From Marsupella aquatica (Eukaryota > Plantae > Marchantiophyta), in assembly GCA_973895155.1 (NCBI GenBank), contig OZ316895.1, positions 23,324,558 to 23,388,557 on the forward strand: 64,000 nt of DNA, written 5' to 3'. The position numbers were made by a program, and so were the translations under genes. Each line of letters opens with the position of its first letter. Positions within the stretch are counted from its first letter, which is position 1. The notes below the pieces were generated by a model. It saw nothing but the letters and a program-made list of their open reading frames with translations. It searched no databases and was not told the origin of the DNA. Positions 1 through 64,000 of this stretch are shown here, one piece after another.

Positions 1-344
1 CTCACACACCATTGCACCTTGTCGTTGCTCACACCCCAACAGCTGCACATGCCTACTCTTGCATTGGGTTCACCTCTTGCCTAGGGTCCAAGCTCTCCTC
101 CCTCTCACCTCTACCCTTTAACCAACAATATTTTGACCAAGCTTTTCACTCTACTTTCCACCTTCAATAACAACACTTTCCTTACCGACAGCCTTCCTAA
201 AAATGCGACTTGAGGGGGAGGGAGAAAAAAGAAGGGGAGGAGAAGGGGGAGAAATAGAATAAAGGGAGGGGAGGGATTGAGTGCTGAAATTATCACACAA
301 TAATCATTAATTAGCTAGAAAGATTAAAAAATGTAAATTGTTCA

Positions 345-436
345 TTTTCTGTGGGGTTTCACAGATTTCCCCTTAAATTATTATATAAAAAAATGAGGTT
401 TCACAGATTCTCCCTTAAATTATGATATAAAAAAAT
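345..436. repeat. Short tandem duplication (~45 bp unit); its first part is repeated in inverted orientation at ~2663-2685
   Basis: ggtttcacagat(t/tc)cccttaaattat(t/g)atataaaaaaatg occurs twice. tttctgtggggtttcacagattt (~346-368) is the reverse complement of aaatctgtgaaaccccacagaaa (~2663-2685). Confidence 0.6.
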
Positions 437-1899
437 GTCTACAGTAGATGATTATTCCTCACCTGGTCTTCTTGCCCGTTACAAACTTTCTCCTTCAGGC
501 TTCTCATTCCTGACCTCCTGTCAACCAGAAAATCAGAAAACCCTACCCCGACTCTCCTCCTCGCTTGCACTGCACATTCTTTCTCTTTTGACTTTTGTCC
601 CCACTCACCATGCAGACCATCATCTCTCTTCCCAATCTGTCCAACTTCTTCCTCCCATGAAGAAGTTGGACAGATGAAGTATTTGCTGCCTTGTGTGTTG
701 ACGACATGGATTCAAAGGCAACACTTGAATCACAAGAACATTTTCCAAAAAGGACAACACTTCCATGCAACTAAGTCTCCAAAGATTTCCAACTTTTTTG
801 CCTGCCACTACAGTTCAATTTACTATTCCCCTGCAATCTTCCCTCAACCACAACACTTTCTCTTTGACAACAGTTCCACTTAACACTATCTCAGTTAACA
901 ACATTTTTACTTAACTACACTTCCTGTTAACTACTTTGTGCATCCCAAACTCTATGGTCCTCATTGTCGTGCCATCAGCCTCCCCTCTCTCCAGGCTTAC
1001 CCAAACTATTGGACTGATAACACTTTTGCAATGACGAAGTTTCACATCACTAACACATGTTCTAATGGGTCATGCTCTGACCATCTTTGGCATTGACAAC
1101 ACTTTGTTTACCGTTAGTTCCACTCATAGTGAGAACAATACAACGCTTCAGAATAGATTATATGAATTTCCACTAACAAAATTTATGCAATAACAACATG
1201 GCCACAACAAGAACTTTGCCACTCAGAGGCATTGGACAAGTTTGCATACAAAGTCCACCACTCTAAAACAATTTAGCACGTCTTAGGCAACGGGTTTAAT
1301 TTAATATAGAGTCAAAATGCCCATGCTTCATTGGTCCTAATTGGTTTTTTTTTCTTAATGAGGAAATCTCTTGAGTGGCTGCAAGTGACCCGATAGGTGG
1401 GGGAAACTCAGTTTTATATCTTCATATTTTTATATTTTTCAGTTGGTCCTAAATATTTTATCCTTCATTATTGGATTCGAAAGCAGATCCGAACTCATGC
1501 AGTCCTAAAAGGGCTTTAGGACGGATGTCGTCAGGACTACCTAAGTCAAGGCAATAATTGCCATTGTTGATCACCTGCGTGGGGCCTGGCCATCAGGGCA
1601 ATTGGTCAGGGGTGACGTGCGACCACCTGGTGTCAAGGTCAATTGCAGCCAATGCCCACCCACCCCCCCCCCCCCCCAAAAAAAAAAACAAACGGGTTCT
1701 TCTAAAGCTTACTCATCAGTTTATAGACGGGTTCTGCTCACCAAAGTGACTCGGGTGGGGTCAATGTGTACTACTTCACAGGCTGGAGCTTGCGTTAGTT
1801 TAAGAGTTATCTATAAAAATGCGAAAGTATGAACGGGGTGCTTGAAGTAGCTTAAGAATTATTTTAAAAACTATAAAAGTATAAATGGGGTGTTTTTTC

Positions 1900-2274
1900 T
1901 GTTGGAGATAATACATATTCCCGAAATATCATGCACATGTGAACACCATACAAAGTAGTCAACACAACGAGTACGTGGTTCATCTCATGACCGAGACTAT
2001 GTCCACGGGAAAGCAAGAAACTTTTATTTCTCTCTTGCTCCACTTCAACAATGAACGTGGTTCATCTCATGACCGAGACTACGTCCACGGGAAAGCAAGA
2101 AACTTTTATTTCTCTCTTGCTCCACTTCAACAATGAACTGAAGATCCACCAGGGGCTGACATCAGCCCTGGTTATATATAGCATACATCACTGTTAACCT
2201 AATCTAAGTCCTAATTTGAGTTAGCCTAATTGCGATTAACTCTAGAGTCACAAGACTACGAACAATACTCAACA
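1900..2274 (-). mobile_element. Solo LTR (retrotransposon remnant) containing an internal 82-bp tandem duplication
   Basis: Termini are tgttg...caaca (TG..CA, 5-bp inverted ends). Flanks are tttc/tttc (1896-1899, 2275-2278). The minus strand has a TATA-like ctatatataa and AATAAA. An 82-bp unit is repeated at 1973 and 2055. Homologous to 17177-17519. Confidence 0.65.
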
Positions 2275-5200
2275 TTTCCTACCTGCCACCAGGGTTGCAT
2301 TGCTTGCTCTTGTGCGGTCTTATTTTTTGAGAAAAAAAGTGACTATTGCTGATGGTGTCAGTAATCATTGCTTAAATAAAAGAGTAATCAGACTTCTTGC
2401 CTTGAATATTTCTTTCTACTCATTATCTTGCCAGCAATATTTTGGAAAGAAGAGCCACACTATTTGACAAACAACTCAGATGGACAAAGTTTAAAATGTT
2501 GCTTTGAAGTAACATATTATCTTTTCTTTGTATAAATAGTGGCACTTGGGTCTCAAAAGATGCTACATTAGGTCCAACTGAGTTACGTGGTTACACATCG
2601 TGATGCCAGTTGTTTCCCCTCATCTTTGGAATAGCTGATTTTAATTTTAATTTTTTAAAGGTAAATCTGTGAAACCCCACAGAAAGGATGAGTCAGCCAC
2701 AATAGTTGAACCCAAGGCCTATCAGTCTCTACTCAAGTGAGTTACGACAAAGTCATGCCTCTCTGGGCCGGAATAGCTAATTTTTAGACTGAATAAAGTG
2801 AAGTCTAAGGATTCAATAGTGGTGAATGGCAGGGATTTTTCATAATTTTTCCCTTGGTACTCTTTGCCAGCCCTTTTCCCAGACACCAATTACTAAGGTA
2901 GTTTCTCATATCCTCATCACCATTCTCCCTGCTATTCATGCTTTGTGTTTCACACTAAGCATGTCCCTCATCACTTGGTCTCATTTTGCACCTCATCACG
3001 CATTGAATCAAGATGTTTTGTCATTGGACTTCCAAACATTCTCTCAAAGTTTAAGGCTTTTAGAGAATAAACCACAAGTGTCCCTTCAAGAACTATGGGT
3101 TACCGGTAGGATCCAAATAGAAACAATAATTCTTTGTTGAAATACTGGAGCAAAATGGCACCTTGGAGGCAAGAAGTGAATGAAATGTGGAAAGGGGAGG
3201 AATCTTGAACCCCCTCATATATGGGTAGTTGTTGTTTAAATCAGCGTCGTTTTTAGTGGCAAATTTGGCAAATTCCACCACCCCAAAAAGCTTTGGCCAT
3301 TTTTTGCAAAATTGGCTAGTATATTTCTGTCTCATTAGCCACTGTCCCACCTAATCACAGACCTCATTAGCCAGAATCTAACGGTCATCCTTAAACCTAG
3401 GGAGATCTGACGGTCAGGAAAAGAATCAGATAAGAAATATTTTGAGCTTCTTCTCCTTTACAGAAATTCACCATCTAGCGAAAAATTAAGAACCTTAGAA
3501 AATACACTCTTAGACTCTCTTCGAACCCGTGGGTATGCCACGTAAGCATGCTACTGTGCCAGGCAGACCCATTGTTATGCCTTATGGACAGACAACATAT
3601 AGCAAATTGATTTTGGGTATTATTAGTTACGTCCAAACCAGTGACCCAATCCACCCTTGGAGATGCCCTCATTGAAGAGAACTTAATACGACAAGGGGGG
3701 AGTTACCATTCATTACACATAGTCCCTGGTTGTCTAATTTACACAAGTCAAAACTAGAATCTCCTAGAAAGCGTGTCGAGGGGAGTCTTATCCTCAGACG
3801 GGATGTCCAGCCAAACATTTGACTCTTTGTGTACAAAGCATGCCATTTACAGCTAAATTTCTGGATTACAGTAGCTCAGGCAGTCAGGCACACCATTTGC
3901 TAAATTTCTGGAGTATCCCCACTTAGTATCACTGTTAATAAAAAACGGCGACAGCTGGTCAATCCCAGAAAGCTAGGTACCTGGTCAATTGGACAACTTC
4001 ATTGACACAGTCAGGGGGCCAACCATGTTCTTTAGCCATCAACTATCCAACTGTGAGGCAACAACAATCCATAAGTCGTTATATGGGCGTCGCCACAAGA
4101 ACTGTGTTGATGAATTTTTCTACTAGGATTAGCTCCATCCAAAAATCCTAAATTTTAGTATACAGGCTAGGCCCCCCCAAAAAGTGTTTGTAGCCCAGGT
4201 TTTGAGGCGGCTGTTATTGCCCGTAAGGCCCGGTAACAAGCACGTACTATCTTGTCATCAGTGAAAGATTTGTTCACTCCTATTTTGTATTTTGTTTCTC
4301 CTTTCTTCCCACTTGAGGACAAACCCATCTTTCATGCAAGTTTAGATTTTACTTTGTTTACCAAGGGAAAATCGAGGACAAGTCTCAAAATGCCTCTTTG
4401 TGACGGGGATCCTCTTCCGTGCATAAAGCTCAAAAAATATACAAAGAGACAAGTTAGCCAACCAATAGCATAGATGTAGGAGACCCAAACCCAAATCCAA
4501 GTTGTGGTCTGGGCGATTACTCCCGCTTTATTGGGTTTTGCTTCTCCTCTAAGCAAAGTGCTCCATTCAAGAAAAGAAAACCCGACTCAACGTGAGCTCA
4601 GTGAACTCAGCTTGACCCATTGAGTGAAGTTGAGAGTTTAGTTTGATCTCCTAATAAATTTGATCTCCAATGGATGGAAGTGGCTCAGCTAAGTCTTGGA
4701 TGTCAATGGAGCTGGAGCTGACAAAATTCAACTTGACCTATTTTAGTCACAACAAATGGATGCAATTTGATATCCCACAAAGTTTGTCTTGAATGGATGG
4801 GGCTCTGGTAAGGCCCAAATCTAAATGGCGTAATTGAATACAAGCTCAACTCAAAATCTTTTATACAACTCACACTGGGTGCTAGTTGATTTAACAGAGA
4901 TTATCTTGAATTTGTGGGACTTCACTAAAGCAGGAGCTCGGGGGAATCCTGATATAAACTGAGGACCTGCTTGACCAAAATAAACCATTGCTGATCTCCC
5001 AGAAAAGTTGATCCATCACAGATGTGGCACTCAATCAAATCATAAACTCAACTTGGTTGGTTTTGGTTTTGAATGGAATTCTTCACTCACAATAAGGAAA
5101 GGGGGGAAAGAAACTCCTATACATCAAGAAACAAATGATGTAGTTACACGGATCCATCCAGGTATGGATACTGATTTGCAATCAAATCTACTGTTCATGG

Positions 5201-5462
5201 TATACTATTTAGAGTGAAGTTGTAGTTTCTCTGGTAACAGAGGATTTATATATTCAGACTATGCTTGTCACTATTTTGAGCAGTGACGGTTGTCGGAAGA
5301 ATGTAAGCTACTCCAGAGTACACGCATGCATATTAGGGCTAGTCTCTTTCAACATTCAAATCCATATGTTATTAAAAATTGCGCCAGAAAATTCTTTTGA
5401 GTTTTAACAAGTACTCCAAAACAGTTTGTGCGTCACTGGTCCCAAATTCCAATGATTATTTG

Positions 5463-5792
5463 TTTTTGGCGCTACGAGAATGGCACTACGGTACTGTGCA
5501 TAGTAGGTACAGAATCAGGGTTATAGCCTAAATATCAATAATTGTGTAGTGTATGAGACATCGCAGCATCAAAATATTCAATTATCATTCTCCCCATGTA
5601 GTTTTTAATTATATACAGTTAAAGTCTGTCTTTACAGCAAGATGTTTAAGATATTCTCAACATTTACATCACAAACAACTCACAGACAAGTCCTCTAAAA
5701 TAGTTGTGAGTGGGTCCAAAGTATAATAATAATATATATTTTTGCGCTAACGAGAATTGCACTACGATACTATGCATAGTAGGTACAGTATC
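5463..5792. repeat. Pair of ~55-bp direct repeats (5463-5516 and 5738-5792)
   Basis: ttttt(g)gcgcta(a)cgagaat(g/t)gcactacg(g/a)tact(g/a)tgcatagtaggtacag is present twice, ~275 bp apart. Confidence 0.6.
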
Positions 5793-7569
5793 CTAGTTGC
5801 GACAAGGGATGGCCCAGTCCGAGCTAAAGAAGAGGCCGGCAGCCAGGTAGCAAGCCCGTGTAGGAAGCTTCCGAGGAATCGTCTGTCAAGTTGGGCCCTG
5901 GTGTGGTTCCTTTCCTCCAAAGAGGGGATTCTAATAATAAAGTGCGGTATAGTGTGGGCAGCGCCGTGCCCACGCCAAAGTGCTCTAGGTTGCCGAGTCA
6001 GTCGTCCGTGCCCTCTCTTTCTCTCTTTCTCTCTTTGCGAGTCACGTCAGCACTAGGGCATGTCAAACCTGGGACGAGTCAGAGAAACCACGGTCACGAT
6101 GAAGTCTCCCGTGAGCTCGACCAGGGGTGAAAACGACGACCCTTGATATGTGAAGCTTTTTCGGGCTCATATCTTTTCTCAATTGTGATTCGAATCAAGC
6201 GAAAATAGGCTTTGTTATTAGCAAGCCTGTGAAATACTCTTTCGAAGGCGCTACAGTGGACCTGATAATACTATTCTTGTAATTGTTATATTCAGTGCGA
6301 AATCTCACTGGAAAACGGACGACGGGAAAAAACTGGACGGGACGTCTTTCTATTCGAGGACTCGCGACCTCTCTACCCGTGGCGAGTGCCCATGGGTAGG
6401 CCCTCCCAGTCCGTCGTTTCTAAGTTTGACCCGTTACTAACTACAGTGGTCTGGCCAGAGTTAGTCTGGCCAGAGTTTTGCCCGCACGAGCACGCAGTCG
6501 CAGACACAGTCGGACACTCGTGAAGTGGAGGACACAGGCACACAGCGTTGCACAGTCTGTTTGGCAGTCTTGGCCCACGCTTCGTGACAAGTTGACTGGC
6601 TTTTTATAATTGTGATACCAGCCTGAAGCAGCGGGATCCGGGAGCTCCAAAATTGATACCCAGGTGTGGCATGGAGCTCCTCAGGGAAAACTTCAGCGGA
6701 CCCACCTGAGCCTGAGCGCAAAATTCGGGTCTCTTTCTGTACTCCCACTCTTCCAAAGTTCCAAGTCATCGAAAGCGTTTGATCGAGGTTTGACTGGGCC
6801 GATAGCAGCTAGTGTGTTGATTTTGTGAGTGGAACCTATTCAAAGATTTGAGGGGGCAGCAGCGGCAGTGGGGTAGTAGAAACTAGAAAGGTCGCTGGAC
6901 GGACAGGCAGGCAGAAGACCACGCGGCATTGAATTCGATGCCATCGGCAAGCAATTAAAGGAAGGTGTCCCCGTCATTACGCTGCGTTGTTGAGAGGCAC
7001 TACTCACTAGTGACTGCCGCATAGCTGGTTTCTCTAGACTGGTTCGCCTGTAAAAGGAAGGAGGAGCAAGAGAGTTTCGGACTTTCGGGCGTCGGGAGTC
7101 TTTCGGTGCTGCAGCAGCAGCTTGCATCAGGTTCGGTGGAGAGTTGTTGTGGGGTATGCAGCTGCCTTTAAATCGTGAACCAGGCCAGCTTGTCGTGCAC
7201 TGTGCTGTTGTACTCCTCAATTCCTTTCGCGCTACTACTACTGCCGCATAAGTGCAGACAGCAATTGATTACCGCCCAGCTACCTCCATTCTATTCTCCA
7301 CTCGTCCATCTTTCATTCTTTCGTGCAGACTCGACTCGGCGGTACAGCCATTCATTGATTGCAGAGCAGCTGGGTCAGTACACTAATTACTGGTCCCTAG
7401 CTTGCAGAGCGTCCCTCCAGATCCTCGACACACACGACCGCTGATTGCTGAACCTGTGCCATTGTCGATCTCCTGCTGCACCAGGCGAGAAGCGTGGGCT
7501 GTAGATTACTGCCCAGCCATCTGCGTTCTCTCGCCTCATCAACAACTTCTCGGTGCTGCTCCTTCATTG

Positions 7570-8082
7570 GTGAGTGATCCTATTATTCATGGTCTTTGAG
7601 TTTGGTCTTTGGCTATCAGTGTTTGGTGGACGAGTGGCATTCTTGAGAATCTTATCTCCCGTCTGCTACATTCAAAGGACGCAAATTTCTATAGCTCTCG
7701 CTCTGGTACTTAGTGTTCTGTCCCAGTTCCGATGCTAGGCATTACTTCGTCCGCTTCAGAGAGAATCACGGCTTGGTTGCCCGAAGCTTGTAATCCTCAT
7801 GTGTTTTGACGACGATTTGTGTCATCGGTGGCCAAGCTGTCTCTTAGATTTGTGGGATGCCAAATTTCGTGTGATACAGGTTTGGTAGTTCTGTCGGTAT
7901 AGCTTCTTTTTCTGAGGTAGCATTGCTGTTTCCGCATGAGTGAGCAGCGACTGGCCTCTCGCTCTCGACATTTCTGCATTGTACTTGATTGCGTGCCGAG
8001 GATTGCATGCTGGAATTCAATCGATTCCCCCCCCCCGCCCCCCCCTCCCCCACTGACTCGTGGCTATTGGTGACCTGTGCAG
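7570..8082 (+). other. Probable 5'-UTR intron of the O-methyltransferase gene
   Basis: Donor cattg|gtgagt at 7570; acceptor ctgtgcag| at 8082, 9 nt upstream of ATG 8092. A TATA-like tttaaat lies at ~7167. Confidence 0.5.
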
Positions 8083-8091
8083 AAGAGCATC

Positions 8092-10751
<2,660 letters not shown>

Positions 10752-10924
10752 CTTATAGGGTCATTCATTTCTCTAAGCAGACAGGGTATTCTTTTTCTCC
10801 GGCTGGTTCTTTCGGTGGAAAATCATCTGAGAGAAGATATTGGACGGGCAAAACGGGTTTCCAAGCCAGACGGAGTCTTGAGTTCGGTGACAGCTGAACG
10901 AAGCTTAATTCTTATTAGGTTGAG

Positions 10925-13170
10925 AAAACTCAACATTGTTATTTCCCTGGGTACTCTACTGAAGATAGGGGACCAGGTGACTACTTCATAAATACTGTGT
11001 ACAGATTGATTACTTCAGTGCCTGACGAATCGGTTATTCTTCCCGGAGTTTAGTTTGCTTCGCAACAACGCGAGAGGATCGTCGCAATTAGTTCATGCCG
11101 TTTGTCGACCCTAAGAAGCCATCCTCGTTGCTCCGGCTCGTCTGTCACTACGGCCATATTGCAAACGCAGTTCGAAGAGACTGAGAATATGGGCACAAGC
11201 TCCGCGTTGGGAGGAGAGTTCAGGAATCCCACTCGGTTCTCTTCGCAGTAGTGCTCCAGCTCATGAACGAAGCAGACGTGGGTATCTTCTCGGAATCTAT
11301 GAGGTACTGTCATGGAGAGGTTCAGCCAAAGCAGTCTTTGCGAAGGGTCTCTTGTAAATTGATCATGTTCCTTTTACCGAGTGACTGAATAATTCGGGAT
11401 CGACGACAGTACTTTTTTCGCTCGACTCTCACTGAAGAAATGTGCATAAAAGGATTAGGGAACAATACGTGGTTTACACAGATGTGCCAGCCACGTACAT
11501 TCATTAGCATTATCTCTCTGCTGAAGCGCGTGCATACGCAAGTGAGGTTCTCAACTTCACTATATGAATTCTCCAACAAGATGAAATTTATACTTTATTA
11601 AACATTTGGGTATGAGACTCCAAGGATGTGTTCGATATTGTGAAATCCTATTGTACATGTGAATCCTTAAATAGGAAGTCTGTTTTCGTCCAGTCTCAAA
11701 TAGTTCAATGTCTCGTAAGAACGATTATCCTACATTGTTAAGGGTGAGAATGTTGGTAAATGGATTACAGTACACATCTATTTCACGAGTCCCAATCATT
11801 GTGAATTGCACTGAATGTGAAAGAACACGTTCTGTATCGATAGACGAGCAAACTGGATAATCTCCATGAAGTTTCAATTTAAGGCGACCACTGTAGGCAG
11901 GGATTCATCTCCGTATCATCTCCCTAATGCCCAAATTCACAACTGAATTGACATGAAGCCATTGCTTTACGAACAGATTTCGTTGTAGAAAAGGTGGGTG
12001 CGCCTGACTTAGGATACCTGCCCGAACATTCTCGGCAGACAAGATTTTCGTTGAGGCTGAATATCCCTCTGCAGTGCATCTGCTGTAGAACAGTGGCCCC
12101 AACGGCTTCGATCTGGAAAGCTTAGAGCGTTACCGACTTTCCAGCGATTCCTGTGGGAAGGATTAAAAAAGTGAAATGAAATGATGCAAACGGAGGTCAA
12201 GATCGAGAGTCCGCATGGGAACCTACAGGTCTAACAACTTACTTTTCTGCATCTGCCTGCAAATTGACTTACACAACATGTGCAACCCTCTTGTGGTACA
12301 CTTTATTTCCTTTCCTAAAAAATCTTTTTGAGGCCCGTTGAACAGGACCGCATTGTAGTACAGTTTTTTTCTCTTTTAGAAGCAAACCCACTCGTCAAAT
12401 GTGAGCAGATCGAGGAGCAGTTTGGAGACCGAAAGTGCCTCTCTGTCGATCGATATGCTGTGTTGGCTCTACTTTTCCAATTGCTCAAGCACTTTGAATC
12501 CAGCCATGTCCACTGTAGCACTGATACGGTGTTATTCCTCATGTCAAAGCAAACATGGTGCGAGAGACAGATGTTCTACCTCGAATATAGAGTACCGTAG
12601 TGCTTGTTACACTACTCATCCGCGATTCAGTTTTTTAGGAGGTTTCCTAAATCACTCAATTACCCAAAGAAAATTCAACCAAATGCGCAATTGCATTATG
12701 CCTTTGTAGCATCATTTCTCCACAGTGAAGGGAGTCAAATCGTTTAATTTATTTCTCAACGCGGATCGATTAATCATCAATTTACTTTTTCCCGCGTAAA
12801 AAACGTTTTAAGTGTTACCAAGCACTACGGTTTCTACACAATCATCTTCAATCGCTCACACGATGACGACATGTTGAAACCGTACCGGTCGATCTTTCTC
12901 AGAGAATGAACCGTCCTAGTTGCTGAAATGTCGGCTTCTCAGATCGTTCTTGCATGCAGTTACCCATGAGGTGCTTCTCATTAAGACATCCTGACACACG
13001 GTGGAGGAGATGTAGATCACTACAGAAGTAGATGGATCATTATAATGGTACCTGGGACTTAATTAATTGTATGACGACATGATCATTCGGTTACTTTCTG
13101 AAACGTGAGGTCACATAATTATCCTTCAGATAAGTGCACCCAACTTCGCATTTATTCTCTTTGTGTTGGT
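10925..13170 (+). pseudogene. Copy 1 of a duplicated segment; probable decayed BTB/POZ-BACK (POB1/LRB-like) gene
   Basis: Clear nucleotide identity to 19575-21125. Broken translations such as QESHSVLFAVVLQLMNEADVGIFSESMRYCHGEV resemble a BTB core, and EEQFGDRKCLSVD...SSHVHCSTDTVLFLMSKQTWCERQMFYLEYR resembles a BACK domain. Many stops and frameshifts. The duplication is certain; the family call is by eye. Confidence 0.4.
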
Positions 13171-14029
13171 GCATGACTACTTGTAATAGGGCACATTGGG
13201 TTCCTTGCTTCTACAGTAAACTTTAGAGACCCTGTTACTTCGCTTTTAATTACCAAGAAGAGGGGAGATTGATACGAATTACCACGTACTTTCAAGCCCA
13301 AACAAAACACAGATCTATCTTCTTCGTTCTGAACGACGATTCATCAAATGATTACTGAAGCACAAACTGAACTAACCCACTCACTTGCCCGGGGCATTCG
13401 TCACGAAATGGGTTGATCACGAAATTCATCGAGAAATGTTTCCCATATATTTGTCGTAACAATCCGACAGAGTTTCATGTTTTCATTCTTCGTAGGTGAT
13501 GAGCTTTCAGACGTTCCAAGATACGAAACACAAAAACTTGTAGATGTCTGAAATGTCAGTTCGGGAAGTTGTAGCTCACAGCAAAGTGCTCCACGTGATT
13601 CCGCCATCATCCCTCTCACATAGTTTGGACTGATTTCGTCGGTTTTCATCTGCGTGTAGATATTGCTGAAGCATCTGAAGTAGGAATGGGATTTGAAGCG
13701 ACAAAAGCACAGTGTTCGAGGAACGACCGAATTCGGTAGTTAAAGGTGTCGACCTTTCCAGATACAGACCCACTCTGAATGTACAGTACAAATCTGGTGC
13801 ACGTTCTGAAGATTAGGGAGTGTGTTTTCTTAGAGAAACTTTGGGGATTCACTCCACCTACTGTGTGCGTCTTCATGAATGGACTGTGAAGGTCTGAAGG
13901 AAGTGGAACCGGCCGCATGCATGTTTCTCCAGCCCTCATGCAGTTCACTGTGGTGACATTTTCCTCGATAGCTTCAATACTTCAATACATAGAACACTTG
14001 CCAAAGAACAGAAAGCATCCCAGCTGGAG

Positions 14030-14700
14030 ACAGGAGCCAATAATGGCAATAAAAGGGGGAGACATTTTACTCGATCGCTGCGAGAGTTTAATTAGTTCAC
14101 TTTACAGAACACTGCCAAACAACAAAAAGGGTCATACATGGCGAGCCCAATGCATGGCAAGAAACCCAGTAAAAGGGGAGGCATTAGCCCAATGCATGGC
14201 ATAAAACCAAGAAAAGGGGGAGGCATTAGGGCTAGGTTCTATGGGCCAGGGGTAGGGACTACAATCACTCTCTGTGACAATGCTAGATGCCAAGGTGTAC
14301 ATAGTATTTCAAATATGCCAAGGTGTATATAGTATTTCAAATGTATGAATTCTGATTTAGTTCCCAATCAGAATGCTCTGTACTGTTCCTATGCAGGGGC
14401 AAGGGTACCCTTGACTAACAGGGAGTGTGAAAAGGAAAATCTTATTCATAATTACAATATTTGTACACCCTTCGATCCCGGACAAGCTGCACCCTTATTG
14501 GCCTAAACATTCTGACACACATCCCTAGTCCTCACTCCCAGCCCCATGGAACCTAGCCCTTACTTAGCCCAATGCATGGCTAGAACCCCAGTAAAAGGGG
14601 GAGACATTAGCCCAATGCATGGCAAGAAACTAATTAAAGGGGGAAATATTAGCCCAATGCATGGCAAGAAGCCCAGGAAGAAAAAAGGGGAAACAAAAGA
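14030..14700. repeat. Minisatellite of ~43-bp units, interrupted by a MITE
   Basis: About 5-6 copies of ttagcccaatgcatggcaagaaacccagtaaaagggggag(a/g)ca at ~14140-14228 and ~14563-14690, plus a degenerate copy at ~14035. Confidence 0.75.
14229..14559. mobile_element. Tourist-like (PIF/Harbinger) MITE, 331 bp
   Basis: TIRs gggctaggttctatggg... / ...cccatggaacctagccc; TTA target-site duplication at 14226-14228 and 14560-14562; no coding capacity. Confidence 0.8.
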
Positions 14701-16667
14701 AGACACCTGGAAAACCAAAGAGCCAAAAACGCAAGAATCCCAACAAGGTCAAACGATCCAAAGCACTACTGAGAGCAAGAAACTGAAAAACCTGGTGGCA
14801 TTATCCAGGTGGAGTTAATCTATATTTATCTTTCCTTTAAATCTATATTTATCTTTAAAAACAAGTTTTCTTATCATGAGAATCAACCACGTTATTTTAT
14901 TGTGTAGTCAACACGGACAGAGTTGGAGCTTGGAGCATCCTTGACCTGATCACGTTGAACCAGTCTTTTCTTAGACAACCCCAGCTAATAAATATTGTTG
15001 TCGTAATTAGGTTTGCTCAATAATTAAAAAATTTAATTGTTTTGGCGCCCAACAAAAAATCATGACATTCCAAAAACAAGGGTTACTGTAGGTGTCCCAG
15101 GCCTATGATAGCCTGAATAATCTTACATGAAGTCAAATGCCCTGGAAATTGTGTTTTCTGTTCAAATAGATATGAACACATGTTTTGGCTGTGTGTCTGC
15201 AGTATTACTGAAAAAGTAAATTATTGAGAAAACTTTTTGGGAAGGGAACTATATAGCTATATAGCTACAACTTGGCTATTTTAACTTATTGAAAAATATA
15301 TAAAAACTAAGATATACTATCATTGCTAAATTTATTGAAATACAAATTTCACATAAGATAATGGAAATATTGATAACTATAAAACTTACAATGATAAAGT
15401 GCATGGGAATTGAATGGCATCAAAAATCTCAAATTTTGTGCCCAGGACAAGGAGGCACGAGCCCAGAGGAGGTGGGGGGTCACGGAAAATTAGGGATGAG
15501 ACTCAAGATTGAGGCTAATCAATGCGATTAGCCCATACTAAGCTGCCCGTTGCCCACTTCCCGTGACGTCAGAATAAGGTTAAATACGGGGTGCAATGCA
15601 CTGTGGTCACCAGCTGCATATAGGCTGCATGGTTGAGGTGCTCAGTGGGGCAGGGGAGGTCTCGGGTTTGAATCCTGCAAGGAAAGGAAACTTTTATCAT
15701 TCACCCCACCCAAAAGTGGGGTTCATTCATACCCTCTTGACACTCAATTGTTTTTTGACTTGCCCGGGCTTGTATGCGTGCAGCTACTTACGGAGGCTCT
15801 TAATGAGCCTCGAGCTTGAGTTTCATCATGAATCACGGAAATGTCAGACTGATCTATGTGAGGTAGTGGTAGAGGAGTCCAGTTTGGATCTTGAGGTCAT
15901 GAGTTCAAATCAGGCACACAATTTCCTTTTCCCTTAAATTAATGGCAGAGAAAAGGTGGTAGAGAGATAAATAAAATTAAAAGGGGTTCAATCAATTTCT
16001 AAATTGAAAATAACAAATAGACCTGCAAAGAAACACATTATGACCAAGTACAAAGGTACTAAAGAGTTGTGCACATATAGTACAGATTTTCACTTGCTTC
16101 TAGGTAATGACAATCAACTCAATTAAAACCATAAGTTTTTTAAAAGAAACCATGAGGGGAACTTAGTACACCAAATGTGCACATAGTTCAAACTCATTTC
16201 TCTCATGAGGAAAAGATAATTCACTAAGGAGTAATTGAAAAGTAAAGATTAAACATTTAGCAGGGGAGCCAAATACATTCAAAATACTCTAAGTTCACTA
16301 AAATTAAAAGGGGTCCAAAAGTTAATTCAAAATCATATTAATACAAATGATTCACCTAGTTAAGGCACATTAAAATAAAAATACTGAACACAAAATCTAA
16401 ATAAGACAAAATCTGAAAGGTGGATTCACCATATAACATTCTCATCTTACTATAAAAGCGCAAACAAAGTCTACTCTTAAGGGCCTAGGGTCTAGGTGAA
16501 GCCTCTAGACCATAACACCAGTAGAGACAAAAGTGATCATGAATCTCAATTAAAAAACACTTAAAATGAGGATTAACAAAATAGCATGAAAATATTATTG
16601 TGCAAGATTTATTTTCTTCATATCTGTTTACGTTCAAGGAACGGGTTATCGGGCTAGTAATAACTTC

Positions 16668-17001
16668 ATGGGGAAGCCTAAATCCTAAGATACCTCTTCC
16701 TATTAGTGTCAAAAATCTAAGGAGTGTGGAAAACAAGCACTTGAAGATAAGTCACACCCTTCCCTTTTAGCTACAATTCACACTTTTGTTTCCTAAGTAT
16801 AGGGTGTTGAGTGACTTACGTTTGTCACTAACTAAAGTCATTATGAGACAAACATGAGAGGCCCACCACTTTTTTGAAAGGGATTTACAATATATCGCTT
16901 AAAAGCTAAACATTTGTCTACTAGAAAATTCCTTACAAAATTGCTATGTAGGGCCAATACTTTGTAAGGCCACAAGCAACTAGGAGAGGGCACAAGTACA
17001 A
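16668..17001. repeat. Dispersed ~330-bp repeat; direct copy at 22048-22361
   Basis: Colinear identity from ggggaagcctaaa... through aacaagcacttgaagataagtc...tagctacaattcacacttttgtttcct to ...gcaca(a/g)gtacaa. Confidence 0.8.
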
Positions 17002-17176
17002 TTGTGGAACTCGATTACCTTAACACTTAGCTCTGGCGTCGCTGACTCCAACGCCGAGCTCCCTTATGGTCCAGGCCCAGAACGGCCATCTGTGGAGGAC
17101 TTAGCATGGGGAGACTTGTGCGCAATGGGACGTGGACTGGCAATGGCAAGGCGCTAAGCTGGTGACACACAATAAG

Positions 17177-17519
17177 TGTTATGTATTTACTCAAGGTCTA
17201 GGGTTACGACATGTAACCGTAGTTAGGCTAACTGTAGTCAGAGACGTGGTTAGGTTAACTAGGATGCACACTATATGCCAAACGATGTTTCTTTGGATAA
17301 GTGAAACTTAGGCTCATTGTTATGGGGCCACTGGAGAGACGAGGAGAGCTTACACTGTGGAGACTTGTTATGGCCGACGGGCTTAGAGTTCAGTTGAGCT
17401 CTCTTGTGTGTTCCCGTGGACGTAGCCTCGAGGAGGTGAACCACGTATCTCTTGTGTCGACTATTTGCGCGTTGGATGTGTCATGTGCTTACCATTGCAA
17501 GTGTCGTCTATGCTCAATA
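17177..17519 (+). mobile_element. Degenerate solo LTR of the same family as 1900-2274
   Basis: Shares ttaggctaac, ttaggttaac and ttcccgtggacgtag...tgaaccacgta...ttgtgt(c/t)gacta with the reverse complement of 1900-2274. Starts tgtt and ends caata (probably from caaca). Flanks ataag/ctaag match at 4 of 5 positions. Confidence 0.5.
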
Positions 17520-18351
17520 CTAAGGACTTAGACTAGCAGAGGGTTGGTTGGGTCAAGAGGGAATGGGCCGGACTCAAGGTCGACCGTCCGGACCCCTAGA
17601 CAAACTTTGAGTTCTGAGGGCTTGAGTGAGAGCTCCTCTTGGGTCCAAGGCCAATGGAGTTTACTCCATGGGCAACGGATGCTTGGGACACGAGTTATAG
17701 CATGATCCAGGTTTGGCCAATTGGGGGTCCTCGGCGACAATGGGATCTGAGGGCCTACTTAGGCCTGAGCACCAAATTGGCTCAATCACAACGGGCTAAG
17801 GCACTCCACTTACGAACGCATAACTAGAAAGTTATGAGCATTGCCAGTTGGTGATGCTCCCAAACATGTGAGTTGGGGTCCAGGTAGGGGGCCAAAATTT
17901 GGGGACCAAAGTTTATCCTAGGGTGACAGGTCTCCAGAAGCATATATGAGGGGAGTGGTATCTCCTTGGAGGCTAAGAGCGAGCCAAAGTGAGCTATGGC
18001 AGTTGCAACACTAAGAGAAAATGCAAAACGGAAATGACGATAACTTTTCAACATTGTTATAGAAGCAGGTACAAACTTCAAAATTGCCTGAACCCTCAAG
18101 AACAGGGTGTTTTTCACTTGGATGGAGACCCTCATGATGAGGACAATAATTTCCTCAATCAATTTCCCAAACAACATTTTTTTCCAAAGGATTATGGCTG
18201 TACATAGAACAAGTGAGGAGATTGTGAAGCTTGCAAACTCCAATTCTGTCTCAAGATCACGTGCGTAGTCCTACCCTTCCACAGTTCCATAGTCCTACCC
18301 TTCCACAGTTCCATAAATTTCCAAACAATCTCTGCCAGATGCACAAGAACA

Positions 18352-18765
18352 ATATGATAAAGCAACAAGCACAAAGAAAGACAAGATTTGGCAAGACTTA
18401 CCTGAGTATGTAGAGAGGAGACCTTTCTTTCACCAACCAAAATAGAAACTAACAATGCATTGCAATCAGACAAATGTAGACGTTTATGAGTGCTAGTACT
18501 CCTCTGTTAAGACCTCAGATTGGAGGAATGGGGTAGCACTCTTTCTCTCTTGTGCATTACAGAGATTGAAACTGCAAGAATACACCATCCAACCAACAAA
18601 GGCCTGATTGTTGCATCACCACCCATTACATGTTCATGCAAAGCATAGAGTGCAGAATGTAACGAAATATGTAGCCCAAGGACTTCAAGAGTTTCTTTCT
18701 AACCAGTGGTAATTTCCAAAAACATTGCCAATAAAAAGCAGTTAATGGAAAACACTGATATATAT
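18352..18765. repeat. Dispersed repeat; inverted copy at 22860-23145
   Basis: e.g. tatgagtgctagtactcctctgttaagacctcagatt and ctgcaagaatacaccatccaaccaacaaag are reverse complements of sequence at 22890-23012. The 22.9-kb copy lacks ~130 bp internally. Confidence 0.8.
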
Positions 18766-19574
18766 ATTGGTTGACCCATTTGATGGGGGGGGGGGGGGGT
18801 TGGTCTGGTAATACCCTCGATCCATAATTTCAGTGACTCATAACGGTTTCATTGGAGAGATTAGAACTCAAGAGTTTTTTCCCCTACTGCCAACTTACGT
18901 CATCTGCTTCAATCTCGTTTAACTGTGAATACTGTGGGCACTTCGAAATGGAGAATGGAGCTGAGAGCTGTTCCTGTGGATTAGGTGATATGGTGTAACA
19001 TTTGGAAATCTTTTCGGGAAGAAATAATCTTTATGGCTTAGTGCCCATCGTGCTATTGCTACTAACCATTACATGATTGGAAGAAGATCAGAAAGGGTTG
19101 ATGTCAATGGTAGCATCATTCCTTTTTCCCGGTCAGATGAGATGTGGTGGTGCTAAAGGTGTGACTTGGGTGCCCATGAAGATTTGGTCCACTGTCTTTG
19201 GTTGTGTCCAGAGTCCAGTGAGATCTGGATTTGGCCGGAATAGAAAGCTTATGGAATTGACTGGTTCTGGATCTGGTTCTGGTAACTTTCATTTTGACGC
19301 GGTTCAGGCTCTTCTTGGGGCTCCTTCCTGGTAGACAAAGGGGGACTACCTCTCAAACAATGGCAAATCTTGAGAGGGGTGGCATTCTGGCAGATTTGGA
19401 AACGTACATCGCTGCACTTTGGAGAAGGAGAACGTGCACAATTTCCTGATTAAACAAGATCAAGTTTTGGCTGGAGATCAGATCATTACATATGAAAATT
19501 GCTTGGTTCCAGGATTCTTCTCGTCTGTCACTTTCTGGCCGGGTTCAGCAGGAGCTGATTGTTCGGCTTAGTAG

Positions 19575-21125
19575 AGACTCAACATAGTTATTGCCCTGGG
19601 TACTCTACTGAAGATAGGGGACCAGGTGACCACTTCATAAATATTGGGTACAGATTGATTACTGCAGTGCCTGACGAATCGGTTATTCTTCCCGGAGTTC
19701 AGTTTGCTTCGCAACAACGCGAGAGGATCGTCGCAATTAGTTCATGCCGTTTGTCGACCCTAAGAAGCCATCCTCGTTGCCCCGGCTCTTCTGTCACTAC
19801 GGCCATATTGCAAACACAGTTCGAAGAGACTGAGAAGATGGCACAAGCTCCGCGTTGGGAGGAGAGTTCAAGAACCCAACTCGGGTCTCTTGGCAGTAGT
19901 GCTCGACTTCATGAACGAAGCAGACGTGGGTATCTTCTCGGAACTTATGAGGTACTCTTATGGAGAGGTTCAGCCAAAGCAGTCTTGGCGAAGGGTCTCT
20001 TGTAAATTGATCATGTCCCTTTTACCGAGTGACTGAATAATTCGGGATCGACGACAGTAGAACAGTGGCTCCAACGGCTTCCATCTGAAAATTAAGTTTA
20101 GTATTACCAACTTTCCAGCGATTCCTGTGGGAAAGATAAAAAAAGGGAAATGAAATGATTCAGAAGGAGGTCAAGATCGAAAATCCGCATGGGAACCTAC
20201 AGGTCTAACAACCCACTTCTCTGCATCTGCCTGCAAATGGACTTACACAAGATGGGCAACCTCTTCTGGTACACTTTATATTTTTATTCCTAAAAAATCT
20301 TTTTGACTCCCGGTCAACATGACCCGCATTGTAGTACAGTACTCGTCAAATGTGGGCAGATCGAGGAGCAGTTTGGAGACCGAAAGTGCCTCTCTGTCGA
20401 TCGATATACTGTGTTGAGCTGTACTTTTCATATTGATGAAGCACTTGAATTCAGCCATGTCCACTGTAGCACTGATACGGTGTTGTTCCTCGATCATGTC
20501 AAAGCAACCATGGTGCGAGAGACTGATGCACCTACCTCGGAAAATAGAGTACCGTAGTGCTTGCACTACTCATCCGCGATTCAGTTTTGAGGAGGTTTCC
20601 TAAATCACTCAATTACGCAAAGAAAAATCCAACCAAATGCGCAATTGCATTATGCCCATCATTTCTCCACAGTGAAGGATCGTTTTATATATATGTTTCT
20701 CAACGCGGATCGATTAATAATCAATTTGCTTTTTTACTGCGCAAAAGACGTGCTCTATCTTTGCGTTGTTTTTAGTGTTACCAAGCACTACGGTTTCTAC
20801 ACAATCATCTTCAATCGCTCGCATGCTGAAAACATGTTGAAACCATACCGTTTGATCTTTCTCAGAGAATGAACGCTCTTAGTTTGCTGAAATGTCGGCT
20901 TCTCAGATCCTTCTTGCATGCTTAAACCCATGCGATGCTTTTTCGAAGCAAATGCTTCTCATTTAAGACCTCCAGACGGTGTAGAAGATTATAATGGTAC
21001 CTGGGACTTAATTAAATGCATGACGACATGATCATTCGATTACTTTCTGAAAAGTGAGTTCACTTAATTATCCTTCAGAAAACTGGACCCAACAAGCATT
21101 CGCATTTATTCTCTTTGTGCTGGTG
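19575..21125 (+). pseudogene. Copy 2 of the duplicated BTB/BACK-like segment, with a 676-bp internal deletion
   Basis: Colinear with 10925-13170. One frame reads EAILVAPALLSLRPYCKH...GLLAVVLDFMNEADVGIFSELMRYSYGEV (BTB-like). Lacks the equivalent of 11412-12087. Confidence 0.4.
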
Positions 21126-22047
21126 ATTTGAAGCAATTGTTGATGTTCAATCTTTGGTCAGTATTATTTTTGTCCAGTCATTCCATAGTTTGAATGCGCT
21201 GTCACCTAGTTTGGTCGTTGTAAGGCTGGAAATTCACTTTATAAAGACTTACACAAGAACAAAGGGGGTCACCCAGTTTGGTCTTTAAAACTCCATTATT
21301 TTATAAAAACTTACACAAGAACAAAAGGTGTCGATCATAAAGAGAGGGCTGATTGGGGCAAAAAGGTTTGGGGAGTTGATGAAGCAAAGTATCTCCAGGA
21401 GGGGGCCAATTAAACATATACCTCAGTTTACACTACATCTCACTCACCCCGTCTACCTGAGCCTGCACAGTCAACAACTACTCTTCATATATGTCAGTTG
21501 ATAGGTACACTTAATTCAACAATTTGCAAAAACACAGAATTGAGGATTTTCCCCCTCAAGCCAGTTTAGGGTTTAGAGGTTTCCCTTCATTGAAGCTATT
21601 TGTTTTTTTGCACCTTTAGGCTGTGGAGCCTACCTACTAGCCTGAATAGGAGTAGTTAATTACTAGCATTATCAGTTGTTTTTATTATATATGATTTGTC
21701 AAAATAATGTATTTTGACACACCTGAGTATCAAAATGGACATTGTAGTGCTACCTTGTAGGGGAGCCTACTCAGGTTATTTTGTCATAATGGAGATTTTT
21801 TGATATGCATTTTTGTTTCAATTTCATTATCTTAGTTTGAGAATGTGCATCCGGGCGTGCATCTTTTGTATTATAATTGGACTTTGAAATTCGGGTTGAC
21901 ATTGTATTTGACCCCCTTTTAATATTTTTAACTCTATTTTTCTTAACCCTCTGTTTATGTCTATATGTATTTGTCAATCTTGTACATCCTTTCCCTGGAA
22001 AATGTCATTATTTTTACCCATATAATCGAGGTATATTAGCTTAACAC

Positions 22048-22361
22048 GTGGGGAAGCCTAAACCCTGCCATACCTCTTCCCAGAATGTGAGAAATCTAAG
22101 GAATGTGAGAAACAAGCACTTGAAGATAAGTCTCACCCTTCCCTTTTTAGCTACAATTCACACTTTTGTTTCCTACGTATATGGTTTTGAGTGACTTATG
22201 TGTGTCGCTAACTAACAGAGACGAACATGAAAGGCCCATCACTTTTTTGAAAGGGATTTAAAATATATGTTTAGAAGGTAAACATTTGCCTACTAGAAAA
22301 TTGACATGTGGGGCCAATACTTTGTAAGGCCACAAGCAGCTAGAGGAGGGCACAGGTACAA
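22048..22361. repeat. Direct copy of the repeat at 16668-17001
   Basis: Colinear nucleotide identity, read directly. Confidence 0.8.
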
Positions 22362-22859
22362 AGTCACCCAAAAATAAGCACTCTTGCTTTAAGGTGGTTC
22401 AGGAAACTTCATCCCAACGCTAAAAGAACGATTAATTAATTATTCTTCTTAACACCAGAATCTTTTTGAGCGGGAACACTACAAGACAAGCTACTTACTT
22501 TTTTTTTGGGGGGGGGGGGGGTGGTGCAGAGAATCCTCACACCTTTACGCATCTTAAGGAAAACTGTTTTGTTGATTTAACTAGATACGATAATCCAAAA
22601 AACTTTTTACTGACCCCCATAGGAAGCTCCTTCCAAACTCCCTGTCTCCTCGTTGTAGCACATCAGCAATGTTGGTCATGAACAAGAAAGTCTAGTTATG
22701 CAAGAAAGACAAATCTAATGATTTGTGCTTGAGGCAAGGCAAAGAAAGACAATTGGACCTTCTAACTGTAAAACCAAATGAATGGGACAGGTAGGAGTGC
22801 AACTTCATATGAACAAAAGAAGACGTAAAAGAAAATGGTTGTTTGGATGTCATGTGATA

Positions 22860-23145
22860 GATATATCAGTGTTTTCCATTAAACTGCGACCAGGTCTTTG
22901 TTGGTTGGATGGTGTATTCTTGCAGTTTCTCTGTAATGCACAAGAGAAAAAGAGTGCTATCCCAAATGTTCCTCTAATCTGAGGTCTTAACAGAGGAGTA
23001 CTAGCACTCATAGAGGCGCACATTTGTTTGACTTCATTGCATTGCTAGTTTCTATTTTGTTGGGTAAAAGGAAGGACTCCTCTCTGTGCACTCAGATAAG
23101 TCTTCACCAATTCTTGTCGTTCTCTGTGCTTTTTGCTTTATCATA
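22860..23145. repeat. Inverted copy of the repeat at 18352-18765
   Basis: Reverse-complement identity, read directly. Confidence 0.8.
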
Positions 23146-24281
23146 TACCCTCCTCTCGCCCCACGCTATTTCCTCCCTCCATCGCAGATTAAAAAAAGAC
23201 AAACGCTGCTTCTTGGCCGTCTCAAATGGACCTCAAATGAATTTTCACGAATTTTTGATCTCATCCTAGAGTCCCTGCTCTAGTCCTTGCAAGTCATGTG
23301 TGTATCAAACTCCTTTGAAACAATTGAATGTCTGCTTGTGGAACTGACTGGACAGCATGAGATGATGAATCATCAATAAAAACTTTAGTCTCTATTCTTC
23401 GTGACAAACGTTGGTTTTGATCTCAAGGTGGGGTTCAGTCCTTGTTTCAATCCCTATCGACTGAAACCCAAAATCTGCTCCCAGTCATGTAATTTTCCTC
23501 CCCTCTAACTGACGTTGAATTTCTGCGGGTTGACGCTCTATTTCTCTTCCTGATCTCGAAGTTTACTATCCAACTGATACAAGGGAAGCGAATCGAGGAC
23601 TGACACCAAAAAGAGAAGGGACAGGATTTCTGTGAGAACTGAGAAGTGAGCTCACGGATACGTCCGGATCGAGCGTGCATGAGTGCAAACTTCAACGAGA
23701 TGACTTCGTAAGTGAGAGTACCCTGAGTACTTTCGGTTATATGAGTACGAAGTCGCTCTCTATTATCATAAGAATAACTTCACTTTCCACTTCTACATTT
23801 CTGATTCTGAGGACAGATTCATCGCATCATGAGCTCAAGGAAATTAATAGCAAGACGAGCGCTGTCCTCGACATCATTCTGCCAAACTTGTCGTACCCAG
23901 GGGGTGTCTTTAACGATGAGGGTTCTGTTTTCGTAAAAAGTGCCGCACACAAACGAATTCATTTGTCTATCTCACAGCCAGTTATGTGCCTGGGCTTGAT
24001 CCATTTGCAGAGTTGCAGACTCGATCGAATGTTTGAATATTGGGCTCCTTGACATGTTCAATCGAGTACCATTCTGTACCATGGTCTGCGACTGACAAGG
24101 TCGATCGAATCTGCAAATGGAACGTTGACTTTCGTCTTGGACATACATTGCTCAAATGAGGTTCTAGAATCGGAGCTACCGACCAGATTTGCACGTGATT
24201 TATGTGCATGTGGTAGTTTTGGACTTTTACTCGACCCTGCTGTTCGTTACTAATATCTAATTTAGTCCTAATATAGATGGA

Positions 24282-25998
24282 CTAGCTCAATACTAATACT
24301 TGTGCGTTGTACAAAAGTAGTCGTGTGGGTCAAGATGTCATTGAGAAAAATGATGTAGTGTCAGCCAAGAGATCGTGGAGAAAAAAGATGTAGTGTTGCC
24401 TAGGAGGTCGTGGAGAGAAAATATGTCGTGTTGCCCAAGAGGTTGTGGAGAGAAAAAATGTCATGTTGCCCAAGAGGTCGTTGAGAGAAACGATGTCATG
24501 TCGCCCAAGAGGTCGTTGAGAGTAAAGATGTCGTGTCGCCCAAGAGGTCATTGAGAGAAAAGAAGTTGTGTTGGTCAAGATGTCATTGAGAAAAAAAGAT
24601 GTTGTATTGGCCAAGAGGTCGTTGAAAGAAAATATGTAGTGTCAACCAAGAGGTCGTGGAGAAAAAAGATGTCTTGTCACCCAAGAGGTCATTGAGAAAA
24701 AAAGATGTCGTGTCGGCCAAGAAGACTTTGAGAAAAAAAGATGTCGTGTTGGCCAAGAGATCATTGAACAAAAAAATATCATGTCGGCCAAGAAGTCGTT
24801 GAGAAAAAAGACGTTGTGTCGGCCAAGATGTTGTTGAGAAAAATTGTCATGTTGGCGAAGATGTTGAGAAAAAAACGTCATGTCGGCCAAGACATCGTTC
24901 ACGGAAAATACCCGTGCGTTGCACAAAAGATATTGTTAAGAAATAAGATATTGTGTTGCCCAAGATGTTGTTAAGTGAAAGATGTCACAAAGTAAAAAGA
25001 TGTCTTCAGAAAAAGTAGTTTTGCCAAACATGCCATTGTGTGAAAGATGTTATTAAGAAAAATGTGTCATTTTGCCAAAGATATTGTGAAGTAAATGACG
25101 TTAAAAGAAAAATGGTGTTATTTCACCCAAGCTATGTTCTGTGAAAGATGTTATGAAATAAAAAATCAAGGAAACTAAGAAGGAGTGAGTCTTTTTCTCT
25201 GTTTTGTTTTTTTTACCCAAAATGCCCATGCATTTGAATGGCGACCACTATAAATTGGAGCAACGTTATATTATTGGTTTCAGAGTTAGTGTTTTAGGGT
25301 TTAGCAAAGATGACTATTCTCTCAATATCCTTTCAATCCCAATGCGTTGCATAATAGATGTTATCTGGTTAAAGATGTTGTTGAGAAATAGATCATACGT
25401 GGTGCAACAGATAATCGTTGAATAAAAATGATAATTGTTAAAATACATTATTACACAAAAACTTTTGTTGAGTGAAAGATATCATTGTGAAAAATAGAAA
25501 TTGGGGTTCATGCAAGATAACTAAAAATTAACTAATTTCCAAAGAGTTAAATCTCCTTTTTAAGAGCAAAAGCCAAAATAATATAATGTCAACTTACTCT
25601 CTTCCCCTTAGTGCTAGCTCCCTACCAAAACCATTATCTCAAGTAAATCTTTTCACTTTCATGCCCCATGCCAAATGTACTCTAAATTAATAGACCATAA
25701 AATAATATACTTACACTTTAATGCTCCATGTCAAAAAGTATTATAAGCAAGCTACAAAATAACTACAGTAGCACATGCAAGTACTCTATGATATATTATA
25801 TCTACCTTGTATTATAACTTACATACCTACCTTGTACTATAACTTACAGCCAATTTTAGGTTCCCATCTCACTCAATCCAAGAACCATAAATAATTCAAG
25901 CAAATCTCTGATGGCTTAGTTTTGTTCCCTCCTTTTCATTTTTGTAAGGGGACGAAGGACTAAAACTGGCGAGATTGGTTATTATAATAGATAGAAGA
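24282..25998 (-). mobile_element. Non-autonomous Helitron-like element with an internal minisatellite
   Basis: The minus strand begins A|TCttctatctattataat (25998) and ends ...ttgtacaacgcacaa(hairpin)gtattagtattgagCTAG|T (24282), i.e. TC...CTAG inserted in an AT site with no TSD. A second hairpin motif, cccgtgcgttgcac, is at 24911-24924. Confidence 0.65.
24320..25160. repeat. Minisatellite, ~37-40-bp units, about 20 copies that degrade towards the right
   Basis: Consensus ccaagaggtcgttgagaaaaaaagatgtcgtgtcgg. Confidence 0.85.
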
Positions 25999-26001
25999 TA
26001 C

Positions 26002-26111
26002 TGTTAGACTCTACCTTTGACCGGACGACCGGACCAGCCGGTCACCCTGGTCCCACTATATGTACTCCTATTCCCGACTATACACATGTTCATTCCATTC
26101 ATATTCTCACA
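26002..26111 (+). repeat. 5' LTR (110 bp)
   Basis: TG...CA; matches the 3' LTR apart from 6 substitutions and a 4-bp indel. Confidence 0.92.
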
Positions 26112-27809
26112 CGTTATCAGCACGAGGTCTCAGCCAGCGGAACCGAAAAGAAGAAAGAGAAGACCATGGAGAATTGAATTTTTTTTAAAAATGCCGAATG
26201 GAAGATAAAGCGTGATAAGAGATGGAGCACACGGGTCTCGTTTTTCCTTAGGAAAGCGAACCAAAGGAAGAGCGAATAAGAACTTTTCGAAAACAGAAAG
26301 GAACCTGGAAAACTTCAATCTGGCCTCAGACGATCAAGAGAAGAAGGTCGAAAGCAGCAAATGTGATATAGAAACGAGAGATTGAGGCGCAATCTGAAAT
26401 TACCATGATTTGAAGGCCGAGCCATGACGGAACGATCTCATAAGGACATCGAAGATCACTTAAGGAGGCAGAAGAGCAGAGCCTAGACATACACGGCAGC
26501 CCACCACGAAATCTAAATAGAGACGAAAAGCAGACCCGGGGAGATTCCCATAAGAAACGACAAAGGGCAATCGGGAAGAACCCTCAAACAGTATAATGAT
26601 ATGAAGAAGGCCACAATCTGAGACGAAATTGATCAAGACAAGTTCAAAAGAAGGCGAACGTGGAGACAGCATTATCATAGAGTGGCTACAAAGATCACCG
26701 AAAGGAATCGAGAGACGAAAACAATAAGGACACTGAGAGCACACAGCAGAAGGAAAGAAAGGCAGCAAAGGCCGCCTCATATTTTCTTGGAGAATTCGTC
26801 ATTTTTTTTGGTCGAAGGTGGAATGGTGATTTTTGAAGTGCAGCGGAGTGCAAGATCAGAGGATCGTGAAGCGAAGAGTGCGCATTGACTCAAAAGCACG
26901 AAACAAAAAGGAGGAAAGCAAGGCAGAAAAGGTGTGAAAAACGAAACGATCGAAGCAGGAAGAGAAGGACATCGCAGGATCCATAGGGACGAAACCGAAA
27001 ACAAATTGAACTCGTTGAAGGGCAGAAAAATCGAGAGGAAGAGAACTCGAAGTTGAAGCGGAGGCAATGAGATACGAAAAGGTGAGAGAGAGGTAGCCAC
27101 CGCCTCAATCCCCATAAGGACACCACGGATAAGAAAGCCAGGTAAAGCCGAGGCAAAAGAAAACAGCAAAACTCACTGAAAGGAATCGAAGAACAGAGCC
27201 CTGGATCGAGTGATCGGTGAAAGAAGGCCACAAGTAAAAAGGAGATTTGAAGGTCACACGAAGAGGCGTGAAGGGGGCCACCAAGAGGTGTCAAATTGAG
27301 CAACATTGCAAGGAAGGATGACAAGGGAAAACCGATAAGCAAACCTCCCTCCTTGACTACACAGTTTTTACAAAGTCATTTCCTGCACACCAAGCAATCC
27401 ATGCACTTAACCAAAATAAGAGCACATAACCGAAAAACCTCCAGAACTGCACACCGTAACAAAGAAAATTAACCTTACAAAGACACATGTGCACTTAACC
27501 AGGGCACGACTAAAAAATCACCCATAAATGCAACCCTAAGTGCACAACCGGATAACTGCACAATTTCACAAAGGAAATAGCGATTACAAAGGAAACCTTG
27601 CAGTTATACATTTACAAAGAAACCCAACTTAATAAGTGTAAACCCTAAATTCTGCAAAAACCCAAACATTCTCGCTTTACTCGCCCACGAATTAGATAGC
27701 CCTCCTCAACCCTTTCTCCACCATTGCATGCGGCAAATGTGCATTGTCTTTTGACTATATATATTATATATAAACACGCACACCACCGTTGCACGCCAGG
27801 ACCTTAGAG

Positions 27810-30800
27810 ATGACCAACCTTGAGAAACTCACCTTCCCCGCCCTAGAAATAGATGGCGGCAACTACCTAGAATGGTCCATGAACCTAAAAGAAAACCTAA
27901 CCTCGCTAACCCTACTCCCTGCGATAGGGCTCGCTCAACCCATCCTTGCTAGCGAACCACAACCAGACCCATTAACTAAAGCCAACGAATCTAAGGCTCT
28001 AGTATTCCTGAGACGCCATATCCATAGATTCCTACAAAGACAATACATGCACCTCTCAACCCCCCGTGAACTTTGGACAGCGCTCCAAACCTGATTCGAC
28101 CACCAAAAACTGGTCGAACTGCCTAAAGCCAGGCAAGACTGGCTAAACCTACGAGTCTAGGACTTTACCTCTATTTCAGCCTACAATAGCGAACTCTTTA
28201 GAATAACCTCAACTCTCGCACTATGTGGCGAGCCGGTCACAGACACGGATCTGCTAGAGAAGACCTTGTCGACATTTCATTCATCGAATGTGTGGCTATC
28301 AACACAGTATCGAAACATGAAGTTCGGGCAATACTCCGAGCTCATAGCCCACCTCCTAGTCACTGAAAGAAACCAAGAACTTCTTTTCGTAAACTCTAGA
28401 AAACGACCTGCGGGCACAATGCCCTCAGGACAACAGAATGAAACCCATAACATAGAAAATGATGAACCCTCCACATCGAGGCAAGGCATTAAACGCACTA
28501 AGAATAGCAACCGGAGAAACACCCACAACAGGGGGAGTTTCTATAACCAACGTCCACAATATAACTCCCAATGAACTTTTCGAGGACGTGGAGGACGAGG
28601 CGGACGTAGCGGACGCGGAGGACGCGGCGGTGGAAGAACATATAACAACAACCGCCGAAATGATTGGTCACAATCCCGACCACAACGGGAACGCCCAAAA
28701 TGCCATGCATGTGGCATGACCAACCACCTAGCCAGAAACTGTAGAATCCCACAACACCTTAAAGAGCTATATCAACGATCCCTCAGGGACGGACAAATCT
28801 CTAGGGCACCACCCCATGAAACCCACGGGGCGTTTATGGAGTCTAGCGACCCATTCCAAGACTTTACAGATCTGCCTGCCCAACCAGAGGCACACTTAGT
28901 GGCAAGTAGCCCCACTACACCAGATTTAAATAGTCCAAGCACATGTATTATTGATAGTGCGACCACGCATACTATCCTCCGGGATAGGCACCTTAGAATC
29001 TGCCATTTTTGCCCATAGAATCTGCCATTTTCGCCCCGAACGCAACTCGTAATCTCCTCAGTTTCAGAGATATACGAGCAAATGGACTACACGTCCAAAC
29101 AGGCGATACAAGAGACCAAGAGGTCATCCACTTGGTTGAAAATACCCCTACGGGGAAAATCATTAAAGAAACCCTTTTCTCGTATCCTTGCGGGTTTTAT
29201 GTAACTCATATAGAATGTCTGCATAACAATGTCAACACAAGTGAATTGCATGCGCTCTGGCATGCACGCCTCGGCCACCCCGGCCAATCAATGCTAACCA
29301 AAATAACTAAGAATTCAAGTGGCATTCCAATCAATACACGCCACATTCAAGCTAGCACCCCATGCACTGCATGCTCACGCGGCAAACTAATAACAAGGCC
29401 CACGACATCAAAATTGCCAACCAACATACCCAAATTCTTGGAAATAATCCATGCCGATGTTTGCGGGCCAATTAACCCACCGAGCGGACCATTCCGCTAC
29501 TTTATGGTATTAATCGACGCATCAACTAAATGGTCAAATGTGACACTGCTTTCAACGAGGAACATGGTTATGCCTCGCATTTTGGCGCAAATCTTGCACG
29601 TGAAAGCACAATTCCCAGATCACCCCATTAAGACACTAAGGGTGGACAATGCAGGGGAATTCACATCCGAAACATTTGATGACTTTTGTACATCACTTGG
29701 CATCGACATACAATATCCTATACCTCACGTGCATTTTCAGAACGGATTAGCCGAAGCGGTCATTAAACGCCTTCAGTTAATCGCACGCCCATTACTAATG
29801 CAGTCAAAACTCCCCGTCTCAGCATGGGGACATGCCATATTACAGGCTAATGCATTAATCCAATACCGCCCATCGGCTTTTAACACCTATAGCCCATACC
29901 AAATTGCTAATGGTATAAAACCTGACTTATCCCACCTTCGTTCATTTGGATGTCAAGTAATGGTCCCCATTACTCCACCCAAACAAACCAAGATGGGACC
30001 CCAACGACAGTTGGGGATATACATCGGATTCGACTCACCGTCCATAATCCGATATATGGAGCCTACAACTGACAACATTTTTAAAGCCAAATTTCTAGAT
30101 TGCCATTTTGACGAACACATTTACCCACCATTAATAACCCCTGAACACCCACAACCACCTTTGGAGTGGGAAAGACATTCGCCATTTTGGCAAGACCTTA
30201 GAACGAATCAAGGTGAGAAAGAAGTTCAACGAATTTTGCAACTCCACAAGATTGTGGAAGAACTTCCTGACGCTTTCGTTGACACATCACAATTTACCCG
30301 CTCACATATTCTAGCTGCGAGAGCATCTGCTCGCATCGAATTATCAAGTGAGCCAGCAAGTACATCCCAACCTCGTGCAAAACGAGGTAGACCCTTGGGA
30401 TCAAAAGATAAACAACCACGAAGGCGTGGTTCATCTATACCATCTTCACCTGATGTCGATCATACCGAATCTACATCCCATGAAGAGATCTCTATCCACT
30501 ACGCACACACAGGTGCGATGTGGGATAGAAATACTACTTCAATAGATGATGCTTTTGCATTAATGGTGGCAACACATATCACTGACGATACACCCGAACC
30601 AATATCTATCTTAGAATGCCAAAACAGACCAGATTGGCCTGAATGGCAAAAAGCTATAAATGGAGAATTAGATTCCCTACTCAGCAGACACACTTTTGGC
30701 CCAGTCGAGCCAACACCGCAAGACGTACACCTAATGGCTACAAGTGGACATTTATCCGCAAAAGAAATAATAAAGGCCAAGTTGTACGCTATAAAGCACG

Positions 30801-32355
30801 TCTGGTAGGGAAAGGATTTACACAACAACCGGGAATTCATTACGATGAAACTTACTCACCGGTTATGGATAGCACAACATTTCGATATCTTATCGGATTT
30901 GCCATTTTCCATCAACTACAGATGCGACAACTGGATGTTGCAACTGCATATTTATATGGCACTTTAGACACTTGTCTATACATGCGATCACTTCCTGAGT
31001 TGGAGCAACGACACCGAGCTTTAGCTCAAGGCGCTAAATCGCATATCCCATATTTACATAAGATTATAACACAATTATCTCAAGTTACACCTCATGTGTC
31101 ATCTACACATGTAACTCATAATAACGACACCGCTGTGTCAACCGTACGGAATACTCGCCGCGGACTAGCTATCCGCGTGTTGAAGGCATTATATGGCCTG
31201 AAACAAAGTGGCAGAGTATGGTATCAAAGATTTACTGATGAAATGATTGCCATGGGTTTTTCCCATCATGCCATTACACCATGTTTATTTATTAAACATG
31301 TGGATGATGAATATGTCATCGTTTCTATTTATGTTGATGACTTAAATATATTTGGGACACCCCAACTTACAGAAAATATTATTACCAGTCTTAAATCAAC
31401 ATTTGAGATGAAAGACCTTGGACATACAAACTTTTGCTTAGGCTTACAATTGGAGATCTTACCTACTGGCATGATACTCCACCAAACCACACAAACCGAA
31501 AAGATCCTAAAATAGTTCAATATGAACCTAGCACACCCATTGACGTCACCAATGGTAGTACGTTCATTAGAAAACAATACTGACATTTTTCGCAAGCGCG
31601 AGGAACATGAACCAATATTAGGACCAGAAACTCCTTATCTTTCTGCAATAGGAGCATTAATGTACCTAGCAAATCAGACTAGACCAGACATTGCATTTGC
31701 AGTTAACTTACTAGCCAGACATAGTGCAACTCCCACAGCCAGACACTGGAATGGAGTTAAGCACGTATTTAGATATCTACGTGAAACCACCGATACCGGG
31801 TTATTTTACCCATTCGGTGCAAACCACGAGCTCATAGGATACGCGGATGTCGGATATCTCTCCGACACTGACACTGCAAAATCCCAAACTGGATATGTTT
31901 TTACCATAGGGGGTACCGCTTTTTCTTGGAAAAGCGTGAAACAGACCCTAACAGCAACCTCATCGAATCACTCATAAATCTTAGCTCTACATGAGACTAG
32001 TCGTGAAGCCGTTTGGTTACGATCCTTTATAAATCACATCAACACCAAATGCGGCCTACCACCACTAACGAAGCCTACTAACATTTTTGAGGATAACGTA
32101 ACATGTATACAGCAGATCACAAAAGGATTCATCAAAGGCGATCGCATGAAGCATATAGCTCCGAAGTTTTTCTACACCCACGAATTACATGAAAAAGAGA
32201 TCAACATTTTGCAGATTTCAAGTGCAGACAACTATGCGGATCTCTTCACCAAATCACTATCGCCATCAGTTCATCACCGACACTGCCAGGCGATTGGACT
32301 GCGGAGTGTGCGACGCATGATGACCGCGGAGACTACTGCTCCACATGATACCTGA
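27810..32355 (+). pseudogene. Disrupted gag-pol polyprotein of the copia element
   Basis: Gag start MTNLEKLTFPALEIDGGNYLEW (Bianca-like); zinc knuckle CHACGMTNHLARNC; protease IIDSATTH; integrase LWHARLGH...CTAC, HADVCGP, LRVDNAGEF, QNGLAE; RT YKARLVGKGF, LYGLKQSGR, IYVDDL; RNaseH GYAD...KHI...ADLFTK. In-frame stops at ~28092, ~28157, ~28572, ~31513, ~31975; frameshifts near 29010 and ~30730. Confidence 0.92.
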
Positions 32356-32683
32356 TGATGCTGACGACATGATGCTTATGATATGCTGCTGACGACCAAC
32401 TGATGAAACAGATGTTAAAGCTAGATTTACTATAGCATCTAACTTTATACACTATTGACATTTATTACGACGAGGACTGTTAGGCTGCACTCTTTTTCCT
32501 TTAACACTCATATTTTCTCTGCTACATTGGTAGAGTTTTTTCTAAGCTAGAGTTGATAAAGGTTTTTTAACAAGACAGTCTACCTTGATTGTACTTATAT
32601 CATGTATTTCCTATGAACATGATATAATAGGTATAGTCTATGTTATCTATATAATTGTCACGTACTATATATCCAAAGGGGAG

Positions 32684-32789
32684 TGTTAGACTCTACCTTT
32701 GACCGCACTCCGGGACCAGCCGGTCACCCTGGTCCCACTATATGTACTCCTATTCAAGACTATACACATGTTCCATTCATATTCTCACA
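32684..32789 (+). repeat. 3' LTR (106 bp)
   Basis: Preceded by a polypurine tract; TG...CA; matches the 5' LTR. Confidence 0.92.
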
Positions 32790-33297
32790 AATACACTTTT
32801 GCATTAGTTCGAAAAGTTCATTATGATGTACAGCCCAATGCTGACGATTGTTGATCCATCGTACATCCCAATGTAAGTGGCATCTGGGGTGTCGGCTGGT
32901 ATCGTCCCATTTGGCCTAACCTTGCACTGTCTCGAGGGTTTCTGAGTTTTCTCTTTGTTTATAATAAATCATTTAGATTAAGATCTTTCCAAAGAAAAAG
33001 AAAAAGAGAAACAAAAAACAAGCACGATCTCGCCCTTCCGCTAAAACGAGCCAAGCTTTTCCTCTTGTCTCGATCCGTGTCTCGATTGACACGATGAAAG
33101 AACTCGCTGCACTTCCAAAGTGTTAGATCGATCGCAACTCTGGAACTAATACTGTAGTTTCGAGTGCATTCCATGCAGAATTGGTTCTTACTGAAAGACA
33201 CGTACATTAGAAAATCCGTGATTGTCATATATACTTCCCTTTGCACTGTCTTCTGAACGTTGCAGTTGCTTGAAATTAATGCTGCCAATAGTCTCGA

Positions 33298-33417
33298 ATA
33301 CGGCAATTGCATCGAGAGTAGCATATGGGACTCTGACCTGAAACGTCGGAGTTGGGCATACGGGAATTGCATCAAGAGTAGCATATGGGACTCGGACTTG
33401 AAACGTCGGAGTTGGGC
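33298..33417 (+). repeat. 60-bp tandem duplication spanning the MFS start codon; creates a uORF (33325-33336, MGL*)
   Basis: atacgg(c/g)aattgcatc(g/a)agagtagcatATGggactc(t/g)gac(c/t)tgaaacgtcggagttgggc occurs twice. The first copy has TGA where the second has GGA. Confidence 0.85.
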
Positions 33418-34794
33418 GCTCAGACTACGGTCCAGCAAAGCACATCAGAAGGCGAATCCCAGCTGCCTCAATCCTCACCGGAGAAATGGAACCTCGGAGC
33501 TCTCGAGTCTGGCCCAGATGGCGACGGAGAAAAGGAGAATAATTGGGCTGCTGGAACTCCACCTTCGCCCGAGAAAGATGAGACGACCACGTACCCGGAA
33601 GGGGGCGTGCGCGCATGGGTCGTCGTCCTCGGTTCATGGTGTGGAATTTTCGCTTCTCTGGGTACGGCGAGCACCTTCGGGTCCTTCCAGTCGTATTTCA
33701 TCACGCACCAGCTCTCCTCGTACAACCCCGGGGCGGTAGGCTGGATTTTCAGCCTGTATGCGTTCCTAGCTTTCGCAGGCGGCATTTTTGTTGGGCCAAT
33801 TTTCGATTCGTATGGACCAACGTGGCTCATCCTGGCGGGGAGCGTTGGAGTGTGCTCGTGCATGTTCCTCATAGGGCTTTGCAGACAGTACTGGCAATTT
33901 CTGGTTGTGTTCGGATTCTTGGGAGGCGGGGGTTCGTGTCTCATCTACACCCCCTCGGTTGCAGCTATTGGTCATTACTTCAGGAGAACTCGTGGAAATG
34001 CAATTGGCATTGCATTATCGAGCAGTGCGATTGGAGGCGTGCTCCTTCCTATACTGCTTGAGAAATTAATTCCCAGAGTGGGCTTTGCGTGGAGCACCCG
34101 GATAATCGGCTGCATCTACGTCTGCGTCTGCGTGATTGCCTGCATTCTCGTGCGCTCGCGTCTTCCACGGGCGAAGGACGCGAATGCCTGGCCCGATTAT
34201 AGAATTTTCATGGAGCCGGCTTTTGCCATTACTGTGCTCGCTGTTTATCTGCTTCAGTGGGCGTACTACATTCCTCTTGCCTACATCAGCTCCTACGCGC
34301 TTCACCAGGGCTTCTCCTCCGCCTTCGCTTCTCAGGTCCTCGTGTTGCTGAACTTGGGCTCCATCTTCGGGCGCTGGCTTCCGGGCTTAACTGGTGATAT
34401 AATTGGGCATTACAATAGCGTCATCATCATGACGTTACTCATCATCGCCTCTGTCTTTGGGATCTGGCTACCTTTGGGACAAACGAAAGCAGGACTTGTA
34501 GGCTTTACTGTCACTTTTGGGTTTTCTTCCGGGAGCATCCTTACTCTGACTGCGGCTTGCATTGGGCAGCTGTGCCAGACGAAGAACTATGGACGCTATT
34601 ATGCTACTGCATATACAGTTGCCTCTGTAGGATATTTGACTGGAATTCCGATAGGTGGGGAGCTCGTGGGCATGAGTCACGGAGATTACATGAGCTTGAT
34701 CTACTTCGTTGGAGTTTGCTATGTGGGCGCAGTGCTAGCGCTTGTCGTCGTGAGGATTTTGCAGACGGGGTGGACGATATTGGTGGCTTATTGA
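33385..34794 (+). CDS. Intronless MFS transporter, monocarboxylate-porter/fungal Mch-like family, 469 aa
   Basis: Uninterrupted ORF with ~12 hydrophobic segments. Signature YPEGGVRAWVVVLGSW, FGSFQSYF...QLSSY, IFDSYGP, IGHYFRRTRGNAIGIA, GFAWSTRIIG, GRWLPGLTGDIIG, YGRYYATAY, typical of fungal MCT-like (Mch) permeases. Confidence 0.88.
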   Translation: MGLGLETSELGAQTTVQQSTSEGESQLPQSSPEKWNLGALESGPDGDGEKENNWAAGTPPSPEKDETTTYPEGGVRAWVVVLGSWCGIFASLGTASTFGSFQSYFITHQLSSYNPGAVGWIFSLYAFLAFAGGIFVGPIFDSYGPTWLILAGSVGVCSCMFLIGLCRQYWQFLVVFGFLGGGGSCLIYTPSVAAIGHYFRRTRGNAIGIALSSSAIGGVLLPILLEKLIPRVGFAWSTRIIGCIYVCVCVIACILVRSRLPRAKDANAWPDYRIFMEPAFAITVLAVYLLQWAYYIPLAYISSYALHQGFSSAFASQVLVLLNLGSIFGRWLPGLTGDIIGHYNSVIIMTLLIIASVFGIWLPLGQTKAGLVGFTVTFGFSSGSILTLTAACIGQLCQTKNYGRYYATAYTVASVGYLTGIPIGGELVGMSHGDYMSLIYFVGVCYVGAVLALVVVRILQTGWTILVAY

Positions 34795-36015
34795 TCGAGG
34801 GAAGAGAAGTGTCACTTGAGATCTTTGCCTTCTCAGGCGCCACGTTGTTTATCATTCCGGGTAAGTCTGATCAATACATACGATCTGATTGTTTTCATGT
34901 ATCGGATTTTGTTACAGATAACTAAGCATTCCTAACGCCCTTGTCAATCGCTGGAAACATGGTACAAGGTGCGGTCAGTTATCTGAGTGTCGTACTTGAA
35001 AGATTGCAATTCCTAGTCAGGTTATGAATTTCATTTCAGGTACTGGTTGAGGCTCATATGTAAATGTTCGGTGCAGAAGCTGTCTGCAGAATTATTATGG
35101 GTCTCATTAAACAAGTGCCAAGCTAGAGCCTCGGCTAGGCTAGAGCTTGGTGAATTGACTGCATCCACAAATTGTGAGCGGGCACCGGAACGATGAGGGA
35201 GCTACTGTAGGACAGCCACGGATTCTGTGGCAATTTCTAAATTAGGCCGGCGATCTCAAACAGTGATCTCAAGTGAAAAGAATGAGCTTAAAACGACACA
35301 ATCACGATTGCGATCTGTGTCGGTACGTCATCTTTTGTTTTCCTAGATATTCGAATTGAATTTTACTCTGGCTTCTCATTGGCGCTGTACTGTTCCTGGA
35401 TTCATTGTCTCAACTCATCATATAACACGCACCTGGAGATATTGACTCCATGAACAACTCCCGGATTTGATGGCCATCCGGGGACGAAGTTTGAAAGATA
35501 CCCCTCGACTCCTTACATCCTTTCTACAGGGGCGTCTGCCTTAGTTTGGTGGAAAAACTATGATTGGCCGTTCTCGAGAGATGTCTGACAATACGACAAC
35601 AGGCTGAATTACCTAGTGCTGGACTGGGTTGGAGCATTCTCTGCCTAGCTTGCCAAGTTGTAGGGCGAAGTAGGCATCCATCTCCTGAGTGAGCCTTTGA
35701 CATCGAGCGCCTGCTACACATTGCGAGCAGCGATTCTCCTCGTTAATGTACCCAGTCTAAACCAGGTTCTCAGTAATTACCTAAATCAAGGTCAAAAGAC
35801 TAAACTCGCTTAGTGCCCTCAAAGACCCACAATCGTTGGTTAGTACTGTTTATATCCTCTGGAAGCCAGAGACAGAGATTGCCACTTGCTGAGGACATAA
35901 AGACTTAAGCCCTGGGATCAACGAAACCAGAAATTTCCCGTTCCTGGGGAGATCAAAACTATGTGTCGGTAACCAACTGGGATGAGCCTAGCACCGAGAG
36001 AGGTCCCAGAATCAA

Positions 36016-36550
36016 TCCCCTCTTCACATGCAATGGTTGTGGAGGGTGAGTATGTGTGTGTGGGTGTAGTGATGGGAGTACTGGTTGTAATCCCCTCTCC
36101 ACATGGTCAAGGGTTGTGGATGTGGAGGGTGTGAGTGTGTGTGTGGGTGTAGTGATGGGAGTACTAGGCCCTGGCTAGTCCACAAATGTCTCTCTCCCTC
36201 CTGGTCCTGGGTATGACCCCCTTACAGAGGTGCATGCTCCAGAGTTGGTTTCTTCTCAGCCCTAGCTGGTCTGCTGTGAGCTCTGATCCAACCCTCTCTC
36301 TCAGTCCTGGTCCCTGTATGACCCCCCTTGTGGGATTCCCTCCTGGTCCTGGGTATGACCCCCCCTTGTGGGATACCCTAGAGAGGTCCCCTTGTGGGAT
36401 ACCCTAGAGAGGTGCATGCTCCAGAGTTGGTTTCTTCTCAGCCCTAGCTGGTCTGCTGTGAGCTCTGATCCAAACCTCTCTCTCCGCCCTGGTCCTGGTA
36501 TGACCCCCCTTGTGGGATACTTTACAAAGGTGCACATGCTCCAGAGTTGA
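36016..36550. repeat. Composite local repeats (two ~70-bp GT-rich units, then 2-3 nested units)
   Basis: gtggagggtg...gtgtgtgtgggtgtagtgatgggagtact x2; agaggtgcatgctccagagttggtttcttctcagccctagctggtctgctgtgagctctgatcca x2; cctggtcctgg(g)tatgaccccc x4; ccccttgtgggataccctagagaggt x2. Confidence 0.75.
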
Positions 36551-36892
36551 TCATCTATCCTGTTGGATGGGTTTGGATGGGTCGGCTTTGGGTTTTAAGG
36601 CAAAACAAAACAAAACTATATGTTAGTGGATCGACCTGTCCGTCGATCCCAACTGCTCCTTCAAACTTGCTTTCTTGGACTTTTGGAAAGACCTTTTTGC
36701 ATCCTTTCATGCAACAGCATTCTCTGCCGCACTCTGTCTCACATTCGTCGAGCAGACCAACAATGCAATCACCTTTCAGAAGGAACTGACCAGTCTGGTG
36801 GTAGTAAGACCATGGTCTCCACTCTCAGGAACCAAATTTGTTTATGGCCGTACAGTTTACGTCAGCTGATTGGCGGAGTTTAGTTAGACCCT

Positions 36893-37066
36893 GAGTTCTG
36901 TCGAAACCCTCAAGATTCAATTGAAAGTGAGAAGACTGTAGATATGTCTTATCGCTCCAGACTTGGGAAGGAATTTTGGAGTTCTGTCGAAACCCTCAAG
37001 ATTCAATTGAAAGTGAGAAGACTGTAGATATGTCTTATCGCTCCAGACTTGGGAAGGAATTTTGGA
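36893..37066. repeat. Near-perfect 86-bp tandem duplication
   Basis: gagttctgtcgaaaccctcaag...gggaaggaattttg starts at 36893 and again at 36979. Confidence 0.9.
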
Positions 37067-39499
37067 TGTGATGCCTGCCACAAATAGGTCTAGGTTTGTA
37101 TGTCGTAGCACACAAAAGAATCCGCCTCAACGACATCATTGAACATTGTATTTGTCCGGTTAACTCTACTCACGCATTAGTGAGAAATAATTTTGCTATG
37201 TGACAGCCAATGATTTCCCTTCAGGCTTGTTCAGCAATCAGGTCCTGTGACGTGGTGCTTTCCATGCTTCGTTCACTCCGGTTGCTTTCTAAGAAGCGGA
37301 TTTCTTAATGTTTAAAAACACCGGCCACTGAAATTCTTGGCATAAGCAACCTTCAGTTGTTTTCAACAGGGAACGTGAGCACTATGACCGTCAACGCTCA
37401 CAAGAAGTCTTCCATTTTAGAGTAAAAACTGAACCAGGAGGAGCTTTAGCAAACAGAAGATATTTTCATTGTGTAAAGCCATATAGCAAGTTGGGCAGAG
37501 AAGATCCACTTTTTGGCACTGAGCACCGGCCATGCTGTCCGCAGAAGGTACTACTGAAGATGCATGCAGCCCAAGAGGGCTGATGTCCGAACTCTTGCTA
37601 CTAAGAAGCTGCCAGAGCCTGATGGGTTCTTTTCGGATTTCCCACACGTCAAGGCAGCACGATCCAAAACCTTCTTCCACGCAACGAGCCAACCTTGTCA
37701 AACCTATGCTCTCGCTCCTAAGCCCCGTGGATGACATCACACTACCACAGAGGTTGCCAAGTGACGACAGCCTAGCCAGATCTTGTACTTGGCCTGATGT
37801 CTATAGTAGTTACGTAACCACTTTAAGCTAGGATGTTCGAGATGGATGAAGGAAGGGCCGACCTCAGCATGCAGAAGACACATCAGTTGATATGGGTGGA
37901 ATGCGCCAACATACCAAGTTAGGATTAAAAACAGCGGTCCATCAGGGAAAATACAAGACTGCCGGCTTCTTGTTAATGATCTAAGATCAAAGTTGCATTG
38001 GCAGTCTGTCTGGGAAGAGTGGTCGATGATGGTTTGTTCTTCGAAGAGTAAATACCACTCTTAACTGTTAGTGATTTCTCGAGTTACTCTTTTTGCTCAA
38101 CATCTTTGATCAGAACATTGTTACCCTGGAAAATGATAGGAGAAGTCGCTTCATTCAAGTCATGTTTAGAATGTCCATAATAAATGTACTGTTTTTAATG
38201 TCGGTGGTGACAAAGGAAGCTACTAAACCTGCACTAGAAATGTAAACAACAGATTAGACAACAGATTAGAGGCTTCCCAATCCAGATGCTGAACCAACCA
38301 TCTCCTTCTAGTTTAACGCGGAACGTGCAACCCTACCACAGTAATTGCAATGGAGAGCATCACGACGATTGCACTCATCTCGAGTGGCAATGTCAGACCC
38401 CTGACTACGCTTCCGAGCAAATGACTTGGGGCTGATGTAAGGAACGTAAATCACACTACAACTCAACAAGAAAGCCGCTAAAATATATGGAGATCCTTTG
38501 TGAGCATTTCAGTACTTCAGAATGCCCACCTAAAGTCACCACGGGATCCTAAATCCCTTACTGTTTGTCCATATTTACGATGAGCGCGCGCCCCCAATGC
38601 GCCCCACCAAGAATTAGGACAGATAAACTTAGAACTGGTTGGACAAACAAAACACCGTTTACTTCAAACAGATCCACTCACGATAAGGTAGTCTTATTGT
38701 CACTCACAGCACCGCCAACTCCGTCTGCACCTCTTCGGCCCACTAAACCTTGGAAGAACGTCTACACTTATACCCAATGCCCGCTACCTACAATCCAAAC
38801 TTATCAAATGAACTTCTTCGAACAGCACCGGAACCGAATGGCTCAACCCAACTCATCTCACGGACTGCAAGAAACGAGTTATCCTTCGTTGATATCCAAA
38901 TCTTCAACATTCGTACCAGCGAGCTCCGAAACGAAAGGACTCGACCCAACTAATCTGCGAAACAGCAATGAAAGATTTCTCCTCGGTCAAGACCCTAATC
39001 GTGAAGCTCATTAGGATCAGTCAGCTCCAGAGCTGAATGGCTCGATCCCACCAAACTGACGGGCTCCAAAACAAGAGCTTACCCTTGGTTAAATCCCTAA
39101 TCTTCGAAGTTCATTAGAAACCTTCGTCCAATCCCTAATCTTGAAGCTCGTCAAGATCAGTCAGCTCCAGAACTAAATGGCTCGATCGCACTAAACTGAC
39201 GAGAAAAACAAGACATTAACATTGATCAAATCCCTAATCTTCGCAACTGGGATCGGTTAATCAGCTCAAATCCGGAGCTGAATGACTCGTCAAACAAAAC
39301 CATGAGGAGTACAATCATTGACTCGGTAAACAGCATCCTGATTGACATTGGGTGAGAGTGGCTCGATCTCACTAAAACTATCAACCCCAAAAAGGACAGG
39401 AAGACAAGATTTTACCCATTCTGAAACCCCTAGTCTTCGCAATCCGGTAGCGATCAGCTCACATATGGCTCGTCCAGCAGTCTACGGGGAGCATTCAAG

Positions 39500-39945
39500 C
39501 TCGATGGGTTGCTCGTTGTTGCATCCTGACTGAAAAACAGTACACGGGGAGTACAATAGCAGAGCTCAATCTCCATGGATTGCTCGATGTTGCATCCTGA
39601 TTGAAAACAGTACACGGGGAGTACAATATCAGAACTCAATCTCGATGGATTTGCTCCATGTTGCATCCTGATTGAAATTGGGTGAACTCAATCTCGATGC
39701 ATTGCTCGATGTTGCATCATGGTTGAAATTGGGTGAACTCAATCTCGATGCATTGCTCGATGTTGCATCATGGTTGAATTTGGGTGAACTCAATCTCGAT
39801 GCATTGCTCGATGTTGCATCATGGTTGAAATTGGGTGAACTCAATCTCGATGCATTGCTCGATGTTGCATCCTGATTGAAATTGGGTGAACTCAGTCTCG
39901 ATGCATTGCTCGATGTTGCATCCTGATTGAAATTGGGTGAGTACC
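39500..39945. repeat. Minisatellite: two ~68-bp units followed by ~5.5 copies of a 51-bp unit
   Basis: ttgaaattgggtgaactcaatctcgatgcattgctcgatgttgcatc(a/c)tg(g/a) at 39672, 39723, 39774, 39825, 39876 and partially 39927. Related degenerate units extend back to ~38800. Confidence 0.9.
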
Positions 39946-41354
39946 TCGAAAGGCTCCAAAGATTCACCGGCGGACGACCGAAGTAGGGCCGCCCGGACTC
40001 CGGCGGAAAGGTGTGTTCATAGGCATGGGGTGTCAGCACGATGGGCCGGTCTCTTTAAGATCATAGGCTCATCGCCTCTACCCTCGTAAGCCCAGGCAAA
40101 CAGAGCATTTAGCCAAGCTCCTTTTTATACCCTGGCCTCGGGGAGTGGCTGGCCGCCTGTTCTGTGCTTATGGTTTTATCTAGAGAGAGAGCGATCTGAG
40201 GTTCAGCCCAAGGCTAGAGTCCATCGAGGTCAGCGAGACCAGTCATTCTAGCTTTTGGGTACTGTATTTGGGAGGGTTTAGGGCTTGGCCGAGGGACAGA
40301 GACGAGACCAAGAGAGGCACTGCAGAATCAATAGGGCATGTCAAAAGAGGGCCGTTAGTGAGATATAGCCAAAGACAATAAAGTGTTTTTATGACTGGGG
40401 ACAAAACTTTATGGGCTATCTATATACAAGGCCTGTAAACCCTAAACCCTAAACTTTATGGCCATGCTCTACTAGGGGGTCTCAAAGCTTCATCGTTACT
40501 GATTACTTCTGGCCATAAACATTGACTTATGGTCATGGCATATGAATGATAAAAGTCCTGCAAATGTTATGGATCATGAATTTGGTACTAAAACTTAAGG
40601 AGAATCAAATTTTGAGGTTTGAGACCCCCCAGTGTATATATCACACTCATTAGAATAAATGTTCCAAACCCCAAACACCATTCCAAAGGCCAAAGACCCA
40701 TTAAAAGGGAGAAAACAAGGGGGAAACCTAGGAAGACCAAAGAGCTGAAAAGACCCAGACAACTAATCTTGCCAAACTAGAGACACAATCACAAAGGTAA
40801 GACCCAATGGGGTGTCTCAAACCTGCTTTTCCCCCATTTTTTCTGGTCAGCCTCTGTGGGACATTTCCATTTGTGTTCCTGACCAAAACCCAACCTTCCT
40901 CAGACCCAGGGGGTTCTGAGTATGAGATGAATCATAACTCAACATCATTAAATTTTCCGATTGTTCATTTTTTTGAAGGGCACCACTGTGTTTTGCGTGG
41001 ACTGGTGCAGACGCCAGTGCATTGACCACCCAAGTTTTTTTACCCGGCCTATGGTATTGCAGTCACATAAAACCTCTGCAAAACAGAACATTTGAGACCC
41101 CTAATGAAGAAAACAGACTAAAAACCCCCAAAAAGCTAAGAGCGCCTGCATACCAGTCTCATAGAACCTCCCACAACAGAACACTTGAGACCCCTAATAA
41201 ACAAAACAAACCAAAGAACCCAAAAAAGCCAGAGTCCCCTACAGAGGCACAGTTTCAAGACCCTACTCCAGGGATCCCCAACGAGATTACGTTGGCCCAT
41301 GTAACTACAAAATTAAACTGGTGAGACATTCTCTTACCAGCAGGTGGAAGTCGC

Positions 41355-41629
41355 CATGTCTACAATGCAAGAGCTCACTTAAATGAGACCTTCCTTGTCC
41401 GTGAATGGAGATCTTGGATTGCTTTCTATTCCATGACAGACAATTCTTTTCATCTACTTCTTCCGGTCACAAGTAGGAAGACCTCTGAAAACATGTCTAC
41501 AATGCAAGAGCTCACTTAAATGAGACCTTCCGTCTCGGTGAATGGAGCTCTTGGATTGCTCTCTATTCCATGACAGAGAACTCTTTTCATCTACTTCTTC
41601 CAGTCACAAGTAGGAAGACCTCTGAAAAC
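41355..41629. repeat. 137-bp tandem duplication
   Basis: catgtctacaatgcaagagctcacttaaatgagaccttcc...caagtaggaagacctctgaaaac starts at 41355 and again at 41492. Confidence 0.88.
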
Positions 41630-42628
41630 CGACGGGAGCTCGAAATACAAGCCATCGAACTCCATTCCAATTGGAGCATCACAATACGACTTTTAGTTTC
41701 CTTCAAAACAAGCCACTCATGGTCATACTAGCTTTGTGGGTTCTAATTAGTTGCACGCCAGGGCCATGCTGTGATGCGACTCTTTTCTCAGATAATAAAG
41801 TATTTCATGAAATTGCAGGATCGCACTTTACAGTGCCCAATCGGGTAAGCGGTACAAACTTCATTCTTGTACTTCGAGAAATTCCTCTTGAACGATCTCT
41901 GTTTGGAGTCTCGGGATCGATATTTGATGTGCATCCGCCAGCCGAAATCTCCTTTGTTACTATGCCACTCTTCTGGTTCAGAGCCTCACCTTTTCTGGGG
42001 AAGTGGCGGTATGTCTTTACCTCAAATCGAACTTTTCAAGACGAAACACCACTAAATACAGCAAACCCATGAGCACAAATAAATATTTTCGATCATAAGA
42101 GACCCTAAGTCTTAACAACCGGGCTGCTAGACAAAATGCGCTGGTAACAAACAAAACAGAACATCTGTGATGTACGATCGATATTGTGGAGCAAATGGCA
42201 GAACACATGTGATGTAACAACTGCCACAATCTTGTGGACAATATAAGTAAACGCGTCCGGCCTGGACTTGATCAAAAGAAAACTCTTCTGGCCTTTTGGT
42301 GAGCAACCTCTAATCCTTTCTTCAAGCCACTTTCAAGGTAGAGCTTGAACGATTCATGGCATGGTTCCCGGAGGGAAGTGAACTAAAAGGAATGGCAGTT
42401 GATGGTTGTGCGTGGAGGAAGTGCCAGTTCTCGTTTGCTAGAACTCATGAACGAATGAGACCCCGCTTGGAGATACGAATTGGCCAGGGACTAATAAACG
42501 TCAAAAGATTTCCAAAGGGTACATCAGGACCCAAGCACGTGGACCGAATGATCTGTCGTATGCGATCCTGGGAAGACCAATTATCATATATCATGCACAG
42601 GAGCCCAGCCATCCTACCTTTCTTCCAT

Positions 42629-45600
42629 TTACAAGTAACCCAGATCCTTCACATGTTTGGTCATTTCGTCCCTCAATGTCGCCACTCCAATCTTATCCCT
42701 TCTTCTCTGAGGATTTCTCCTTTTGACAGCCTTCGCAAGTTCCACTACATGAGGATCCTTCTCGCCAAGCAAAAACTGCTCTACATTACTTTCCATCTGT
42801 AGAAGTCCCTTTTCTATCCTTTGTACACCCCGATGAAGAGCCTTAGAGTGAACACTGATCAATTTCCCACATGCCTTGAGAACTCTGAAGTAATCTTCGT
42901 GAACAGGTATCAACTCTTTACCAGAATCGTGAAAACTGTACCTTACGTACTCATCCCAACCTACATCAAATGCTAGGGGTGGGAGACAGGAGAATCCGGC
43001 TTTCTTCATGTTAGCTATAACATTCGAAGTCTTCCGCCTTTCGATAGACTCTTCATCTAATGCTGGTGCTGGTGGTAGCTCATGATTTTGTGCATGCAAA
43101 ACTTTTTCTTTGCCTTTCTGCTCTTTTCTCTGCTTGCTGGCCTCCACTCTGCTACGCCAATCGGTCCTTGAACTCCCAGCAGACGGAGTATCCGTTTGTA
43201 GACTTCCTCCCCTGTCCAAATTCCCAGGAGTTCCTCCCTTTGGTATTGGTTTTCTACCAGTACCTTCGCCAGGAGTTGCTTCTTCATCTAAATTAACCAC
43301 AGGCTCCTTCTCTACCTGCTCAGGAAATTCATTAGGTGACACCATTGAAAAGTAGACGGACTACGCTTCTCTTGACAAAGGACTGTCGAAATATTGCAGA
43401 TATAGTTTACTTTACACAATATCCTTGCCACTTCTCAAATTAAATACATCAGATGAAAAACTTGGCCAAATTTACAATTCATACGGAAGAGGAGAGACAG
43501 ACCTTCGTCACTGTCTTCTCATATATTCCCCAAAAGCGCTCCACGACAGGCTCCATTCCAGCCTCACATTCATTGCCGGCAAATACCACGTTTTGGCAGT
43601 ATTTCAAATACCTCGACAGCTCCTCATCAAAGTCTGCTAAGCATGATCATAGAAGCACAGAATGAGCGACAAGGACCTCCAATTTCATAACCAGATCACT
43701 GGAGAGATTACTGGAGGCCGCAAATGACCCAAGTCAGAAATCAAGCAAAACCGCCTTCCCGTGCGTGGGTACTCCTCCAGAGTCATTTCTGCGAGTTCAT
43801 TCATAACCAGGACAGCTGAGGAAACAATGCAACCTAACGGATGAACGTCGGAGGTTTGCTTTAATTTTGTAGGATGGTAACGTGAATAATATGTACCCAG
43901 AGACATTGACAGTCGAATTGACATCCAGATCATGTCATGAGGGAGATAAGAGGTACGAACCAGTACTCCAGAGCAATACCTCCTCAGAAAATAGAGATCT
44001 TACAAAGCATGGTAGAAAGGTCAACAAAACTCACCCACAGTACTCGTCGTCTTTCTAGACTCTAGTTTTTCCAGCAGCTCTTTTGTATCGCCGAGCTCCT
44101 TCTGTCGCTCTCGAGATCCCGCACTTTCATTCAGAATCCTCAGCCCACTTACGTCACCAGAGACCCGCACATCCTCACCACCATCCTGACCTTCTCTATC
44201 TTGTCCGCTCGTCGTTCGTGGTCGCTTCCTCTCTCCCAAGACTTTGCCCTCACGAGCAGAAAATTGGTCGTCCCCTGAAGTAGTCACACCAGTTTGACTT
44301 CCATGAATCTTATTCTTTGGATTAGATGATTGTTCCTCATCGATGGAAGCGACTGAGCAGGCCTGTCGTTTTGCCCTGGCCCTGGTGAGGATCGCAGAAG
44401 GGACTTCGAAACGACTGTTGATATCGTTCTCATTGTTTGTCGGTGATTGCCCCTTTCTCCTACGTGCGTTGGTCTCCTCCTGCTGTTGGAGAGGGCGACC
44501 GTCTAGATTGTACAGGACCTTTAGCGTTATGACCAACATTGCCATGACGTACGCTCTGGTGGGAAGAACTGCTCTTCGTGGAGAGAGAAACAGCCCTGAC
44601 GGAGCATACCACTCATAAAGTCGGCAAGCATAAGGTAACAGCTTCTCGACCGGGAGCCCCAAATCTCGCAAAAATAGAGCACATATTGCATGGAAATTGA
44701 CTGGAGGTAGTTGAATGTCGACTCTCTCTGCTACAAACGCAGCTAGAAGCTCCAGAGATCGCGCTCCAGGCACCCTCACAGGTTGAAACATGAGCCTTGG
44801 TTTCATCGGGAAAATCTGCAGCAATGTGTGATGGGAAACTTGTCAAATGAGGTTGATAAGAAACAGAGAAGTTGACATATATAATGGTGAACTAGAAAGC
44901 AACGACGACGTATCTACATGAGATACGTGATGTAGATGACGCCTCGTTGCCTAGTGTAAAATTTGCGAGGGTTAAGGTAAGATGACATGCCTGTTTTTCC
45001 CCAACAGTATTGGGTATGTGATGGGGAGCTGACTTTGAAATCTCCACAAAAGCAGCCAAATAAGGCAACTGTCCACTAATAGCCCAGCTTTTGATGTCCG
45101 TGGGAAGAATTGGCTCCCTTGCAATATAGCAAGAGAGGTAGCTGACAGCAAGCGTCATTGACAAAGGGATTCTTTCTTTCAGTGCACGGAGCCAGACAAA
45201 GGAAAGGTGTCGCCCAAATGATGTTCGTGGCCCTTGTCGATCCTTGCGTTTTTCTTGCTTTCTCACTCGCTTCCTTTTCTGCTTGCCTCCAGCACCATCT
45301 CCATTACTAGGTGCTGCATTACTAGGTGCTTCATTAATAGGTGCTGCATTACTAGGTGCTTCATTAATAGGTGCTTCAGCTGCAGAAGCAATTAGAGACG
45401 ACAGTCAATTTTGAACTGGGCTATAAGAGCACTCAAAAGCGAAAAGGGGGACCACTAAGAACCACAAATTCACTAGCCCCTTTTTTACTATCTAAGGTGA
45501 TTACATTCACTATATCAGTCTAGAAACTTCATGCTCTGTTTCAAAGCTTCTCTCATACTTAATTGAGGCAATTCAACGGAGTCTGGCACCGAGTCCTCTG

Positions 45601-46614
45601 AACACATGTTCACTTGTATCAAAGCTTTCATCGAAAACAAGATACAGAAAAAAAATCCTCAATGCTGGGGTGCGATCGTTATTATCAGGTGTCCTCATAC
45701 CTACCCGTTCAGCAGCTTAAAAAGTACGACACACGCAATTCCCTCGTCACTTAAGACTACTTACACAAAACTTCACTGTACAGAACTTGAGTGCCGAACC
45801 GAGAGCACTAAGCTAACGTAACAGTAACGACAATGGGGAGAAAGGGACTGTACTCATTGTCAACTGGCGACGGCCCTTCTCCCGTGAGACAAAGAGTTGC
45901 TGAAGGTGAAGTGGACATGTTCTAATTACACAAAGGCGGAGAGACTGTTGGACCTGGTGAAACCCGTGTTTGATTTCCTCTCCGAGTCTTCTCTCCATGC
46001 TCTGCAATCATGACAGCCTCCTCTGCCCACGCTTTCTCTAACACCCGCGTGGATGCCACAAACCTCAACCAGATTGGCCCCGCAATGCCGCAGATCAGCG
46101 GAGTCGCCTTAAATTCCTTCACCAAACACTCTAATTGCAATTGCAAAATCTTCTGAACGCCATTTAAGTAACTCTTCCTTATTGTGCTGGCAAGCTCATC
46201 CTTAGACATCCTCGAGGTTGGATCCACTTCCTGACCAAACTGACTGCCCCCGGGCTGAGATAAATCCTCGGTTTTCACACTGAAAGGAGCACTTCCATTG
46301 AATACCTCTGGCGTCAACTCAATGGGATCTTGACGGTCATGAAGGCTGCCAAACAAGCCTGCAAGACCGTCCAGACCATCAACGGGCTCATCTAAAGCAT
46401 TTCCAGACGGCTGTGACTGAGGTTGCTGTCGTTGCTCCGCATTTCTCAAAGTACCCCTCTCCCTGACGAAGGTCGTATTGAATATGTGAGCATCATCCGC
46501 ATCGAAAGCCTCTTCGATGTACTGGTTGGACTGAGCACCACAGTTTCGACAGTACAGACTGGAATCTCCGAGCACCATGTCTGCCATTCCGCAAACCTCA
46601 CAAAACCTGTTCAT
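42629..46614 (-). CDS. TAF1B: TATA-binding protein-associated factor, RNA polymerase I subunit B (TAF1B/RRN7/MEE12-like), ~882 aa
   Basis: Exons 46614-45954, 45379-44991, 44815-44035, 43633-43503, 43315-42629; phases consistent, 2649 nt. N-terminal Zn ribbon CEVC...YCRNCG; IRKSYLNGVQKILQLQLECLV..F.ATPLICGIAGPIWLRFVA; YLSCYIAREPILPTDIKSWAISGQLPYLAAF; LPPVNFHAI; LPTRAYVMAMLVI; YLKYCQNVVFAG. Confidence 0.85.
45303..45377 (-). repeat. Coding 15-bp minisatellite in TAF1B exon 2 (EAPIN/EAPSN/AAPIN/EAPSN/AAPSN)
   Basis: Five tandem g(a/c)agcaccta(t/g)taat units in frame. Confidence 0.85.
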
Positions 46615-48151
46615 TTTTGCAACTTGTTCCTACTCCTTCGAGACAGTGACCCAACTACTGCGCAATACTTCCCCTCTTGCGTCCATCCGTCAGGAGCTCC
46701 TTCGGCAGTATGGGAGAAACCCTCTAATGCTCTCGCTTACCTGCATTGCCCTCGTCGGCTCGTTCGCCTTTTTCTGTTTCTGTTGCACGCAGCAATGGAG
46801 TTGGCCAGGTGGGTGCCCGAGATATGTTGACGGGGACCACCCCTTTCTAAAGAGGATTTCACGTAGGGACCTGCCTGCCGTTGCCCAGCCCTCCCCAGCC
46901 GCCACTCCCTACCGTCATGCGTTTATAACTCTCCGTCCTAGCACCTCGTCCTGCGCTCACTTTGCCGTGCTCGTCGATTCTCCGTGGCGAGCCATAAACC
47001 CTGCTCTGTTTACACTGGACTGAGCTGATGAGCAGAGTAGAGCAGAGTAGACAGCAGCAGTCCGTTCCATTCCCAACTACGACTCGACTGGATTGATCAA
47101 AAGCTTGTGTAACGACATTTTTTCCTTAGGAACTGGAAGAATAATTTTAGATGAGGCAGATAGACATTTGAATATTTGATTGACAATGCTCAGGTCAGAG
47201 AAATTAAGACTTTGCGCCGTCGACAATCAATCGAAGCGGGCCCACCCTTATCATTGACGTATTTGTTCCTGTTGTGCTTCAGTTTTTCAACTCTCAGGAA
47301 AGTTTAAACTGGCAGCAGCATCGTCATCCCCGGCAGGATATCGGCCGTGCCCAGAATTGAAACCCCCTAGTGCAGAGCCCTTCACGGAATCAGTACGCCC
47401 ACCATTGCCACAGGACTCCGGTTCGAGGTACAGAGATGGAACAGCGAAGCACCAGACGTCGACCACTGTGCATGTATCACGAATCCAGCAGATTCAGCAG
47501 AGACATCCAGCACCGAGTAGAGGAGCGGCCAGCCATCTACCTCGTTCATAGACTACAGAGCACCAATCACGGAATACAGGTGCAGGCGGAAGTGCAGTAC
47601 ATTTGGGGCTCTAGGCTGACGTTTTGTGTCGAGATTCATCGTCAAGTTCCACTCAAGGCCATCTTTGGCAGCAACTCAACGAAGCCTAATTTTTCAAGTC
47701 AGGTCTGTGTCTCATCAAAGGCTGAGACCTCACCAATTGTGGCTTATTCGAAGGTTAATTTTGCTCGTCACTAGCCAGAGCACTTCAGTGTATCCGAAAT
47801 CCTCTAATACCTAGGGTAGAGAGGCTGAGAGCTGCAAGGATTTTTTATTGCTTCAGTGTTTTTCAGGAAGAACGATAGACAAAGCACCTTTAACAGATAC
47901 GAAGGGGAAATGTTACAGCATTTTCAGGACGTCTTTTGGGGCACGTGAACCTGGAGCTCCTTGCCAGTCTTGAGCGTGCTCAGCCACAGTCTATTGATCT
48001 GCAGTACTGTTTTATGAACCTCTTGGATCCATACTTCAAACACCATTGTAAAATTCGAGGAAATTCCTCATTTATCAACCTATAATACCGTGCCCAAAAA
48101 CGAAAGCCTTGCAAAGCCAAACACTCCAACTCTGAGTAGAACCAGTTTGAA

Positions 48152-51100
48152 CTAATGGGAAAATTTCCCTTTACTTTGAGAAAGTAAACTCTTTTCCACA
48201 TCTTGTTGGTCTCCAATATGGGACCCAATCTCTAGCTCCTTAACTCTACTAGGATCTGTCTGGGCTATCACTTCATTGGCTAAGGGCAAAATACTAACCT
48301 TGTTCTCTTTTCTGTCCGTATTAGAAAATCGATTGTACTCTAAATGGAGGAGAAGAGAGTTTGCCATTACGCCTATAGAACTGATGCCCATGAGTGCCCC
48401 TGCTAAAGAGGGTGTAAGCATTGTGTTTGTTATTGGCAGGAGAGCTCCGGCTGCCACGGGCAGACCAACCTGAACACAAGAACATACACAAGGTTGTTAC
48501 CCATTGAAACTAATTCAGTTTCTTCTGATAAAATTAACTTCTATAGAAGTCCACCTTGAAACCTACCATATGCCAAGCCATGAGTTCCTTATCATCAGAA
48601 CAAAACGAACATATGTGCAGGGACTTACTATGTTGTACAGAAACGCCCACCACAGGTTCTGCTTGATCTTTCGGAATGTCACTCTACTTAATTCCAAGGC
48701 ATCCACCACCTGCAGCAAAATATCGCCCCTCAATCTCAAGAGAACACATAGAGGAGAGTCCTCTGTGAAAATGATCACCTTATCTTAAAAAAAAAAACGC
48801 TACCAAGCTTACACAAAGATCTCACGCAGCTATCAAGACATGTGAAACATCCTGCACTTTTTCGACAATTAAAAATTCAACGCAACAAAGGCACTGTCAC
48901 ATGTAATTGGCACAAGTCACAATTGCTTGTGAATAATCACCTGTGTCAATTTGTCGCCCATGAGGACGATTGATGCAACTTCACTGGCTGCTCCAACTCC
49001 ACCAACAAGGGCGATTCCAACATCAGCTTGGGCCAGGGCAGCCGCATCATTTACTCCATCGCCGACCATGGCGACACATCTATTCTCCTTTTGCAATTGC
49101 TTGATATATTCGGACTTACCCTGAGGTTTTACCCCACCTTGCACCTGTAAAGGCACCAAAGTCACATCATTTTAAGAGTTTACTGCGATGTTAGATCAGC
49201 CTGAAACCTCTTTTGAACGGGGCTACTTTCAAAAGTTGTCGTTGGAGGAACCACAAGAAAGAGAGATGAATACCTTGTCCAGAGAAATGCCAACTTTGGC
49301 AGCAACAGTTTCTGCAGCCCATTGCTTGTCACCAGAGAGCATCGATGTCTTGATACCCATCCTGTGCAAAGCACTAATAGTTGCAGCAGCTTCTTGTCGT
49401 ACATCATCCACCATAGACACTGTTCCAGCGACTTCTCCATCAATGCCAATATAAATGACAGTTTCTCCTCTAGTGGTGACTTCCATGTCAGTGAACAAGC
49501 TTTCGGCCATTCGATATCTAGACAGACGAAAGTCACATTCAGGTAGGCCTAACATTGTCTCCTGTTAATCGAACTCTTTGAACAATTTTGCCAAATCCTC
49601 TCCAGATAGCACAAGGCCCTAATTACTTCAAGCAACATTTTCATAGATAGTGGGCGATGCCTCTCTGAATAGAATTATATCCCACTGTACATCTGTGATA
49701 ATTCATCAAAAAGTTCAACTTGAACTTCTTGCCCATACCTTTGCACCCATTCCAACGAACCTACAGCAACTCGTTTACCCTCGACAACTGCCATTGCTCC
49801 AGAACCCGGCTCCTGCTCAAATGAACCGTCCTTTACCTGGACAAAACAATCTCAGTGAACTTAACATCTTGGTGGCTGAGGAGATTGAAATAAGGCTCTC
49901 AAAGAATTTGACTGTTTGCTGCAAACGGTTTGTAAACACATGCATTCCTGCAACAGCAATTGAATGCACAAGAGTAGCTGACTTTATGACCTTCTAACAA
50001 TAAATGAATTGGTGATCTTTATAAGTCCGCTTACTTCAAAATACCGACATCCTGCAGCAGATGCAGCATTTACCAAAGCCTTTGCAATAGGATGAGAAGT
50101 ACTCCTCTCAACAGCTGCTGCTAGAGCTAGTAGCTCCTTTTCACTCCATTTGGAAATTCCTAACTCCCTACAATCCAGAACAAGGAAATGAGATGCGCAT
50201 CACCAGCATCTTCCTTCATCTCCCTTCAGAGAAACTAGTAACAAATTACAAGACGCTGAGGATTTTCCAACTCCTTAATGTGTACCTACCTCTGAAAATT
50301 CTATGCCTTAAGCAATCTAATATTAATGGACAAAGTTTATGATACGAAACTGTAATATGTCAAAGTCTGGCACTTATTATCAACGAAAAGAAGTCAATAG
50401 CGAACATTGGTGTTTCGGTCCGTCTTTTGGAACGCGAATATCATGCACATTAAGATTTCACGTCATAAGCATGTGCAAGGAATCTTACCCGGCCGTCGAG
50501 CCATCTTGAACTTTGCTGGGTACTACCTTTGTCACGACAGGTCGACCCACTGTGAGTGTTCCAGTCTTGTCAAAAACAACGGATTCTATGAGAGAAACTT
50601 TCTCCAGTATGTCACCGCCTCGTATCAGCAAACCAGTCCTTGCGCCTAGAGAGGTGCCAACCTGAGGTTCAGGATTAAAACACACGGGAATGAATCCCAC
50701 AACGTTAATGAATAACCTTTCCATTCATGGAGTGCCGAGGCTGCATGATCAGCATCATGAATAAAAGCAATAGCAACTCAATCAAAGCAACAACTTATAG
50801 TGCCAAGGGTGAAACAATACCAAAACAGCAGTTGGAGTGGCCAGTCCAAGGGCACAAGGGCAGGCAATCACCTGTCAGGAGAACATTGGGACATTACTAA
50901 TCATTTCGTAGGTGAACAGCCAATCAGCAAGTGAAAGAAGTTCTTACAACAGCACGACAAATGACCCTGGCTGCTCCTCGTACTCATTCAAGACAAAGCT
51001 GCAAGAATAGTTCAAGGACGCAGTTCCCATCTTTTTGCAACCAATACATGCCATATGGGAGGCACACAAAAATCAATCCATACCAAAACATTGCAGGCCA

Positions 51101-54100
51101 ATTGAAGTCCAAGTAACACAGCTCGCTCAGGGGCTACCACCGCCGGGAAAATAAGAGGCCCTAAAGTACTCCAGAACGCGAATGTCGTTCCTGACAATGC
51201 CATCACCCCATAACAAAACTTTCCAGCTACCTGCCATCACATCATGGATCAGGCTTACATCGCCCTTCAACGAACAAGATTTCCTGACTTGACTTGTATT
51301 GTACTGAATATCTGTCCATCACGCAATGTGCTGCTTTCATACCTAAACTCCAGTGAATTTCGAATAGTCACGAAGCTAATGACATGATAATGTAGAAATT
51401 AGAAATAGAGCCCCACAAGCAAACAACGACTGGACTAATGAGACCTCCATCCTTTTTGCGTTAATAAGATGAGTGCACTAATTTACCTTGTCAACAAGAC
51501 GCTGTACAGGTGCCTCCCTTGTTTGCGCATCCTCCACCATCCGTACAATATCACCTAGCACTGTATCACCCCCAGGTCTCGTGGCCTCCACAGTTAACGT
51601 GCCATTGTAATTGATCGTGCCAGCATTGACCTCATCCTGGCAAAGCCAACGACAAAATCAATATTAAGATCACCTTACTGATCACCCGAATCCACATCTT
51701 CATTACAATTGATAAGAGTATGCTAGGCTCACAAAGACGGCAATTTTTTCCTTTTATCACACATGACGAATCATGACTGCAAATTTTTGTCCAATCTAGG
51801 CTTCTCGATCTTGTCTGCTTACCCCTAGCTGTTTTAGCACGGGTAAGGGTTCCCCCGTAAGGCTCGATTCATCCACCGTGCTCTTGCCTCCTTGGACCGT
51901 GCCATCCACAGGTATCCTGTCCTGAATACCATTGAAACATCCAAATCAGTATCTGGATTGTTGAGAACTTTACTTCAAGTCTAAGAACGATTTTGACGTG
52001 TCTGAGCTTATGAGGATAAAAGGTGCGCCATTAAATTCAACTATGAATTCCCTTGAAAAGTTCTCCAAACCATTACAGCTGAAATCAAGTCTTGGCAGAT
52101 AACCCCGTCTACACACTGTTGAGAACCAGTCGGAATAAGGAAAGAAGACAACAAATCAAGCGAATACAGCACAACCAGCTTGATGAGATGCTTACACCAG
52201 GGAGGACCAAGACCGAATCTCCAACAGACAAGCTTTCGCAAGGAATATCCATAGTTCGTGCAGAATCGCCACTACTATTCACTAGCAAACGAGCTGTGGA
52301 TGGTAGGAAATTCAAAAGAGCTGTCATGTCACTACTTGCTTGAAGCTTTGCTCGTTCTTCAATGGCCCTCCCAAGTAAAACAAATGCCAAGAGCATAACT
52401 GGCTCCTCAAAAAAAGCTTGCCAGCCCTGATTTTCCAAGTTGACACCGTAGTCAGCAGCTGCATGATAGGACAAATTAAAAAATACTACAACGACAGGAC
52501 AGAACCAGTTTGTGTTCATTCGAGATCAAATGTGGGGTCAGTATTGTACCAGTTTGGGTAGAAAAGCTGCAGCGGTACTGACAGTAAAGGAAGAAACTGC
52601 ACCCAGACCGACCAAGGTATTCATATTGGGAGATCCTCGCCTGAAACTCTGCCACCCATCCACAAGTAACTTGCGGCCTGGACCACCCAGAGCCACGAGA
52701 GACAAGACCATGTTGAAACTAGTAGAATGAAAGAAGTGGGCCCAGGAGGGAAGCAAATGCATTGCAAGGTGAGACGCATGGCCCACAATACAGACAGTTG
52801 CAAGCGTCCAGGCTACTGCCAATCTTCTCCCTGCTCAAAAGCAAAACAACGCAAACATCAACGGACCTTGAATGAAAGGAATCAATTCGCTTAGATTAAA
52901 TACAGGAGCATCAACTATTTTAAGTCTATACTCGACTGATTCTCTGCCACCTAAAGATCTGGGGCTTGAACAAGAGACCCAATTTTTTTCCACAGATACT
53001 CGAAATGTCACTTAGGGACACGAACAAAGGAATGACAGAGCCTGTTTCTTTTCAGGGCTTCAACACTCACCACTGTCCTTGAGGCGTGCAATCCTTTCCT
53101 CGCGCTTTCTGAGAAATGACGGTGCTCCAGCATTTTCCTTGTCATCTGCAAAATCACATTCCTGTCAGACCAGATCGAGAGGCAGACAGGAGGTATTCTT
53201 TGGGACTCTTTTTAGGCGTATTGAGGGCTACTATTTGTCCGAATTTTTACTGCCTACGAGTGAACTGAAATTTAGCATAACTTGCCCGATACGCTTGGCT
53301 TGTGACACTTTGTAGCAAACATTCTCACAATACTGTCGTGACCGAAACAGAGGTACCAAAGGACACATCAAGTTAAGATAACACAGTTTGTCAAGGTCAA
53401 GCAACACTTTTGTACGTGGAGAGGCCGTAAGAAGGGCTATGAGACAGTCATAGTCCCCTTAATACAGACTTCAATAGTGAGGGAGTCCGTATTCGTAATA
53501 TTCAAAAGTTTTATAGATGTGAAGGCTCCCTGTTGGCAGATTCAAGTATACAGAATCGTCATCAGAAATGACTCAGCTGTAATCTGAGAACAACCTAAGG
53601 TTCCATGGATTGCTGTGCTTCCCTACAGAAAGCTCCCACGATACGGCGGACAGGTTATCTCCGAGATAGAGAAGAGGTTCACCTCGCAGACTGGACTTGA
53701 AGCCGCAGCTTGTCAAGTGTTTGGCCAGCAGCTCTCCAATCTCTTGCTTCAATGTTGCCCGGTCAGTTTGAGCTTCACCATCAAAAGAAAGCTGAACAAA
53801 AGCCGTCTCCGTAGCCAAATTTACGTTGGCTAAAGACACTTGCGGCTGCAAGTGAGATACAAAGCAATGTCCAAGATTAACAGCTTGGAAAATGAATATT
53901 TGGTTGACCACTTGCAAAATCTACGTCATTACTACTTGACAGGTAGTGGGAGCAAAACCTTTTACACAGACAACCAAATCAAGGAAGGTCATCAGTTTGG
54001 TTTCAACTCCAACCACCGTGAAATTTACAAAACTTGATTTCCGAACGCAATTATGCAGCGAGGATACCTGAGACTCCAGAATGCGCTTCACTGAAGCTGA

Positions 54101-55137
54101 GCAACCACCACATGACATGCCCTTCACAATCCAACACACAGGACCACACTCAATTTCAAGAGCCGCGGGAATGATAGCACTTCTGTCGAGTTTTCACTGT
54201 GCACCTGTACAATTCTGAGGTATGTTGGCCAACAAAGTCAATTTACATTCTGGAATTTGAGTTCAAGAGTTTGCAAAAATTACTCTCCTCTATCGAAGAG
54301 ATAACCAAAATAATCATTTGTTAAGCAGAAAGATACCCAAAACTGAAGCCAGGGGATGAGAGGCCACAAGAGGCTTGATTCAATTCTTCATGCAGCCATT
54401 CATTCATTTTCCTGCATGCTTAAATGGGATTCAAAAACTCCAAGTCAAACGTCTCATTCATCTAACCATGTCTCAAATGGAAACCACGCAATGCAGAGGT
54501 TTACCCCAACATCTAGAATGATGACGTCCTCTCCAGATGATCCGACTGGCAGCTCGTCGGACTGCTCTCCCCCAACGGCTTCACCACCCTTGCCACTAGC
54601 TCGAGCCTCAAAGCCATCCCCTCCTCCTCCGCCACCGCCTCCAGCTCCCCGCCCTCCAATCCCCCTCCCTCCACCACCACCATAGCTGGGCGTTGTACTC
54701 GAAAGGCAGGCGAACGATCCACCCGGGAATCTCGTCCGACATTGGCTGCACACAGCCGAATTCTTCACCGCGTCTATCAGGAATCCGAATTGGCCGTTCT
54801 CAGAATTGCTACCGGCTACAAATCGGCTCCCTAGTCCGGTGGACCACCAAACCCTGAACCCTTGCCTTCCTCCCCACACTCCTCCGAGCTTGTTTTCTAC
54901 TCTAATAAGCCCACGATGGTAGTTGATTCCAGGAGCTCGAGCTCTAGCTGCCCCTAAGCGCTCTGCAGACAAGGTGATCGGCACGGCCAAAATTCGGTGC
55001 ATCTTCTGCTGCCTAAATATGAGAGCAGGAGAATTTTGCGCACATGAAGGTGCAGAAGAAGAGGCTGCATGAAAGCCTGCCAAGACGGACGATGCTGTTG
55101 CCAGCTCTGTGGCAGCGGCTCCCTGCAGAGACCTCAT
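48152..55137 (-). CDS. PAA1: Chloroplast copper-transporting P1B-type ATPase PAA1/HMA6, ~1044 aa, 17 exons
   Basis: Exons 55137-54505, 54121-54068, 53845-53683, 53145-53071, 52830-52550, 52426-52196, 51921-51823, 51636-51487, 51230-51084, 50871-50821, 50661-50489, 50167-50035, 49836-49739, 49517-49274, 49144-48941, 48709-48629, 48469-48152 (3135 nt). Transit-peptide-like N-terminus, Gly-rich stretch, [72 protein letters not shown]. The Gly-rich stretch favours PAA1 over PAA2. Confidence 0.93.
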
Positions 55138-56419
55138 GATTGTTGCCAAAGCCTAATCTCCAAAACCCACAATCTTCAATCCTCAAATCTACAAAATCCT
55201 GTAAGAATCTCGAACTTCGTGGCAAAAATGACCGCCAGAACCATCTTTCAGATTCCCGGGGAGGCTATTGAGAGTGTATCGCTTGCTCTAGCCCCGACAT
55301 CCTGCATTTTGTTCTCATCGATAGGAGGTAGCCCACTCTCTTTGACCACCTACACGTCACATTCCTTTGAAAACGTAAAGCTCTCTTTCATGCGACAGAT
55401 CCTACAAATTGGAGAAGAGAAATTCATGATTAGCTGTCAATTGGACAGCTTTGCCACCATTCTAAACAATATGACACCAATTCAAGCATAGACCGCGGCA
55501 GTAGACAGTCACTCAGCAAGTACGTTAGTTTGCTTCATTAGGACGCACTGGACTAAATTCTTTCCACCTAGAGCATCCACAGTACTTAACTTGTGAAAGG
55601 GTACCATTCGTATAGAAATATTGTCTACGCTGGAGGTAAACAAACACAAAATGCAATTCAAGTAAGTAGCCTTACTTAGAACCTTAGGGCTCCAACAATG
55701 TTATCACGACACGTTATACATCACAGCGGTACCATAGTGTGCTGAGACTGAACCCCCAGTATTTCATCGGTTGATAAAAAGCAGTGAACGAATCTCAAGC
55801 TCCAGCGAATTGCTTTCCAAAATGGTGCGGATCTACTGACCAATCTCGGACCAAGGAGCGGGCATGGTGATTGTGATACTACTTCTCATGGACCAAACAC
55901 TTTAGATTCAAGACTTTCACGACTGAGATTCTCATTTGCTACAATTCTCTGGATTTCTAATTGCAGCAGTGTTTGAGAAATTGCAGTTCATTTTGCCGGG
56001 AGGAATCATGAGTTCAAGGTAACTGAAAGAATTGCTGTCTCACCTTCTCACCGCTCCAGGGGGGGAACTTGTTGCTTCCCCTTCACCCGAACGAGGCAGC
56101 TACAGTCGTGGAGACCAGCTCAAAAGGCACCAGCAGAGACAAGCAGAGCAGAGCAGAGGAGAGAAGAGCAGAGGAGAGGAGAGATTCAATCCATTCGAAT
56201 CGTTGGGTATCAAAAGCCGGCAGCTGCCCAATTGTTTAGTATCAGCTCAGCTTTGCTGGGTCCAGCATGATTCGGAGTGATAGATCACTAGATCAGGCTC
56301 TATGGCATCACCACCGCAATCACATTGGTAGAGATTCACATCCAATTAGGAGCAGCCTGGTGGAAACGAGGCGGACAGAAAGTGTCTTAGGGCCCCTGTC
56401 CATATGTAGGGACTTCATC

Positions 56420-56680
56420 GGGTAGTGGTACCTTCACATCAAAAAGCACCATAGGATAAAGTAGGGTAGTGGTAGCTTCACATCAAAAAGCAATAAATAG
56501 GGACTTTTGCCTCTTTTCCTCCCCTTGATTTGGTTCCGCTTTTTGCGCCCTTGGGCACTGTGATATATATATATATGTATAATATAATATAATAGGGACT
56601 CCATGGATGTGGTACCTTTCAATCAAAAAGCAACATGGGATAAGTAGGGTAGTGGTGGCATCACATCAAAAAGCAACATG
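56420..56680. repeat. Short dispersed repeats in the divergent promoter region
   Basis: gggtagtggt(a/g)(c/g)c(t/a)tcacatcaaaaagca occurs 3-4 times. Confidence 0.6.
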
Positions 56681-57921
56681 ATCATGAAGCAGAAGGAAAT
56701 AGAAAAGAACATTTGGCTTTATGGTGGTATGGAAAATCTTTTTATGCAATTACTGCCAGACTCCTTTATGGGTGAAAATACGAAAACATAATTGATTTTA
56801 GTGTGCTATGGAAAATCCTTTTATGTGCAATTACAGCCAGGCTACTTTGTGCCTGACCAATTTCGAGGGATATTATTAAGCCCAGATGTTTGCTTTGAAA
56901 CCTGGTGTATCTCCAACGCTGAAGTGGACTGGATCACAAAATGTCATAGAATATGCTGGAACTATGAGTTTAAACAAGAAATGAAAAGCTATCCAAATAA
57001 ATGCACAAGTATGTCAAAAAATTGACTAGGGAATCCTATCTAGAGAAAACACCTACAAAATTGTAGCCAAAGTGGCAAATACCTTTTGGAGAGTTACGGT
57101 CTAGTCAATTTTAGCCAAAAAGTGGCCAAAAAAATTTGGGAAATGTAGTCAATTTTCTCGAAAATGTTAGCGAAAAGTGGTAACAAGTTTTTGGAGAGGT
57201 AGAATCTAGCAAAAAATTCTGTAAATTTTAGCCAAAAGTGACACAACCAAAAACTTTTTCCAAAGGTATAATCTAGCAAAACTTTGCCACTAAGAGAAAC
57301 ACCAGTGCAATTAGTGCTTGGCAAAACTCTATGCATCTAGTTAATTGCACATAAATGTATAATTCCATTCCATACCATGATAAAGTGAATGTTTTTCTTT
57401 AATTTACTTACTGTAGTATTACTCTAAAATCTAGTTGTCCATTTTGGATGTGCAAAGATCTCGTTTTATAAAGTTGCATTCTCACAAACATTTATTCTAA
57501 TTTTTTCCCTCACTTTACTCATATGGAGACAAAACTGAAGCGGGGATAGAGTTGTGTGTCCAACATTTTGGTGACCTATGGGAGCCATAACTAAATGACT
57601 TTGAGTGCTAAAATAATTTTTAGTTATGGACCTGCAAGGCAACTAGAGAAGGAGAAGACCTGAAAAAACACAAGCCCAAATATTTTATATTAACCCATAA
57701 ATTGAATATAAATCTAATGGGATGTACCTGTCCTAGTTTAGTGATTTAAAACCCCATGAAAAACTCAACAAAATTAGCCTCCACTTGCACTTTGATGGAA
57801 GCGTGCCTCACTTACCCCTCTAGTACATCTTCAAAATAAAAACTCACTTACCCCCCTAGTATATCTCAAAAAGTAAATATTATTTGAAGGTATGAATATC
57901 AAATTATTACAATTTAAACTC

Positions 57922-58157
57922 AAATTTTAAGAAATGTGATACATCGGGGTTTCAAAGGTCCATGGGGGCTTCTAATTCTAATGAGACGCTACTCGAATTT
58001 TAAGAAATGTGATCCATGGGGGTTTCAAAGACCAACCTTGTGGTCCATTGGGGTTTCTAGTTCTAATGAGACGCTGCTCGAATTTTTAGAAATGTGATCC
58101 ATGGGGGTTGCAAAGACCCACCTTGTGGTCCATGGGGGCTTCTAATTATAATGAGAC
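57922..58157. repeat. Three degenerate tandem units (~70-85 bp) upstream of the DOMON gene
   Basis: aattttaagaaatgtgat...gggggtttcaaag...ggtccatgggggcttctaattctaatgagac x3. Confidence 0.75.
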
Positions 58158-59267
58158 AAAAACGTCAGAACACGGGTTTAGATTTAACCGGCCGCCGAGT
58201 TTCCGGCCGACGGGCTGCCTGCCGGAAACCGTTTGGCGCACTCGTATTTCCGTCCACGTTTTACGGTGCCAGTTTCCGACAGTCCGTCCAAACGACCGAA
58301 AGTCGAGAATAAACGAAGACAGACACAGAGAGACACTTTTCTTCCGCTCTGCTCTAGAGTGATGCGAAATTGAGAAGTGAATGCTCAACGAGATCGCAGA
58401 ATCACGGACCGGCGATTGACACAGAGAGTGATGGACAGAACGATGGCGGAGAATTCGCTGTGATCCCCAGAAATCGATTTTTTTCTCTTTGAGCAGAGAA
58501 CGATCGACCGCTTCTATGGCTTCAGTGCCGTTTTGCGAGCTGCGCTTCGATGTGTCCTGTCTCTCTTGATTGACTTGATGCAGTTGAATTGTGAAGGCGG
58601 AGAATGATATAGATCTGGTCTTGACGTTGTGTTGACGTTGTGCTGCGGTTCCCGCGAGTACGTGGAATTTCTTCCCGGCAAGGTTGAACGTGATTTTGGG
58701 GTGTCTTTTGCATCAATCTTTCTTGCTCTGTCGAGGAAAGAAGCAGGGCGGGGCGGTGCGGTGCGGGGTGCGGGCAGGGGCAAGTCTGGCTCTGGCTGCA
58801 GATTACCGTGTTATTATCAGTAGCATTGCAGATTGTTGTTCTGGTCGAATTCGGAGGGCGAAGAGGCGGGTTGATTCGCAGGAGCGGAATTTTTGGTATG
58901 CGGCCCTGGGATGCCGGGATTTGAATCTTGGAGAATTGAGGGGATTATTTGTGACCCTTGGAAAGTCAGAGCTCTCCAGGGTGTGGCTGGATCAGTCGCT
59001 AGCGTGGGCGGAGTCGTGTCATGTTCTGTTTGTTGAGTCTCAGCTTTGTTGGAGTTGCCTTCGCAGCTGATTGATCTGGCGTGGTTTGCCCTCATCTAGA
59101 TCGAGGCGTGGTTTGGATTGTCTGCGGTGACTTTGGATGAAGAGTGCTGAGGAGCAGAGTAGGCTGGTAGGGTGTTGAGGAAATGAGAGCTGCATATCGT
59201 CGGAGGTGGCAGAGTGACGAATCTGAGCTGTCCACAGGGACGGAGGACTTGAGGAGCAGCTGTTGTC

Positions 59268-62200
59268 ATGAGAATGTTGGCCGCGAGGAACATGGGGAAT
59301 TTATCCGGGTTGGTTCTGGGTTTCATTTTTGGTATCCTTGGGCTGCTTGTGACCAGCGCCTCTGCCCGGAATTGCACTGCCAAAAGTTCATTAGTTGGCC
59401 TGTCGTCTGATTTCGTCATGGTACAGCACCAGCTGCGCGGTTCTGTTCTTTTCCGAGATGACTGCACTTTTGAGGTAGCGCGATACTATCTCCTGCATTT
59501 CCCGACCCTCCGTTCCTAGTTAGTTCATGAAATATGTGAATTCTTACTGGTCTGATGGGAACCCCATTGAACTTGAGTTCCCTTTGACGACAAGTTCTCG
59601 TCGAGATGGAAGTTCAAAATATTACGGAAACCCCTACATGTATTGCATTCTGCTCTTCGAATGTGCAGTAGTACCTTGTGCGCTCTAAGGGACAGTATTG
59701 GTCTAGGAACTGGGAAACAAATAGTCAATTGTAGGGGCAAAACAATTATTGGTTTGTGTTGCTCTATCCACGGAGTCTTGTGGGTTTAAGACGAGATTTT
59801 GAAAGAATATCATCAGCAGTGGGAAGAAATTCGGTGATGATTTCTGGCAGTTTAACCGAGAATTGAACTACATATTGTTTATAAACAATGAAATGATATA
59901 GTGTGATTGGAACGCTACTATGAAAACAGGGCCTCTGTGATAATGCAAACTAAAAACAACTTCCCACAATCTCAACGTGAAAGAAGGTTGAGATTCAGAT
60001 ACTATGCAGATGTGGGTTCATCTGGTGAATTTTATCTTGTTTTAGTTTATGTCACGGTCAGTGTGCCACATGTAATTACACTGCTGTACAGTTATACAGA
60101 TTTAGTTACTGACTGTAGTTTTGTCTGCCAAATTCCTATCCGTAACCCAAATCTGCACCGGAACCGTGCAGGTGACAAGATTTGATATGATCGCAGGGAC
60201 TGATGTATACTGGTGGGGGTCTCTTGGTGACGACTTTGATAACATGACCCAGGGGATTTTAATCTCGCCCGATAAACTCAATCAGACTTATCAAAATGTC
60301 ACTATGGAAGTATGTATATCTCTCAAACTGGAACGCTAAAATGTAACTGCCACTTTTTTTGCCTAAGTTTTTGTTTGTATCTATGTAAGGAAAATTATAC
60401 TTCAAAGCTGGCTCTTAGCAGGTCAATTTGACTTTTTAACTTGTGAAGTGCTTTCAGGGACTTAACTATGAGGATTTTTGCTGGACTTGGTATTGATTTT
60501 GCATCGACGTGGTTGCATCCAGGTAACTCTTGGCAGCAACTATACATGGGAGGATTTCAAGGTGCTCAGTGTTTGGGATAGGTATACTGGATCAGACTTT
60601 GGGCACGTTTATCTGGAAGTTCTGGCTTCTGAAGCAGTGGAGACGGGCCCACCACGTCAAAGTGGCTCTGATTTTGGAAGCCCTGCCCCTGCCCCGGGTC
60701 CTGATGTTAGTTCGGGTATACCTGCTGCGAGTGTACCTGCACCCTCAATCCCTGAGAGAGAAATACTTGGACACTCGCAGCTAACTATGTTCGACAATTG
60801 TGTGACCCTGAAAGAAGGACTATTCCGTCTACGGTGGACAGTAAACTGGGACTTGCAAACAGTGGATCTTGGGCTTGAAGGTGCCCTCACTCAATCTCAA
60901 TACATGGCCTTCGGGTGGGCAAAGCCAGGAGTCTCAAGCAAAATCATGCTAAAGTCCGATGTTGTGGTTGCTGGATTTGATGAGAAGGTTAGATGCATTC
61001 TTTGCTCCGTATCCTCTCTAGACTGCAGAGAAATGCATCTTTGAGACTAACCGTGTGGTTTTGCGCATGTTAAAACACCCTATAGACTGCATCCTTATCT
61101 GCTGACAGGGAATTCTGTGCTGAGATCAACCTTTTTGATCTGCCTTAAATGCGATGCATTGAAAATACATATAAGAGGAAATGCTAAGAGAAAGCGAACT
61201 TATTGTGACCCCTGTATCATCCCTTGTAGCAATGTGCTGGGGAAAAGGAGATATAGAACGCGTCCTCAGGTTTTAATCCTATTAACTCAAATCACTTTGC
61301 TGGGTTCTCAGGATGTCCCATATGCGGAGGACTTCTACTTGGGTGCTTATGATGAGTGTAATTGGGACACTAATACCCCGTCTGGAGTGTGTCCCGACTA
61401 TGTCTATACTGGCGGTACAGACAATTCTGCAAACAATAATAAGCTTATGCATGGGCAGCAGATCGATGGTACATGCCTCCTCTGGCTCAGGTCACTTCAT
61501 TTGGTTTATCTGCATCGTGAATCTCCCCTTTAAGCGCCTTTGCTGCTGTGCTTGACCCTCGACTTGCTGGGCTTATATGGCGTAATCTTGACTGAGTAAC
61601 AAACAGTAAGATTTTAACTTTGGTCGTTGGTGCCATTGTCTAGGAATCACTCTCATTCGTTACCGACGACCGCTTGGGAGTATAGATCCCGTGTATGATG
61701 TCTCCATCAATGCCAGTGATATTATGCAAGTCGTCTATGCAATTGGGGGTTTGAAACCTTCTGATTCAAGTAAAGGCAATCGGACTCCTCAAAATCATGG
61801 ACCAAATTATGGTTATCGAAAGATTTCGCTGGCGGACACAGTAGATGAGTGCTTGGGTCCGATGGTGGCTCAAAATGGATATCTAGGCGACGTTGTAGTC
61901 GCTGACAGGGGTACCACGCTAGTGGTTACGACGGACGCACCTTTACACTACCCTGATCATCCCTTTCCCGACAAGGTTTTCTACGTCAATCAGAAAGAGG
62001 CACCTCTTCTGAAGGTGGAAAGGGGTGTTCCAGTTACCTTTTCAGTCCAAGCCGGCCACGGATTTGCTCTCTATATAACCGATAATCCTGTCGGAGGTGC
62101 ATCTAATGCCAATATGAGCGACATAATCTATGCAGGTGGGCCTGAGGCCCATGGAGTACCGGTGATGCCGTACGAACTTACATGGCATCCCAACCGGACT

Positions 62201-63165
62201 ACTCCTGACCTTCTCTACTACCAGGTGCTCGACTAGTTATTGCAAACTTCATCCGAGATTAGTTGGAGAAATTCTTCTTCCGGAGGGCTGTTGTAGACTG
62301 GTTCAAACTCGTGACCATAGTGAAATAGGTTTTGGGAGGGTTCCAGGGTTTTGTTACATTGCTTGAGGTTTGGCATGACCTAAGTTGGTATACTTCGAGG
62401 AGTCGAGTTGGGTCTGATGCGTTGCAAATCTCATCTGCTGCAGACTTTGTAACGGTGTCAGGTCCAAACGTGAGTGGTCTGATCTCCCTGGACACTGACT
62501 TATTGGTTATCCTTGTTTCACAGGATTATTTTATGGAAAAACGAGGATGGAAGGTTCAAGTTGTTGATGGTGGGTTGTCTGACATGTATAATCAAAGCGC
62601 TGTTCTAGCAGATGGCAAGGTATCGTGTTGTTCATTATGAATGTCTTTGCTTTTGGTTGCTCTATAACCTCAGTAGTCATCATTTCAGGACTAAAAAAGT
62701 TAAATTGCTTTATAGGCTCAATGATTCTGGCGTTGTGTGCTGTAAAAGCAAATCTTTCTCGATTTGCATTCATGGGTACTATGTGCTCTTTATGCTCGTA
62801 GTGATTCAATAACTCAGCCAGCTTGTGTTTGTGGAAAACTTGCTTTGTGATGGGGATCACGGGCAAAATTCATCAGTGCAGTTACCAGAGAAAGAGAGCC
62901 TCATCTAGGACAAGATCTTTTACTGGTTACACTGAAAGAATTTAGGGCTTGTTGTAAATAGCCTCCTCTAGGTAGCTGGTGGCTTTGTACTTTCTGCCCC
63001 TTGCCTCAATCGGGGATCCGTGGTTTGGAAGTTATGCATCCATTTTCTTATTGAAATTAATGGCTTGGTGCAGGTGACATTGTTCTGGACAGTCTCAAGT
63101 GGTCGAATATATTTGGCTGTCCGAGGGGGGGTCCAAAGCGGCTATTTGGCTATAGCGTTTGGCAG
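59268..63165 (+). CDS. DM13 and DOMON domain (cytochrome b561-associated) protein, At5g54830-like; 5' part only, gene continues past the window
   Basis: Exons 59268-59474, 60172-60309, 60523-60987, 61312-61468, 61644-62224, 62524-62619, 63074-63165. Signal-peptide-like N-terminus; DM13 motifs MVQHQLRG, DDCTF, FDMIAGTDVYWWG, SVWD..TGSDFGHV; DOMON motifs TMFDNC, FRLRWT, YMAFGWA, DVVVAGF, GVCPD; LKVERGVPVTFSVQAGH; start of a second DOMON (GYLAIAFG). The b561 domain is not within the window. Confidence 0.85.
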
Positions 63166-64000
63166 GTAAAAGTTCTTGTCCAAAAGTTTGCTACTGGTCA
63201 TTTAAAATATGTGAATTGAAAGGAAGTAGCACCTACGAGTTTTGGTTGCTTACCTCCCCAGCACAAAAGAAATATTCAAGGCAGCATATCTACTTAAATT
63301 AATTCAGCGTCCTCTGTGTGAGATGGCTCTTAGGAATGGGGAAAACTGTTGAGGACAGATGACCGTGTTGACTCAAGTCTGTTAGCCAAATTTATACTTC
63401 AAGCCATTATATCAAATTCAAGCCGACTCCTTCCTCATTAACATGAGATTTGCAAAAACACTCTAGTATTTTCAATCTCCTGTAATGCAGTTTTAGCGCA
63501 ATCATAATTAAATGTTGGGTATTTGTGAAAGGCAGTAATGTCAGTCGGTACCAAATGCGAAAAGTATCGCATTTAGTTTACTTCTAGAAACTCATTTGCG
63601 TAGCTGGTCACGTGTTTTAAGTTCATTCATTTATCCTCTTAAAAACTGAACTTGGATACTTGGGGGGGATTTCACTCCGTCCTCAAGCCTTGTACCTTTT
63701 GGAAGCTGAAATGCATAAAATTGTCAACGATGGTATCATGGGCAGGGCAAGATAAAATTGATTGAGACCCACGTTACGAACTCATTACCTGAAATGCAAA
63801 GCAGTGTATACCCAGCCAGTTGCACTACTATTATGGAACATATTGCCAAAGGTTCAAAGAGATATTGTAATGTAACCGAAATTTGAATCTCGTTGGGAAA
63901 TGGTCATATTGAAGCCTCCCAATAGAAGGTCGGGGTTTTCCATCGATGTCTCTTTTTCGAAATTAAATGGGTTTGCATTCTTTTTATTGCTAACGATCTT

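What the first reader, a model, noticed from the sequence alone, without database searches (positions are those of the whole stretch)
33385..34794. Intact intronless fungal-type Mch/monocarboxylate MFS transporter in a plant locus: candidate horizontal gene transfer
Seen: a 469-aa uninterrupted ORF with no introns, whereas every other gene in the window has 5-17 exons. It sits ~600 bp from the 3' LTR of a plant Bianca-type copia element, in a TE-rich accessory block. Known: YPEGG.RAW.VVLGSW, FG.FQSY...QLS.Y and GR.LPG...D..G are hallmarks of fungal MCT-like (Mch) permeases, a group that includes yeast Mch5 and many secondary-metabolite-cluster transporters; this family is not a typical land-plant MFS group. 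Inferred: the gene came from a fungus, possibly as processed mRNA, and is kept under selection, since the ORF is intact while neighbouring TEs and pseudogenes are full of stops. Substrate unknown; organic acids, riboflavin or a toxin are guesses.
Basis: partly seen in the sequence, partly recalled or inferred. Interest (0 to 1): 0.85.

Follow-up and report, generated by a model that had tools for sequence, protein, structure and literature searches.

The report
Fungal transporter gene in leafy liverworts
This plant genome carries an intact membrane-transporter gene that groups with eight copies from the leafy liverwort Calypogeia deep inside a family tree of cup fungi, so leafy liverworts likely took it from a fungus, multiplied it and altered its predicted binding pocket, probably to move a small organic acid across the cell membrane.

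Summary
Observation confirmed; horizontal transfer well supported; details corrected. The 469-aa ORF is intact and folds as a 12-helix MCT/SLC16-like transporter. Its nearest named relatives are eight Calypogeia fissa (leafy liverwort) proteins on 7-16 Mb contigs. In trees, window plus Calypogeia form one clade (100/100) nested in Leotiomycetes, sister to unnamed environmental fungi and near Claussenomyces (Leotiales) and Pseudogymnoascus; AU tests reject a position outside Leotiomycetes (p 3e-4, 2e-6) or with four Helotiales rows (p 0.005). Read depth equals that of the neighbouring TAF1B gene (24.9 vs 24.8). The nearest fungal gene is itself intronless, so no processed mRNA is needed, and the copia element is younger and missing upstream in two other runs. 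All six aligned liverwort copies lose a TM7 glutamate found in 227 of 227 fungal relatives, but keep the carboxylate-binding arginine and lack MCT1's proton pair: likely a facilitative organic-acid carrier with a changed pocket. Relatives of the donor gene are co-sequenced with the host. Fungus-to-liverwort transfer is a known class; this family was not found in 10 literature searches, but one key supplement was unreadable. Substrate and expression untested.

The parts
33385..34794 (+). Intronless ORF, 469 aa, MCT/SLC16-like (fungal Mch) MFS transporter of Leotiomycete origin; 12 predicted membrane helices, disordered first ~57 residues
   Evidence: trees
34372..34374 (+). R330 in TM8, aligned to MCT8 R371 (binds the substrate carboxylate); invariant in liverwort and fungal rows
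34255..34257 (+). Q291 in TM7; Glu in 227 of 227 fungal rows, Gln or Arg in all six liverwort rows aligned
33670..33672 (+). S96 in TM1, aligned to MCT8 N119 / MCT1 K38; Asn in 99% of fungal rows
33379..33387 (+). Six bases before the ATG plus the ATG are identical to the start context of the nearest fungal gene (L001)
33298..33417 (+). 60-bp tandem duplication that includes the start codon; the upstream copy gives a 3-codon upstream ORF (33325-33336) in frame with the gene
32684..32789 (+). 3' LTR of the copia element (element 26002-32789); neighbour only, not part of the transferred DNA

Best explanation
This is an intact MCT/SLC16-fold transporter gene whose tree places it inside Leotiomycete fungi, so it was likely transferred from such a fungus into an ancestor of leafy liverworts, where it duplicated, is kept under purifying selection, and is predicted to work as a facilitative carrier of an organic monocarboxylate with an altered pocket. 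Shown: intact ORF, MCT fold, nesting in Leotiomycetes, single-copy host read depth, paralogues in Calypogeia, pocket-position substitutions. Inferred: (a) one DNA-level transfer of an already intronless gene from a lineage near Leotiales/Thelebolales, taken with at most a few bases of 5' flank (about 90% for transfer, 60% for a Leotiales-like donor); (b) at least two duplications before the window's host split from C. fissa; (c) alternating-access transport in which R330 binds a carboxylate and no MCT1-type K38/D309 proton switch exists, i.e. downhill uniport like MCT8/MCT10 (about 55%); (d) loss of the TM7 glutamate and changes at 96, 214, 294-295, 385-391 shifted specificity away from the fungal substrate, most likely to a bulkier, perhaps aromatic, plant acid (about 35% for this substrate class).
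For: Nearest named homologues: 8 C. fissa proteins (P0002, P0122, P0003, P0015, P0005, P0245, P0006, P0246) on contigs of 7.2-16.4 Mb; P0002 69% identical over 99% of the query, best named fungus 55%. Liverwort clade 100/100; with near environmental rows 99/98; with Claussenomyces and Pseudogymnoascus 95/98; Leotiomycetes 94/95 (similar). AU rejects Leotiomycetes without the liverwort rows: p 2.8e-4 and 1.8e-6 when only named fungi and the contig-verified P0007 are used. P0007's contigs are fungal in content and share the MCT-SCP2 order of Claussenomyces. Run X1: one contig 32726-36219 with 0 differences bridges 64 bases of the host LTR and the whole gene at depth 24.9; TAF1B contig 24.8. Three further runs from two other studies cover the ORF with near-identical pieces without gaps. 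11 of the 15 ORF differences shown are synonymous against 25% expected, p 1e-4; dN/dS about 0.1 against L001 with synonymous sites near saturation. Model pLDDT 87.5, best Foldseek matches MCT1, SfMCT, MCT2, MCT8. Pocket mapping with residue roles from PMC12078798 (passages).
Against: No single contig joins the gene to a plant protein-coding gene, and X1 may be the source of the assembly. The donor lineage has no named genome; P0004, P0008, P0009, P0010 have no context and could be plant or fungal; the sister position of P0004 is weak (85/60, 88/67) and the near rows as a clade without liverworts are not rejected (p 0.31). AU groups were chosen after seeing the tree; trees with bootstrap used LG+G4 on 19-26 rows, the mixture-model tree on 56 rows did not finish its careful search. 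The SNP count uses only the 40 rows displayed (243 hidden) and may mix paralogues. The TM7 glutamate is present in only 59 of 120 distant family members, so its loss need not change the mechanism. Pocket assignments rest on alignments at about 20% identity to human MCTs, not on distances in the model. No substrate or expression data.
Confidence: 0.75

Rival explanations
1. Same transfer, but the protein still does the fungal job (for example riboflavin uptake like yeast Mch5, or pyruvate uptake like Botrytis MctA); the substitutions are drift.
For: Many fungal relatives are automatically named riboflavin transporter MCH5 or monocarboxylate transporter. Mch5p transports riboflavin (PMC5404878 passages); BcMctA imports pyruvate (PMC7695001 passages). 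R330, S326, S382 are unchanged. The TM7 Glu varies in the wider family.
Against: Neither Mch5p nor MctA was placed in my trees, so orthology is untested. Liverwort rows change 12-17 of 125 positions conserved in at least 85% of fungal rows, near fungal rows only 1-5, and the changes cluster at positions that align to the MCT8 pocket.
Confidence: 0.25
2. The gene is fungal contaminant DNA joined into the plant assembly (or the Calypogeia models are contaminants).
For: Fungal-type homologues are present in the same sequencing runs; no one contig links the gene to a plant coding gene.
Against: Depth 24.9 vs 24.8 for TAF1B while the fungal-type contig is at 3.8; contig bridges a high-copy host LTR; no fungal neighbour genes in the window; eight Calypogeia copies on multi-Mb contigs form one clade with it and share derived residues absent from fungi.
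Confidence: 0.03
3. The direction was plant to fungus, or the family is ancestral in plants and lost almost everywhere.
For: The unnamed near rows lack named genomes; the homologue searches scored only 7997 candidates each, so rare plant copies may be missed.
Against: The fungal part of the tree follows fungal classes and the liverwort clade is a tip within it; the fungal gene lies in a gene order shared with Claussenomyces; no other named bryophyte or alga is in the top 120 of three searches.
Confidence: 0.02
4. Transferred gene that is now silent or decaying in this host, e.g. throttled by the neighbouring LTR and the upstream 3-codon ORF.
For: Copia LTR 595 bp upstream; duplicated start region creates an upstream ORF; the window copy has lost N96, kept in 4 of 6 liverwort rows.
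Against: Intact frame and mostly synonymous differences in other runs, while flanks carry many indels (10 of 12 indel rows shown are outside the ORF).
Confidence: 0.1

Closest known systems
Fungal Mch / MCT-like MFS permeases (yeast Mch5p; Botrytis MctA; the Pezizomycotina orthogroup beside SCP2)
   Same: Sequence family, 40-67% identity to fungal rows, PEGG motif before TM1, TM8 arginine, no MCT1-type proton pair.
   Different: Encoded in a liverwort genome, amplified there, and lacking the TM7 glutamate invariant in its fungal orthogroup; orthology to Mch5p or MctA not tested.
Human SLC16: MCT8/MCT10 (facilitative) and MCT1/MCT2 (proton-coupled); bacterial SfMCT
   Same: Best sequence and fold matches in the PDB; R330 = MCT8 R371, S326 = MCT8 S367, position 96 = N119.
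   Different: About 20% identity; no MCT8 D424/Y339 pair (S382, L298) and no MCT1 K38/D309 pair (S96, S326).
Fungus-derived genes of liverworts (YANB, EUPF, RDS1, FB lectin; Dong et al. 2025, PMC12513842)
   Same: Fungal donor, few introns, LTR-rich surroundings, lineage-restricted, as that paper describes for bryophyte HGT genes (section 8).
   Different: A membrane transporter rather than an enzyme or lectin; donor narrowed to one fungal lineage; not named in that paper's main text, its supplementary HGT tables could not be read.

Membership tests
Major facilitator superfamily | MFS_1 profile above cut-off; 12 helices in two six-helix halves | tested here: met
   119.7 bits vs cut-off 33.4; 12 helical segments in the model
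MCT/SLC16-like (fungal Mch) family | Closest solved relatives are MCTs by sequence and by fold | tested here: met
   All 12 PDB sequence hits are MCT1/2/8/10; Foldseek ranks 1-10 are MCT1, SfMCT-type, MCT2, MCT8, TM(q) up to 0.74
MCT/SLC16-like (fungal Mch) family | TM8 arginine that binds the carboxylate | tested here: met
   R330 aligns to MCT8 R371
Proton-coupled MCT1-4 type | K38 (TM1) and D309 (TM8) proton switch | tested here: not met
   S96 and S326 at the aligned positions
MCT8/MCT10 type | D424 (TM10) and Y339 (TM7) pair | tested here: not met
   S382 and L298
Mch5-type riboflavin transporter | Orthology to yeast Mch5p and riboflavin uptake | not tested
   Mch5p was not among the fetched proteins; uptake cannot be assayed here
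Fungus-to-plant horizontally transferred gene | Plant clade nested in fungi with statistical support | tested here: met
Fungus-to-plant horizontally transferred gene | Residence in host chromosomal DNA | tested here: met
   Host-level depth and LTR-bridging contig; Calypogeia copies on 7-16 Mb contigs; no single read or contig to TAF1B was available
Fungus-to-plant horizontally transferred gene | Absence from the wider green lineage | tested here: inconclusive
   Only C. fissa (and one 43% Persea-labelled row on a 23-kb contig, not placed in a tree) among named plants in the top 120 of three capped searches
Retrogene / processed mRNA | Intron loss relative to an intron-bearing parent | tested here: not met
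   Nearest fungal gene is one ORF; the intron near residue 165 seen in 16 of the 30 loci printed was lost on the fungal side
Secondary-metabolite cluster transporter | Biosynthetic genes next to the donor gene | tested here: not met
   L001/L002 neighbours are a histidine kinase, an unnamed 627-aa ORF, SCP2 and an FG-nucleoporin

The most novel reading that the evidence does not exclude
Leafy liverworts took this transporter from their own Leotiales parasites or endophytes (the order that holds Mniaecia, a parasite of liverworts), whose descendants still live on them and show up as low-depth contigs in the host's sequencing runs; the plant then rebuilt the pocket and multiplied the gene into a small family that moves liverwort-specific organic acids or defence compounds, possibly at the interface with the same fungi. 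Donor and recipient alleles would then both be alive, culturable and directly comparable.
Probability: 0.2. Interest if true: 0.82.

Novelty: new member of a known kind. Interest (0 to 1): 0.58.

Why it matters
Transfers from fungi into bryophytes are known in bulk, but the donor is rarely narrowed to a lineage that plausibly lives on the recipient, and most worked examples are enzymes, lectins or toxins. Here a transporter family not otherwise found among named plants in these searches entered leafy liverworts, expanded to at least four paralogue lineages and changed at pocket positions that are fixed in its fungal orthogroup. The fungal and plant versions are 67% identical in the core and both intronless, so swapping a few residues in yeast can test directly how a transferred transporter acquires a new substrate. 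It also points to an unnamed Leotiomycete lineage that co-occurs with these plants.

Tried and rejected
No whole genome is held for the window, so paralogues and flanks beyond 64 kb could only be glimpsed through laid contigs. No RNA holder listed; this says nothing on expression. Fungal flank remnants: tblastx of the whole window against L001/L002 gave 0 of 20 hits outside the gene; against all 80 loci 8 of 695 hits lay outside, all under 41 bits. No Pfam match in ORFs between the gene and TAF1B. Processed-mRNA origin, copia-mediated capture and cluster origin were considered and rejected (see interpretation). Helotiales (order of the known liverwort symbiont Hyaloscypha, PMC7062687 passages) as donor: rejected on four Helotiales-side rows (p 0.005 and 1e-4), but no Hyaloscypha sequence was in the set. 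Naming the donor: two cluster look-ups gave no named member for the near rows; the protein atlas did not answer. The careful mixture-model tree on 56 rows did not finish. Earlier scan findings: none returned. X2 lacks contigs over most of the ORF but only about 57% of that run was read; not interpreted. No complex prediction was run, as no binding partner is claimed.

Full report
1. Observation. The ORF 33385-34794 (+) is one open frame of 469 codons and matches Pfam MFS_1 at 119.7 bits. An in-frame stop lies six bases before the ATG. The copia element runs 26002-32789; its LTRs are identical at 100 of 106 paired columns with one 4-nt gap, and its target-site copies differ at one of five bases. 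The gene starts 595 bp after the 3' LTR. Neighbouring genes are plant-type and split into several ORFs: O-methyltransferase, TAF1B, a P-type ATPase and a DOMON/At5g54830-like gene. I did not count exons or test the 'Bianca' label.

2. Relatives. The best named hits are proteins of Calypogeia fissa, a leafy liverwort of Jungermanniales: P0002 is 69% identical over 99% of the query. Cluster look-ups show eight C. fissa proteins in four pairs on contigs of 7.2 to 16.4 Mb, two of them with adjacent accession numbers; the pairs may be homoeologues or haplotype copies. Next come unnamed environmental proteins at 55-62% (P0004, P0007-P0010), then named ascomycetes (Claussenomyces 55%). In the top 120 of three searches (245, 1840 and 222 hits, each from 7997 scored candidates) no other bryophyte or alga is named; one row labelled Persea americana (43%, 23-kb contig) is probably fungal contamination (inference; not placed in a tree, left out of the conservation count). 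That the window's host is a leafy liverwort is inferred from this kinship.

3. The nearest fungal gene. A metagenome scan returned 80 loci. L001 and L002 encode P0007 exactly, as a single ORF, between a histidine kinase, an unnamed 627-aa ORF, an SCP2 gene and an FG-repeat nucleoporin. The SCP2 gene is 73% identical to the SCP2 part fused onto the Claussenomyces model P0016, so the order transporter-SCP2 is shared; SCP2, the 627-aa ORF and the kinase occur near the transporter in 7, 5 and 9 of the 80 loci. This is a housekeeping neighbourhood, not a biosynthetic cluster. Sixteen of the 30 loci printed show a frame break near residue 165, as from an intron, whereas L001/L002 do not: the intron was lost on the fungal side, so a processed mRNA is not needed. 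The six bases before the ATG are identical in the window and L001, and even the variable N-terminus aligns. None of the fungal neighbours is in the window.

4. Phylogeny. FastTree on 228 of 234 proteins (six under 330 aa dropped), a quick mixture-model tree on 56 rows (careful search unfinished) and bootstrapped LG+G4 trees on 24, 19 and 26 chosen rows agree: window plus Calypogeia are one clade (100/100); the window copy is sister to P0002 inside the Calypogeia paralogues, which implies two earlier duplications; the clade joins the unnamed fungal rows (99/98; 86/92), then Claussenomyces and Pseudogymnoascus (95/98; 92/96), inside Leotiomycetes (94/95; 89/84). AU tests reject Leotiomycetes without the liverwort rows (p 2.8e-4; 1.8e-6 with only named fungi and P0007), and reject grouping them with four Helotiales-side rows (p 0.005 and 1e-4). 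They do not reject the near rows as a clade of their own (p 0.31). Groups were named after seeing the tree. Claussenomyces and Mniaecia are both Leotiales in NCBI taxonomy; Mniaeciaceae are described as parasites of liverworts, and Thelebolales as a neighbouring clade (PMC7325659 passages; PMC12799595 passages). No Mniaecia or Hyaloscypha sequence was available, so the donor is narrowed, not named.

5. Contamination. In run X1, which may be the source of the assembly, one contig covers 32726-36219 without differences at depth 24.9, including 64 bases of the LTR of a family at depth in the thousands; the TAF1B contig is at 24.8 and the single-copy pieces between at 26-30. No one contig spans gene and TAF1B. 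Runs X3, X4, X5 from two other studies cover the ORF with close, gap-free pieces. In X3 and X5 the DNA before 32793 is neither the LTR nor, by a motif search, elsewhere in the window, so the copia element is a later, variable neighbour. X1 also holds an 8972-base contig at depth 18.8 with a liverwort-type paralogue and an 11859-base contig at depth 3.8 whose loose ends read, by eye, VYLLEWALF and IGCLTGIPIV, the fungal type; loose ends in X5 read VVFPLMLDAL and SDFAYQALVI, as in P0007. In X1 the depth marks this as another organism; in X5 depth cannot separate it from the host. Relatives of the donor therefore likely live with the plant.

6. Selection. Of the 40 difference rows shown (243 hidden), 15 lie in the ORF; 11 are synonymous against 25% expected (p 1e-4; may mix paralogues). 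Ten of 12 indel rows shown lie outside the ORF, the other two are a compensating pair in paralogue contigs. Against L001, dN 0.22 and dS about 2.2 over 402 codons, fourfold sites 33% identical: purifying selection and an old transfer, far older than the LTR pair.

7. Mechanism. The model (97-row alignment, pLDDT 87.5, pTM 0.84) has 12 helices and matches MCT1, SfMCT-type, MCT2 and MCT8 best; all 12 PDB sequence hits are MCTs. Counting along the profile alignment to MCT8: R330 = R371, S326 = S367, 96 = N119, 294/295 = Y335/F336, S382 = D424. PMC12078798 (passages) states that R371 binds the carboxylate, that N119 corresponds to MCT1 K38 and S367 to MCT1 D309, which drives proton coupling. The protein thus keeps the carboxylate site and lacks the MCT1 proton pair, which fits downhill uniport (inferred). 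In an alignment of 234 proteins (under 380 aa, P0015 and P0243 left out), 125 columns are at least 85% conserved in 227 fungal rows; the window changes 15, Calypogeia rows 12-17, the near fungal rows 1-5. E291 in TM7 is Glu in 227 of 227 fungal rows and Gln or Arg in all six liverwort rows; V391, N385 and S387 also change in all six. E291 is the only mid-helix acid of TM7-TM10 in P0007, a candidate partner of R330 or proton site; losing it would leave R330 free for an anion (inferred; no distances measured). Against this, only 59 of 120 distant family members have the Glu. I commit to a facilitative carrier of an organic, perhaps aromatic, monocarboxylate with a changed pocket; riboflavin (Mch5p, PMC5404878 passages) or pyruvate (BcMctA, PMC7695001 passages) are rivals.

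8. Novelty. Fungus-to-bryophyte transfer is a known class: PMC12513842 (passages and section 8) reports 1,809 transferred families, short, intron-poor and near LTRs, and names fungal-derived liverwort genes YANB, EUPF, RDS1 and FBT; it names no transporter in its main text. Its supplementary spreadsheet and main supplement were too large to read and may list this family. Ten literature searches (listings and abstracts only unless cited above) gave no report of an MCT-like transporter transferred into liverworts; the library lacks most subscription papers. Ascomycete symbiosis in liverworts is reported only for Jungermanniales among Jungermanniidae (PMC7062687 passages), which fits the distribution seen.

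9. Verdict. Real, intact, very likely transferred from a Leotiomycete into leafy liverworts, amplified and altered there. New member of a known kind; interest 0.58, up to about 0.8 if the donor proves to be the plant's own parasite and the pocket change gives a new substrate.

Noticed in passing
window 33298-33417: A 60-bp tandem duplication includes the start codon and creates a 3-codon upstream ORF in frame with the gene; contigs of X3 and X5 span it without a 60-base gap, so it is shared. It could lower translation.
   Followed up: partly
run X1 laid on window 34271-34625: An 11859-base contig at depth 3.8 carries a fungal-type homologue about 81-84% identical in two patches: an unnamed Leotiomycete co-sequenced with the host.
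   Followed up: partly
run X1 laid on window 33481-34688; runs X3, X4: At least one further liverwort-type paralogue (8972-base contig, depth 18.8) exists in the host's data, so the family is multi-copy here too.
   Followed up: partly
P0004 (unnamed, 2670-base contig): Keeps the fungal pocket residues but shares an N-terminal motif with the liverwort copies and is their weakly supported sister; either the closest donor relative or an ancestral-type liverwort copy.
   Followed up: partly
P0003 / P0015 (Calypogeia fissa): One paralogue lineage has Arg at 291 and His at 386 in P0003, i.e. a charge reversal in the predicted pocket, suggesting divergence of substrate among paralogues.
   Followed up: no
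L001 7582-9465: A 627-aa fungal ORF without Pfam match lies next to the transporter in 5 of 80 loci.
   Followed up: partly
window 10928-13144 and 19577-21093: A several-kb direct duplication (90-96% identical pieces, spacing about 8 kb) just after the O-methyltransferase gene.
   Followed up: no
window 18352-18767 and 22857-23146: Long inverted repeats about 4.3 kb apart, like the ends of a DNA transposon.
   Followed up: no
window 24277-25500 and 39491-39991: Tandem arrays with 35-bp and 51-bp periods; the first is high-copy in the laid runs.
   Followed up: no
P0016 (Claussenomyces): The public model fuses the transporter to the downstream SCP2 gene, probably an annotation error that happens to record the gene order.
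   Followed up: yes

What the first reader, a model, noticed from the sequence alone, without database searches (positions are those of the whole stretch)
53145..53200. Tandem splice acceptor in PAA1 intron 3 predicts a PCH1-like soluble copper chaperone isoform
Seen on the minus strand: cctcctgtctgcctctcgatctggtctgacAG-gaatgtgattttgcAG-atgac. The downstream AG (exon from 53145) gives the full ATPase. The upstream AG (exon from 53161, 16 nt earlier) follows the pyrimidine tract. With the phase-1 donor at 53683 it reads ...[13 protein letters not shown], ending right after the HMA (CGGC) domain in a ~285-aa precursor. Known: in Arabidopsis and other land plants, alternative splicing of PAA1 after the HMA exons produces the plastid chaperone PCH1. 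Inferred: this locus encodes both the transporter and its chaperone through a 16-nt acceptor switch, in what looks like a non-seed plant.
Basis: partly seen in the sequence, partly recalled or inferred. Interest (0 to 1): 0.7.

Follow-up and report, generated by a model that had tools for sequence, protein, structure and literature searches.

The report
Liverwort chloroplast copper pump gene (PAA1)
This is an ordinary liverwort gene for the chloroplast copper pump PAA1, which likely also makes the already known short copper-carrier protein PCH1, but probably not through the second splice site that was flagged.

Summary
The sequence is as described. A 17-exon PAA1/HMA6 gene (1045 aa, 88% identical to Calypogeia fissa) has two AGs 16 nt apart at the end of intron 3; the upstream one would give 285 aa ending R-G-M-stop. 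The phenomenon is known (PCH1), and a short isoform is already annotated for Marchantia Mp5g15760. The 16-nt switch itself is unsupported. A relative's spliced contigs show only the 53145 junction. None of 152 short-tailed homologues ends in G-M-stop. The stop would lie 83 nt above the next of 13 junctions, a nonsense-mediated-decay signature in moss. The CTGAC before the upstream AG sits 20 nt above 53145, where its branch point is expected. All 28 intron-3 AGs tested would truncate after the HMA domain. Poplar-like loci carry the PCH1 tail in a separate exon inside intron 3, and liverwort tails read E-(T)-V-V/I-stop. A candidate here is 53332 (T-V-L-stop). No RNA of this organism was available. 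Known system, low interest.

The parts
54505..55137 (-). PAA1 exon 1: predicted transit peptide (first 100 aa: 14 S/T, 17 A, 12 R/K, 3 D/E), poly-Gly stretches at aa 153-157 and 166-173, start of the HMA domain
54068..54121 (-). exon 2, encodes MSCGGC (aa 213-218), the metal-binding motif of the HMA domain
53683..53845 (-). exon 3, rest of the HMA domain, ends ...GFKSSLR plus one base (phase-1 donor)
   Evidence: 89% identical to Calypogeia fissa
53146..53682 (-). intron 3, 537 nt, the longest of the gene's 16 introns
   Evidence: 537-nt skip in a relative's contig
53325..53338 (-). candidate PCH1 terminal-exon start: in-frame T-V-L-stop codons with an internal CAG; the acceptor at 53332 gives R-V-L-stop (285 aa). 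Branch-like YTRAY motifs 36-65 nt upstream. Use not shown.
   Evidence: 0.7% of shuffles, pattern chosen afterwards; poor matrix score of -7.1
53162..53168 (-).
53146..53161 (-). 16-nt extension that the upstream acceptor would add (G-M-stop, TGA at 53156-53154)
   Evidence: no cover in the relative's contigs
53071..53145 (-). exon 4 of the full ATPase ([25 protein letters not shown])
   Evidence: joint 53145-53683 in run X1; same peptide in Calypogeia P0001
48152..52830 (-). exons 5-17: membrane and catalytic part (TGE 501, CPC 615, DKTGT 659, HP 711, GDGVND 872, YN 937, MGISS 966)
   Evidence: 13 of 16 intron lengths seen as joints in run X1

Best explanation
This is a leafy liverwort's PAA1/HMA6 gene, whose exon 4 starts at 53145 to give the 1045-aa copper ATPase, and which likely also makes the known PCH1 chaperone, probably through a short terminal exon inside intron 3 rather than through the AG at 53161. 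Shown: the gene structure, both reading frames, and use of 53145 in a relative. Inferred: exon 3 is sometimes spliced to an intron-3 acceptor followed at once by a stop and a poly(A) site, so the short mRNA has no downstream junction and escapes decay. The best candidate is 53332 (R-V-L-stop, about 25% for that exact site). Inferred: CTGAC at 53168-53164 is the branch point of 53145, which leaves the AG right behind it poorly usable; any 53161 product spliced on through exons 5-17 would be degraded. From the literature: the HMA-only protein hands Cu+ to PAA1 at the chloroplast envelope.
For: 5 of 5 poplar-like loci carry the PCH1 tail (VAGQ[GE]ATEGDIS[MS]-stop) as its own exon about 610-670 nt into intron 3; in the 4 that reach exon 4 it lies about 3 kb before it. 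Short forms from the same locus or transcript group have tails unrelated to the in-frame exon 4: Marchantia ETVV, Pteridium EEPVGS, Arabidopsis GEVPEDIAGEFAP. Riccia P0002 ends ETVI. A high-depth contig in run X1 leaves the 53683 donor into 255+ unrelated letters reading E-V-I-stop. T-V-L-stop with an internal AG lies in window intron 3 and in none of the other 15 introns; T-V-I-stop lies in Sphagnum-like L001 intron 3 (0.7% of shuffles each). Intron 3 is the gene's longest. The DNA assembly holding this window (X2, possibly its source) shows no second copy of exon 3 at 85% or more among its 5 laid records, which argues against a separate chaperone gene. Stops 50 nt or more above a junction trigger decay, and 3'-UTR junctions predict decay targets in moss (PMC6009662, passages).
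Against: No RNA shows any intron-3 exon: the relative's contigs give no cover from 53172 to 53645 at 80%, and its closest copy shows no branch at the donor. 53332 scores -7.1 in the matrix, below all 16 true acceptors (-6.5 to 8.0), while 53161 scores best in the intron. The T-V-[VIL]-stop pattern was chosen after seeing the tails and widened to L to fit the window; L003 has A-V-I instead. The E-V-I tail of X1 has no match in the window above chance. No AATAAA lies in introns 3-4. 5 of 16 true acceptors here lack a YTRAY within 60 nt, so its absence above 53161 is weak evidence.
Confidence: 0.45

Rival explanations
1. One reading: 53161 is a regulated alternative acceptor that makes PCH1 (…SSLRGM-stop). 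To be stable the transcript would have to end in exon 4 or intron 4, or resist decay.
For: CAG|G after a pyrimidine-rich stretch (19 of 26 Y); best matrix score in intron 3. The true acceptor of intron 9 has the same CTGACAG|G ending. Tails of 1-3 aa occur in annotated short proteins (G, GN, GKS). Precedent for a shifted exon-4 acceptor: the Sphagnum chaperone-only duplicate ends in a frameshifted exon 4, GGEGWSESESRSA (L006; P0225), matching AGs 5 and 8 nt inside exon 4 of Sphagnum-like PAA1.
Against: Not seen in the relative's contigs, where it cannot be the majority form of the closest copy; in Arabidopsis the short mRNA is about 5-fold more abundant than the long one (PMC4622755, passage). 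0 of 152 short tails equal G-M. Stop lies 83 nt above the next of 13 junctions. No YTRAY 18-70 nt above 53161. No upstream YAG in 6 of 6 distant loci.
Confidence: 0.2
2. This locus makes only the ATPase; PCH1 comes from a separate duplicated gene, or is absent. Both 53161 and 53332 are chance sites.
For: Separate HMA-only genes exist in Physcomitrium (P0106, P0155), Sphagnum (P0159; L006 has no ATPase exons in 5 kb downstream), Ceratopteris (P0177) and Riccia (P0002). In X1 the E-V-I contig and the exon-4 contig both begin at 53752 by depth arithmetic, so they likely come from different gene copies. The window lacks any E-x-V-[VIL]-stop acceptor. Reviews report duplication as the other route to PCH1 (PMC4709454, PMC4622755).
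Against: No second exon-3 copy at 85% or more in X2, though served contigs can be missing. The E-V-I contig may belong to a second, more distant species or copy in X1 (exon 6 at 88% versus 96%).
Confidence: 0.25
3. PCH1 arises by read-through of the exon-3 donor with polyadenylation in intron 3, giving a 319-aa protein with a 36-aa tail.
For: The frame stays open for 36 codons. Retained-intron transcripts resist decay in moss (PMC6009662).
Against: No cover of intron 3 in X1. The liverwort short forms on record start their tail with E, which needs a splice, since read-through gives G.
Confidence: 0.1

Closest known systems
Arabidopsis PAA1/HMA6 (At4g33520, locus name recalled) and its splice form PCH1 (Blaby-Haas et al. 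2014, PMC4273408; not read, known here only through reviews PMC4709454, PMC4622755, PMC12722077)
   Same: Transit peptide, poly-Gly, one CGGC HMA domain, then the P1B ATPase; a short form ends just after the HMA domain (Arabidopsis isoform 2, 237 aa).
   Different: The angiosperm tail is 11-13 aa and, in the poplar-like loci examined, lies in a separate intron-3 exon. The window has no such tail, and no short transcript is shown here.
Marchantia polymorpha Mp5g15760 (1024 aa and 277 aa)
   Same: Liverwort orthologue, 72% identical, with an annotated HMA-only isoform from the same locus tag.
   Different: Its tail is E-T-V-V; the window offers V-L (53332) or G-M (53161). Its genomic structure could not be fetched.
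Calypogeia fissa PAA1-type proteins P0001 and P0125
   Same: 88% identical over 1046 aligned positions, same exon-4 peptide.
   Different: No short isoform among the 2 cluster members.
Sphagnum and Physcomitrium chaperone-only duplicates (P0159, P0225, P0106; locus L006)
   Same: HMA-only proteins ending shortly after GFKSTVR or GFNSSLR.
   Different: Separate genes; the Sphagnum tail is a frameshifted exon-4 remnant.

Membership tests
P1B-1 Cu+-ATPase | MxCxxC HMA domain, CPC, DKTGT, TGE, HP, GDGxND, YN and MxxSS motifs (motif list recalled) | tested here: met
   all found in the 1045-aa model; the 88%-identical P0001 passes Pfam HMA, E1-E2 and Hydrolase and TIGR01511 cut-offs
PAA1/HMA6 clade | poly-glycine stretch after the transit peptide (PMC4709454) | tested here: met
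   G5 at aa 153 and G8 at aa 166
PAA1/HMA6 clade | closest named relatives are PAA1, with the same exon 2-5 layout | tested here: met
   named hits are PAA1 or unnamed bryophyte orthologues; same boundaries in L001-L009; no tree against PAA2 was built
PAA1/HMA6 clade | located in the chloroplast inner envelope | not testable with these tools
   N-terminal composition fits a transit peptide
PCH1 | product is transit peptide plus complete HMA domain, ending before the first membrane helix | tested here: met
   true of the 53161 and 53332 products and of all 28 intron-3 AGs; in Marchantia P0127 the Pfam HMA match ends at aa 269, before the tail
PCH1 | a stable short transcript is made from the PAA1 locus (or a duplicate) | tested here: inconclusive
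   no RNA holder listed; the relative shows 53145 and an unmatched E-V-I exon, not 53161
PCH1 | C-terminal tail like those of known short forms | tested here: inconclusive
   G-M: 0 of 152. V-L resembles ETVV, ETVI and EVI, but the pattern is post hoc; tails vary widely between lineages
PCH1 | protein accumulates and delivers Cu+ to PAA1, not PAA2 | not testable with these tools
   shown for Arabidopsis according to PMC4709454

The most novel reading that the evidence does not exclude
This liverwort lineage lost the E-(T)-V-V/I terminal exon that other liverworts use and re-invented PCH1 through a 16-nt upstream acceptor that competes with the ATPase acceptor at a shared branch region, with transcripts ending in intron 4 or escaping decay. 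Plants would then have kept the chaperone through at least three separate splice solutions at one intron.
Probability: 0.17. Interest if true: 0.4.

Novelty: new member of a known kind. Interest (0 to 1): 0.15.

Why it matters
The PAA1/PCH1 pair is established, is described as conserved in green eukaryotes, and is already annotated in Marchantia, so one more liverwort locus adds little. What may interest a copper or splicing specialist is the comparison: the chaperone's last exon differs by lineage (intron-3 exon in poplar-like loci, E-T-V-V/I in thalloid liverworts, frameshifted exon 4 in Sphagnum duplicates), which suggests that the truncation is kept while its route turns over. One RT-PCR would place this species.

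Tried and rejected
No RNA holder was listed for the stretch; this is no evidence on expression. No whole genome is held, so a paralogue search rests on laid contigs only. The E-V-I tail of X1 was sought in the window: 0 matches at 3 mismatches; best local score 24 versus 23.5 +/- 2.6 for shuffles, and 21.5 versus 20.4 +/- 3.1 at the tandem acceptor; homology to either site rejected. I first took V-F-stop in L006 for a homologue of V-I-stop in L001; pairwise alignment placed it elsewhere (p about 0.05 and 0.24), it lies only 29 nt from the donor, and annotated Sphagnum proteins use the exon-4 remnant; rejected. Window intron 3 does not align with L001 intron 3 above chance. Upstream AAGs exist in L001 (-19, -23) and L003 (-22, giving G-stop) in purine-rich context; they differ between two close loci and were not counted as conservation. 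L010-L020 (11 of 20 loci) were weak partial matches and were not analysed. Of 239 stored proteins, 47 lacked the anchor motif and 40 had tails over 45 aa; they were dropped before the 152 count, and the 152 include redundant cluster members and genomic read-throughs. A search of 50% representatives with exon 1 gave 3 hits and no leafy-liverwort short isoform. The Atlas did not hold the neighbouring MFS protein. Earlier scan notes held nothing. Paper searches for Mp5g15760 and for liverwort plus 'plastid copper chaperone' gave 0; the primary paper and its supplements were not available and may already describe the splice route in bryophytes. No fold was run, since both tails leave the HMA domain unchanged.

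Full report
Observation. The minus strand reads as quoted, with AGs that would start an exon at 53161 and at 53145. A 17-exon model from ATG 55137 to stop 48152 has GT-AG at all 16 introns and is open for 1045 aa. It is 88% identical to two Calypogeia fissa proteins and 72% to Marchantia, so the source is a leafy liverwort. It has the poly-Gly, MSCGGC, CPC, DKTGT, YN and MGISS motifs of PAA1.

How special is the upstream AG. 7 of 16 introns in this gene have another AG within 30 nt of the acceptor. Because intron 3 follows the HMA domain, all 28 AGs tested in it give an HMA-only product, 4 with tails of 3 aa or less: 53583 DYS, 53332 VL, 53264 VHS, 53161 GM. A matrix built from the gene's 15 other acceptors ranks 53161 first of 29 intron-3 AGs (0.9) and above 53145 (-2.6); true sites range from -6.5 to 8.0, so the matrix is crude. 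The CTGAC just before the upstream AG is the only YTRAY within 60 nt of 53145, with its A at -20; 53161 has none 18-70 nt upstream. That an AG a few bases behind a branch point is usually skipped is my own knowledge. The same CTGACAG ending is a true acceptor in intron 9, and 5 of 16 acceptors lack a YTRAY, so this argument is moderate.

RNA. No listed holder is on record as RNA. Run X1 holds spliced contigs of related copies: 13 of the 16 intron lengths appear as joints in the rows shown. At intron 3 the only joint is 53145-53683 (depth 31.9), and by depth arithmetic nothing covers 53146-53161. A second contig, about depth 100 by the same arithmetic, leaves the donor into 255+ letters that lie nowhere on the stretch and read E-V-I-stop. 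Both contigs appear to begin at 53752, so they likely come from different gene copies; X1 holds copies about 96% and 88% identical in exon 6. Contigs drop minor junctions, and X1 is another species, so this shows only that 53161 is not the main form there.

How others make the short form. In 5 of 5 poplar-like loci the PCH1 tail is a separate exon about 610-670 nt into intron 3, with its own acceptor and stop; 79 of 152 short tails fit a loose angiosperm-type pattern. Marchantia Mp5g15760 has a 277-aa isoform ending ETVV; a Riccia fluitans gene of 133 aa ends ETVI; Pteridium has assembled isoforms of 988 and 231 aa; Arabidopsis isoform 2 is 237 aa. Physcomitrium, Sphagnum and Ceratopteris have HMA-only genes; the Sphagnum one (L006, P0225) ends in a frameshifted exon 4, the one precedent here for a shifted acceptor. 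No tail equals G-M; two start GM as genomic read-through. None of the 6 loci that reach exon 4 has a YAG within 60 nt above it.

Decay. With 53161 the stop lies 83 nt above the exon 4/5 junction, with 13 junctions downstream. PMC6009662 (passages) gives the 50-nt rule and finds 3'-UTR junctions a strong predictor of decay in moss. PMC4622755 (passages) reports the Arabidopsis short mRNA about 5-fold above the long one. A terminal exon inside intron 3 fits an abundant stable mRNA; a plain acceptor shift does not, unless the transcript ends in intron 4.

A rival site. At 53338-53325 intron 3 holds in-frame T-V-L-stop with an internal CAG; the acceptor at 53332 gives R-V-L-stop, also 285 aa, below four YTRAY motifs and above an A-richer 180 nt. 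The motif occurs in 0.7% of shuffles, in none of the other 15 introns, and as T-V-I-stop in Sphagnum-like L001 (A-V-I in L003). Against it: the pattern is post hoc, the matrix score is -7.1, no AATAAA follows, X1 gives no cover there, and Sphagnum has a separate chaperone gene. I give this exact site about 25%.

One gene or two. Among the 5 records of X2 laid at 85%, only the contig that holds the whole stretch covers exon 3; X2 may be the window's source, and served contigs can be incomplete. This favours an in-locus route modestly.

Verdict. The primary paper was not available. Searches (listings only) turned up no liverwort PCH1 study. New member of a known kind; interest 0.15.

Noticed in passing
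window 33382-34794 (+): Intronless 470-codon open frame for an MFS transporter (Pfam MFS_1 above cut-off; weak monocarboxylate-transporter matches below cut-off). Its start motif PEGG..AW.V looks like fungal Mch-type transporters (recalled), so a transfer from a fungus is possible; origin not tested.
   Followed up: partly
window 28161-32355 (+): Ty1/copia-type retrotransposon, broken by stops and a frame change (gag-pre-integrase, integrase and SH3 matches); lies just upstream of the MFS gene.
   Followed up: partly
window 44021-46629 (-): Rrn7/TAF1B-like gene directly downstream of PAA1 (Pfam Rrn7_cyclin_C).
   Followed up: partly
window 60472-62236 (+) and 8074-10751 (+): At5g54830-like DM13/DOMON gene, and an O-methyltransferase (Methyltransf_3) gene.
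   Followed up: partly
window 39629-40054 (-): Tandem repeat of about 51 nt, seen as a 17-residue repeat in an open frame.
   Followed up: no
window 53723-53939, run X1 record 4: A contig of depth 46.9 runs from exon 3 into intron-2-like sequence, suggesting a retained intron 2 or another start in a relative. The Riccia short gene P0002 is annotated without exon 2 and its cysteines.
   Followed up: no
L001 and L003 5596-5604; L006 5163-5340: Sphagnum-like PAA1 has AGs 5 and 8 nt inside exon 4 that shift the frame; the chaperone-only duplicate L006 has fixed that shifted frame as its tail.
   Followed up: partly
L004 1147, L005 2486, L007 3556, L008 5813, L009 2470: The poplar-like PCH1 exon has its own tandem acceptors 6 nt apart, matching database tails VAGQGATEGDISM and GQGATEGDISM.
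   Followed up: yes
window 52033-52082 and 52830-52833: A 48-nt deletion in intron 6 in DNA runs X4 and X5; a NAGNAG acceptor at exon 5.
   Followed up: no
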